Assembly (NCBI GenBank): GCA_051294375.1
Contig: CM119268.1
Location: forward strand, 19,806,785-19,870,784
Length of the DNA stretch: 64,000 nucleotides
Direction of reading: 5' to 3'
Source: Paraspadella gotoi
Lineage: Eukaryota > Animalia > Chaetognatha
The notes under the pieces were generated by a model, which saw only the letters and a program-made list of their open reading frames with translations, did not search any database and was not told where the DNA came from. Below, one piece after another: positions 1-64,000 of this stretch (positions within the stretch are counted from its first letter, which is position 1; every line of letters begins with the position of its first letter). The translations under genes were made by a program, and so were the position numbers.

Positions 1-539
1 TTTTTTGTGTCTCTCTCGCATACATGTCATCATTAAAAGATATGAAAAAAATAAAACGGGTAATTTTTAAAAATATTTACAATAAAAAAATTTTAAAAAA
101 CCCTTGCTTTTTTGTTGAAGAGCAGGTGAAAGTGAAGATCTAGTGGGTGCAGATAAATTTTTTTGATGTTCCTTTGTCTTACAAAAGGCCTCCTGTTTTT
201 TAAAGCCCTCTAGTAGAATAGGGTGAAAATACAAAGAAAATTTAATAGAACTGTTCTTTTGTTTCAGAAAAGATATACTAAAACTAAATTTCATTGCTAT
301 TTTGTTTTAAAAACGCTCTTTTGTTTGTGGAACCATCTGGTTTATTAAGACCAAAACAGGCAAAATTTTGTGTAAAGCGATGCAAGTGAAGATCTAGTGG
401 GTGCAGACAAAAGAGCAAATTTCTATAGAAAGTAAAGGGAAAATGCTCATAGTAGGAAAAGTAAGAGACAAATCCTCGTAGTAGGTAGCAAAAAATAAAT
501 AGATAGTATGGTGGACTAAAATCCACCAACCGTTCATCA

Positions 540-611
540 GCGGCCATTGGTGCCGGAGGCAAGTCATTCGCCTCCCAACCCAAAGGTCCGGGGTTCTAGC
601 CCGGTGGTCGT
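540..611 (+). promoter_or_regulatory. tRNA(Gly)-derived Pol III internal promoter inside TRIM LTR
   Basis: A box TGGTGCCGGAGG (548-559), B box GGTTCTAGCCC (592-602), acceptor-like pairing GCGGCCA/TGGTCGT, TCGCCTCCCA resembling the tRNA-Gly(CCC) anticodon region. Confidence 0.7.
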
Positions 612-613
612 CT

Positions 614-689
614 GGCAGTTAAGAGGGACGGGGCGCTTAACCCGCCTGTAACCTGGTGTTACAGCCTGATCCGAAGCTCAGGGACTGCT
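614..689 (+). ncRNA. Twister ribozyme-like motif (P5-type permutation) in TRIM LTR
   Basis: P5 GGCAGU/ACUGCU; GACGG; UAA; GCC; P3 UGUAAC/GUUACA; P4 CCUGA/UCAGG; loop UCCGAAGC. Confidence 0.75.
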
Positions 690-1139
690 TATATTAAATG
701 GTTCTGTCATTAACACTTATCAATAATTACTGTCTTTTCATTTGTGAGCCCGACTTTCGAACACAACAGCAACAACAACACTTGACACAGACGAGCACCG
801 CCACCTTTTACACCGTCTAATTCTCGTTATGGCTTCGACCTTCTTCTCTCACGATCGCTATCACTACTACGTTGTTTCTGTTTCATTTTATATCAATATT
901 CTTTACTCTCTTATTTCTGTTTTTGATATCAGCCCTTCTATAGTGATGGGTTGAGCATCAATGTCATGAATGCTGAGATCGGATTCTATGAGTGGGTAAT
1001 GAGGTAGTTAAGGTTGATCATTTATGAGCCGAGACAGTATAATAACGTCAGGTTGTTTCGGACAAAATCACGCCTTCAAAATTTTCTATAAATTTTTGTT
1101 TTGAGTCACCGCAAACATTATAAAAATATTTTAATTAAT

Positions 1140-1274
1140 TAATTTAGAGAAAGCAAAGAATTTTGAATTTGTAACAACGATTTTTAATTAATAGTTGGAC
1201 ATGTTTCGGCTTGTTTACTTCAAGCCTTCATTAGCATATGACATTCAATAATAAATTTGGTAAAAAAAGAGTGT

Positions 1275-1309
<35 letters not shown>

Positions 1310-1515
1310 GGTAAAAGTTTTTCCAACAAAGTGGTGAGACAGAATAGTGGTCAGATGTGAGGACAGGTTGAAGGTAAGGGCAGATTGAGTGAGTGGTGAA
1401 AAGAAGTGAAACTTGTTAAAGAGAGAGAGAGAGTGAAAGAGAGAGAGAGAGAAACAAAACAACAGGGATAACAAATAAATGAAGATACATTTTTGCAATG
1501 TACAACAAAGATAAA
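1140..1515 (-). mobile_element. Penelope-like pLTR remnant with degenerate hammerhead (CUAAUGA); duplicated at ~4785-5165
   Basis: Reverse complement CTAATGAAGGCTTG...CAAGCCGAAACATGTC plus (GA)n-containing tail shared with the PLE copies at 43.8-45.3 kb. Confidence 0.7.
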
Positions 1516-3366
1516 GAAGTTTAATTAATTAAATAATTAATGATGGCAACTACGACAATGATAATACCGACGATGACAAATTGATTGATTGCTTAATTTT
1601 TTGATTGATTGATTGAATATTTGATTAATTGATTGAATAATTAATTAACTGATCAGTTCTGGCATTGTTAACACAAACTTGTTTGTTTTTTTGTCTTTTC
1701 ATTATGACAAAAGAAATGATTACCCTGATGATGATTATGATGACAACGAGGATAGCACCATCATGATAGATTGAATGATTGATTGATCAAATAAAATAAA
1801 TTCATATCAGGCCTCTTAATTTTTAGGTCTTTTGTCAGGTCACTGACCAGGACAAAAGCAACAACGACGTTGGAGATGACAATGATAACACTGACATTGT
1901 TTAATTGATTGATTAATTAATTGATTAATTAATTAATTGGTTCTTGTTTTTTTTTCATTTAAACTCATTTCCACTCGAACGATTCTTATAATTTTACAAA
2001 TCTTACAATTTTTCATGGTAAAAATTTCACTTGTTATTTGTTAACAAAAAGATTGTTTAAAATTATTCTACAAATGAATTACATGTCTAAAGAGAGTATT
2101 TTTATAAATAATAACAAATGTAAAATTTTTAAAGGAAGGAAGCGATGTGCACTCGAAACCGAAAGCGATCCGGGCTAAAAAAGTAAGGATTGCACCCGAA
2201 AACGGGAGCGGGAGGGGTCTTGGAAGCGCCGGATTGGCAGCGGCGGAAAAATCGATCGCTTCCACATCTCTGCACAAATGTATCATTTATGCTCTCTCAA
2301 AAACTCACAAACTCAAAAACTCAAACTCAAAAAATAACATCTGTCCTTCATCCTGTCCTCACCTCTGACCACTCACTATTTGTCTCACTATTTTTCCCCC
2401 ATTTGCCTATTTTTTTTTGCCTTTGGCCCCCTCTTTCATTTTCTTCCCTTCTCATTTTCTTGTTTTCTCTTTCCTCTTCCCTCTCACTATGTTTAAGAAA
2501 ATCTTTAATATGCATTATAAGAAAGGATATTAACGGTAACGGAGGTTTTTATTTTAGTTTTGGTTGCCTAGCAAATTTATTAAATCGACAAATTTTGCGG
2601 AAATTTTTCCACAAAATCTGTCGATTTTCAGAAAAAACAAGTCCTGACGCTTTCCATTGGGTTAAAAGGATGCGGTTTTTTTTATCAACGTCAGTAAGTA
2701 CCCATCTTTTAAAACTAATAAATGAGTTGAAAATATTTTCTTTATCATAAATAAATGCAAGTCACAATAAGTCACAAATTAAAAGTTGTTTTTAAAAATT
2801 ATTTGTGGCTAAACAAAAAGAGTTTTTTGATAATTTTGTAGGTGTTTAAAGCTTATTCTGTGGACTATATTTTCTGTTAGTTTAAGCCAATTTAAACTAT
2901 TTTTGTTTAATAAATTATGATAAAAAACTAAAACTGCGACTTTTTGACTTGTCAACTTTAAAATTAATTCATAAGTGAACTATGAATGATATAAAGAAAA
3001 TATTTTACTCAAGGGTGAAGAAGATAAGGAAGAAAATAATTCCAAAATAAAAAAATTTTCTCTAATTTCCTTGGCATTCAAATTTGAAGACGAAAGTGAA
3101 AATGGACAAAAATGGACATTATTTTTTTTCCTAAAAGTTGTAAAAATGTTACTCTTATATGATTAGAAATAGCTGGAGATAGTTTTAACCAATCCGTATT
3201 TTGGCCTAATTTATATTATGGTGCAAATTAAATTAATTTTGTTAATAGTAACTGAACAATACTGGAAAAAGTAGTTTTTTCTCTGAATGCGAGGATCGTA
3301 AGCAGAGGCTATCATATTCATTTTTTTTTTGCTGAATTTTTNNNNNNNNNNNNNNNNNNNNNNNNN

Positions 3367-3570
3367 CTTCAGGCGACATGCCTCAACCTGGCGATGCACT
3401 TTTCCGCCCACAACACATCAGGCGACATGCCTCAACTTGGTGACGACTTTCCACCAACAGCAACAATTCACTGAATAGAACGCAAGACTTCTCCCTACGG
3501 AGGGGGGGATGTATGGTGGACTAAAATCTACCAACCGTTCATCAGCGGCCATTGGTGCTGGAGGCAAGTC
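3367..3570 (+). mobile_element. TRIM family A: internal domain, PPT and truncated 3' LTR, interrupted by a CAGAGATG-ended element
   Basis: CAGGCGACATGCCTCAAC repeats, GGAGGGGGGGATG PPT, then TATGGTGGAC LTR start. Confidence 0.8.
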
Positions 3571-4919
3571 CAGAGATGTGGACGCGATCTGGAAAGCGTA
3601 AGCGAACACTGTGGAAGCGGCCGATTTTTGAAGAACCCGAAACCGGGAGCGATAGAAAAATTAAGAATAAAGGATTGAACCCGGAAGCTATAATAACCCT
3701 GCGTGTTCGCTTCCTGGTTATTTGTTTTTAATAGTTAGAAATGAAAGGTATTTAATGTAATAAAATCTTTGCAACCCCTGCTCTTTCTTGATTGTCTTTT
3801 TAAAATTGTTTTTTCAATATTTATTTTCAACATTTAAAATTGTTTGTTCCTATAATTTTTTATTCACTTTTTCTTATTCTCTTCTTTTATTTTTTGTTTT
3901 CTTTTATTCTCTTTTCCTCTTTGGTCGAGAATCTATGAAAAAAATTACATATTTATTTTTTTAATTATTCTTTTTAATATATTCAAATAAAATCTGAGCT
4001 GAAAAAAGATTTTTTCTATCTGAAAAAAACTGTAATTAAGTTAAATTAAAATTTAAATTAAACTTTTTTAATTCTATAAAACTAAAAATTTTATTTCTTA
4101 TATTTTTATTATTTTTCTTTAAATTTAAGTCTTTTTTTTTAAAATCCATAACGTTTTTCATGTTACAAACAAGTTTAAACCAAAGGATTGATCTGTTTTA
4201 TTGGCAATATTGCATAATATTATGCTTATACATACTTAAATCTCTAACATACTCTCTCTCTCTATCTTCTTTCTTTTTTCCCCTCTTGCACTGACAAAAA
4301 AGCAAATAAAAAAAAAATTATAAAATAAATAAATCAAAAATATTAATAAACAAACAATGCCGGATCTGCCCATGATCATTAGCGGTAATTAATTGATTAA
4401 TTAATTGAAAAAAAATAAATTATTTAATAATTACATATTAATTAATTAAAATAATAACATCGAACATTTGGGAGCTCAAATTGATTTGAACAAAGACGAC
4501 AACGACGATGAATACAATGACGAAAACGACGACGAAGTCTTTGTACTTTGTGAGCCATAGTACAGTAGTGGTCAATAAGAATGACCTGATTTTACCTAAT
4601 CTTGTTATGGCTGACCTTTTTCTCAGCCAATGTAAATACTAGTTGTTATTATTATTTTTATCATTTTTACTTTTTTACTGTTTTGATAATACCAGGTTTT
4701 TTATCACAAAAAAATACGCCTCAAAATTTTCTATAAATTTTTGTTTTGAGTCACCGCAAACATTATAAAAATATTTTAATTAATTAATTTAGAGAAAGCA
4801 AAGAATTTTGAATTTGTAACAACGATTTTTAATTAATAGTTGGACATGTTTCGGCTTGTTTACTTCAAGCCTTCATTAGCATATGACATTCAATAATAAA
4901 TTTGGTAAAAAAAGAGTGT

Positions 4920-4954
<35 letters not shown>

Positions 4955-5919
4955 GGTAAAAGTTTTTCCAACAAAGTGGTGAGACAGAATAGTGGTCAGA
5001 TGTGAGGACAGGTTGAAGGTAAGGGCAGATTGAGTGAGTGGTGAAAAGAAGTGAAACTTGTTAAAGAGAGAGAGAGAGTGAAGAGAGAGAGAGAGAGAAA
5101 CAAAACAACAGGGATAAACAAATAATGAAGATACATTTTTGCAATGTACAACAAAGATAAAGAAGTTTAATTAATTAAATAATTAATGATGGCAACTACG
5201 ACAATGATAATACCGACGATGACAAATTGATTGATTGCTTAATTTTTTGATTGATTGATTGAATATTTGATTAATTGATTGAATAATTAATTAACTGATC
5301 AGTTCTGGCATTGTTAACACAAAACTTGTTTGTTTTTTTGTCTTTTCATTATGACAAAAGAAATGATTACCCTGATGATGATTATGATGACAACGAGGAT
5401 AGCACCATCATGATAGATTGAATGATTGATTGATCAAATAAAATAAATTCATATCAGGCCTCTTAATTTTTAGGTCTTTTGTCAGGTCACTGACCAGGAC
5501 AAAAGCAACAACGACGTTGGAGATGACAATGATAACACTGACATTGTTTAATTGATTGATTAATTAATTGATTAATTAATTAATTGGTTCTTGTTTTTTT
5601 TTTCATTTAAACTCATTTCCACTCGAACGATTCTTATAATTTTACAAATCTTACAATTTTTCATGGTAAAAATTTCACTTGTTATTTGTTAACAAAAAGA
5701 TTGTTTAAAATTATTCTACAAATGAATTACATGTCTAAAGAGAGTATTTTATAAATAATAACAAATGTAAAATTTTTAAAGGAAGGAAGCGATGTGCACT
5801 CGAAACCGAAAGCGATCCGGGCTAAAAAAGTAAGGATTGCACCCGAAAACGGGAGCGGGAGGGGTCTTGGAAGCGCCGGATTGGCAGCGGCGGAAAAATC
5901 GATCGCTTCCACATCTCTG
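3571..5919. mobile_element. Putative hAT-like non-autonomous element with CAGAGATGTGGA termini (same terminus at ~2273, ~60455, ~61347)
   Basis: CAGAGATGTGGA at 3571 and TCCACATCTCTG ending 5919; no matching TSD seen. Confidence 0.35.
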
Positions 5920-7132
5920 CACAAATGTATCATTTATGCTCTCTCAAAAACTCACAAACTCAAAAACTCAAACTCAAAAAATAACATCTGTCCTTCATCC
6001 TGTCCTCACCTCTGACCACTCACTATTTGTCTCACTATTTTTCCCCCATTTGCCTATTTTTTTTTGCCTTTGGCCCCCTCTTTCATTTTCTTCCCTTCTC
6101 ATTTTCTTGTTTTCTCTTTCCTCTTCCCTCTCACTATGTTTAAGAAAATCTTTAATATGCATTATAGAAGGATATTAACGGTAACGGAGGTTTTTATTTT
6201 AGTTTTGGTTGCCTAGCAAATTTATTAAATCGACAAATTTTGCGGAAATTTTTCCACAAAATCTGTCGATTTTCAGAAAAAACAAGTCCTGACGCTTTCC
6301 ATTGGGTTAAAAGGATGCGGTTTTTTTTATCAACGTCAGTAAGTACCCCATCTTTTAAAACTAATAAATGAGTTGAAAATATTTTCTTTATCATAAATAA
6401 ATGCAAGTCACAATAAGTCACAAATTAAAAGTTGTTTTTAAAAATTATTTGTGGCTAAACAAAAAGAGTTTTTTTGATAATTTTGTAGGTGTTTAAAGCT
6501 TATTCTGTGGACTATATTTTCTGTTAGTTTAAGCCAATTTAAACTATTTTTGTTTAATAAATTATGATAAAAACTAAAACTGCGACTTTTTGACTTGTCA
6601 ACTTTAAAATTAATTCATAAGTGAACTATGAATGATATAAAGAAAATATTTTACTCAAGGGTGAAGAAGATAAGGAAGAAAATAATTCCAAAATAAAAAA
6701 ATTTTCTCTAATTCCTTGGCATTCAAATTTGAAGACGAAAGTGAAAATGGACAAAAATGGACATTATTTTTTTTCCTAAAAGTTGTAAAAATGTTACTCT
6801 TATATGATTAGAAATAGCTGGAGATAGTTTTAACCAATCCGTATTTTGGCCTAATTTATATTATGGTGCAAATTAAATTAATTTTGTTAATAGTAACTGA
6901 ACAATACTGGAAAAAGTAGTTTTTTCTCTGAATGCGAGGATCGTAAGCAGAGGCTATCATATTCATTTTTTTTTTGCTGAATTTTTTTAACTTGCATCAT
7001 TTTTTTCAAATTGCATCATTTTTTCACGTAATTAATTAACTAATTAAAGTATTCATAAGTATGCATAAATAATAAAAATTCAAATCAACTTGACTTTGGT
7101 TTTTTCCATACAAACTCCTCGATTCCATGGAA

Positions 7133-7322
7133 AATTTATATTGCGCTCTAAGGCGATAAGTGGGCTGAAGATGACTATCCGCAACTTCTTTAACCCCTCC
7201 AGCAGCCATGGAACGAGTCCTGGGTTTGAAGGTTTTCCACGAACCGAAGTTGGTTTACGGCCATCCGCACGTTAGGTACTGGGTTGGGATTGAACCCACT
7301 TTAATCAATGAGCCACCGGGTC
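7133..7322 (-). mobile_element. tRNA-derived SINE-like element (duplicate ~10132-10321)
   Basis: Minus strand GGTGGCTCATTGATTAAAG (A-box-like), GTGGGTTCAATCCC (B box), 3' tail GCGCAATATAAAT reminiscent of L2-type tails. Confidence 0.45.
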
Positions 7323-7448
7323 AGTGGGTCACGACTGAAGGTGTAATGCTTATAGGCAGGGTGAACTTATGCTGTGCCCGACTACAGCTCAATCACACAC
7401 AAAATATAATGTCAATCTATCCATCCAATTATGATTAATTCGAGTAAG

Positions 7449-8047
7449 TATGGTAGCCATAGCCGATGAAATTTAAATGCTAATGTATACAGCGTTAAAA
7501 TAATCTATCATGACCATAGATTATGGTATTAAAATATTTTTTGTCAAAAATGCTTTCTTCTGAGGGTACTCGCCTAATTAAAAATATTATATTACTATAT
7601 AGAGCAAAAAATATTTTTTTAAAATCTTAAAATTTTTTGATGGATTCTGATAGAGCATAAAAAGTTAAACAAAAAATATAATTACAGCTTTTAAAAAATT
7701 CTTACGTTTCTAAGTGAAAATAAAGAAAACTGATAAAATCATCGAAAGATGATGATGATGATGATTTTTTACAGTTTTTCTTATTTTTGACACACTTATC
7801 GTAAAAATATTTAAAAAAAGAATCATACTTTGTGTAGACAACTTTTTATGAGCTATCTGAATATGGTCTTAAATTAAAAAAATCAAAAAAAAATGTTTTG
7901 ACCTTTTTTATCAATAAATAAATATTAAAAAATTAATTATTAGGGTATAGAGCCATATTAGAAATTTTTTGTCCATTGAAAGTATTCTTAAAAATGTCTA
8001 AATATTCGTTTGAGCATGTACTCTCTCTAAATTTTTGACTCACCCCA
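7449..8047. mobile_element. hAT-type MITE (duplicate ~10448-11046)
   Basis: Interrupts a host repeat (uninterrupted form at ~54931-54960) with approximate TSD TCGAGTAA/TTGAGTAA; right end reverse complement TGGGGTGAGTC. Confidence 0.5.
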
Positions 8048-8114
8048 TTGAGTAATTATGGGTTAAAATTATTAACAAAGTTTGATTTTATTTTTGCAAC
8101 GAATTTTATTGTTA

Positions 8115-8752
8115 TGAAGAGACAGTAATTATTGTTAAGAGTTAGTGATAGAACCGTTCAATATAAGCAGTCGCTGAGCTTCGGATCAGGCTGTAACACC
8201 ATGTTACAGGCGGGTTAAGCGCCCCGTCCCTCTTAACTGCCAGACGACCACCGGGCTAGAACCCCGGACCTTTGGGTTGGGAGGCGAATGACTTGCCTCC
8301 GGCACCAATGGCCACTGATGAACGGTTGGTGGATTTTAGTCCACCATACATCCCCCCTCCTGTAGGGAGAAGTCTGTTGCGTCTCTTCTGTGAATTGTTG
8401 TTGTTGGTGGAAAGTTCGTCACCAAGTTGAGGCATGTCGCCTGATGTGTTGTGGGCGGAAAGTACATCGCCAGGTTGAGGCATGTCGCCTGAAAGTGTTG
8501 TTGTTGCTGTTGTGTTCGGAAGTCGGGCTCACCAATGAAGAGACGGTAATTATTGTTATGAGTTAGTGATAGAACCGTTCATATAAGCAGTCCCTGAGCT
8601 TCGGATCAGGCTGTAACACCATGTTACAGGCGGGTTAAGCGCCCCGTCCCTCTTAACTGCCAGACGACCACCGGGCTAGAACCCCGGACCTTTGGGTTGG
8701 GAGGCGAATGACTTGCCGCTGATGAACGGTTGGTGGATTTTAGTCCACCATA
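8115..8752 (-). mobile_element. Complete TRIM family A copy (LTRs 8536-8752 and 8115-8348; 4-bp TSD GTTA); 5' LTR has a short deletion removing the A box
   Basis: GTTA at 8111-8114 and 8753-8756; PBS TGGTGAGCCCGAC; PPT GGAGGGGGGATG; twister motifs at 8166-8241 and 8586-8661. Confidence 0.92.
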
Positions 8753-8756
8753 GTTA

Positions 8757-8850
8757 CAAGAGCAGACATGTTTCGCCTCACAGTACGAGCCTTCATCAGC
8801 GCATGATGAAGGCTCGTACTGTGAGCCGAAACATGTCTGCTTTTGTAACA
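8757..8850. ncRNA. Inverted pair of Penelope-type minimal hammerhead ribozymes (duplicate ~11754-11847)
   Basis: Minus: CTGATGAAGGCTCGTACTGTGAGGCGAAACATGTC; plus: ATGATGAAGGCTCGTACTGTGAGCCGAAACATGTC. Confidence 0.75.
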
Positions 8851-8922
8851 ATAAAATTCGTTGCAAAAATAAAATCAAACTTTGTTAATCTCTCAAACAA
8901 CGAAAAAAGAAAGGATAATTAC

Positions 8923-9510
8923 TAAAGCGGGTCAAAATTGAACACTTTTTATAACTTCTAATTCTCTCAAAAATTTTTTTCCCTTCTATTACTAAATCGA
9001 TTTTCAATGCAACTTTTTGAATTAGTTCATTGGGTTGTTGCACTGAAGCTTTTAAATATTTATTAATATGTAACAAATGACACAAATTTTTTTTAAAAAA
9101 ATTATTTTTTAAGAACGGATTCCTATAGAGCTTGAAAAGTTAAATGAAAGTTAGTATTCCATTTTTTTTAAATTTTGACAAGAAATTGGTTAAAACAAAA
9201 AAACGTTAAAAAATCATCATCATCATCATTATTGGCTAAATTTTGTTTTGTTTTAATTTTTATCAATAAAACAAAAAAAATTTATATTTAATTTTTAACC
9301 TTTATCTAACTTTTAAAGCTCTATCAAAAAAAAATTGAAAAAATTGAAAAAAATTTTTAACTTTATATAGTAATAAAATAATCTTTAAAGGCTTCCGTGC
9401 GCTTATTAATAAGATATTTTTTAAAATTATTTTTATTTTCATATTCTCTAACAGTCACTTTACCATTATTTATTTGAGAGAACTTCTGGTTTTCAACCTG
9501 TTCCGGCCTT
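8923..9510 (+). mobile_element. hAT-type MITE with 8-bp TSD ATAATTAC (duplicate 11920-12510)
   Basis: TSD at 8915-8922 and 9511-9518; termini TAAAGCGGG...CCGGCCTT; same family at 18724-19310. Confidence 0.8.
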
Positions 9511-11113
9511 ATAATTACCATGGGTTAAAACTAGTAAAAAGATTAAAATTAATGTGACTTATGTTTTTTTCATAGAGTTTAATGCTAAGGGGGACGTCGT
9601 TTTTTATCTCGCCAGATGGCTTAAGCCGTCTTGGTTAGATTTTGGATCGCTTTAGATTCTTTGTGACGTCGTCGTTGTCGTTGTCGGTGTTGTCAGCATC
9701 GGCGTCAAGTTTTTTTCATATATAGTTTTGACTGGGGCTTACAATTTTTTTTAAATAAAAACTACAACGAATTACGATGTATTTTTATAAAAGTGTGTGA
9801 TCACAGTAAGTTAAATATTTAGATATGGATTTTCATCTTTAAGATCTTTACAATTGTTATGTTTCATATGGAATCAAGTATTTTTGTTTGAATTTTTTTT
9901 CATTATGATTTACTGCAAATATGCAAATTATTTTCTATAAATATGCAGGTTAGTATATAGAATACTATATTTTAATTTGCATAGAATTAACTTGCATCAT
10001 TTTTTCAAATTGCATCATTTTTTCACGTAATTAATTAACTAATTAAAGTATTCATAAGTATGCATAAATAATAAAAATTCAAATCAACTTGACTTTGGTT
10101 TTTTCCATACAAACTCCTCGATTCCATGGAAAATTTATATTGCGCTCTAAGGCGATAAGTGGGCTGAAGATGACTATCCGCAACTTCTTTAACCCCTCCA
10201 GCAGCCATGGAACGAGTCCTGGGTTTGAAGGTTTTCCACGAACCGAAGTTGGTTTACGGCCATCCGCACGTTAGGTACTGGGTTGGGATTGAACCCACTT
10301 TAATCAATGAGCCACCGGGTCAGTGGGTCACGACTGAAGGTGTAATGCTTATAGGCAGGGTGAACTTATGCTGTGCCCGACTACAGCTCAATCACACACA
10401 AAATATAATGTCAATCTATCCATCCAATTATGATTAATTCGAGTAAGTATGGTAGCCATAGCCGATGAAATTTAAATGCTAATGTATACAGCGTTAAAAT
10501 AATCTATCATGACCATAGATTATGGTATTAAAATATTTTTTGTCAAAAATGCTTTCTTCTGAGGGTACTCGCCTAATTAAAAATATTATATTACTATATA
10601 GAGCAAAAAATATTTTTTTAAAATCTTAAAATTTTTTGATGGATTCTGATAGAGCATAAAAAGTTAAACAAAAAATATAATTACAGCTTTTAAAAATTCT
10701 TACGTTTTCTAAGTGAAAATAAAGAAAAACTGATAAAATCATCGAAAGATGATGATGATGATGATTTTTTACAGTTTTTCTTATTTTTGACACACTTATC
10801 GTAAAAATATTTAAAAAAGAATCATACTTTGTGTAGACAACTTTTTATGAGCTATCTGAATATGGTCTTAAAATTAAAAAAATCAAAAAAAATGTTTTGA
10901 CCTTTTTTATCAATAAATAAATATTAAAAAATTAATTATTAGGGTATAGAGCCATATTAGAAATTTTTTGTCCATTGAAAGTATTCTTAAAAATGTCTAA
11001 ATATTCGTTTGAGCATGTACTCTCTCTAAATTTTTGACTCACCCCATTGAGTAATTATGGGTTAAAATTATTAACAAAGTTTGATTTTATTTTTGCAACG
11101 AATTTTATTGTTA

Positions 11114-11749
11114 TGAAGAGACAGTAATTATTGTTAAGAGTTAGTGATAGAACCGTTCAATATAAGCAGTCGCTGAGCTTCGGATCAGGCTGTAACACCA
11201 TGTTACAGGCGGGTTAAGCGCCCCGTCCCTCTTAACTGCCAGACGACCACCGGGCTAGAACCCCGGACCTTTGGGTTGGGAGGCGAATGACTTGCCTCCG
11301 GCACCAATGGCCACTGATGAACGGTTGGTGGATTTTAGTCCACCATACATCCCCCCTCCTGTAGGGAGAAGTCTGTTGCGTCTCTTCTGTGAATTGTTGT
11401 TGTTGGTGGAAAGTTCGTCACCAAGTTGAGGCATGTCGCCTGATGTGTTGTGGGCGGAAAGTACATCGCCAGGTTGAGGCATGTCGCCTGAAAGTGTTGT
11501 TGTTGCTGTTGTGTTCGGAAGTCGGGCTCACCAATGAAGAGACGGTAATTATTGTTATGAGTTAGTGATAGAACCGTTCATATAAGCAGTCCCTGAGCTT
11601 CGGATCAGGCTGTAACACCATGTTACAGGCGGGTTAAGCGCCCCGTCCCTCTTAACTGCCAGACGACCACGGCTAGAACCCCGGACCTTTGGGTTGGGAG
11701 GCGAATGACTTGCCGCTGATGAACGTTGGATGGATTTTAGTCCACCATA
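11114..11749 (-). mobile_element. Complete TRIM family A copy (duplicate of 8115-8752 within the tandem duplication)
   Basis: Same GTTA TSD, LTRs, PBS and PPT. Confidence 0.9.
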
Positions 11750-13253
11750 GTTACAAGAGCAGACATGTTTCGCCTCACAGTACGAGCCTTCATCAGCGCA
11801 TGATGAAGGCTCGTACTGTGAGCCGAAACATGTCTGCTTTTGTAACAATAAAATTCGTTGCAAAAATAAAATCAAACTTTGTTAATCTCTCAAACAACGA
11901 AAAAAGAAAGGATAATTACTAAAGCGGGTCAAAATTGAACACTTTTTATAACTTCTAATTCTCTCAAAAATTTTTTTCCCTTCTATTACTAAATCGATTT
12001 TCAATGCAACTTTTTGAATTAGTTCATTGGGTTGTTGCACTGAAGCTTTTAAATATTTATTAATATGTAACAAATGACACAAATTTTTTTTAAAAAAATT
12101 ATTTTTTAAGAACGGATTCCTATAGAGCTTGAAAAGTTAAATGAAAGTTAGTATTCCATTTTTTTTAAATTTTGACAAGAAATTGGTTAAAAACAAAAAA
12201 ACGTTAAAAAATCATCATCATCATCATTATTGGCTAAATTTTGTTTTGTTTTAATTTTTATCAATAAAACAAAAAAAAATTTATATTTTAATTTTTAACC
12301 TTTATCTAACTTTTAAAGCTCTATCAAAAAAAATTGAAAAAATTGAAAAAAAATTTTTAACTTTATATAGTAATAAAATAATCTTTAAAGGCTTCCGTGC
12401 GCTTATTAATAAGATATTTTTTAAAATTATTTTTATTTTCATATTCTCTAACAGTCACTTTACCATTATTTATTTGAGAGAACTTCTGGTTTTCAACCTG
12501 TTCCGGCCTTATAATTACCATGGGTTAAAACTAGTAAAAAGATTAAAATTAATGTGACTTATGTTTTTTTCATAGAGTTTAATGCTAAGGGGGACGTCGT
12601 TTTTTATCTCGCCAGATGGGCTTAAGCCCGTCTTGGTTAGATTTTGGATCGCTTTAGATTCTTTGTGACGTCGTCGTTGTCGTTGTCGGTGTTGTCAGCA
12701 TCGGCGTCAAGTTTTTTTCATATATAGTTTTGACTGGGGCTTACAATTTTTTTTAAATAAAAACTACAACGAATTACGATGTATTTTTATAAAAGTGTGT
12801 GATCACAGTAAGTTAAATATTTAGATATGGATTTTCATCTTTAAGATCTTTACAATTGTTATGTTTCATATGGAATCAAGTATTTTTTGTTTGAATTTTT
12901 TTTCATTATGATTTACTGCAATATGCAAATTATTTTCTATAAATATGCAGGTTAGTATATAGAATACTATATTTTAATTTGCATAGAATAATAATTAATC
13001 ATATTGAAGAGAAAATTTAGACAAAAAATATTATCAATATGAAACACGTGATTTTAAATAACTTTTTTGATAAGAAGCAATATCTAAATTTTAATATAAA
13101 TAAAATTACACACTTTTACAACTTCCAACTAAAATAAATTATAATAATTTCTAATTGTAAACAGTTGTAACTTTTTTGTCTTTCTTTTATTTCTTTAAAT
13201 TATATATATTTTTTTAGAGAAAAGTTTGAATGTAGTGGCATAAAGGGTTTTTT

Positions 13254-13300
13254 GCGCTGAAGAAGGTTCGTATTGTGAACCGAAACACGAAACAGTGTCT
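13254..13300 (+). ncRNA. Penelope-type hammerhead ribozyme variant
   Basis: CTGAAGA-AGGTTC-GTATTGT-GAACC-GAAA-CAC...GTGTC. Confidence 0.55.
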
Positions 13301-13631
13301 GTTTTCATAATAAAACAAATTCGGCGGTCGGACGTTTGTCGNNNNNNNNNNNNNNNNNNNNNNNNNNNNNNNNNNNNNNNNNNNNNNNNNNNNNNNNNNN
13401 NNNNNNNNNNNNNNTCTAAATCATAATACACAACGAAAAGAAAGGAAAATAACAATCAATCAATCAATCAATCCGTCCATCCTTAGCAAAAAGCCCCAAC
13501 AACTCGTGATTGGCTGGTTGGATCAAAATGAAATTTTGTGTATGGGTAGGAACATGTGTGTGAAGCAGGATATAAAGTTTCGACGAAATCGTGTGGGTGG
13601 AGTATGAGTTTAAATGGAAAAAACATATAGT

Positions 13632-13844
13632 TATGGACGACACAAGTTTCAGATCAAGAATGATTTATTCTTCAACAAGGTTATAAATAATAACAGTCAA
13701 AATGCTCAGATGCTAAGTCTATTACAATGGTTATTTACAAAGGTCAACGATTTGACCACATATAAACACGGGGAACCGAGCGGGGTCAGGTTGTTAAGGT
13801 CAAGTGGTTTGACCGAGGTTGCGTGTTCGATATGTTCGTCCACA
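13632..13844 (-). repeat. 3' LTR of CsRn1-like Gypsy element (TG...TA termini)
   Basis: Follows PPT GGGGGGATG; terminal inverted repeat TGTGGACGA/TCGTCCATA; TATA-like and AATAAA motifs. Confidence 0.75.
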
Positions 13845-13893
13845 CATCCCCCCACCAAGCCTTTGACCGGGTGGGGAGAAGGCTTGAGAAAAG

Positions 13894-16560
13894 TTATTGA
13901 GTGACGTCGTCGTTTTCGTCGTCATCTTCCGGTGGTTGAAGCATCGTCGGAAGGACGTTAAATAGACCGGGGATGGATGCTGATTGTCGACGAGTAACTT
14001 GGGGCGTCATGGAAGACGCGAGAGGCGCTGCTTCCGTTTCTGGAGGCGGTGCGACTTCATCGTTGACGATGGTTGGAGCCGCTACTGAAGTGCGACGCGG
14101 GCGACCTCGTGGGCGTGCCCGCGGTGGTTCAGGAGGAGCGGCTTCGTCGGTGACAGCAGGTTTCAGTCGATTGACGGAGATAACTTCGACGCCGCGGCCC
14201 GGGATTTCAAGTTTTTTTTTGGGCCGCGTTCGAGGACGTTGTAAGGGCCGTCGTAAGGCGGCTGAAGCGAGGTCGAATATCTGTCGCATCGGACGTAGAC
14301 GTGGTTGGCGTCAGCGAGCGTTTCCGGAACATGAGAAGGCGGCGCCGCATGCCATGCGGCTGGCAGATGCTGCATGAGGGCAACATCTGCTCGGAGATCG
14401 TTGAGGATTCACGAGCGGGCGGCGGCGTCGATGTCGGTTGTCGAGACTGGAAGTAGCTCGCCAGGGAGCGTCAGCGTCTCACCTAGCGTTAATTCAGCGG
14501 GAGAAACGTCCAAGTCTTCTCGTGGAGTTGCGCGGAGGCTCAAAAGAGTCCATGGCAACTGCGCCAGCCAGTTTTGTCCGGCGGCGTCGCAGCGGGCACG
14601 GAGCGCCGCTTTAAGCGTCTGATGAAGGCGCTCGACCATCCCATTGGACTGGGGTGGTAAGCGGTCGTCGTGAAAGGGTCAAAACCGACTACCGCCGCCA
14701 CTTGGCGCCATAGTTCGGACGTGAACTGGGCGCCACTATCGGTGGTGACGACGGAAGGGACGCCGAAGCGCGAAACCCAATTTTGTAGAAAGGCGGCGGT
14801 GACGGAGGCGGCGGAGACGTCTCGAAGCGGTGCCGCTTCCGGCCAGCGCGTGAAACGGTCAATCATCGTCAGAAGATGAGTGTGACCGGAGACGGCTGGC
14901 AGCGGCCCCACTAGGTCGATATGCATGTGTGCAAAACGTCTAGACGGTGGTTCGAAGCTCTGGAGAGGGGCGCGGACGTGGCGCTGCGTCTTGGCGCGCT
15001 GGCAAGTGTCGCATGATGCTGCCCATCGTGCGATGTCGGATGAGGTTGAGGAGCCGCTGGACATCGTCGTCAGTGGCTTGATCAGCCGCCATTGCCTCGA
15101 AGTTGACTTGGAGGGCGCCGACGGTGGCGGCAATGTCCTCGCGCTCTTTCTGCGCGTTCGAGCTCGCTTCAGGTCGATCTGACGGTGGCGGTGCTGGCGG
15201 AGGAGCTGGCAGGCGGGAGAGGGTGTCGGCGACGACGTTCGCCTTCCCGGCGATATGACGGATGTCGCCGTTGTATTCGACAATGCCCGCCAACTGGTAG
15301 GTCTGCCTCATGGTGTGAGGTTCTGCCTTCTTCCGCAGCGCCGGCACAAGCGAGATGTGATCACTGAAAAGCGTGAAGCGGCGTCCTTCGACATATGGGC
15401 GGAAATGGCGGATCGATGCATGAGCATGAAGCTCCTTGTCGAATCGCGGCCATTTGCGCTGGTTTGGCTTCAGTGGTTTGGAGTGGAACCCAAGGGGTTG
15501 CCACTGGCCTTCGACGAGCTGTTCGAGGACGGCGCCGATGGCGACGTCGGAGGCGTCGACGGTAAGGGCGAGAGGAGCGCCGTCGATTGGGTGGACCAGT
15601 ATCTTTGACACTAGTGGGCGTGGCCATCTTGCGTAATGCCTCTACCTTCGACGGAAGAGGGCGGACGCCATCCTTGTCAACGTTGTAGCCCAGAAACTCC
15701 AGGCTGGAGGCGCCGAAAACGCATTTAGCGCGGTTGACGATAAGGCCGTTGTCGGCGAGCGCGTTGAAGACGCGCTTGAGATCTTCTTGATGCTCTTCGT
15801 GTGAGTGAGATGCCACAAGAAGGTCATCTAAGTAAACAAAGACGTGGGGAATGCCGCTTAGGACTTGGTCCATCATGCGTTGGAAGTCCTGGCCGGCGTT
15901 ATTCAACCCAAACGGCATGAAGAGGAACTCATAGAGGCCGAACGGCGTGATGAACACCGTTTTATGGCGATCTTCTTTCGCGACAGGGATCTGATGATAT
16001 CCCTTGCAGAGGTCGATCATTGAAAAAACCGTCTTCCCGACGACGTCAGCGTTGAAGTCCATGAGGTGGCGGATCGGGTAACGATCGTCGACGGTGACGC
16101 CATTGAGGCGTTGGAAGTCGCCACAGGGACGAAGAGAGCCGTCTGGTTTCCGGGTGACGTGTAGCGGCGACGCCCACGCGGACGTTGAGCGTCGGATAAT
16201 ACCGAGTTCCAGCATTTTCTCAAACTCGGCCTTGGCGGTGGCGAGCTGATCGGGGGCAAGGCGGCGGACGCGGGCGAAGACGGGCGGACCTTTCGTTGGT
16301 ATGTGATGCTCGAGAATGGGCGTGGCCACGTCGGCGATGATGACGAGATAGGGAAAAACGCGTTTTCCCAATCTAATCCCCATCTCTCGGATGCCGAATG
16401 TTTCAATGGGCGTGTCGTTGGCGGCACGGAGTGGCGGGGCGTTAGCGGCGGCAAGCGCCGCTTTGACGGCGGCTGGGTCTGCCTTGGCGGCGGCGCGGTC
16501 GGCGGCAGAGGCGGGGATGAGCGTCGCTTCTGAGCCGCTGTCGACACACTAAGAAAAGCT
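13894..16560 (-). pseudogene. pol: pol (PR-RT-RNaseH-IN) pseudogene
   Basis: Motifs split over ORFs 15361-16383, 14940-15611, 14540-15283, 14409-14639, 14163-14375, 13894-14289. Confidence 0.9.
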
Positions 16561-17354
16561 TCAAGTCGTTTCGGCCAGCGACGCGGGCGACTAGCGTTTG
16601 ACGGCGCCATTAAGCATGGGCGGCCGTCACGGTTCGTCCCGTGGCACTTGAACGCGTTGGTGCCAAAATTATAATAGTAGAAGCACTTGGCTTCGCCCAT
16701 GGGCGGTTCGCGGTGTGGTGGGGAGCGGGGCGTCAGTACTGGGCGCCGTTGCTGCTGCGTCTGCTGCTGCGTTGAGCGCTGTTGTGATGGGCGCTGCTGC
16801 GTGAAGGGGCGCTGTGTTGAGCGCAGAGGGGCTCGGCGCACTGCATTTGCGTAAGAGATGGCGCCATTGTCGTCGTCGCTTGTCAATTCGTCTGGAAGCT
16901 CCAGTGGCTCGTCCACTGTGACCTCACTGGTGGTGATGGCGTTCACCAAAGATGGAGTGCGGTCGGAGCTGCGAAGCTGGCCTGAAGGAAGGAAGAATTC
17001 GTCGGCGTCTTTGGCGATGTCGGCGGGCTTCTTATCCTTCGTGACAGCGTGTTCCCTGACGCTTTGAGGGAGGGAGGCGGCCAAGATGGCGGCCTTAATG
17101 TGGTCCATGGTGAGACCTTCCAAGACGGCGTCGATCGCGGAGAGGTGCTGGGAAGGGGTGACGCCCTTTAGGGACGTCATCTTCAGCGCCTTTGCAGCAC
17201 GTCTGTTGGCGTCTTTGCCATAGATTTTCTGAAGGTGTAGGACCAAGTTCTTGTGAGCTTCCGGCCCTTCGTCAATGCGGAGACCATGTGGAATTAGTCG
17301 GTGGCGGGAGATGGGGATGGCGCTGAGAATGAGCGCCTTCTTCTCCTTCTTCAA
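16560..17354 (-). pseudogene. gag: gag, N-terminally truncated
   Basis: ORF 16017-17354 with TPSQHL/ADEF helical region and a CHCC-like knuckle. Confidence 0.75.
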
Positions 17355-17539
17355 ACGCAGAACAAAGTCGCATTTACTAAAATCTTTTTACTTATTTTAA
17401 CCAATAAATCATAATTGGATGGATAGATTGAGTTTATGGTGGACTAAAATCCACCAACCGTTCATCAACGGCCATTGGTGCCGGAGGCAGTCATTCGCCT
17501 CCAACCCAAAGGTCCGGGGTTCTAGCCTGGTGGCCGCCT

Positions 17540-17615
17540 AGCAGTTAAGAGGGACGGGGCGCTTAACCCGCCTGTAACATGGTGTTACAGCCTGATCCGA
17601 AGCTCAGGGACTGCT
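17540..17615 (+). ncRNA. Twister ribozyme-like motif, 5' LTR (predicted cut 17564/17565)
   Basis: AGCAGU-UAAGAGG-GACGG-GGCGCU-U^AA-CCC-GCC-P3-G-CCUGA-UCCGAAGC-UCAGG-G-ACUGCU. Confidence 0.78.
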
Positions 17616-17955
17616 TATATTGAACGGTTCTGTCATAAACACTTATCAATAATTACTGTCTCTTCATTGGTGAGCCCGACTTCCGAACAAAACAGCAACA
17701 ACACTTTCAGGCGACATGCCTCAATCTGGCGATGCACTTTCCGCCAACACATCAGGCGACATGCCTCAACTTGGTGATGCACTTTCCACCAACAACAACA
17801 ATTCACTGAAGAGACGCAACAGACTTCTCCCTATGGAGGGGGGGGATGTATGGTGGACTAAAATCCACCAACCATTCATCAGCGACCATTGGTGCCGGAG
17901 GCAAGTCATTCGCCTCCCAACCCAAAAGTCCGGGGTTCTAGCCTGGTGGCTGCCT

Positions 17956-18031
17956 AGCAGTTAAGAGGGACGGGGCGCTTAACCCGCCTGTAACATGGTG
18001 TTACAGCCTGATCCGAAGCTCAGGGACTGCT
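17956..18031 (+). ncRNA. Twister ribozyme-like motif, 3' LTR (predicted cut 17980/17981)
   Basis: Identical core to 17540-17615. Confidence 0.78.
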
Positions 18032-18723
18032 TATATTGAACGGTTCTGTCATTAACACTTATCAATAATTACTGTCTCTTCAAGTTCAAATTTTGTGTGT
18101 GGGTAGGAAAATGTGTGACGAAACTTGATATAAAGTTTCGGTACAAGTGGAAATGAGTTTAAATGAAAAAAAATATGAATCACATTTACTTGACTCTTTT
18201 TACTTATTTTAACCCATAATAGATTGAGATGAAATTTTGTGAGCGGGAGGAAAAGTGTGTGAAGAAGCTAGTATATAAAGTTTTGACGGAATTGTGCCAG
18301 TGGAAATGAGTTTAAATGGAAAAAATATAAGTCACATTTACTTGAATCTTATTATTTATATGATTACTAATAAATGTTTTAATTAATTGATTAATTAATG
18401 TGAAAAAATTAGTTAAAAAATCTTAAAAGCATAAGCATCGTCGCAATTGCAGAGAGAGAGAGAGAGGAGATAGATATATGTTGCGATATCAAAATGATAA
18501 CATGCAGAAATGAGATGCCTAATTTTACGAGTTCAATCCTAATTCAATTTTTTTTAAATAAAAATAGGGAAGTCTGGCGTTAAGCGTCCGAGATAAAAAT
18601 TAGCGAATAAAAAAGTTGTTATTTTACTCACTGAATAAAAATACTTAAAATACTTAGAAAATATATAAAATTGATAAAATTATTATTCCGATAACATTTT
18701 TCAATCACATGCAATACATCTAG

Positions 18724-19310
18724 TAAGGCGGGCCAAAATTGAACACTTTTTATAACTTCTAGTTTTCTCAAAAAAAATTATTTTTTCCTTCTACTACTAA
18801 ATCGATTTTCCATGTAACTTTTTGAATTAGTTCATTGGGTTGTTGCACCTTTAAATATTTATTAATATATAACAAATGAAAAAAAAATTTTAAATTTTTT
18901 TAAGAACGGTTTCTTGTAGAGCTTAAAGAATTAAATGAAAGTTAGTACTATAATTTTTTTAAATTTTGACAATAAATTGGTTAAAAATAGAAAAAACCTT
19001 AAAAAATCATCATCATCATTAGCTGAATTTTAGTTTTTTAAATTTTTCATTAATAAAACAAAAAAATTTTTAAAAAATTGTATTAATAACCTTTATCTAA
19101 CTTTTAAAGCTCTATCAGAATCTATAAAAAAAATTGAAAAATTTTTAAAAAAAATTTTACTTTATATAGTAATAAAATAATCTTTAAATGCTTCCGTGTG
19201 CTTATTAATAAGCAAAATTTTAAAAATTATTTTCATTTTCATATTATTTAATAGTCGCTTAACCATTATTTATTTGAGAGAACTTTTAGTTTTCAACCTG
19301 TTCCGGCCTA
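18724..19310 (+). mobile_element. hAT-type MITE, 8-bp TSD ACATCTAG/ATATCTAG, followed by a truncated tandem copy (19319 to ~19470)
   Basis: TAAGGCGGG...CCGGCCTA termini; same family as 8923-9510. Confidence 0.8.
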
Positions 19311-19703
19311 ATATCTAGTAAGGCGGGCCAAAATTGAACACTTTTTATTACCTTTAGTTCTCTTAAAAAAAATTCTTTTTTCTTTCTATTACTAAATCGA
19401 TTTTCAATGTAACTTTTTGAATTAGTTCATTGGGTTGTTGAACTGAAGCTTTTAAATATTTATTAATATATAATAATTATATAAAGTTTTGACGGAATTG
19501 TGCCAGTGAAAATGAGTTTAAATGGAAAAAACATAAGTCACATTTACTTGAATCTTTAATATTAATGATTACTAATAAATGTTTTAATTAATTAATTAAT
19601 TAATTAATTAATGTGAAAAAATGATGCAATTTAAAAAAATATGCAAGTTGAAAAAATTTTAAAAGAATAAAGATCGTCGCAATTACATAAAAAGAGAGAG
19701 AGA

Positions 19704-19914
19704 GCGTTCATCAGCGGCCATTGGTGCCGAAGGCAAGTCATTCGCTTCCCAACCCAAAGGTCCGAGGTTCTAGCCCGGTGGTCGCCTAGCAGTTAAGAGG
19801 GACGGGGCGCTTAATCCGCCTGTAACATGGTGTTACAGCCTGATCCGAAGTTCAGGGACTGCTTATATTGAACGGTTCTCTCATTAATACATATCAATAA
19901 TTACTGTCTCTTCA
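19704..19914 (+). mobile_element. 5'-truncated solo LTR of TRIM family A with mutated twister (19788-19863)
   Basis: tRNA-like part, twister with loop UCCGAAGU, ends in CTCTTCA. Confidence 0.85.
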
Positions 19915-19972
19915 TGTGACTGCTTTCTTTCGTTGCGTTTTAGAATTAGTTTTAGGGAAGATAATTTTGTAT

Positions 19973-20232
19973 TGTGGCGGTATATTCACACCGCCTCACA
20001 TCCACCATCATTCTGCCACTACCGTTGGCTCAGATGGGGAACAACCCATCCCAGCCGTACTGTTCCATCCACTCCACCGTCCTAACGACTTCCCTCTGGG
20101 TTGGCAAAGCGAGACCGTCCGATGGTAACCGCGCCAGTGACTGGATGCGTCACTGAGGGTCGGAAGCCCCCAAAGCCAACAGTGGGATGACCCATCCTAT
20201 TGGGCATCACAGTCAACCCGGCTGTTGCCATA
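19973..20232 (+). mobile_element. Putative solo LTR of a second family (B) with Pol III boxes and twister; termini TGTGGC...GCCATA
   Basis: Flanks GTAT/ATAT (4-bp TSD with 1 mismatch); A box TGGCTCAGATGG; B-like GTTCCATCC; 5' hairpin GGCGGT/ACCGCC. Confidence 0.65.
20100..20180 (+). ncRNA. Twister ribozyme-like motif (P5-type), predicted cut 20126/20127
   Basis: P5 GUUGGC/GCCAAC; AAA; P2 GCGA/CCGC; GACCG; UAA; GCC; P3 AGUGAC/GUCACU; P4 GGG/CCC; loop UCGGAAGC. Confidence 0.8.
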
Positions 20233-20929
20233 ATATTTGGTTTTGTTTTGTCATCAGTACGTCGAAACATGTCTGTTATTTTTTTTCTTAATAAAATCGT
20301 TGTTTGTAAATAAAATGAAAAATTTTCGTCTCTCAAACTATTATTAATATTATTATTATTATTATTATTATATTATTATATCGTCAGCGGATATGGGATC
20401 CGCCTCCACTCTATTTAGGAATTGTTTCATGGGCCGAGGGAGTAGGACGAAGGACTTTAGTTATCAGAAGCGAAGCTGCCCTCGGCCCGAATGGTTGCAA
20501 TATTATTTCTAGCAATTTTCGTTTTATCTCTTTGCGCTTTAAAACTGTAAATAAGTAAATACAACTTATGCTCGTATTTCAAATTCTCTTTGTAATAAAT
20601 TTACACACCGAAAATAGCGTAAACGGCCAAGTGGTGTCACCGACGAGATTCGAAAAGAAAAATTAAACAAAATCAACCACGCGAATCAAACCGAAGAGAC
20701 TCAATTGAAAAAAAAAAATACGCTACAATAGTGTATCAAGATGGATTCGGATTTTTAAAAACAGAAAACAATAAACAGCTTAGTCCTAATAAACGCGGTT
20801 TCTTTCTCCCGGATTAACTCGCGAAAGAAAAACAAAAAAAAAAAAAAAATAAAATAGAAATAAAAGTAAACCATTCGGGCCCTCTCACCTAAAGATTGAG
20901 CCAAAACGATATCACGCTCCATCCTGGAC

Positions 20930-22458
20930 ATGGCAAAACTACTTGGCATAGGTGAGAAGGGGGCTAGCAAAGAATCGATACCGCCGCTGCAACCCACTGC
21001 ACCGGCCGGAGAGAAACCGTCAGACGCCATGCAGGGCATGGTGGGACCTACTTGGATAGACGAACCGGAATGGTCGTCTATTATGACAGCAGAACCGAGC
21101 CCATCAACCGATGACGAACGAACTGCCGGGCTTGACAAAATCAAGCTCGTCGACGACGACGAAGGCGCCGACGCCAATGAGACAACATACAGCAATGGCA
21201 AGCCACACCTTCTTAATCTAGACGAGAACCTAAGAAGGGTCGCGGAGGGAAAGAAAGGCAACATGGGAGCAGCCATCACCGAGATATTAGCCTTGGTCAA
21301 CGACAACAAGGTGGAGTTCCGCCGCGCCGCGGCGGAAATCACGCCAAGCGGCCGCCGAAACAAGGGCTCTCGCCAGAAAGATGGCCGACCTCGCACATGC
21401 GGTAGAAGAGCTGGCAACGGCACCAAGGGAAGAAGGCCCAGACGCCTACGCGCCAGAAGACCGCCGAAGAAGCACGTCCACCGCGGAAACGCCAGGCAGC
21501 CAGCCCCGCGCTCAATCTCAGCAAACCCGCTCTCACGTGCGCCGATCAAAATGGACAGGCGACGTGAAGGAGAAAAAGCCGATGGAGTTCTTGAGGGGCA
21601 TCTACAGAAACCTCAAGAACTGCGATTTCGAAGAAAAACGGGTGAACGAACAACTCCAAGCCGTCCTCGCACGCGATGAGGAGGCAAATTGGTACGTCGA
21701 CCCCATCGACGGCAGCCTATGGAAAGGCCTCGAGGCAATGTGCAAAGAGTCATCTGTCACAGCGGCGGAAATAGCCGAGAAGATAGTGGTGAAGGTGGAC
21801 CCGAAGGAACACTCCGAGTACGGACTCCCACTAGTGAACTCGATCTACAAAAAGTTCGACTGCGTCGCACCCGAAGAACGTGACGCAGTCTCGCGCCACG
21901 TCGCCCGCCTGTTGACGAAGGCGCTGGACCCGTACGCCCCTGGCATCTCAAGAGAGGTACTGAAATTCAGGAACCTCATCGACACAGGAAAACGCCGCGA
22001 GCTAGGAAAGGAAATCGAGTGGATCCTGCGTGGATGGCTCGAAACGTACGGATACAAATCGGAAGGCACCGCTCGCCGCTTCATAAACTCAGTGAAGGAG
22101 AACGACTGCCAGATCCTCACAGACTCGCTCCTGAAGAAGGGTCTGAGCGACAAAAACCCCGCCGAGAGCGAACGCCCTGTATCAAGGAGCAATGATGCAG
22201 GAAGCAAACAACACGCGCGAGCTCATGGAGAAGCTCACGAAAAGCATGTCGGCGATCCAAAGGGCCGTCGAAACAAAGAAGGACGACGGCAGATGGAGAG
22301 GGCGCCAGCCAGGGACACACAGACGCCCAGAATGGCGTGACAGGCGCGACGGAGGGGGCGACAGGCGCTGGCAGGGCAGACAGGCCCGCACAGACAAAAA
22401 TTTCCGAAGGATAGATTTGAATTTAGGCGCAGAGACGCGATTGAAACCGATGAATTAG
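20930..22458 (+). pseudogene. gag: gag-like ORF, frameshifted
   Basis: Overlapping ORFs 20930-21679, 21381-22340, 22192-22458 between PBS and protease. Confidence 0.6.
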
Positions 22459-23269
22459 ATGTCCAAACCACTAATAAAAATTTCGAAAATTACAACTGCT
22501 CATTATTACCGATCCCAAGTCAGAAAAAGGAAAACCCCAGAGAGGGTGAAAGCGGCGAAGCTAGCAAACGACGCCGCTGACAAATCAAGAATGCCGCAAA
22601 GAAATGGCAACCATCTGACGCCTTAGCGAGATTCGCCGACTGCGCAAAAACAGCGATGAAATTCAAAGGCAAGGACGCAGCAACTAGACTGTATAAACTG
22701 TTCGCCCCGCTTGGGGCCAAAGACAGACACTTGTTAGCTGTAGCGATAGTCAAAGAATCAGAGCCCCGTGGAAAACGTTCTCCGTGAAAGACAAATTCGC
22801 ACACGTCAAACGCTTGAAAGCGTGCGAAAAGCTCTGCAAAAAGGCGGCAAACCGGGAAAACGGTAGGCGAATAGAAGCAACGCCCCCGCCCCGACAACCT
22901 CGCAAGCTGAAGCGGAAAAGCAAAAACAAGGCAAAGCCAAAGCCAGACTTAGAACGTTTGTCGAATTCGGCGGAGTAAAGTCGAGAAAGATGGTTTACAA
23001 TCCGACATACACAATCATCGGAACTAACCAAGGCGAGTCCTTGCACCAAGAAACGATCAGAAAGATCGAACGGATGTGCCATGAGCCAGAGACACTGACA
23101 ATGCCCGTCACAAAAGAGGAATCCAGGAAAGACGAACAAATGCCCCCGCGGTTACCCGATTCACCGCAGAGGCGCCCCGTCCAACAGAGAAAACAAAAGG
23201 TCCGAAACCGAGAGACGATACAGGAAAAGGTTTTAGGCACGCAGGAAATAACTATATCCCTGCAGTAAT

Positions 23270-26200
23270 AAATGGGGCACCAGCCAGCTGCCTACACGAC
23301 ACAGGGGCCTCCATAAACACAATACAAGGAGGTTTGTAGACGAATGGTCGCTAACAAACAAGATTTATAGTGGAAACCCACTAAGAGTAACGACAGGAAA
23401 CGGGCCGATCACTATAAGAGAAAGACTGAACCTGAGAGTGATGTTTCAAAACTGGATTCTAGACACAGTATTCTTCGTCTCACCGGACGCCGAGGACAGA
23501 GACGTGATACTAGGCACGGCGACGACCGACCCAGGGCCCAGCGAAGAGATGTGGGTGATAACGCCAAATGATAAAGACGGAACGCAGGTAGCCCACATGA
23601 ATGGAAAACCGGTAACCCACCTGTTCAAAAGCAAGCAGAACGCCCTAAGAGCCGCCAGATGGCTGGCCAGGCAATACATAGACGACAGAACAGAGATTCC
23701 ATTGTTCGCAGAAGCAAATGGCACCGGAACACCAAGGTCAGAGCGGCACGCACATATTGGAAATCACTAGCCGATTCAAATGGCTGATGGAATCAGCAGA
23801 CGGAAAGACAGCAGTTACGGTAACGGGAAACGACCTGAAAGAAGGAGTTGAACTCCCAGGAAAACCGGGCACATGGGATCAGCCAGAATAATCATCACGG
23901 AAAACGCAGCCAGAGAGCTAGGGCTGAAGCCGCACTGCGCAGAGCAGACCGTGGACGCCGACTTCACAGGTGGAGAACCCAGACTACGAAAAGCCTGTAA
24001 AACAGACATCCCACCAACAACGATAGTAAGACACACCCATCGAAGGAAGAGATCGAACAAGCAGACAAAGCCAGGAGCAGAAGGAGACAAAAGCATGATG
24101 ACAGAGGCCGAGAAGCTTTCCTGAAGCCATTCAAGGAAATAGACCCATCCCTCAGCGAAAAAGCAGACGAAGTACTTGACGTGGTCTGGGAATACAGAGA
24201 CGTATTTGGCGAATCGATTAACGATTGCAAGGAAGGCTTCCTGAACTATAAAGTTGACCTGGGATTCACAACAAACAACTTACCCAAGCCAAGATTCATG
24301 AATCAAGGCCCTGTCAAGAAAGCGCGCCCTAAAGAGGTACCTAGAAGTGTACGAACAGCAGGTGTCGTCTCAAGAACGACGGGTGAGGCATATTCAAACG
24401 CCTTCCTAATAAAGAAGCCGAACCACATCAAAGAAGGCCAAAACGAAATGGATGACGAAACGTTCGCTAAACAATGGCGACTCATTGCGATCTCTCAGCG
24501 GTAAACAGAAATATATCAACTTTCGCCACAGAGCCGCAGACAATACATCCATCTTGGAACAATACAAACCACATGAGCTCCAGTGCTCAGTGGACATCCT
24601 AGCCTGTTTCCATCAGGTAAAATCTGACTGACAGAAGCAAACCCGTGACCACCTTTGCCGGCGCAGGGCACAATTGGAAGATGAACAAACTCCCGATGGG
24701 AGGCGTAAACAGCATAAATGTACTGCAAGCGATAACTCGACGAATCTTCGCGGATCTAGGAAGAGACGTCAAAAGTTTCCTCATATACGTGGACGACCTG
24801 ATCCTCACAGCAAAGTCGCCGGAAGAAATGGCAGACAGGTTAAGAGAATTCCTTGAAATCTGCAGGAAAAGAATGTGGTCCTCAAGTGGACAAAAGCGTC
24901 CTCTTAAGGAAAGATGACATCAAAATCCTAGGCTTCAGCATCTCGAAGGACAAACTGAAACCCCAAAGGAAAAGCTTGAGCAGGCGGAGCTAAGACTGAA
25001 AGAGATCAAGACGCAAAAGGAACTACGCGCGCTGTTAGCGTTGCTAAATTATTACAGGTGCTTCACGCATCGATTCTCATACCTGGCGCAGCCCCTCCAC
25101 GCGCTAACCCTGGTCGACAAGAAAGACTTCGAATTCAGAGACAAGCACGAAAAGCCTTAGAAACGTTAGTAGAGGAAATCAAATCGACACCGGGGCTAAA
25201 TTTCCTAAACGACGCAAAAATCAAAATGGTGAGTACAAAATTTACGCTGACGCAAGCACAAGCGCCATGGGGGGCCTAATTACAGCAACGGCTAACGGAA
25301 CCGAATACCCCCTCAGTTTCCACTCAAAATCATTCCAGAAGAGTACAGAATAAAACATCAACATCCTAGAAACACTCGCTTTCAACATGATGGTGAGAAA
25401 GTTCAAAGGTTACATTTGTGGAAGAAAGGTCAGTCTAGTGACAGACTCACAATACTTCAAAAGAGTAATGGACCAGCAACACGACAAACAGCAGCTGCTC
25501 CCAACGAACGTACTACGCTGGATAACAGAAATCCGCCAAGAATGCCACCCCTCAGAGATCATCTTAGTAAAAAGTGGCGACAACCCAGCGGACTTTTTAA
25601 CCAGATTCACTGATCAAAATCAAATCACCCCACTAGACACGCCTTTCCTAGCCGCAGGCTTCGACATCGACGGCAGTTACGAACCAGGCTTCACCGAAGA
25701 ACCGTTGTCAGGCGAGTCGTGGCAGGACACCTGGAACTCAGGGTAGGCGGAGCGCCGATACTAGGAATAATAGCCACCGCACTAAACATCGACGAAAAAT
25801 GCTTTCGAACAAAATTCTTCGAATTCATGAAAAGCTATTTCTCTCGCCAGAGGGCGAACATAAAAAAGCTGTACGGCGCACCAAAAACAAAAAGACGTTT
25901 GTACGTTTATCAGAACAATCTCTGCAAAGGACTGGTCACTGGGCCACCCAGAGCTAGAAGCACTAGCAAACATGACAGGTATATGCATCAAAATACTAGA
26001 CGAGGACAGCACCGCACAAGCCGGCTGTAAGTACGAAAAGGTGTACGGCGGAGGAAAGGAAAGAGAAATAAAGATCTTCAGAAACAACCACCGGCCAAGC
26101 TTCGCTGATAAGCGATACCGAACGAAGAATGAGAGCCATCAGACACCTAGTGATGGCCCCCGCCAGAACAATGAAATATTAAACATCGGCCTAGAACACA

Positions 26201-28135
26201 GAATAGAAGAGGAAAGAGCCTATCGCAGGCGGGTACCCAGAGCCAGATTGGCGCCAGCACCATAAATGAGACCATCTGCAATGCTCCCCGCCGACACCGT
26301 CATGATCGGCCAAAATCTCACGCGAGACCAGCAAACCAGAACCGAAGAAGAGTACCGGGACCACCGCTGGAGGCACCAACCGAGATAGATAGGACGAGGC
26401 GGCTCCACCAAACTCAGAGGTGACAAACGCAGGCCCCAACGGAATCAACCAGAGTTTTCGAGAAGAGAACACAACAGGAAAAGCTGAACGAAGAGAGGCG
26501 GGACCCCCGTCCCAAGACAATCAACCACCGGTGAGAACAGCAGGCCCACCAAACTCCCCCGACAGAACCGAACAAGTACAGCCAACGTTCCGGAGATAGA
26601 ACCGGAAACGAACAGGAAAACGAAGAAAACGAGGACCCGATAGAACCAACAATCCAAGAGGCTACGACCGCCCCTCAAGTCACGGAAATAATAACCGATT
26701 CAACAATCGAAGCTTCAGTCGAGGTAGACGAAATTGACCTCGAAAGGACTTATCAAATAACGTCAGACGTGACTCCTCAATAATGCCAATGAGAACTGAG
26801 ATAAAAAGCTGGCAGAACGATTGCAACGAAATCAAGGACGCCAAGGAGATATACAAAACCATGGCGCGGGTGGCCTCAGAACGCATTTGGAAGCAGGTGA
26901 GAGAAAATCACTCACACCCACGCAAGCATTCCTCCTCCGGAACGTAGACGATCTGGAGATAACCAAAGATGGAATCCTCTGCGTTATCGGCTTCACAGCA
27001 ACGAGCCGGTCAACAAGATATATCATCCCACAACAAAATCTTAAGGAGGTAGTAAAGAGGATACACGAAAAACTAGGCCATCCAGGAAGAGATCGATCAG
27101 CTTACCTAGCCGCGCAGTACATAGCGGCCCGAATATGGTAAACAGCTGCGGGGAAATGGTGCTCGAGTGCGACCGTTGCAGGCGCGCCACCGACGAAATG
27201 CAATTTAATGAAACCGAGTCAAGACCAACAGCAGCTCGAATCCCATGGGAATCGCTAAGCATCGACGTTATGCACTTACCCCCAGTGGGGGCTACAACCA
27301 CGTCCTAGTGGCCTCAGACAACGCATCAGCCTACACATGGGCGATCCCACTAAGACGAGCCGATGCACAACACGTAATCAAAGCCCTCGATGCGAATATA
27401 TTCCTGCTACATGGTAACTACCTAGAGGTAAATTTTGACGGAGCCACGTCGCTAAACGGCGAAGAGATGAGAAGTATATTGAACGTGCTAGACATGAGCG
27501 GAAGAAGGATCCTAGTCTCCAGAAAGAACAGTAATCGAGCCGAAAGAGACATAGGCAGAATTAGGCAAGCACTAAGAAAGACCCTAAATGATGACCCGAA
27601 CAAGTGGATCAACGCGCTGCCATACTTAATGCTCACTCTGAATGCGACGCCCATAACAGGATGGAAAACAAATATGTCACCACACGAACTCCAATTCGGT
27701 AATAGGCCAAGACTGATAGAGGCGCCCGATGAAGAATCATACGAATGCCTAGCAGATTATGCACAGAGGCGAGCGGATAACCAACAAGAAGCACAGAAAC
27801 AAATCGTAGAGCAGAGATTCATCAGGCATAGACTCACAAAAAGAGGTAACCGCTTCAGAAACCCAAAGAAGATCAAAACAGGAGACGAAGTCTACGCAAG
27901 ACGTGACTTATTGAAAACAGGCGCCGCACCTACACAAAATAAGGTGAAAACAATTTACACAGGCCCACACAAAGTGATCGAGGCTAGGGGAAACCATTAT
28001 GTAATAAATATCAACGGAAAGCGCTCACTCTACCACAGACGCCGCCTCAAACTAAAAGGCGGTGACTCAGACGATTCAGAACCTAAGGAGAAGTATAAGC
28101 GAAGAGACGCTAAACATACAAATTTAAATACTTAA
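23270..28135 (+). pseudogene. pol: pol (PR-RT-RNaseH-[OTU-like]-IN), frameshifted
   Basis: LHDTGAS protease; PMGGVNS/YVDD RT; DASTSAMGG RNase H; HEKLGH...C..C zinc finger; integrase core; YTGPHKV GPY/F motif. Confidence 0.88.
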
Positions 28136-28541
28136 CAAAAACGACTACACATTCCACAAGTGATTAAAGAGAAAAGGCAAACAACTCATAAATTCAATAG
28201 CGCAAAGTCAACTTCAAGGTAAGGGTTAAACGAAACTAAAACCAACAAAGGAAAGTAAAAGAGAAAGAATAAAGAATAAGGAGTAAAGATAAAGTAGATA
28301 TAGGCCAGAACAGACAGAGAAAGACCCAGTTCCTCCTCAACCCGACTCACCGGGAAAACGCCGGCCGATCGCTTCGCGATCGCCCGAGGAGGAAGGGGGC
28401 AGACCAGACGCTCGAAACGATGATAGGAAAGACGACGAGCTACGAGCGCCTGAAAGAAGCAGAAGGGAAATAGGAGGCTCACAATCGTTCGAAAGTTGCT
28501 CAGAAAAAAAAGCCAAACAAGAAGAGACCACGCAACCCAAA

Positions 28542-29609
28542 ATGCAGACGAAACGATTGTGATTGTCCTCACCGTAGGCGCAGCGGTCGACGCAACCATG
28601 CTCGTCGGAGAGAACGGGCACGGCATTCTAAAACAAAAGATTGGAGTATTCGACTGCAATACGACATCCGAGCACAAGGATGTCGAGCTGCGGACTCACG
28701 GTAGACGAGACTTCCTCGCCCCACTTCTTCTACGTAGAGGACGGATTCAGGGAATCAAACGGGACACATCGGTAATGGAAGCCATCATGAAACAGCGTCG
28801 AAGTTAGCGCAGAGCAACCAGGAGAATATCGACTCACTCACGAAAGCAGTGCGACATGAGCTTTGCGTAACGAGGGCGCGCGAAGCAAGGACGGCGGCTA
28901 TCGAGGCCCACCGCTCGCCGGCGGCTACCACGTTCATCGACCGCGGCGAGATTGCCGTCCTACGCGGGGAACTGTTGGTGACCGCCAAATGCGACAAACC
29001 CTCGCCCTCCGAGGGAGACCGAAAAGTGCTACCAAGACATGCCCATCTCTTTCGGAGACGGGAAGCATACCGCCACGCCATCTATCATCACGTGATAGAC
29101 TCCTCGTTCGAAACGCCTTGCTCCCCTCCTCCTGTCTACCAATTAGGCGACAGATTTGTCGACAACGACGGGCGTCCGTTCGACAAATACCAGACGCTGC
29201 GAAACGACGCTTCCGGACGCCAAACATCATGTCACGAGCGAGATTTCCATCTACGAGGAAGTAAGGCGGTTTATGGATCGTCACGCAAAGTTCACGGGGC
29301 AAACCCAGCGCTTCAATGAACGGCTGGGGAAATCACCGCCGGATCACCGTCATCCTTCATCCGGCGGATCTTCGGCGACTCGTCCTAGTGGAAATATGGA
29401 ACTGGCTTGTAAACTTGGCGCCACTCATGGGACTCATAGCCGTCGGAGGAGTGGTCGCTGTCTGCGTCTGTTGCGGCTGCTGTCAGTGCGCGACTGGCTG
29501 CATCCGCCGCCAAGCGGAGCGGTCGGACAGAACGTCGACGCCGCCATCGGCCGCGCTGCAGGACGACGACGAGACTCAGTGCCAGTCTAAGACCTGTCCC
29601 CTCGTCTGA
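28542..29609 (+). pseudogene. env: env-like glycoprotein (class III, herpes gB/chuvirus-like), internally deleted and frameshifted
   Basis: Signal-like TIVIVLTVGAAVDA; GVFDC; ELC...SP...GELLVTAKC; CYQDMPI; PC.PPPVYQ; C-terminal TM and Cys-rich tail. Confidence 0.65.
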
Positions 29610-29986
29610 GCGGCGGGGGGGCGCGTCAGCGGATATGGGATCCGCCTCCACTCTATTTCGATCTACGTGAACTCTCTCTCTCTCCCTCTCACTCTCTCCC
29701 CTCCCACTCTCTCCCTCTCTCTGTTTTTCGATCGTGGTTTTAGCTCATAGCGAATCAGAGGGCGGAGAGTGGGACTAGGTCATAGGGAATTGTTTCATGG
29801 GCCGAGGGAGTAGACGAAGGACTTTAGTTATCAGAAGCGAAGCTGCCCTCGCCCGAATGGTTGCAATATTATTTCTAGCAATTTCGTTTTATTCTCTTTG
29901 CGCTTTAAAACTGTAAATAAGTAAATACAACTTATGCTCGTATTTCAAATTCTCTTTGTAANNNNNNNNNNNNNNNNNNNNNNNNN

Positions 29987-32900
29987 TTATCGATTACGTG
30001 ATACTCTCTCTCTCTCCTCTCCAACTTTCCTCTACTGTCTCTGAGTCTCCCTTCAGTTTTCGTTACCCTTACTCTGCATAGCTTCGACTTTGCGCTTATC
30101 TGACATTCTATGCAGTTGTTTTGACTTCTTTTTATCACTTTGAATGTGTCTATGTTCGTGTTTTGGTGATGTATTAATTCCATTTTGTATGCATGTTTCA
30201 TTATGACGTCTGCTCGTGCGACAACTTCTCCTTTAGGATCATTTCTATGCGAGGAGGTCCCAACCGGGCCCGTTGATTGGGGGTCACGTTGGTGGGTTAA
30301 CTAGTGATGCCATAGATTGTATTGAGTGCCGAGGGCGTAGTAGAGAACTTTTAGTTTCAGAAGCGAGCTGCCCTCGGCCAGAATGGGGGATTTATAGCTC
30401 AACGTCTACAATATTATGTCTGTGTAGGCACTTATTTTTCGCCTTTTGTAGTTCTTCTCGTTATGACGGCTTATATCTAACAAATCCCTTGTAAAATTAT
30501 AGGTAAATTGGACAGAACTTCTATGCTGATGCTCATGGGTTTACTTTCAGATCTCCACCTCGTCATCTTTTGTGAATATAAATCTAGTTTGGACACATCT
30601 TTGTTCGGGAAAGTAATCACCGTGCCTCGGCACATTGCAGGTGTCGATGTCTCAAGGCCGCTTATCCACACGGCCAATTAACGGTTGGTTCGGTTGCTTC
30701 CGATCGTGAGAATATTAAATCTGTTATTATAAGTTAAACAAAATTATCACCACAAAATGTCTATAACTGGTACGGACTCAGGTGGGCGAAAGTCAAAAAT
30801 TCGAAAAAGAGACTCAAATTTTTAAAAAAGAAACAATACCGGTTCCGCTCAATCTCTGATACTGAGGGTCTGTCAATATTTACGGAATTACTTGGATTCG
30901 CTAGAGTTTTCTTGAAAAAACAGGGCAAAACAATGGATATACCTCACTAGGTCCGCTTGTCGAAGTACTGGCCTAATCCTATTAAACGTCCCGCTGCGCG
31001 TGTTCTCCCGTTCCGGATGGTCAATCTATCTCCCTGGTCCGAAGTAAGAAATTAAGAAAAAACAGAAAAATGAGGCAATCCCAAAAATATTTACTCTAAG
31101 GTTGTAAGAATAATTAACCAGAGAGTGACGGAAATAATCCATGCTGCGGGGCACCTCTCACCTAAAAGGGTTAGTTTGGGCAAGCCATACAACGATATCA
31201 CGCTCGCAGTACGCCTGAGTACATGGGGTGGCGCAGAAAAACTACCTGTGGGCATACGTGAAGCCAAGGGAGGGAGCTACGCGATTGAAGATCCGTACCC
31301 CGATACCTCGCGGGTCGCGTTGCAGTATGTCCGAAATAGCCCCTTAGCCTGCACTCGCCCATGGGATTCGAGGGCCTCGGGTAGGAGGAACTAACCTGCA
31401 GATTTGATAATATCGCCCGAGAATGTAGTACCAACCGTCGAGACCGCCATGCAGACACCGTGGCGCGCCTGCCATGGTCGCACCGCACCGCCGCCAAGCG
31501 TGGTGTGACGGAAGCGCCAGCCCGTCTGAATTGGTCATGCTAGACGAACCTCGGAGCTAAGGTAGTATCTCGGATGCCGTTGTGTATCTCTAGACACTGC
31601 CGTAATTTTGTTGGTATGGGGTCGGTTAATGATTATTGACTAGCTACGATAGTACCCCCCGTTAGTTGAAAGCGCCATGTCAATAACGCGCCACGGGAGG
31701 TTCCAATTCTTGGATTCATGACCCATGACGGCCAGAGGAAATGCACTCTGGCAAGTGCTGCCGGGGTGAGTTTTTCTTACCTGTTCCAAATGCGTTCTGA
31801 GGTCCATCGCCACGCAAAGATCCCATGTATTAAGTTTGTACTTAATCCTCCTCCCTTGGCTGCTCTTGATTTCGTTGGCAAGTACCGGTTGTCTTGCCGG
31901 CTTTTTAATACGATCAATTCGAATCGTTGGCGCAGCCGATATCGGCCAAAGATGTCGACTTAGACAGAAGATTAATTATTGCAATAAAGTTGCCTCATAA
32001 TGATGGTGCACATAGTTCCTTTAACCTACGACTATCGACTAGCTTCTCGGATTGGTTTGAAATCGGTATTATTCTTTCCGTGACCTGTAGGAAGGGACGG
32101 CTAGCCTCCTTATGGAAAGATTGGTTGTTCGATGCTCCTCGTTTCTTGCTTCGGTTTGCCAGTTGATATCAGATGTTAGCGTTCTATCTCCACGAAAGAA
32201 GTTGGCTGGTACTGGCATGTACTATGGCGTTCTGTCAGGCAGGGCAGTTATCATCGCGATGATATAAGCCTTGGTCCAACCACAGCTAGCTTAACTCCGA
32301 AGCTCTGGGAGTTCCGCCGGCGGCCGCTGATTTCTTGGGGCGGAATACACGCCAAGCGGTGCGTCCCGCTCTCCTTCGTTCCCTGCGCCGATTTCCAAGC
32401 AGAGGGGGCTCTGTTTTCGTTTTCTCAGAACCAAGTGTATTCGGTGTTCCGACCGCCAATCAGCCGTTACATGGCTCCGTGGGCTTGCTTGGTTATTTGT
32501 CAACGACTGCTCTGAGTTCGGTGGCCGGCCTCGTCCCTATCTATCTCGGTTGGTGCCTCCAGCGGTGGTCCCGTACTTCTTCGGTTCTGGTTCTGCGTCT
32601 CGCGTGGAGATTTTGGCCGCATGACGCATGTTCCGGCGAGCGCCGCCCCCCCCTCCCTCCCGCACAACTCCGAACAAACGCCACCACACACCCAATCCCG
32701 AACAATCCTCTTGCAGCATAAGGTCTCATGTGAGAATTGGGTGCTGGCCGCCGAGAGTCTGGCTCTAGGGTACCCGCTAGGCCGACTCAGCAGGATCTCT
32801 CGTCCTCTCTTCTTATTCATCGCGCGCAGTAAGATATCCGTCCCGAAGTAAGGCCCAGCCAGTCCGATGTACTCAGGCTATTTGCGTAAACTGGTCTCCA

Positions 32901-35900
32901 GTGCGGGAGCGATCTACTAGGCGACGTGTCGCGGCAGCCCCTGCTCCTTCTTCGTCGGATCCTTAATCAGCGAAGGCGGTGGTTGTCTAGATTAATCTAC
33001 GTGCCCTCTCTCCCGCCGTACCTTTCGTACTCCAGCCGGTGCCGTGTGTCCCTCGTCAGTATGATACATTACGTATGTGGGCGTTGCGTGGCTTCTAATC
33101 CTTCTAGCAAAGACTCGGCGCAATCTCACGTGCGCCTGATCGAGAAACCAAGTCCTTTGGCCCAAAAGAATGGACATGTGCTCTCATCTGATAACACCAA
33201 ACCGTGCTTTGTTTTAGTGGGTACGAGACCCAGTAAAACAGCCAGATCTTTTATTGGCTCTGACTGGTTGCTCCGAGAGAAAGTACTTCAAGGCTTGAAT
33301 TTCGAAAGATTTGTTTGAAAGGCATGTTCGCGGGTTCGCATATGTTTACTAGAGGAATGCCCCTCAAGAACTGCGATTTCGAGAAAAACGGGGGTTGGAA
33401 CGGAAGCCGTAACTAACTCCAAGCCTAATTCTCGTAGCCATCGCGTTCGCCACCGCTCCTGAGTTTCGAGGGATGAGGATGGCTAACCGGGACCCGACCT
33501 ATTTCCGGTGAACTAAACCCGGTGGCTGATCTCCGCATGTGACAGACGCCCCCGCTGAGTCGTATATGGACAACGGGCTCCTCGAGAAGGCATCGAGTGC
33601 TTTGCAAAGAGTCATCTGTCACAGCGGCGGAAATAGCCGAGAAGATAGTGGTGAAGGTGGACCCGAAGGAACACTCCGAGTACGGACTCCCACTAGTGAA
33701 CTCGATCTACAAAAAGTTCGACGCTGTCGCACCCGAAGAACGTGACGCAGTCTCGCGCCACGTCGCCCGCCTGTTGACGAAGGCGCTGGACCCGTACCCC
33801 TGGCATCTCAAGAGAGGTACTGAAATTCAGGAACCTCATCGACACAGGAAAACGCCGCGAGCTAGGAAAGGAAATCGAGTGGATCCTGCGTGGATGGCTC
33901 GAAACGTACGGATACAAATCGGAAGGCACCGCTCGCCGCTTCATAAACTCAGTGAAGGAGAACGACTGCCAGATCCTCACAGACTCGCTCCTGAAGAAGG
34001 GTCTGAGCGACAAAAACCCCGCCGAGAGCGCGAACGCCCTGTATCAAGGAGCAATGATGCAGGAAGCAAACAACACGCGCGAGCTCATGGAGAAGCTCAC
34101 GAAAAGCATGTCGGCGATCCAAAGGGCCGTCGAAACAAAGAAGGACGACGGCAGATGGAGAGGGCGCCAGCCAGGGACACCAGACGCCCAGAATGGCGTG
34201 ACAGGCGCGACGGAGGGGGCGACAGGCGCTGGCAGGGCAGACAGGCCCGCACAGACAAAAATTTCCGAAGGGATAGATTTGAATTTAGGCGCAGAGACGC
34301 GATTGAAACCGATGAATTAGATGTCAAACCACTAATAAAAATTTCGAAAATTTCTTACTTTGTCGAAGCCCTTGCGGCTAGGAATTAAGGGAACGTGTCC
34401 CTGTGCTGGCGTGGCGATTAATTACGTTGATGTTGAATTTCCAAAGTCAGATATGAAAAAACAAAGGGGTGAAAATTCCCCGGGCAGAAGAGGTGTAAAA
34501 AAATAGTCGGCGCTGGGAAGTCTTGTGTTCGACACCAGCACTCTGTCTTCTCCTTAAGGCTGACATATGACATTCCTCTCGTGACGGGGCTGGCACTTCT
34601 TGGCGCGCTCATTCGTGTTTAATCCAAAGCATGCTCAAGATGTGACGTTTCGATATGGAGGCAAGCGTCAAAAGACTCTGAATGTTAGAGCATGCGTTAG
34701 CTTCGATCTTGGCTGGTCCAATTTCACTCTTGTCTGAAGTATTTATGCTAGAAGTTCTGTCTACCTCTAGAGACTGACCTTCTCTTCCCACAATAAGCGC
34801 TTAAAACTATTTGAAACCTTTCATTGCGCAACTGCCAATACATATTGTCTGAAAAAACCAGAGGACGTGTTTTACTGAGGATGGTTGATGTGTGTTAATT
34901 CCTACTCTTCTGCGCAGCAAACTAGGACTGATTAATAAAGAACTTTTTGGTGCGCTCGCGAGGGCTGAGAAAACGGGAAAACCTGAATGGGTGTGGAACC
35001 ATCCCGAGTTCCCCAGAATAGCACCCCGTAGTATGCCTGATAATCTTGGTTTCCCTCACCGCTTGTGGAGCGGTATAGTCGGAACTTGCAGAATCGAGGC
35101 CCCGTGGCCGAAAACGTTCTCCGCTGAAAGACAAATTCGCACCACCGTTCAAACGCTTCCTCAAGCGTAGCGCTAGAAAAAGCTCTTTGCTCAACCAAAT
35201 TTTTTATAGAATGGTTCTCTGGGCGGGCAATCAGTTCTAGGAAATTTGCCCCAGGTGTCGATGTGTGCAGTGGAAAACGTTGGGTTGCTAACCTGCCTTT
35301 AAGGCGCTTTCAATGGTCAGAGGTCTCTAAGCATACGACTGAAAAGTCTTCCCTCCGCCCCTTGTCCGCGACAACCCAACCTCGCAAGCTGAGAAGGTCG
35401 GAAAAGCTATAAGACACAGGCCGATATGGAAAGCCAAAGCCAGACTATGGAGAACCTCTTTTGCGCCAGTATGAGATTCGGAATCGGTGAGAAGCACCTG
35501 TGTTTAACTTTTAGACATCTCCCGCCTACAGCGTAGTTTCCTGGTCCAGCTAAAGGTCGAGAAAGTCTATGAATCTTTACACATAGGCGCGACTACGAGC
35601 TCCGCCCCTGCTAAAAGCTTTCCTATAGAGTGAGCACAGAATACATCCGGAGAGCTAACCTATATAAGTCAGTGCGTAGTGCGTTTGCACCAAGAGAACC
35701 ACGATCTAGATAACCGAAGGAATGGGCTTGAGGTCGGCACTAAACGGCAGGAATGTTTTGTCCATGCATGCCTAGAGACGATGTATATCTGAACATCATG
35801 CCTCCGTTCACAAAAAGTACCCGTCCCTGTATAAGATGGCCAGGAAACGACATTTTGTTGACAGTAACAATATGCCCTCCCACCTCGGGAGGGATCCCAC

Positions 35901-38760
35901 CCGACCTTCTAGTCCAGTATTCGTCGTCCTGGGCCAGGTACCTTCAAGAAGGACAGAATATCTCGTTGTGAAACCAAATGGCTCTCCATTATCATTCCCG
36001 GACCGCCCGTGAAGAGGTACCAACGGGTCGTCCGAACGTATACCTGAAAGAGATCGGAGAGGAATAACTATTGTGTGTGGAAACAACTAGGTTTTAGGCA
36101 CGCAGGAAAAAACTTATATCTCCCTCCTTCGCTAAAAGTAATAAATGGTCCGCCCCAAAGAATTTCGTCGAGTATCGCCTCGGCACCGCCAGCTGCCTTA
36201 CACGACACAGGGGCTTCGCTCAGTAACATTTTCATTGCTTGTTATACGGCTCAATCACACCCATCAAGGTTACGCAAGAGGATTTTCCATCATCCGGTTA
36301 GTAAGTTTTGCGACGCATTTATGGCCGTGTCAGACCGTAACATAAAATACCACGAGGCAGTCGTATATGGACTCAAGCGTGGGAGTATTTGCGCATCTAC
36401 TAGCCGTCATGTGCGACACCACATAAATATGCGGACAAAGGAGAGATCGGAGGCGCGTCAAATGGCGTCGTGGAGGTCATATCTGAGGACTGCACAAGAC
36501 TCGAGAGGTACCGTGCGAGAGTAGATGTTTGCGAGATAAACTTCAGGATTGTGCTAGAATCATACAGTGTAGCCCATTCGAATATCGTCAGATCAGACGT
36601 ACACTTCTAACTCGCTGATGTAAACGGAGGAGTATATTCTTAGTATCCTGACAACCAGGTCTCTCATGAGGACAGAATTCATCGTTTCGCTGCTTGGGAT
36701 ACGCTAGGCGTAACGGTGTTGACGGTGGACTGTTTCAGTGTACACCGTACGCGATATCCTTACTATTCTACGCCGTGCGCAGGACTATGATTCGTCCAAA
36801 AGTGCACGGTCATCTATCCTTCGAAGAGTGTTTACAGTGCGAATAGTGAACGTTTCGTCATTCAAATTTTCCGATACATCCTTGTATAGTAGCTGATAAT
36901 CCCTCATAACTGATTAATAATATTAAGCGTTACGTTCCTCGATGACGTGGCTTACTGTCTAGCCTCCACTCTTTTATGTGAAGAATGAGAACTACCAAAC
37001 CCGTCACAGCTCTCATCCAACTGTATCATTGAAGAAGCAAGGTATCAAGATACATCCAATCACCAATGTCATAAGGCCAGCTTAAGAGATGGCTGGCAAG
37101 CTCTAATTAACGATTATCGGATCTAGAGATGACAGAAGCGACTGACCGTATGTCGCATCGTGCACACCTCGATGCTGAGGCTGTGCGCAGTGTGATAATG
37201 CCATAATTCACTGAAGAAGTGATGAGATCGACCCTAGATGAGAGGCATTAGTCCGCAGAAAGCAGCCTCAGCGCACCAATATAATTAGACCACCGACCAA
37301 AAGCATCATATGCATCTTCCACGAGCAAGTAATTAACTCGCTAGGCTGCGGGCCAACGAGTGTGACTAGAGAATTGGCTCAAGCCTTGATAATGTGTCGC
37401 TATCCTAATCAATGCTGAGCATCGTGTGCTACTCTGATATGCGCCTCGGTACGTAGACTCAATATCCCTGTTATCCTGTACCTATGTGATTGGGCGTTTA
37501 ACGTGCGTATCACAGTGTTTGATGAAATGATGGTTCTATGACGACCAAGGGCTTTCCTCTTTTGCTCTGTTAAGTCTGGGTACAGATGCGAGGTATCATA
37601 ATAATCCCAACTGGAAAAAGGTACATGATAGGTAACATTTGTGGCGGCATGCATCTTTAGTCAAGGGTTGACTTTATACTCTCGGCCAGGAAACCCTGGC
37701 CCGGGGAAGCTGGACCCATGGGGGCGCGATGTATCCAGACGCCCCAGCGTAAGCTACTTCATTAACTTAGTCATTGGTCTGTGGATCGTGATTCGTTTAT
37801 ATATTTCACCAACCTTCTGGGAACTTTTATGACATTCATTCACCCACCCACCTTTCGTTCACTTAGCCAACGCTTAACTTCATTGCAATAATGGAGGAAG
37901 CCAGGAACTCGAGGGAGGTGAAGCATAGAGGCTAGATATTTAGCAGAGATGTTGACAGGTGGACCTGCAGCCTCTGCGTTTGTATTTTGTGACATGACCC
38001 TGCTAGGCGGACGTCCAATAGAACCCCTCTTCTTGGCCTTAGGTGAAGGCCATAGCACACGTCCGATATCATTATCTTGTCTTCACAGTTGGAGGAAGAA
38101 CCCATGTGACTAATGCGAAGAAAAGCCTGGTCACACTAACAGACTAAACCACAACATCTCCAAGGCTGGCCAACAACGTCAACAACAGGATAGTAAGACA
38201 CACGGGCACAAATTATTTATTTAATAACCCATCGAGGGATGAAAATTTGTGATAATTAGATCGAGTATAATATAATCATAAGCATGATGTACTCAAAGCC
38301 ATCGAAGATCTAAGCCTGGCGCACAGAGCAATAGAAGTAGATCACATGAAAAAGCCATCCGAACGTGAACAAGGAGGATTCCTCAAGAAGGAAGCTTTTT
38401 TCACAGTAATGCCCCCATTCAAGAGATAATATAGAACCACATTCCTCTTAAAGCACAGAAGAAACTGTGAAGACGGAAACCAAAAACCAACGTACTTGCA
38501 CTGTCTGGGAATACAGAGACGTATTGAGCGGAATCGATAACATGAAGAAGGCTTTTGTTTGCCCTTGATACAAGACTCTTATATGACAAAGTCCATGCAA
38601 CATCGATTGCTAAAAGGAAATTCAACCAAGCAAGCGACAAACTACCCACAGCAAGATTCGTCAACAATATTGGAAATATGTCACCTGCTCGACCAGAGAG
38701 GCAGAAAAACCTAAGTCTCACACATATGAAAGCGATTCCGCTCGGCCTTTAAAAATGAGA
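29987..38760. other. Low-quality, garbled re-copy of the env-Gypsy element (likely raw-read gap patch)
   Basis: Noisy LTR match ~30300-30700, inverted pol piece ~32300-33300, clean gag copy ~33600-34350; sits exactly at the LTR break. Confidence 0.75.
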
Positions 38761-39046
38761 TAAATTTACACACCGAAAATAGCGTAAACGGCCAAGATAT
38801 CTAATGTAAATTTTAATGATATATTTTTTTGTAACATTTAACCTACTTTTATTTGTAATAAAGTTTGCGAATTTTGAAAAAGTCTAAAATTCTTTTGGGC
38901 CTTTTTAAAATTTGGGACGTTTTACAAATTCTGTGGAAGAGGGAGCCTGCAATAAAGGAATAATATAATTAAAAAAGTAATACATATGTTGATTGTTAAA
39001 TGCACTGTATACAAAATAACAAAAACATTACTTTGCGCCAATGAAG

Positions 39047-39213
39047 GTCTCCAAAGGTATGGCCTACCTCGAATCCCTCAACCTCGTCCACCGGGATCTC
39101 GCTGCCCGCAACATTCTCTTGGTCAACCAATGCGTCGCCAAAATATCCGACTTTGGCCTCTCAAAGGCCATCGGACAAGAGCAGGATTATTATAGGGCCG
39201 TCACAGCTGGCAG
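39047..39213 (+). CDS. SYK/ZAP70/Shark-family tyrosine kinase, penultimate exon
   Basis: AG|[55 protein letters not shown]|GTGAGT. Confidence 0.92.
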
Positions 39214-39594
39214 GTGAGTTTATGAGTGAGGCCAAAGGCAGGATTATTGCAGGGCCATCACGGGAGGTCAGTTATTTCATGCTTTGTCTGGACGAGGTTT
39301 ATCTTGCAGTAATGATGGGTTGGGAGATTGTAGAAGATCACGGTTATTTCTGTGAAGTTGCCAAAAACATTCATTTGGTCAGAAAATGCCTTCTGGAATT
39401 CTTACTTTGGCAAAGGCAAAGTCAATCAGACTTGAGTAGGACTATGGTAGGGGCTTCAACATTTAGGGGAGGCAGGTGAGTTAACAGTGAGTCATGAGAG
39501 GGACTATGACAGTAATGACCGGCTGGTGGGTAGAGGGCGCTTTTACATGCCATATGGCACCGTTCTCTATACCCCCTGTCCTTGTTACATCCAG

Positions 39595-39943
39595 GTGGCC
39601 CCTCAAGTGGTACGCTCCAGAGGCGATCTACTTTTGGAAGTTCGACACGCGGACGGACGTGTGGAGCTTTGGAGTGACCCTCTGGGAGGCCATGTCCTAC
39701 GGGGCCGCGCCCTACAAAGGCAAGAAGGGCGAAGAGATCATCTCCCTCATCGAAGCGGGCCGCCGTCTCGAGCAGCCCGTCACCTGCCCCGACGCCGTCT
39801 TCGCCGTCATGCTCAAGTGCTGGACCTACTCGCCAAAGGCCCGTCCTTCTTTCAAAGAGGTCGTGACCATGATGGAGGAGTTGACGGCCGGGTTGGAACG
39901 GAGAGGGTTGAGGGGGGCGACGGGTGGAAGGTGGTTCCGGTGA
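39595..39943 (+). CDS. SYK/ZAP70/Shark-family tyrosine kinase, last coding exon
   Basis: CAG acceptor in phase with the previous exon; RWPLKWYAPE...DVWSFGVTLWEAMSYG...CW...RPSF; TGA at 39941-39943. Confidence 0.92.
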
Positions 39944-41849
39944 TGGCTCATTGTGTGTAGATTTTTTAGTAAATATTTTTTGTAGAATTAGCCGGTATAA
40001 TTCACTCAGCCAAGTCACAGATAAAAAAAAGAAATTTGTTTTATTGGTCACTTAATTCAAAAATGATTTTATCTTTAGATTCTTCGATTTAATTTTTACA
40101 CTATTTTAAAACAAACTGCTCATGAGATGACACGCGATGTGAGATAAATATCTACGTGAAGAACTCGAAGCTGTGAAAACTTTCGTGATTCCCGTTGCCT
40201 TTTTTCAAGTTTTCCTTCCGTTTTTAAAACTTTTAACATTTTGTTTATTTATAAGTCCAGTTTTTCTTTGAACAAAAGAAGCGAATTCTTTTCTCTTTTT
40301 TATTCAAATTTGTTACCAGTCCTCTCCAGTCTTGCCTCAACGGTGGTCGTTAAAGCTGGTACTCAGTGTAGCCGGCGACCGGGCACAATGCAAAACTCCC
40401 CCGTCGCACCTTTTAGGTTTTATTGATTTGTTTGTATGATAATAAATACGTATTGATAGTATTTTTTGCTTTTTGCTTTTTTAATGCTTTTTGGTGATCT
40501 GTGTCGAAATCATTTCTTTTTTTCTCCTTATGTTTATCGATTTATTATCATTATTATATTAGCCAACAAGATTAATATTCCTGATAGATAAAACTCGCTA
40601 TTCTAGTCCGAATCCACAGTTAAACTACTCCATTTTTTTGTCTTTTAAACTTACCATGGCTCTATCTGATGACCGACCCCAGCAAGATTAAATCTTTCCG
40701 CTCCTTCCTTTCTCACTCTTGTTGCAACTTGAAAGTTATTATTAATGAAAGGTCGAAAGCAAATTGATATTCTGTTACTAATTATGATATTGTTACAGTG
40801 CGATATGTACCATCTACTATACAGTAGGTATACTAATTTCCACATGATTTTTTTTTATAAAGAACAAATTTTGATACGAAAAAAAAAAATGTTACATCAG
40901 TGGTCGTTACGTGGGTTCTATATACTGTAATTGTTTAGCTCATTCGTTTAACATAAAAGCGTTCCGCTTGGATTGTTTTTTTAGCGTAGCAAAATTGTGT
41001 GACAGATTCTAATTAATTGGGAACATATTGGTTATTTTGAATTGTTTTTATCTTGTAAAATTAAATAATTTCCTGCCTATTATTTTGTTTTAATGTGATA
41101 ACTAAGACAAAATAGGAATAATAAAAATATTTTTGTACCCATGCCATGATTTCTAGCTAATTTTGTACTTATTTTATTTACATGCCATGTAATGCTCAAT
41201 AATTGTGATATGTGTGTGTGTTTGTGTGAGTGAAGAGAGAGAGAAGTTGAGAGAGAGAGAGAGAGAGAGAGGAAGAGAGAGAGAAGAGAGAGAGAGAGAG
41301 GAGAGAGAGAGAGGAGAGAGGAGAGAGTATTGTGAAAGTGCTGGCATCAAGGTAACCGCCTCCGCCTCCGAACAGCTTCGAGAAAATTGAGAAAGAAGAC
41401 GACGACGATGAAATCAACGCTCCGGCTCTGCGGAGGCGGAGCCGGCTGCGGAGGCGAACGCTCTGCGCAGTCGGCTAATGAGGCGAGCGTCCTGCGGGGG
41501 CGGAGTCGGCTGCTGACGATGTTGATTTTGTTTTCCTTTTTTTTTCGAATTTCCTTGTTTTGTTTGAAAACACCAAGTCTAAGATTTTTAAAATGTGTCA
41601 GCTTTTGTTATTTCTTTTGTGTTTGGTGTTTTGGTTGATTTTTTTTCTGTTTTTATTTTGTTTTTTTTAATTTATAATCCGTTGGTCTAGTATATTTGAT
41701 ACTATTATTATTATTCCTTTAGCCGGATGCGTTTTATAGACTTTTTAATTTCATTACTTTTAGCAATATCTCATAAATGATACACTCACAAATCGAATCG
41801 GCGATGAACAACCGAAGGCGATCCAGAGTTTATGAATTTTTCGATCGAA

Positions 41850-42700
41850 TTCCTCAAGGATTTCGATGTGGTTTAAACATCGATGGAAATATCGCCTGTG
41901 GTGAGACTAATACAATAACATTTTTCAGATCGTATGTGAATGTAAAATAACTGTTTTTCTAAGGAAACGTTCCGTAGATTTTTGTGTGTTTTACAATATC
42001 GTGAGGTATTACCATAAAGGAAAATAAAACTGTCTTGGTAACTTTCCAACTATTTTTCAGCATTTTAATATAAGAATTGAAACATAAAATTTAGATTCAT
42101 ATGAGCTGTGTCTCATTTTTGTACGGCAAAACATATGCAAAAGAAAATTAGTTGTCCAAAAAAAATTCTTCCTTCTTTTTTATCAATTTCATTTTTATAT
42201 TTTTTATTTATACTAATTTCCGGGTTTTTTTTTTTACTTTTTGAGTTAAACTAGGAGTCTACGTCCTTCTTAGAGATCGAGGAAGACTTTTTCAATGGAG
42301 ATTTTCGTTCAAATCTGACTACCAAACAATATAAACGCTCCTGGTAAAAATTCTGGTAAAATATCGATGTAAAAACACTTTATTCCGATCCTGTTGCATC
42401 TGAAGGGCTCGCATTTTTTTTCTCTTGTCAAATCATCAACATCTTGATATCAAACAAGCCAGAACAAATAGACTGCTTCTGGATGGAAAAATTTTCCATC
42501 TCTGATTTTATATAGAAATGAAAGGGATTTTTTTCCTTGAAAACGATATAAACGAGACTGAGGTATGTTCCTGTTCAACAAATGAGGTCCAATTTTGGAA
42601 TCCTTTGGCAAAGTGTTTGAAGGGCTCTCAAAATTTTTCTTTACATTTTATTAGGTTATTTTGATATGATACGATCATGGTAAAGTGAATTAGTCCATTT
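41850..42700 (-). pseudogene. Degraded hAT (hATm-like) transposase fragment
   Basis: Minus-strand pieces GPHLL..I.QSRL, FFHPEAV, KHT.STERFLRK; the last resembles the motif at 48905-49177. Confidence 0.5.
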
Positions 42701-43189
42701 TGGTGAAATTTTTATTTAAAGTAAAAGTAAAAGAGGAGCTAACGATCGGAATTCTAAGAGTTTTCAACCGGGAGTCAGATTCGGGAAAAATCTTCTATGG
42801 CGAAAATCTTCCAAAGAAGGGGTGAATTTTCCGAAGATTTTGGTTAATATTTTCTATATTTATAGTCGGATTTTTTTAAAACTTAATATTAACAATATTG
42901 CCATCATTCTACCTTGGCCGGTATAAGAATATATTTAAAAAACCTCGGGCTTTGTTCGTCAGAGCTTAGTCCTAGTTAAACCATTATAATTAAAAATACC
43001 TGCCTTTTCACAGTCTCATATCAAATGGTCATTGCATCATCTTCATTAGGATAGACTCAGGGATGAAACTTAATTCATATGTCAAAAACAGAGTAGTATT
43101 AAAAAAAATCTTAAAAGACTCATGATCGAGCCAGACCCCACTATAAAAGAAAATTAATGAAAAAATCCGGAAAAAAAATTAATGAATGA

Positions 43190-43430
43190 TGCGATAATGA
43201 ATTATTGATGTAATAGTAATTGATTGATGTAATAGTAATTGATTGATGTAATAGTAATTTATTGATGTAATAGGAATTGATTATTGAAGCGATGATAACT
43301 AATTATTGATGCGATGATAACCAATTATTGATGCGATGATAACGAATTATTGATACGATGATAATCATTCTTTGATATGATGATAGTCATTCACTGATGC
43401 GATGATAGTCATTCATTGATGCGATGAGTC
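43190..43430. repeat. ~20-21-bp minisatellite (GATGCGATGATAACTAATTATT-like)
   Basis: Visible tandem units. Confidence 0.8.
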
Positions 43431-43862
43431 ATTCAACGTAAATAAAACAAACAAACGCGTGTATGAGTGAGAGAGACAGAGAGAGACAGAGACAGAGAGT
43501 GTACAAACATTGTTTCCAAGCATAAAACGTATTCTGACTAAATCTCAAAGCCGTAAAATAAATCCACGAAAATCTCGGATGTAAATTTTGGATTTTGTAT
43601 TGAGAAAAAAGCGCGGAATAAATGGCGATAATAAAAGTTTTAGAACGAAACAAGTTTGAGCAAACAATGTCGAATCTGCCCACGATAATTAAGTGGTATT
43701 CAGCTAAACAAATAAATAATTAAATAAATATTATAAAAGAAACAATTAACAATAAAGTACAAAAAAATTTTTGTGATGTGATAACCCTTTCGTTTTCGTT
43801 GTTATTAGAATTTAGAGAAAAACAAAGTTTTTAATTGTGGTACAACGAATTTAATTGGAGAT

Positions 43863-43903
43863 ACGGACATGTTTCGGCTCACATTTCGAGCCTTCATCAG
43901 CAT
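43863..43903 (-). ncRNA. Minimal type I hammerhead ribozyme (PLE)
   Basis: CTGATGAAGGCTCGAAATGTGAGCCGAAACATGTC. Confidence 0.8.
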
Positions 43904-43941
43904 TTGCCATAAGGAAAATATTTGTGCAAAAAGAAGGGTGT

Positions 43942-43972
<31 letters not shown>

Positions 43973-45252
43973 GTAAGGTTTTCCAACAAAGTGGTGAGAC
44001 AGAATAGTGGTCAGATGAGAGAACAGGCTGAAGTTGAGGACAGATTGAGTGAGTTGTGAAAAGAAATGAAATTTGTTAGAGAGAGAGAGAGGGAGAGAGA
44101 GAGAGGGACAACAGGGATAAATAAATAAGTATTAAAGATACATTTTGTAATGTACAACAAAAGTAAAAATTTGAAAAACTAAATGTCAGTAAGAGTTTAA
44201 CAATTATCTAATTTAAATAGTTAGCTAAAGGATAGTAACATGAATTATGAAATTTGAAATGTGAAAAGGATAGTTGATAGTTAGGAGGATAGGAAAGTGA
44301 AATATAAGGAGAAAGAAAGAGCTCAAAATGAGCTGGCCCCCCTTGTTTTATATGCAAATGAAGGACAGAGACGATGGTGCCAGGTCATTAGCGCGTCATA
44401 GGCTGAGAGGAGGAGTGTGGTTGAACCAGTGAATGTTGCACTGGGTATCGAACCTGACGGAAAGATTCCCAGAGCCACTCTTATGTCTCTTTGGCCTGTT
44501 GTGCCTGCTGGCTGCCCTCTTCTCGCCTGCTGGCGAGGCGGGCGGTTGTCCGTTCTTGCCGCTTTAGTGACAGGAGTGGTGGACTCCTCTCCCCCTCCTG
44601 AAGCCGTCGTTTTGGGCGGCGCCCAGTCGCCAGAGAGAGGGACTGAGTTGCTTCATTTGAGTGAGAGCATCGTTTGCCCATTGCCCTGTGCAAGGGTCTC
44701 GCGCCAGTCTCGTTGAGTGGAGACAGGGGAATCATTGTGCGGGCGTGGTGGAGGCGGGGCCTTCACCACGCTTTTGATAAGCGTATCATAACTTGGGAGG
44801 GAGATCGAAACGTCCTCCATCACGGTTCAAAGAGGGCTCGAGGCTTTGATGTAAATTGCCTCTCTAATACCTCTTGAGAACCAGTTTGGGTCATGGGACA
44901 GCACGAGACAGTCTGATTCCCTGAACAGATGGCCTGTGCCTGCGAATGTTCAGCAACTGCGGACAGAAAGTGACATTTAGTTTTTCAAATTTTTACTTTT
45001 GTTGTACATTACAAAATGTATCTTTAATACTTATTTATTTATCCCTGTTGTCCCTCTCTCTCTCTCCCTCTCTCTCACTCTAACAAATTTCATTTCTTTT
45101 CACAACTCACTCAATCTGTCCTCAACTTCAGCCTGTTCTCTCATCTGACCACTATTCTGTCTCACCACTTTGTTGGAAAACCTTTACCTCTATCTCTCTC
45201 TCTCTCTCTCTCTCACACCCTTCTTTTTGCACAAATATTTTCCTTATGGCAA

Positions 45253-45293
45253 ACGCTGATGAAGGCTCGAAATGTGAGCCGAAACATGTCCGT
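45253..45293 (+). ncRNA. Minimal type I hammerhead ribozyme (PLE)
   Basis: ACG-CTGATGA-AGGCTC-GAAATGT-GAGCC-GAAA-CATGTC-CGT; palindromic ACAUGU stem III. Confidence 0.85.
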
Positions 45294-45369
45294 ATCTCCA
45301 ATTAAATTCGTTGTACCACAATTAAAAACTTGTTTTTCTCTAAAAAAATTTTTAAATATTATTATTTTT

Positions 45370-46000
45370 TCCACTTGCATCATTTTTTTTACTAGCATCA
45401 TTTTTTATACCTCACATAATTTTATTAACTGCCATAATTTTTTTAACTCGCATAATTTTTTCAACTTGCATACTTTTTTCAACTCTCATAATTTTTTAAA
45501 TTTTCATAATTTTTTCAACTTGCATAATTTTTTCAACTTGCATACTTTGTTTAAATATCATCATTCTTTCAACTTGCATCATTCTTTCAACTTGCATCAT
45601 TTTTTCAACTTGCATACTTTGTTTAACTATCATCATTCTTTCAACTTGCATCATTCTTTCAACTTGTATACTTTTTTCAACTCGCATAAAAATTGTATCA
45701 TTTTTTAAAATTTGTATCATTATTTAAAATCTGCATCATTTTTTTAACTTGCATCATTTTTTTTAAATTACATCATTTTTTAGACTTGCATCATTTTTTT
45801 AACTTGTATAATTTTTTCAACCTGTATCATTTTTTTCAACTTGCATCATTTTTTAAACTTTCATCATTTTTTAAATTTGCATCATTTTTTTATTTTGCAT
45901 CATTCTTTCAACTTGCAACATTCTTTCAACTTGCATCATTTTTTCAATATGCATCATTTTTTTAACGTAAATTATTTTTTTAAATTGCATCATTTTTTCA
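45370..46000 (-). repeat. 18-bp minisatellite (TTTTTTCAACTTGCATCA); opposite orientation at ~47790-48090; noisy copies ~52640-53290 and ~55130-55640
   Basis: Visible tandem units. Confidence 0.9.
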
Positions 46001-46086
46001 CTTAATTAATTAATAAAATAATTAATTAATTAAAACATTCATGAGTTAGCATAAATAATAAAAAGTAAAGTCAACTTGACTTTGGT

Positions 46087-47790
46087 TTTTAGTCGGATCT
46101 GCTTATCAGCAGATCCCGACTCTTTAATTCACTTTGTCGGTCCGTCGGTCCGCCCCCTCAATATTGTCGGGCACTAACTTATATCATGTCAGAACATCGA
46201 ATTATGATAAATTATGCAAAAAAAATGATGTCCGTCCGTCCATCCGTCCGTCCGTACGTCCGTCCGTCCGTCCCACCTTAGCAAAAAACACCAACTACTC
46301 GTGATTGGATGGATGGATTGGAATGAAATTTTGTGTGTGGGTAGTAGAGTGATGTGAAAATGATAAAATTTTTGAAAATTAAAATTTAGCATATAAAACG
46401 TGAAAATAAAAACCATTAAAAATACTTTGGTAAATTAATTTTTAAATTTCATACATTAGTGGGCACCAGTGAGCTATATTTATATATAGTAATAAGTATA
46501 TAATGGCTAAAATTTCAAAATAAAAATTTTAAAATTTTAAGATCGGATTTGGATTCTTTACAAAAAGTTAATATAAGAAAGTATAATTCTTTTTTAAAAA
46601 TTATTTCATTAAGTTAGTCAAAAATCTAAAAAATTATGTTTAAGATACCGATTTATAATTTCGAGCTTAAAAATATAGTTTTTTGTAATTTTAACCTACT
46701 TAATGACATATTTTTTTAAAAAGATTTATATTTTATCTTATCAACTTTTAACAAGGAATCTGAATCTGTTCTCAGAATTTAAAAAAAAACATTTTGAAAT
46801 TTTGACATTATATAAGGGTAGTACTATATAAAAAATAAGCTGACTGGGCTACTATATTTATAAAAAAAACAAAACTCTTGATTAGTATTCACTAATATAA
46901 TAGTTTTCAAGATATAACTGCTAAATTTTGATTCCAAACTTTCACTTCACCCTAGTGGGTAGGGAAGTGTGTGATTGAGCTGTATATGAAGTTTCGATGG
47001 AATCGTCCGAGTGGAAATGAGTTTAAATGGAAAAAAACAAAAAACCTGTTTCACTAATTGATTATGCTTTTTTTTCCTTTTATATTAAATGTAAATGAAG
47101 GATGTATTAATAAATCAAATAATTAATCAGTTAATTAATCAATTAGTCAATTAATTAATCAATAATTAATTAATTAGTCAATCAATCCATCCATCCATCC
47201 CATCTTAGCAAAAAGCTCCAATAACTCCTGATTAGCTGGTTGCATTGGATTGAAATTTTGTGTGTGGGTAGGACAATGTGAGATGAAGCTCGATATAAAG
47301 TTTCGATGGAATCGTGCGAGTGGAAATGAGTTTAAATGGAAAAAACATAAGTTGCATTTACTTATTTTACTTATTTTACTTGTTTTAATCAATAAATACT
47401 CTATTTAATCATAATTGGATGAATAGATTTAGGTTGAAATTCTTGTGTATATGGTAGGAAAGTGTATGACGAAGCTTGATACAAAGTTTTGGTGGAAAGC
47501 GTACGAGTGGAAATGAGTTTAAATAAAAAAATATGAGTCACATTTACTTGAATCTTTTTGTTTTCACGATCTTGTTAGTTCCTGCAATGTTACTTATTTT
47601 AACCCATAATTATCGAATTAATCATAATTGATTTAATAGATGAAAAGGAAAGTGTGTGAAGAAGCGAGATATAAAGTTTTGACGGATTGTGCCTTGGAAA
47701 TGAGTTAAATGAGAAAAAACATGAATTCACATTTTTTTAAGTCTTTTTTTATTTATGATTACTAATAAATGTTTTAATTAATTAATTTGA
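46087..47790 (+). mobile_element. Helentron/DINE-1-like non-autonomous element; inverted 5' end at ~48720-48890
   Basis: TTTT-AGTCGGATCTGCT/AGCAGATCCCGAC hairpin, (GTCC)n tract, recurring GTGGAAATGAGTTTAAATGG core units. Confidence 0.5.
46345..46954. mobile_element. hAT-type MITE with perfect 8-bp TSD GTGGGTAG
   Basis: TIR TAGAGTGATGTGAAA / TTTCACTTCACCCTA; TSD 46337-46344 and 46955-46962. Confidence 0.85.
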
Positions 47791-48904
47791 AAAAATGATA
47801 CAATTTAAAAAAATTATGCAAGTTTAAAAAAATTATGCAAGTTGAAAAAAATAAGCAAGTTGAAAAAATTATGCAAGTTGAAAAAAAATATGCAAGTTTG
47901 AAAAAATATGCAAGTTGAAAAATTTGCAAGTTGAAAAAATTATGCAAGTTGAAAAAAAATATGCAAGTTGAAAAAATTATGCAAGTTGAAAAAATTATGC
48001 AAGTTGAAAAAAATTATGCAAGTGAAAAAAATTATGCAAGTTGAAAAAATTAATGCACGAAATGCAGTTGAAGAGAATAGTGCAAAGGTTTTANNNNNNN
48101 NNNNNNNNNNNNNNNNNNNNNNNNNNNNNNNNNNNNNNNNNNNNNNNNNNNNNNNNNNNNNNNNNNNNNNNNNNNNNNNNNNNNNNNNNNNNNNNNNNNN
48201 NNNNNNNNNNNNNNNNNNNNNNNNNNNNNNNNNNNNNNNNNNNNNNNNNNNNNNNNNNNNNNNNNNNNNNNNNNNNNNNNNNNNNNNNNNNNNNNNNNNN
48301 NNNNNNNNNNNNNNNNNNNNNNNNNNNNNNNNNNNNNNNNNNNNNNNNNNNNNNNNNNNNNNNNNNNNNNNNNNNNNNNNNNNNNNNNNNNNNNNNNNNN
48401 NNNNNNNNNNNNNNNNNNNNNNNNNNNNNNNNNNNNNNNNNNNNNNNNNNNNNNNNNNNNNNNNNNNNNNNNNNNNNNNNNNNNNNNNNNNNNNNNNNNN
48501 NNNNNNNNNNNNNNNNNNNNNNNNNNNNNNNNNNNNNNNNNNNNNNNNNNNNNNNNNNNNNNNNNNNNNNNNNNNNNNNNNNNNNNNNNNNNNNNNNNNN
48601 NNNNNNNNNNNNNNNNNNNNNNNNNNNNNNNNNNNNNNNNNNNNNNNNNNNNNNNNNNNNNNNAAAAAAGAGAGAGATATCCTATGCGCATCTAAATCAC
48701 AGAGTAATTGGGTGTTTTTATGCTAAGTGGGACGACGGAGCGACATCGTTTTTTTTGCATAATTTATCATAATTTGATGTTCTGACATGATATATAGTGA
48801 ATGCCCGACAGAAATTTGAGGGGGCGGACCGACAAAGTGAATTATAGAGTCGGAAGTCGGGATCTGCTGAAAGCAGATCCGACTAAAAATTAATGCAAAT
48901 AACC

Positions 48905-49200
48905 TTAAAAACTATTTACAAGTTGCGCAAAATCTTTTTTGGTTTCCGATTTTGGGAATTGCTCCCTCGACTCCAAACGTGCACGCAGAAAATTATCTCT
49001 CTCATCATGGCCTGAAATTTTTCCACAAACGTCGGTTAAATCCCGAATTATTCGCTCAACCGATTGAGTATGCGTTGGGAAAGGTGGAAGATCTAACTTG
49101 TAAAGTATCAGGTTTTGTAAATCGGATATTTTTAGGTCACACGTTAGAATGGATTCATAGATCATACATGGTGACAATTTTACAAGCGCCGGTAGAAATA
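48905..49200 (-). pseudogene. C-terminal fragment of hAT (hATm-like) transposase; noisy duplicate ~56530-56870
   Basis: FPTHTQSVERIIRDLT...ERDNFLRARLESR..FPK..TKKDF. Confidence 0.6.
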
Positions 49201-49369
49201 TGCTGTCATTTGCAAACCAGTGGTTATTTCATTGATTTAAAAATTAGTTGAGCTGAAAATACTAAAACTATTTATGTGTTAAAATTTTATCGGTTTGACA
49301 ATGAGTGGAGAAAGTTGGCTTGTAAAATTGAGTTTCATTTTCTAACTCACTGTTTTTAAATTCAATTTT

Positions 49370-49738
49370 TTTTTTTTTGAATAATCTTTCTTTTTTATGT
49401 GTACTATTAATTAGAGAATTGACAAAGTTTTGTTTGCAACGATTTTATTTTAACGTTGAACAGACATGTTTCGACTTGTTTTACAATTCTTCATCAGCGT
49501 TTTGACAGAATGGTTTAAAATTGGTGCATAAGAAGAGAGAGAGAGAGAATAGGGTAAAAGTTTCCAACAAAGTGGTGAGACAGAATAGTGGGTCAAGATG
49601 AGAGGACAGGTCAAGGTGATGACAGATTGAATTAGTTGTGAAAAAGTGGCCAACCAGCTGGGCTGTCCAAAGTAACCGCTGACGCAGGTTCTGCCCTCCC
49701 CCCCAGGAGCGGAACGGGAAGCTTGCTGCTAAGAGCCG
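49370..49738 (-). mobile_element. Penelope-like pLTR with hammerhead (~49460-49502)
   Basis: Reverse complement CTGATGAAGAATTGTAAAACAAGTCGAAACATGTC; matches ~58570-58940 and ~63540-63900. Confidence 0.7.
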
Positions 49739-49779
49739 NNNNNNNNNNNNNNNNNNNNNNNNNATTATTTTGATTGATA

Positions 49780-52700
49780 GCGATCATTGTAAAGGTTGGA
49801 ATCTGAGTCGCTTTTGGTGAAATGTTTTATTAAGTAAAAGTAAAAGAGGAGGCTAACGATCGGAAATTCGTAAGAGCTTTTCAACCGGCGAGTCAGATTC
49901 GGGAAAAATCTTCTATGGCGAAAATCTTCACAAGAAGGGCGTGAATTTTCGAAAGATTTTGGTTAATTTTTTCTATATTTGAATAGTGTCGATTTTTTAA
50001 AACTTAATTATTAACAAATATTGCCATCATTCTTACCTTGGCCGTATAAGATATATTTTAAAAAACCTCGGGCTTTTCGTTCTCAGAGCTTAGTCCTTAG
50101 TTTAAACCATTATAATTAAAATATATACCTGCCTTTTCCACAGTCTCATATCAAATTGGTCATTGCATCAATCTTCATTAGGAGATAGACTCAGCGGATG
50201 AAACTTAATTCATATGTCAAAAACAGAGTCACGTATTTAAAAAAATGCGTTAAAAGACTCATGATCGAGCCAGACCCCCCACTAATAAAAGAAAATTTAA
50301 TGAAAAAATCCGGAAAAAAAATTAATGGAATGATAGCGATAATGAAATTAATTGATGTATAGTAATTGATTGATGTATATAGTATCTGATTGATGGATAA
50401 TAGTAATTTATTGATGTACATCAGGAAATTTTGATTCATTTGAAGTCGGAATAGATAATTAATTTTGATGCGATGATAACCCAATATCTATGCTGATAAG
50501 AGTTATGATTACAACGAATTGAATTGATAGCCACTGATCACACTTCTCTTGATATGATGATTAGTCATTCACCTGACGCGATGTGATATCATTCTCATTG
50601 ATGCGATGAGTCACTATCAACGTATAAATAAAACAAACACAACGCGTTATGAGTGAGAGAGACAGAGTAGACGACCAGAGACAGAGAGTGTACAAAACAT
50701 TGTTTCAAGCATAAACGTATTCTGACTAAATCTCAAAGCCTGGGGTGAAAAATAATCCACAAAGAATCTTCGGATGTAAAATGTTTGGATTTTGTATTGA
50801 GAAAAAGCGCGGAATACAATGGCGATAATAAAAAGTTCTTTAGAACCGAAAACAAGTTTGCAGCAAACACATGTCGAATCTGCCGCACGATAATTAAGTT
50901 GGTATTCCAGCGTAACAAATCAAATAATTAAATAATATATTAAAAAGAAACAATCTACAATAAAGTACAAAAAAAATATTTTGTGTGATGTGATAACCCT
51001 TTACGTATTTTCGGTTGCTTTTTATTTAGAGAAATACAAAGTTGTATTAATTGTGTTAGTCACGATATTAATTGGAATAACGGACATGCTTTCTTCGGTC
51101 TCAACCCAGCATTTCGCAGCATATCATCGCAGCATTTGCCATAAGGAAAATATTTGTGCAAAAAGGAAGGGATAGTGAAGTAGAGAGAGAGAGAGAGAGA
51201 TTAGAGGTAAGAGGCTTTTCCAACAAAGTGGTGAGACAGAATAGTGTCAGATTGAGAGAACAGGCTGAAGTTGAGGACAGATTGAGTGAGTTGTGAAAAG
51301 AAATGAAATTTTTGTAGAGAGAGAGAAGAGGAGAGAGAGAGAGGGACAACGAGCGGATAAATTAAATAAGTATTAAAGGATACATTTTGTAATGTACAAC
51401 AAAAGTAAAAAATTTGAAAAAACTAATGTTCAGTAAGAGTTTAACAATTATTCTAATTTAAATTAGTTAGCCTAAAGGATAGTAACATGAATTATGAAAT
51501 TTGAAATGTGAAAAGGTAGTTGATCAGTTAGGGAGGATCAGGAAAGTGAAATTAAGGAGAAAGAAAGAGCTCAGAAATGAGCTGGCCCCCCTTGCTTTTA
51601 TATGCAAATGAAGGACAGAATATGGTTGCCAGGTCATTAGCGCGTTCATAGGCTGAGAGGAGAGTCTTTAGAACCAGTGAATGTTGCACTGGGGCTATCG
51701 AAGCCTGAACGGACAGATTCCCACAGCCACTCTTATGTCTCTCTTGGCCTGTTTGTGCCTGCTGGGCTGCCCTCTTCTCGCCTGCTGGCGAGGCGCGCGG
51801 TGTGTCGTTCTTGCCGCTTTAGTGAACAGGAGTGGTGGGACTCCTCTCCCTCCTCCCTGAAGCCGTCGTTTTGCGGCGGCGCCAGTCGCCCACGAGAGAG
51901 GGACTGAGTTGCTTCCCATTTGAGTGAGAGGCATCGTTGCCCATTGCCTGCTGCAAGGGTCTCCCAGTTCTCGATTGAGTGGACGACAGTGGGAATCATC
52001 TTGTCGGGCGTGGTGGAGGCGGGGCCTTCACACGCTTTTGATAAGGCGTATCATTGAACTTGGAGGGATCGAGTCCCATACTAAAGAGGGCTCGAGGGCT
52101 TTGATGTTTAAATTGCCTCTCTAATACCTCTTGAGAGACCAGTTTTTGGGTCATGGGGACAGCACGAGGACAGTTACTGATTCCCTGAACAGATGGCTTG
52201 TGCCTGCCGAATGTTCAGCGAACTGCGGACGACATTGACTTAGTTTTCAAATTTTTACATTGTTGGTGTACATTACAAAATGTATCTTTATAACTTATTT
52301 ATTTATCCCTGTTGTTCCTCTCTCCTCTCTCCCTCTCTCTCACTCTAACAAAATTTCATTTTCTTTTCACACTCACTCCAAATCTTCCTCAACTTCAGGC
52401 CTGTTTCTCTCATTCCTGACCACTATTCTGTCTCACCACTTTGTTGGGAAACCTTTACCTCTATCTCTCTCTCTCTCTCTCTCTCACACCCTTCTTTTTG
52501 CACAAATATTTCCTTTATGGCAAACGCATGATGAAGGCTCGAAAATGTGAGCCGTAAACAGTGCGTATCTCCATTAAATTCGTTGTTACCACAATCTAAG
52601 AAACTTGTTTTTCTCTAAAAAAATTTTTTAAATATTATTATTTTTCCACTTGCATCATTTTTTTTTACTAGCATCATTTTTATACCTCACATAATTTTTA

Positions 52701-55700
52701 TTAACTTGCCATATTTTTTTTAACTTCGCATAATTTTTCAACTTGGCATACTTTTTTTCAACTCTTCATAAAATTTTTTAAATTTTCATAATTTCAACTT
52801 GCACAATTTTTTTCAATTGCATACTTTGGTTTAAATATCATTCATTCTTTCAACTTGCATCATTCTTTCAACTTGCATCATTTTTCAACTTGCATACTTT
52901 GTTTAACTATTCATCATTCTTTTCAACTTGCATCATCTTTCAACTTGTCTTTTTTTCAATCTCGCATAAAAATTGTATCATTTTTAAAATTTGTATCATA
53001 TTTAAAAATCTGTCATCACATTTTTTTTAAAACTTGCATCATTTTTTTTAAATTACATCATTTTTAGACTTGCATCATTTTTATAACTTGTATAATTTTT
53101 TCAACCTGTTATCATTTTTTTCAACTTGCTCATTTTTTTTTAAACTTTCATCATTTTTAAATTTGCATCATTTTTTTATTTTTGCATCATTCTTTCACTT
53201 GCAACATTCTTTCAACTGTTGCATCATTTTTCAATATGCATCATTTTTTTAACGTAAATTATTTTTTTAAATTGCATCATTTTTTCACTTAATTAATTAA
53301 TAAAATAATTAATTAATTAAAACATTTCATGAGTTTAGCATTAAAATATAAAAAGTAAAGTCCAAACTTTGCTTTTTTTTTTAGTCGGATCTGCTTATCG
53401 CAGATCCCGACTCTTTAATTCACTTTGTCGGTCCGTCGGTCCGCCCCCTCAATATTGTCGGGCACTAAACTTATATCATGTCAGAACATTCGATTATGAT
53501 AAATTATGCAAAAAAATGATGTCCGTCCGTCCATCCGTTTACTCCGTACGTTCCGAATCCGTCCGTCCCACCTTAGCAAAAATACACCACTACTCGTTGA
53601 TTGGATGGATGGATTGGATATGAAATTTTGTTGTGTGCGGTAGTAGAGTGATGTGAAAATGATAAAATTTTTTGAAAATTAAAATTTAGCATATAAAAAC
53701 GTGAAAATCAAAAACTTATAAAAATACTTTGCGTAAATTAATTTTTAAATTTCATACATTAGTGGCACCAGTGAGCTATACTTTATATTAGTTACATAAG
53801 TATACTAATGGCTAAAATTTCAAAATAAAAATTTTAAATTTTTAAGATCGGATTTGGATTCTTTACAAAAAGTTAATATAAGAAAGTATAATTCTTTTTT
53901 AAAAATATTTTCATTAAGTTAGTCAAAAATCTAAAAAATTATGTTTTTAAGATTACCGATTTTATAATTTCCGAGCTGTAAAAATATAGTTTTTTGTAAT
54001 TTAAACCTACTTAATGACATATATTTTTTAAAAGATTTATATTTTATCTATCAAACTTTTAACAAAGGAATCTGATCTGTTCTCAGAATTTAAAAAAAAA
54101 ACATTTTGAAATTTTGAACATTTATATAAGGGTAGTACTATATAAAAATAAGTGACTGGGCTACTATATTATAAAAAAAAACAAAACTCTTGATTAGTAT
54201 TTCACTAATATAAATAGTTTTCAAAGATATAACTGCTGAAATTTGATTCCAAACTCTTCACTTCACAGCCTAGTGGGTGGGAATGATGTTGATTGAGCTG
54301 GTATATGAAGTTTCGATGGAATGGTCGTCCGAGTGGAAATGAGTTTAATGGAAAAAAACAAAAAAACCTTTTCAACTAATTGATTATGCTTTTTTTACCT
54401 TTGTATATTAAATGTAAATGAAGGATGTATTAATAAATCCAAATAATTAATCAGTTAATTAATTCAAATTAGTCAATTAATTTAATCAATAATTTAATTA
54501 ATTAGTCAATCAATCCATCATCCATCCCATCTTAGCAAAAAGCTCAATATACTCTGTTATGCTGCGTTGCATTGGATTGAAATTTGTGTGTGGGTAGGAC
54601 AATGTGAGATTTGAAGCTCGATATAAGTTTCGATGGAATTCGTGCGAGTGGAAATGAGTTTAAATGGAAAAACACATAAGTTGCATTTACTTATTTTACT
54701 TATTTTACTTGTTTTAATCAACTAAATACTCTATTTTAATCATAATTGGATGAATAGATTTAGTTTGAAATTTTGTGTATGCGGTTAGGAAAGTGTATGA
54801 CGTAAGCTTGATATACAAAGTTTTGGTGGAAACGTACGAGTGGAAATGAGTTTAAATAAAAATATGAGTCACATTTACTTGATCTTTTTTGTTTTCACGA
54901 TCTTGTTAGTCCTGCAATGTTACTTATTTTTACCCATAATTACTCGAATTAATCATAATTGATTTTAATAGATATGAAAAGGAAAGTGTGTGAAGAAAGC
55001 GAGATATAAAAGTTTTGACGGGAATTGTGCCTATGGAATGAGTTTAAAATGGAAAAAAACATAATTCACATTTCTTTTTAAATCTTTTTTTATTTGATTA
55101 CTAATAAATGTTTTTTAATTAATTAATTTGAAAAAATGATACAATTTAAAAAATTATGCAAGGTAAAAAATTATGCAAGTTGAAAAAATAAGCAAGTTGA
55201 AAAAATTATGCAAGTTGAAAAAAATATGATTGAAATTCAAGTTGAAAAAATTTGCAAGTTGAAAAAAAATTGCACAGTGAAAAATAGCAAGAAAATATGC
55301 ATGAAATGCTTTGAAAAATTATGCAAGTGGAAAATAAATTATGCAAGTTGAAAAAAATTATCAAGTTGAAAAAGATATGCGCAAGGAAAAAATTAGCAAG
55401 GAAGAAATAATGCAATGTTAAAAAATGATGTAAATTTGAAAAATGATTGAGTTGAAAAAATTATGTGATGGAAAAAATGATGCAAGTTGAAAAATGATGA
55501 AAGTTAAAAACATGCGTAAGAATTGTAAAAATGATGTAAATTGAAAAAATGATGAGCTGGAAAATTATGTGGCGTGGAAAAAAAATTATGCGAGTTCAAA
55601 GAAATGATGCAAGTTAAAAAAATGATGCGAGTTAAAAAAAATTTTAAAAATATTTGTGATTTATCATCTGATTAGCAGATTACCGCTATTTATTGGTAGG

Positions 55701-57260
55701 GCACATGCAGCCTTCTTGCATCAAAGCCGAAACATGTACGTTTATATGGATAAAATAAAATTCGTGTGATGAAAAAAATCATTTTAGCCCAAATACATTA
55801 TAACCAACGAAGAAAAGAAAGGTTATTACACTAGTTTAATTATTTAATTATTATGCAATTAAATTTGATCCAAAATGTTTTGTTTTGATTGATTTAATTA
55901 ACTGATTAATTAATATGCATTAACTAATTGATTAATTGATTAATTAACTAATTACTATTTGATTAATTTAATATATCTTGCAATTACATTTTAAAATAAA
56001 TAGAAAAAGAAGCATAATCAATTAGCTGAAACAGGTTCTTGTTTTTTTCCATTTAAACTCATTTCCATCTAAACGATTCCATCGAAACTTATTCATCCAG
56101 TTTAATCTACACCACTTTTCCACCCAAATACAAAATTTCAAGTCAATCGCCCCATCCACTCATGCAGTAATTGGTATTCAAATTGGTGAAATATATTTTT
56201 TTGTTTTTTCCATTTTAAATCCATTTCGATTTCCATCGAAACTTTATATCCAGTTCAAGTCACCACAGCTTCCCTACCCACTCACAAATAATTTCATTCC
56301 ACAATCCATCCATCTAATCACGAGAGAATGGGGTGTTTTATGCTAAGGTGGCCGACGGACGGAACGGACAATCGTTTTTTTTATTGTGCATAATTTATAT
56401 CATTATTTGATGTTCTGACTATGATATAAGGAATGCCCGACAAAATTGAGGGGGCGGAACCGACAACAGTGAATTATAGAGTCGGGAATCTGCTGAACGC
56501 AGATTCCGACTAAAATTAATGCAAATAACCTTAAACTATTTACAAGTTGCGCAAAATCTTTTTGTTTCCGATTGTTGGGAATTGCTCCCCTCGACTCCAA
56601 ACGTGCACGCAGAAAAATTATCTCTCTAATCATGGCCTGAAATTTTTCCACAAAACGTGGTAAATCCCGAATTTTAATTCGCTCAACCGATTGATATGCG
56701 TGGGAAAGGTGGAAAGATTACTTAACTTGTAAAGTATTCAGGTTTTGTAAATCGGATATTTTTATACGCACAAACGCGTTAGAATGGATTCCATAGATCA
56801 TACATGGTGACAGATTTTACAAGCGCCGGGTAGAAATATGCTGTCATTTGCCAAACCAGTTTATTTCATTGATTTAAAAATTAGTTGAGCTGAAATACTG
56901 AAAAATATTTATGTGTATAAAATTTATCGGTTTGACAATGAGTGGAGAAAGTTGCTGTAAAATTGAGTTTCATTTTTCTAACTCACTGTTTTTAAATTTC
57001 AATTTTTTTTTTTTGAATAGTAATCCTTTCTTTTTTTGTTGTTACTATTAATTAGAGAATTGACAAAGTTTTTGTTTGCAACGAATTTTTTATAGTTGAA
57101 CAGACATTTTCGACTTGTTTTACAATTCTCTTCATACAGCGTTTTGACAGAATGGTTTAAAATTGGTGCATAAGAAGAGATAGAGAGAGAGAAAAATAGG
57201 GTAAAAGTTTTTCCAACAAAGTGGTGAGACAGAATAGTGGTCAGATGAGAGGACAGGTCA
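49780..57260. repeat. Indel-rich duplicate of ~42670-49620 (probable assembly redundancy)
   Basis: Collinear copy with pervasive 1-bp indels, starting at an N gap. Confidence 0.8.
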
Positions 57261-58950
57261 AGCTGAGGACAGATTGAATAAGTGTGAAAAGAAGTTGAAA
57301 CTTTGAGAAGAGAGAGAGAGAGAGAACAGGGGATAAGATTAAATAATAAATGATACATTGTGCAATGTACAACAAAGATAAAATGGTTTGAAACTAAAAT
57401 TAGTAAAATTTTAACAATTGTCAGTGGATAAATAGTTAAGGATAGAAACGTGCGAAAAATGAAATGAATTTGTTGAAAAATGAAATATGAGAATTTTGTA
57501 GTTGCTTAAGAAAATGATTAAATGAATTAAGAGTAAGAAAGAGCTAAAAATGAGCTGGCCCCCCTTGGTTTATGCACAATGAAGGGACTGGACGCATGCG
57601 TCATTGGCGCGTCATGGGCTGAGAGGCAGAGTGGCGACTGAACCGGTAAATTCTGCACCGGGATTGTACCAGGCGGAAAAAATTTTACCAAGTCGCCAGC
57701 TCTCATGCTCTCCTCTGACCTGATACGCCCTGCCGGCTGCTCCTCTTCTCGCCTGCTGGCGAGGCGGGCGATTGGTCTATTTTTTCCGCTTTTGCGACAG
57801 GATGATAGACTCCTCTCCTCCTCCTGAAGCCGTCTGTCTTTGGGCCGCCGCTCAGTCCACAGAGAGAGGGACTGAGTTGCTGCATTTGAAGAGTTGGCAT
57901 CGTTTGCCCATTGCCTGCGTAAGGGTCTCTGCCGTTGTCACTGTTGCAGTGGAGACGGGGAACATCATTGTGGCGGGCATGGTGGCGGGCCCGCAAGGGC
58001 CTCCCACCACGCTTTGATTAAGCGAATCATAGCTTGAGGGAGGTTGAATGTCTCCATCCACGGTTTCAAAGAGGGCTCAGGGCTTTGATGTAGGACTGCC
58101 TTTCTAATACCTCTTGAGAACAGTTTGGTGGTCTATGGGACAGCACGAGACAGTCTGAATCTCCTGGAACAAATGGCCTGTTTCTGCTGAATGCCCTCAG
58201 CTATTGCGGACAAGTAGTGACCTCTGGCGTCGACGTAAGGCTTCTTTATGGTGTGCTGGATAATCATCTGTAAGAGATTTGCCTGTCTCGCCCACGTATG
58301 ATCGTGCTGTGGCAGGCTTGGTTACCCGCCCCTGAACAGGCAGCCCATAGACGGCTCCTGATGTTTTCGGTCTGGGATTTTTATCTTTATACGAGTTGTC
58401 AACCCTCAAAATGCTCATGTAGGGAGCCGGAGGCCGTCACTGAAGTGGAGATCCCCCTGCTTTGCTAGCACCCGCACCAATGATTCAGTGCTCCCCTGGT
58501 GCGTAGGGAGGGACAAGTGCCCCACGTTCCTTGGGCGTTTTCTGCTTATCTTCACTTGCGCTTTGGTGGGCGCGGTCGGCTCTTCAGCAGCAAGCTTCCC
58601 GTTCCGCCTCCTGGGGGGTGAGGGAGAACCTGCGGTCAGCGGTTACTTGGACAGCCCCTGTTGGCCACTTTTTCACAACTAATTCAATCTGTCCTCACCT
58701 TGACCTGTCCTCTCATCTTGACCACTATTCTGTCTCACCACTTTGTTGGAAAACTTTTACCTATCTCTCATACTACATCTCAATCTCTCATTATCTCTTC
58801 CTCTCTTCTCTCTCTCTCTTACTTATGCACAAATTTTAAACCATTCTGTCAAAACGCTGATTTGAAGACTTGTAAAAACAAGTCGAAAACATGTCTGTCT
58901 AAGCTATAAATAAAATTGATCGTTTGCAAACAAAAACTTTGTTCAATTCT
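57000..58950 (-). mobile_element. Penelope-like element fragment (GIY-YIG endonuclease) with inverted pLTR and hammerheads, noisy
   Basis: GAVY...SYVGETGKSL in ORF 58197-58418; hammerhead-like cores ~57101-57142 (-) and ~58855-58897 (+). Confidence 0.75.
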
Positions 58951-61900
58951 TCTAAATTTTTTTTATATTTATAGCACTTTTTTTAAACAACAGTATTTAT
59001 TAAAATTCATTAAACAATATTAATATCCTCAGAAACCCTTAAAATTGAAAAATATGAAGAGAATGATATACTTACGAAAGCTTTAACATTCGTCCGTTCT
59101 ATACGGCCAGACATTTTTTATCTTAAAACGGGGGCGCAGAAGTTTTTTCAATTTTTTGTGCGACGGCGTTTTTAAAGTAAAAATTATTTAGAGAATTTTT
59201 TGTTAAAATAACCGAACGTTTTTTGTTAACGGGTTTAATTTTTTAAATGAATTATTATAATTGTTTATATTATATTTTTCATTTTTTATATAAATTAAAC
59301 TCCGTCGGGAGCGCGAGCCTTTCTTGGCTCTTTTTCGGGTATTTTTTCTCTAAAGTTAACAGGCCCCCGCGCCTGAAAGGACTAGGCCTATTTTTTACTT
59401 TAATTCGATGGCGCTCAGGCTTTTCTAAAAGGCTTTTTTCTTTTCTGTGAGCTGAAAAGCTCGTCTTCCGTTTTTATAGATTAACTATTTTTCCATTTAA
59501 TTAATAGTTATTTTTATTTCGTTTATTTCCCTGTTTTTCTGGTTTTATTTAAATTCGAATGAAAATTCGGATTCTCCTGTGGCGGAAGTAAAGGGTTGGG
59601 ACTTCGAAATACGGATTCGATTTCCTGTAAAACGCGGCGAAAAACGTTATTTATTAATCATTTTCTTTCAGTCGCGTTCACTCAGATTTCCTATTTTTTC
59701 TGCACTTAGCAAATCTTTTTCATGGGAGTGCCCCGTTTAAAAAGCCGTATTTATTTTTATTTCAATGTTTTATATATAACACCAACATGATTAATTGAAT
59801 GATTGATTGATCAATTAAATAAATTCATATCGGCCTGTTAGTTTTTTAGGTTATTTTTTAGGTCACTGACCAGGCATAAACCAACAACGACGTTGGAGAT
59901 GGACGACAATTGATAACATCTGACATTGTTTAATTGACTGATTTAATTGATTGATTAATTAATTTAAATTTGGTTCTTTTAATAATTTATTTATAAATAA
60001 ATTTATTAATTAATTGATTGATTAATAAAAAAATTGAACATTAATTTTTTGATTGATTAGTTAATTGATTGATTAATTAATTGAAAAATTAATGCAGCTT
60101 GTATTTATATTTAATAAAAAAGCAAAAAACAAATAGGGAAACAGGTTTATTGTTTTTTTTCATTTAAACTCATTTCCACTCAAACGATTCTTTCAATCTT
60201 ACAAATCTTACAATTTTTCATAGTAAATATTTTACTTGTTATTTGTTAACAAAAAAGAATGTTTAAAATTATTCTACCAATGAATTACATGTCTAAATAT
60301 TTACAAATGTAAACTTTTAAAGGAAGCGATGTGCACTCGAAACCGAAAGCGATCCGGGCTAAAAAAGTAGGGATTGCACCCGAAAACTGGAGCGCGAGGG
60401 GTCTTGGAAGCGCCGGATTGGCAGCGGCGGAAAATCGATCGCTTCCACATCTCTGGAAGAAATTTTACATTAAATTGTAACAACTCGTCGACATCGTGAA
60501 GAAAACCGCGAAGTTCTTCCCGAAGAGTTTCTTGGATCGAATATTCGGTCAGAGGACAGGAAATCAAATCAATTGTTGCGATTAAGATTTGAATTCAGTT
60601 TTTCACGAGATGAACTTGTGACGTCGGTATCTTTGCTAAGGAAGAAGTTTTAGATTTTGACTTTGCGTCCATTTAGGTTTAAATTTGTTAGGAAGAAAAT
60701 AATTTGTTTTTATTTTTTGAACGTGGAATCCGCAAAGCGGTTTTAAGTTTCTAATGTATTTAAACTTTCTATGCCTTTTGGGTCCCGCGTTCGAGGCGTC
60801 GCCCGNNNNNNNNNNNNNNNNNNNNNNNNNTTTGATAACGTTTTCATTCACGATCGAATCCTCGTAAACCGTCGCCGTTAAGAATTTAAGTTTCCTACGG
60901 GTTTTTTGATAATGCAAAAATAATAAAATAATAGATATCGCAAAACTCAAGTTGTAAGCTAATTTAAACGGCGACGCCTCGAACGCGGGACCCAAATAGG
61001 CATAGAAAGTTTAAATACATTAGGAACTTTAAAAACGCTTTGGCGGATTCCAACGTTCACAAAAATAAAAACAAATTATTTTCTTCCTAACAGATTTAAA
61101 CCTAAAATGGACGCAGGCAAAGTCAAAAATCCTAAAACTTCTTCCTGAGCAAAAGATTACCCTGACCGTCACAAGTTTTCATCTCGTGAAAAACTGAAGT
61201 CCAAATCTTAATCGCAACAATTGGATTTGAATTTCCTGTCTCTGACCAAAATAGTTCGATCCAAGAAACTCTTCGGGAAGAACTTCGACAGGTTTCTTAC
61301 ACCGGATGATCGACGAGTTGTTTACAATTTAATGTAAAATTTCTTCCAGAGATGTGGGAAGCGATCGATTTCCGCCGCGTGCCAATGCCGGGCGCTTCCG
61401 AAGACCCCTCGCGCTCCAGTTTTCCGGGTGCAATCCTACTTTTTTAGCCCGGATGCGTTTCGGTTTCGAGTGCACAGTCGCTTCTCTTTAAAAGTTTACC
61501 ATTTGTAAAATATTTAGAAGCATGTAATCTATTGGTAGAATAATTTTAAACATTCTTTTTGGTTACAAATAACAAAGTAAAATATTTACTATGAAAAATT
61601 GTAAGATTTGTAAGATCTGAAAGAATCGTTTGAGTGGGAAATGATTTAAATGAAAAAAAACAATAAACCTGTTTCCCTATTTGTTTTTTGCTTTTTTATT
61701 AAATAATAAATACAAGCTGCATTAATTTTTCAATTAAAATTAATCAATCAATTAATAATCAATCAAAAATTAAATGTTCAATTTTTTTATTAATCAATCA
61801 ATTATTAATAAATTTATTTTAAAATAAATTATTAAAAGAACCAATAATAATTAATCAATCAATTAAATCATCAATTTAAACAATGTCCAGAGTTATCAAT

Positions 61901-63680
61901 TGTCGTCCATCTCCAACGTGTTGTTGGTTTATGCCTGGTCATGACCTAAAAATAACCTAAAAACTCAACAGGCCGATATGAATTTCATTTAATTGATCAA
62001 TCAATCATTCAATTAATCATGTTGGTGTTATATATAAAACATTGAATAAAAATAAAGTACGGCCTTTTTTAAAACGGGGCACTCCCATGAAAAAAGATTC
62101 TGCGAAGTGAGAAAAATAGGAAATCTGAGTGACGCGACGAAAGAAAATGATTAATAAATAACGTTTTTCTGCCGCGTTTTAAACAGGAAATCGAAATCCG
62201 TATTTCCGAAGTCCCAACGCCGTTTTTATTTACTTCCGCCAGGAAGAACCGAATTTTCATTCGAATTTTAAATAAAACCAGAAAAACATGGGAAATAAAC
62301 GAAATAAAATAACTAATTATGGTGGATCTAAAATCCACCAACCGTTCATCACAGCGCCATTGGTGCCGGAGGCAAGTCATTCGCCTCCCAACCCAAAGGT
62401 CCGGGTTCTAGCCGGTGGTCGCTGGCAGTTTAAGAGGGACCGGGGCGCTTAACCCGCCTGTAAACATGTGTTAGCATAGGCCCTGATCCGAAGCTCAGGG
62501 ACTGCTTATATTGAACGGTTTGTCACTAACACATATTCAATAATTACTGTCTCTCATTGGTGAGCCCGACTTCCCGAACACATCAGCACAACAACTTTCA
62601 GGCGACAAATGCCTCAACCTGGCGATGCACTTGTCCGCCACAACAGCATCAGGCGACATGCCTCACTTGGTGACGAACTTTCCACCAACAAGCAATTCAC
62701 TGAAGAGACGCAACAGACATCTTCCGTACCGGGAGGGGGGGATGTATGGGTGGGAACTAAAATCCACCAACCGTTCATTCAGCGGCCGATTGGTGCCGGA
62801 GGCCAAAGTCATTCGCCTCACCAAAACCAAAGGTCCGGGGTTCTAGCCGGTGGTCGTCTGCAATTAAGAGGGACGGGCGCTTACGCCGCCTGTAACGATG
62901 GGTTAGCTGATCGAAGCTCAGGGACTGCTTATAATTGAACGGTTCTTGTCCACTAACACATATCAAATAATTACTGTCTCTTCCTATTAATTAAATGGAA
63001 AAATAGTAATCTATAAAAACGGAAGACGAGCTTTTCCAGCTCACAGAAAAGAAAAAAAGCCTTTTAGAAAAGCCTGAGCGCCATCGAATTAAAGTAAAAA
63101 AATAGGCCTAAGTCCCTTATCAAGGCGCCGGGGGGCCTGTTAACTTTAGAGAAAAAAATACCCGAAAAAGAGCCAAGAAAGGCTCCGAAGCGCTCCCGAC
63201 GGAGTTTAATTTATATAAAAAATGAAAAATATAATATAACAATAATAATAATTCATTAAAAATTAAACCCAGTTATACAAAAACGTTCGTTATTTTTTAA
63301 CAAAAAATTCTCTAAATAATTTTTTACTTTAAAAACGCCGTCGTCCAAAAAAATTGAAAAAACTTCTGCGCCCCCGTTTTAAGATAAAAAATGGTCTGGC
63401 CGTATAGAACGGGACGAATTAAAGCCTCGTAAGTAAATATCATTCTCTTCATATTTGTTAAGGGCTTTTGAGACTATTAAATATCGTTAATATTTTGAAT
63501 AAATATCTTTGTTTAAAAAAGTGCTAAAATTAAAAAAAAATTAGAGGAATGGACAAAGTTTTTGTTTGCAACGAATTTTTTTATAGTTGAACAGACATTT
63601 TTTCGACTTGTTTTAACGTCTTCCATAACAGCGTTTTGAACAGACATGGTTTAACATTTTGCATAAGAAGAGAGAGAGAT

Positions 63681-63717
<37 letters not shown>

Positions 63718-63905
63718 ATAGGGTAAAAGTTTCCAACAAAGTGTGAGCAGAATAGTGGTCAGATGAGAGGACAGTCAAGGTGAAGGAACAGATTGAATTA
63801 GTTGTGAAGTGGCCAACCAGGGGCTGTCCAAGTAAACTCGACTGACGCAGGTTCTCCTCCACGCCCCCAGGAAAGCGAACGCGGGAGCTGCTGCTGAAGA
63901 GCCGG
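58570..63905. repeat. Large inverted duplication (~58570-60805 and ~60970-63905) centred on a gap
   Basis: Reverse-complement collinearity; right arm carries an extra TRIM. Confidence 0.8.
62318..62984 (+). mobile_element. Complete TRIM family A copy (noisy sequence; TSD ~TATT)
   Basis: Two LTRs, PBS, PPT; empty site present in the opposite arm at ~59490-59515. Confidence 0.85.
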
Positions 63906-64000
63906 GGCGAAAGCCAGAATAAAGATAACATTGACCTTAAAAAAGACTGTCACTCAAAAAGACCGAGAGAGAAAGATAGGCGAGGCATAATATTTCTACA

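Follow-up and report, generated by a model that had tools for sequence, protein, structure and literature searches.

The plant LTR retrozymes (Cervera, Urbina, de la Pena 2016, PMC4918200) are described in the available sections of that paper as elements that are cut in both of their long terminal repeats (LTRs), give rise to circular RNAs and leave solo LTRs behind, and that share with their gypsy helper only the primer site, the purine tract and the LTR ends. According to reviews and a 2026 preprint, in the parts available, type III hammerheads are the ribozymes of LTR retrozymes, which are found mainly in plants, and the retrozymes of animals are devoid of LTRs, primer site and purine tract. 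LTR retrozymes have so far been described as plant elements with hammerheads only. The Helenus TRIMs (TRIMp3) are LTR elements that code for no protein; they have tRNA-like boxes and gypsy helpers and, in animals, 4-bp duplications (Kojima 2024, PMC10886601). The available parts of this paper name ribozymes in a reference only. Another self-cleaving RNA, the twister, is common in genomes and its function there is mostly unexplained. Twister variants occur at the Schistosoma non-LTR element Perere-3, where the target duplication abuts the cut site (PMC8501958, available sections), and accessible abstracts and excerpts also report twisters in viroid-like circles. Our literature search, based in part on excerpts and with subscription journals, Repbase and preprint supplements outside its scope, retrieved no paper that describes a twister inside an LTR.

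Here we describe a locus of the chaetognath Paraspadella gotoi (assembly GCA_051294375.1, contig CM119268.1, positions 19,806,785 to 19,870,784 of the forward strand), a stretch of 64,000 nucleotides that we call the window and number from its first base. It contains two repeat families, A and B, with a twister fold in each. Family B is likely the remnant end of a small protein-free element that would be copied by way of circular RNA.

A multi-copy repeat with LTR-type ends

The family B unit (19973..20232, forward strand) is 260 bases long, starts with TGTGG, ends with CCATA and is non-coding, the longest ATG frame having 49 amino acids. It is present once in the 64-kb window, and the evidence for other copies comes from contigs of four of nine listed sequencing runs mapped onto the locus. 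The summed depth in run X1 (not to be taken as a copy number) climbs at the 5' end of the unit from about 4 thousand to 1.8 million and drops to about 300 past its 3' end. Contigs with loose ends accumulate at both boundaries, 61+40, 69+48, 58+39 and 16 of them in four runs at 19972-19973, and 32, 31+30 and 29 in three runs at 20232-20233. The sequences flanking these loose ends are unrelated to each other (agreement 0.42-0.46), and most copies in the contigs of the four runs differ from the window copy. Family B exists in many copies that end sharply at 19973 and 20232-3 amid diverse flanks. BLAST within the window gave no link between families B and A; the multi-copy contigs and the collinear order of parts bear out the preliminary description, which had proposed a second, sequence-divergent family with the layout of family A.

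That description had also called the unit an LTR. Its ends are indeed LTR-like, but paired LTRs, a primer site, a purine tract and a perfect target duplication were not seen for family B. The candidate 4-bp target duplications, GTAT on the left (19969..19972) and ATAT on the right (20233..20236, both forward strand), are identical at three of four positions, and the flanks in the window hold no primer site 3' of the copy and no purine tract beside it, so the copy is read as a solo unit. No joint implying paired family B LTRs was found among the joints listed (15 of 78 in the first mapping and 11 rows in run X9), and no primer-site-like loose end beside the unit among those listed (24 of 740 and 6 of 86). 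Because its ends are those of a neighbouring gypsy LTR and fit the CsRn1 clade, and because family A has a tRNA-Trp primer site, the window copy is probably a solo LTR; that family B as such is an LTR we hold to be very likely.

The neighbour in question is a broken Ty3/gypsy element on the reverse strand (13632-17387). Its 3' LTR of 213 bp (13632..13844), in which no ribozyme was found, reads TGTGG...CCATA and so agrees with family B in the five bases of either end; the chance of sharing these ends beyond the leading TG is about 1 in 75,000, in a comparison made post hoc. The junction at its purine tract, GGGGGGATG, is shared with family A. The broken gag-pol (14540..17387, reverse strand), with reverse transcriptase (RT), RNase H and integrase in separate frames, would represent the candidate helper clade. 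A search with the RT did not place the clade of the element, its 5' LTR was not found in the window, and its Gag has only an imperfect C-x2-Y-x9-C against the clade motif CX2HX9CX3C. By its LTR ends and this imperfect motif the element appears CsRn1-like. In CsRn1-like elements the ends read TGT...ATA, the duplications are of 4 bp, and the primer site, TGGTGAG/CCCCG, is that for tRNA-Trp (PMC2582038, available sections); the termini of family B agree with the TGT...ATA or TGT...AAA ends of this clade, and the CsRn1-type tRNA-Trp primer site is present in family A. The broken gypsy element adjoins the family A element that starts at 17435.

The same ends on a coding gypsy LTR could also mean that family B belongs, as an LTR, to a long and possibly coding gypsy element that itself bears the twister. 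Two contigs of run X9 would suit such an element, one of 3,737 bases (depth 45) that runs from inside family B past its 3' end and one of 4,769 bases (depth 87) that runs from inside family B past the twister, the reference depth being 4-7 in four of the eight pieces listed. These contigs may, however, be host sequence with an inserted family B unit, a coding RNA would be expected to lose its cap and poly(A) through a cut in the LTR, and no ribozyme was found in the LTRs of the two coding elements of the window. We regard this origin as improbable and keep to family B as the LTR of a small element.

Several other repeats lie in the window. A long LTR element on the forward strand (20380-29960) starts about 150 bases after family B; its LTRs (20418-20595 and 29786-29961) are 97.8% alike, the 5' one lacking a stretch of the 3' one, a G-rich tract precedes the 3' LTR, and a primer-site-like TGGTGTCACCG is found near 20630. 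Two weak matches, with integrase and with a Monjiviricetes fusion glycoprotein, had E values of 0.003 and 0.006, below the cut-off. An element with long terminal inverted repeats (379 bases, 97.9%) at 43782-45348, with relatives at 51021-52641 and 57021-58221, is probably a DNA transposon or foldback family, and arrays of an 18-base AT-rich minisatellite lie in opposite orientations at 45277-46036 and 47737-48098. The sequence 3' of family B at about 20260-20310 resembles a 103-base near-perfect palindrome seen at 8750-8852 and 11747-11849, into the edge of which family A is inserted, and is multi-copy in the contigs.

A two-LTR sister family

Family A is beyond doubt a two-LTR element. Its intact template of 648 bp (17435..18082, forward strand) has LTRs at 17435-17666 and 17849-18082 that are identical in 226 of 235 columns and carry a twister each, and it is flanked by the target duplication AGTT/AGTT. 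A primer-binding site of tRNA-Trp type, TGGTGAGCCCGAC, as in CsRn1-like elements, is located at 17668..17680 and a polypurine tract at 17835..17846 (both forward strand). From cut to cut the element measures 416 bases, and this length folded as a circle does only slightly better than shuffles (z -1.8, 4/100). Family A copies were found at 506-783, 3368-3570, 8114-8752 (target duplication TAAC/TAAC), 11113-11749, 17435-18082, 19705-19914 and 62317-62983; the one at 19705..19914 is a 5'-truncated LTR on the forward strand, a separate insertion that ends 58 bases before family B.

An insertion seems to have split one element into the pieces at 506 and 3368. The copies at 8 kb and 11 kb sit in a 3-kb tandem duplication (99.3%), and the 62 kb copy has numerous small indels. 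The internal part of family A has a short direct repeat, and the LTRs starting at 17435 and 17849 begin with TATGG, the reverse complement of the CCATA terminus of family B and of the gypsy LTR, and end with TTCA.

The twister fold of family B

A P5-permuted twister fold with P3 was located at 20100..20180 by descriptor, Rfam and structural mapping, and all motifs listed in the preliminary description were found where it had placed them, on the forward strand. The order begins with P5 (20100-20105/20175-20180, 6/6 paired), AAA, the 3' strand of P2 (20129-20132/20109-20112, three of four paired with one C-A at the first pair), GA (20113-20114), the 3' strand of the pseudoknot T1 (20161-20163/20115-20117, 3/3 paired) and a loop-closed P1 of 2 bp. 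It continues with the UAA cut loop (20126-20128), the 5' strand of P2, GCC (20133-20135), P3 (20136-20141/20149-20154), a single G, P4 (20157-20159/20168-20170, 3/3 paired) around the loop U-CGG-AAGC (20160-20167), and closes with the second strands of P4 and P5. The second pseudoknot, T2, is likewise paired 3/3, and the permutation opens in P5. The stems P1, P2, P4 and P5 that define twisters are thus present, as are the UAA cut loop, GA and the U-NNN-AAGC loop. From the published consensus the cut is predicted between U20126 and A20127, 154 bases inside the unit. Upstream, a 6-bp hairpin GGCGGT/ACCGCC (19976-19981/19990-19995, forward strand) takes the position of the family A hairpin, and the 3' part (20181..20232, forward strand) folds into two hairpins and the terminus.

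A strict twister descriptor gave nine matches in the window, eight in family A and one in family B, and none in 20,000 dinucleotide shuffles of family B on both strands. The best Rfam match on 286 bases was twister-P1 with 20.2 bits (E 0.06), against a gathering score of 67.2 bits for a model that describes another permutation than that of family B, and no P5 model was among the rows listed; Rfam returned no match on the whole window and no twister match on one family A LTR. Both twister families are therefore missed by the standard Rfam models. The P1-permuted reading of the Rfam alignment was rejected, the downstream segment being unable to form T1. Pattern scans of other sequence collections recovered 3 and 31 viral loci and 0 and 107 metagenome loci, none of the 34 viral loci passing the strict descriptor and none of the 107 metagenome loci having the twister downstream loop.

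In folding without pseudoknots, the window copy prefers a competing hairpin that takes in GA, T1 and P1 (probability 0.35-0.85), and the 2-bp P1 does not form (probability 0); the hairpin spans two positions where the window copy departs from most copies. The last bases of the LTR are predicted to pair with the region of the cleavage site (-14.3 kcal/mol duplex), and the pairing probability of P5 is 0.81 with the RNA end at 20190 and 0.10 with the end at 20232.

The low Rfam score, the weak P1 and these competing folds would be expected if the twister-like fold were a non-cutting relic or a coincidence. Against this, the core and pseudoknot positions are all intact and are conserved across copies, and some 94% of the natural twister candidates that have been assayed are active, with flaws in P1, P2 and P4 tolerated (PMC5113685, PMC11662667, available sections). 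We therefore consider a relic highly improbable, and hold with high confidence that the twister fold of family B is real and conserved.

Conservation and covariation

Conservation was judged from the copies in the contigs. Sixteen sites have one other letter at about two thirds or more of depth in four runs, as counted among 40 of the 62 difference rows listed and leaving out the split-letter sites 20010 and 20021. None of the 16 is among the 62 positions of stems or core (p about 0.011 on a uniform distribution), a test biased by the selection of the window copy for its intact core in the preliminary description; 20121, 20123 and 20146, the three that do lie within the twister, are all loop positions. 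The least conserved part of family B is the region of the A and B boxes.

The C-A mismatch in P2 had been taken as a sign that this copy may be inactive. Both of its positions, 20112 and 20129, are absent from the listed differences between copies. In runs X1 and X3 all counted A-to-G places are among the rows listed and none is at this pair, and the full difference list of X9 at 20% has no entry at either position, the absence of a row being not fully reliable there as the near-fixed sites 20078 and 20099 of the first mapping are missing from it. The C-A thus looks like a state of the whole family; P2 of family A is likewise imperfect, and imperfections of P2 are tolerated in assayed natural twisters (PMC5113685, PMC11662667, available sections), which speaks against the suggested inactivity. 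The competing hairpin would give a better reason for doubting the predicted cleavage of the window copy.

The second argument concerns covariation between the families. Pairs were compared by structure since MAFFT misaligns the A and B twisters, and the comparison covers 17 pairs drawn from P1, T1, T2, P3 and P4, as P2 and P5 are not alignable position by position. Ten pairs are the same, seven have changed on both sides and none on one side only. The statement that every helix changes yet keeps pairing therefore stands for the two-sided changes but goes too far, T2 being identical in A and B, T1 differing by one inverted pair, and P5 and P2 not being alignable. The inversion in T1 is tolerated in mutational scans (PMC5113685, PMC11662667, available sections). 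Nor is the covariation the strongest support for the ribozyme, as had been claimed; it weighs less than the conservation of the core across family B copies, for the two families were chosen because they pair.

The 5' 170 bases of A and B, from a C-rich tract to the twister loop, show a weak collinear local alignment whose score is reached by 9 of 1,000 shuffles, and their 3' parts are unalike (924 of 1,000 shuffles score equally well). From the collinear 5' similarity, common ancestry of A and B appears likely but not certain.

Promoter-like boxes

A tRNA-type A box, TGGCTCAGATGG (20026..20037, forward strand), fits TRGCY and YGG, the form of box A in Helenus, and its surroundings are the most variable part of the unit. 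The B-like box of the preliminary description, GTTCCATCC (20062..20070, forward strand), is present but weak, carrying TGTTC and failing both GTTCRANNC and the GGTTC of Helenus box B. Family A shows the reverse: its B box fits GGTTC and its A box fails TRGCY and YGG. The distance from the start of the A box to the B box is 36 bases in family B versus 45 in family A, nine fewer. An ATTGG that overlaps the family A box could also be read as an inverted CCAAT box. ARAGORN found no tRNA in family B, and a combined A and B box test, matched by 0 of 20,000 shuffles, has little weight as the B pattern was relaxed after inspection of the sequence. Transcription of family B by RNA polymerase III is plausible from these motifs.

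An A box with a B-like box, and the sight of single units only, would also be in keeping with a tRNA-derived SINE or another non-LTR repeat that its twister frees from host transcripts, comparable to Perere-3 of Schistosoma, twisters being known at non-LTR elements (PMC8501958, available sections). Such a repeat would hardly have two sharp ends with LTR-type termini and lack a poly(A) or simple-repeat tail, as family B does; moreover, the duplication of Perere-3 abuts the cut (PMC8501958), whereas the predicted cut of family B lies 154 bases inside. We consider a SINE origin quite improbable, and read the unit, as above, as an LTR.

A proposed replication cycle

The reading we favour, with moderate confidence, is that family B is the LTR of a non-autonomous element that is self-cut in each LTR, circularised and mobilised by a CsRn1-type gypsy helper. 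RNA polymerase III would start from the tRNA-type internal boxes of the LTR, and co-transcriptional cutting at U20126/A20127 in both LTRs would release a unit-length RNA without terminal repeat. The re-pairing of the two twister halves at its ends would help a host ligase to join them, and the circle would restore the whole LTR. Once the RNA is joined, the 3' end of the LTR could mask the cut site by pairing and so prevent a second cut; the drop of P5 pairing between RNAs ending at 20190 and at 20232 may correspond to a window for cutting and then a block. Reverse transcription primed by tRNA-Trp would proceed round the circle, and the helper integrase would integrate the cDNA by reading the LTR ends common to helper and element. 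The window copy may have been left by LTR-LTR recombination or by a short cDNA. We judge this full circular-RNA cycle to be on balance probable for family B.

A simpler scheme would be a miniature LTR element with an active twister and linear RNA, in which the cut sets the RNA ends in place of a T-run terminator. There is no run of four T on the forward strand of family B or of the 648-bp family A element, and most Helenus LTRs, by eye in the available sequences, have a T run after the tRNA part. The absence of T runs is, however, non-significant (247 and 1,786 of 2,000 shuffles), and cutting both identical LTRs would lose the repeat needed for strand transfer, a problem that a circle solves (PMC4918200, available sections). 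Since cuts in both LTRs would remove this terminal repeat, the circle model is favoured, and the linear one seems unlikely.

Comparison with known systems

The closest layout was found in the sequence file of PMC10886601. By eye, and within the parts of the file available, Helenus-2_SyJa and Helenus-2_SyUm of Synergus wasps have a TGTGG start, a 5' hairpin, a C-rich tract, an A box, a B box, then a ribozyme and, behind it, the 3' part; they also have a Trp primer site and a purine tract rich in G. The ribozyme in Helenus-2_SyJa-LTR and Helenus-2_SyUm-LTR is an apparently complete type III hammerhead, after the B box, with CUGAUGA and GAAAC cores, three stems and complementary loops, and it is unmentioned in the available sections of PMC10886601. 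In a word search of the file, where line breaks can hide matches, the hammerhead word occurs at five places, two of them these LTRs, and the twister loop words at three, all in internal parts; no further ribozyme was seen by eye in supplement parts 1 and 5-9 of 11. The A/B layout of these elements agrees with the earlier proposal of a class of elements rather than one family. One design with an exchangeable ribozyme would then underlie family A, family B and the Helenus-2 elements of Synergus with their hammerhead. We give about even credence to a broader class of animal LTR retrozymes, tRNA-promoter miniatures that use CsRn1 helpers and RNA circles and have a slot for a twister or a type III hammerhead.

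If this is true, twisters gain a role in LTR retrotransposition, and the requirement, judged from two twister families and a hammerhead family, would be the self-cut and not one particular ribozyme. The circular-RNA route of retrotransposition would extend to animals, with a testable helper clade named, and TRIMp3 and the retrozymes would become joined. Published repeat libraries contain unrecognised ribozymes. The present locus adds a second covarying twister family and a link of its ends to a CsRn1-like gypsy element.

Twisters of the P5 type (Rfam clan CL00120) have the same UAA, GA, pseudoknots, U-NNN-AAGC loop and P2-P5 (PMC5113685, PMC11662667, available sections); family B differs from those published in its 2-bp P1, the C-A at the first pair of P2, the inverted T1 pair and a sub-threshold Rfam score. 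Perere-3 and the animal non-LTR retrozymes also link a ribozyme to animal retrotransposition (PMC8501958), but in the sources as available they have no primer site or purine tract, and their cut sets the 5' end or splits tandem units. The CsRn1-clade Ty3/gypsy elements share the TGT...ATA ends with family B, and the primer site and the 4-bp duplications with family A; unlike these families they encode Gag-Pol, and ribozymes or tRNA boxes are unmentioned in the available sections of PMC2582038.

Helenus TRIMs resemble the present families in the tRNA-like boxes of their LTRs, in the 4-bp duplications, which are perfect in family A, and in a gypsy helper, a candidate one here (PMC10886601). The pair of LTRs, the primer site and the purine tract of these TRIMs are found in family A and were not seen for family B, and in the other animal Helenus of the sections available the tRNA part lies near the 3' end of the LTR, with no ribozyme by eye. 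Plant LTR retrozymes are non-coding too; each of their LTRs holds a ribozyme that cuts itself, they have target duplications of 4 bp and solo LTRs, they share boxes with their gypsy helper, and the ribozyme is blocked in the finished RNA (PMC4918200, available sections). Family B corresponds to them in being a non-coding unit whose termini are common with those of a gypsy element. They carry a type III hammerhead, are primed by tRNA-Met and have circles shown experimentally; no hammerhead core was found in the window, and here the host is an animal, the ribozyme a twister, the primer tRNA-Trp (in family A), the boxes are of tRNA type and the circles are predicted. By this comparison, family B would work like a plant LTR retrozyme, from which it differs in the type of ribozyme, and would depart from Helenus in its B box.
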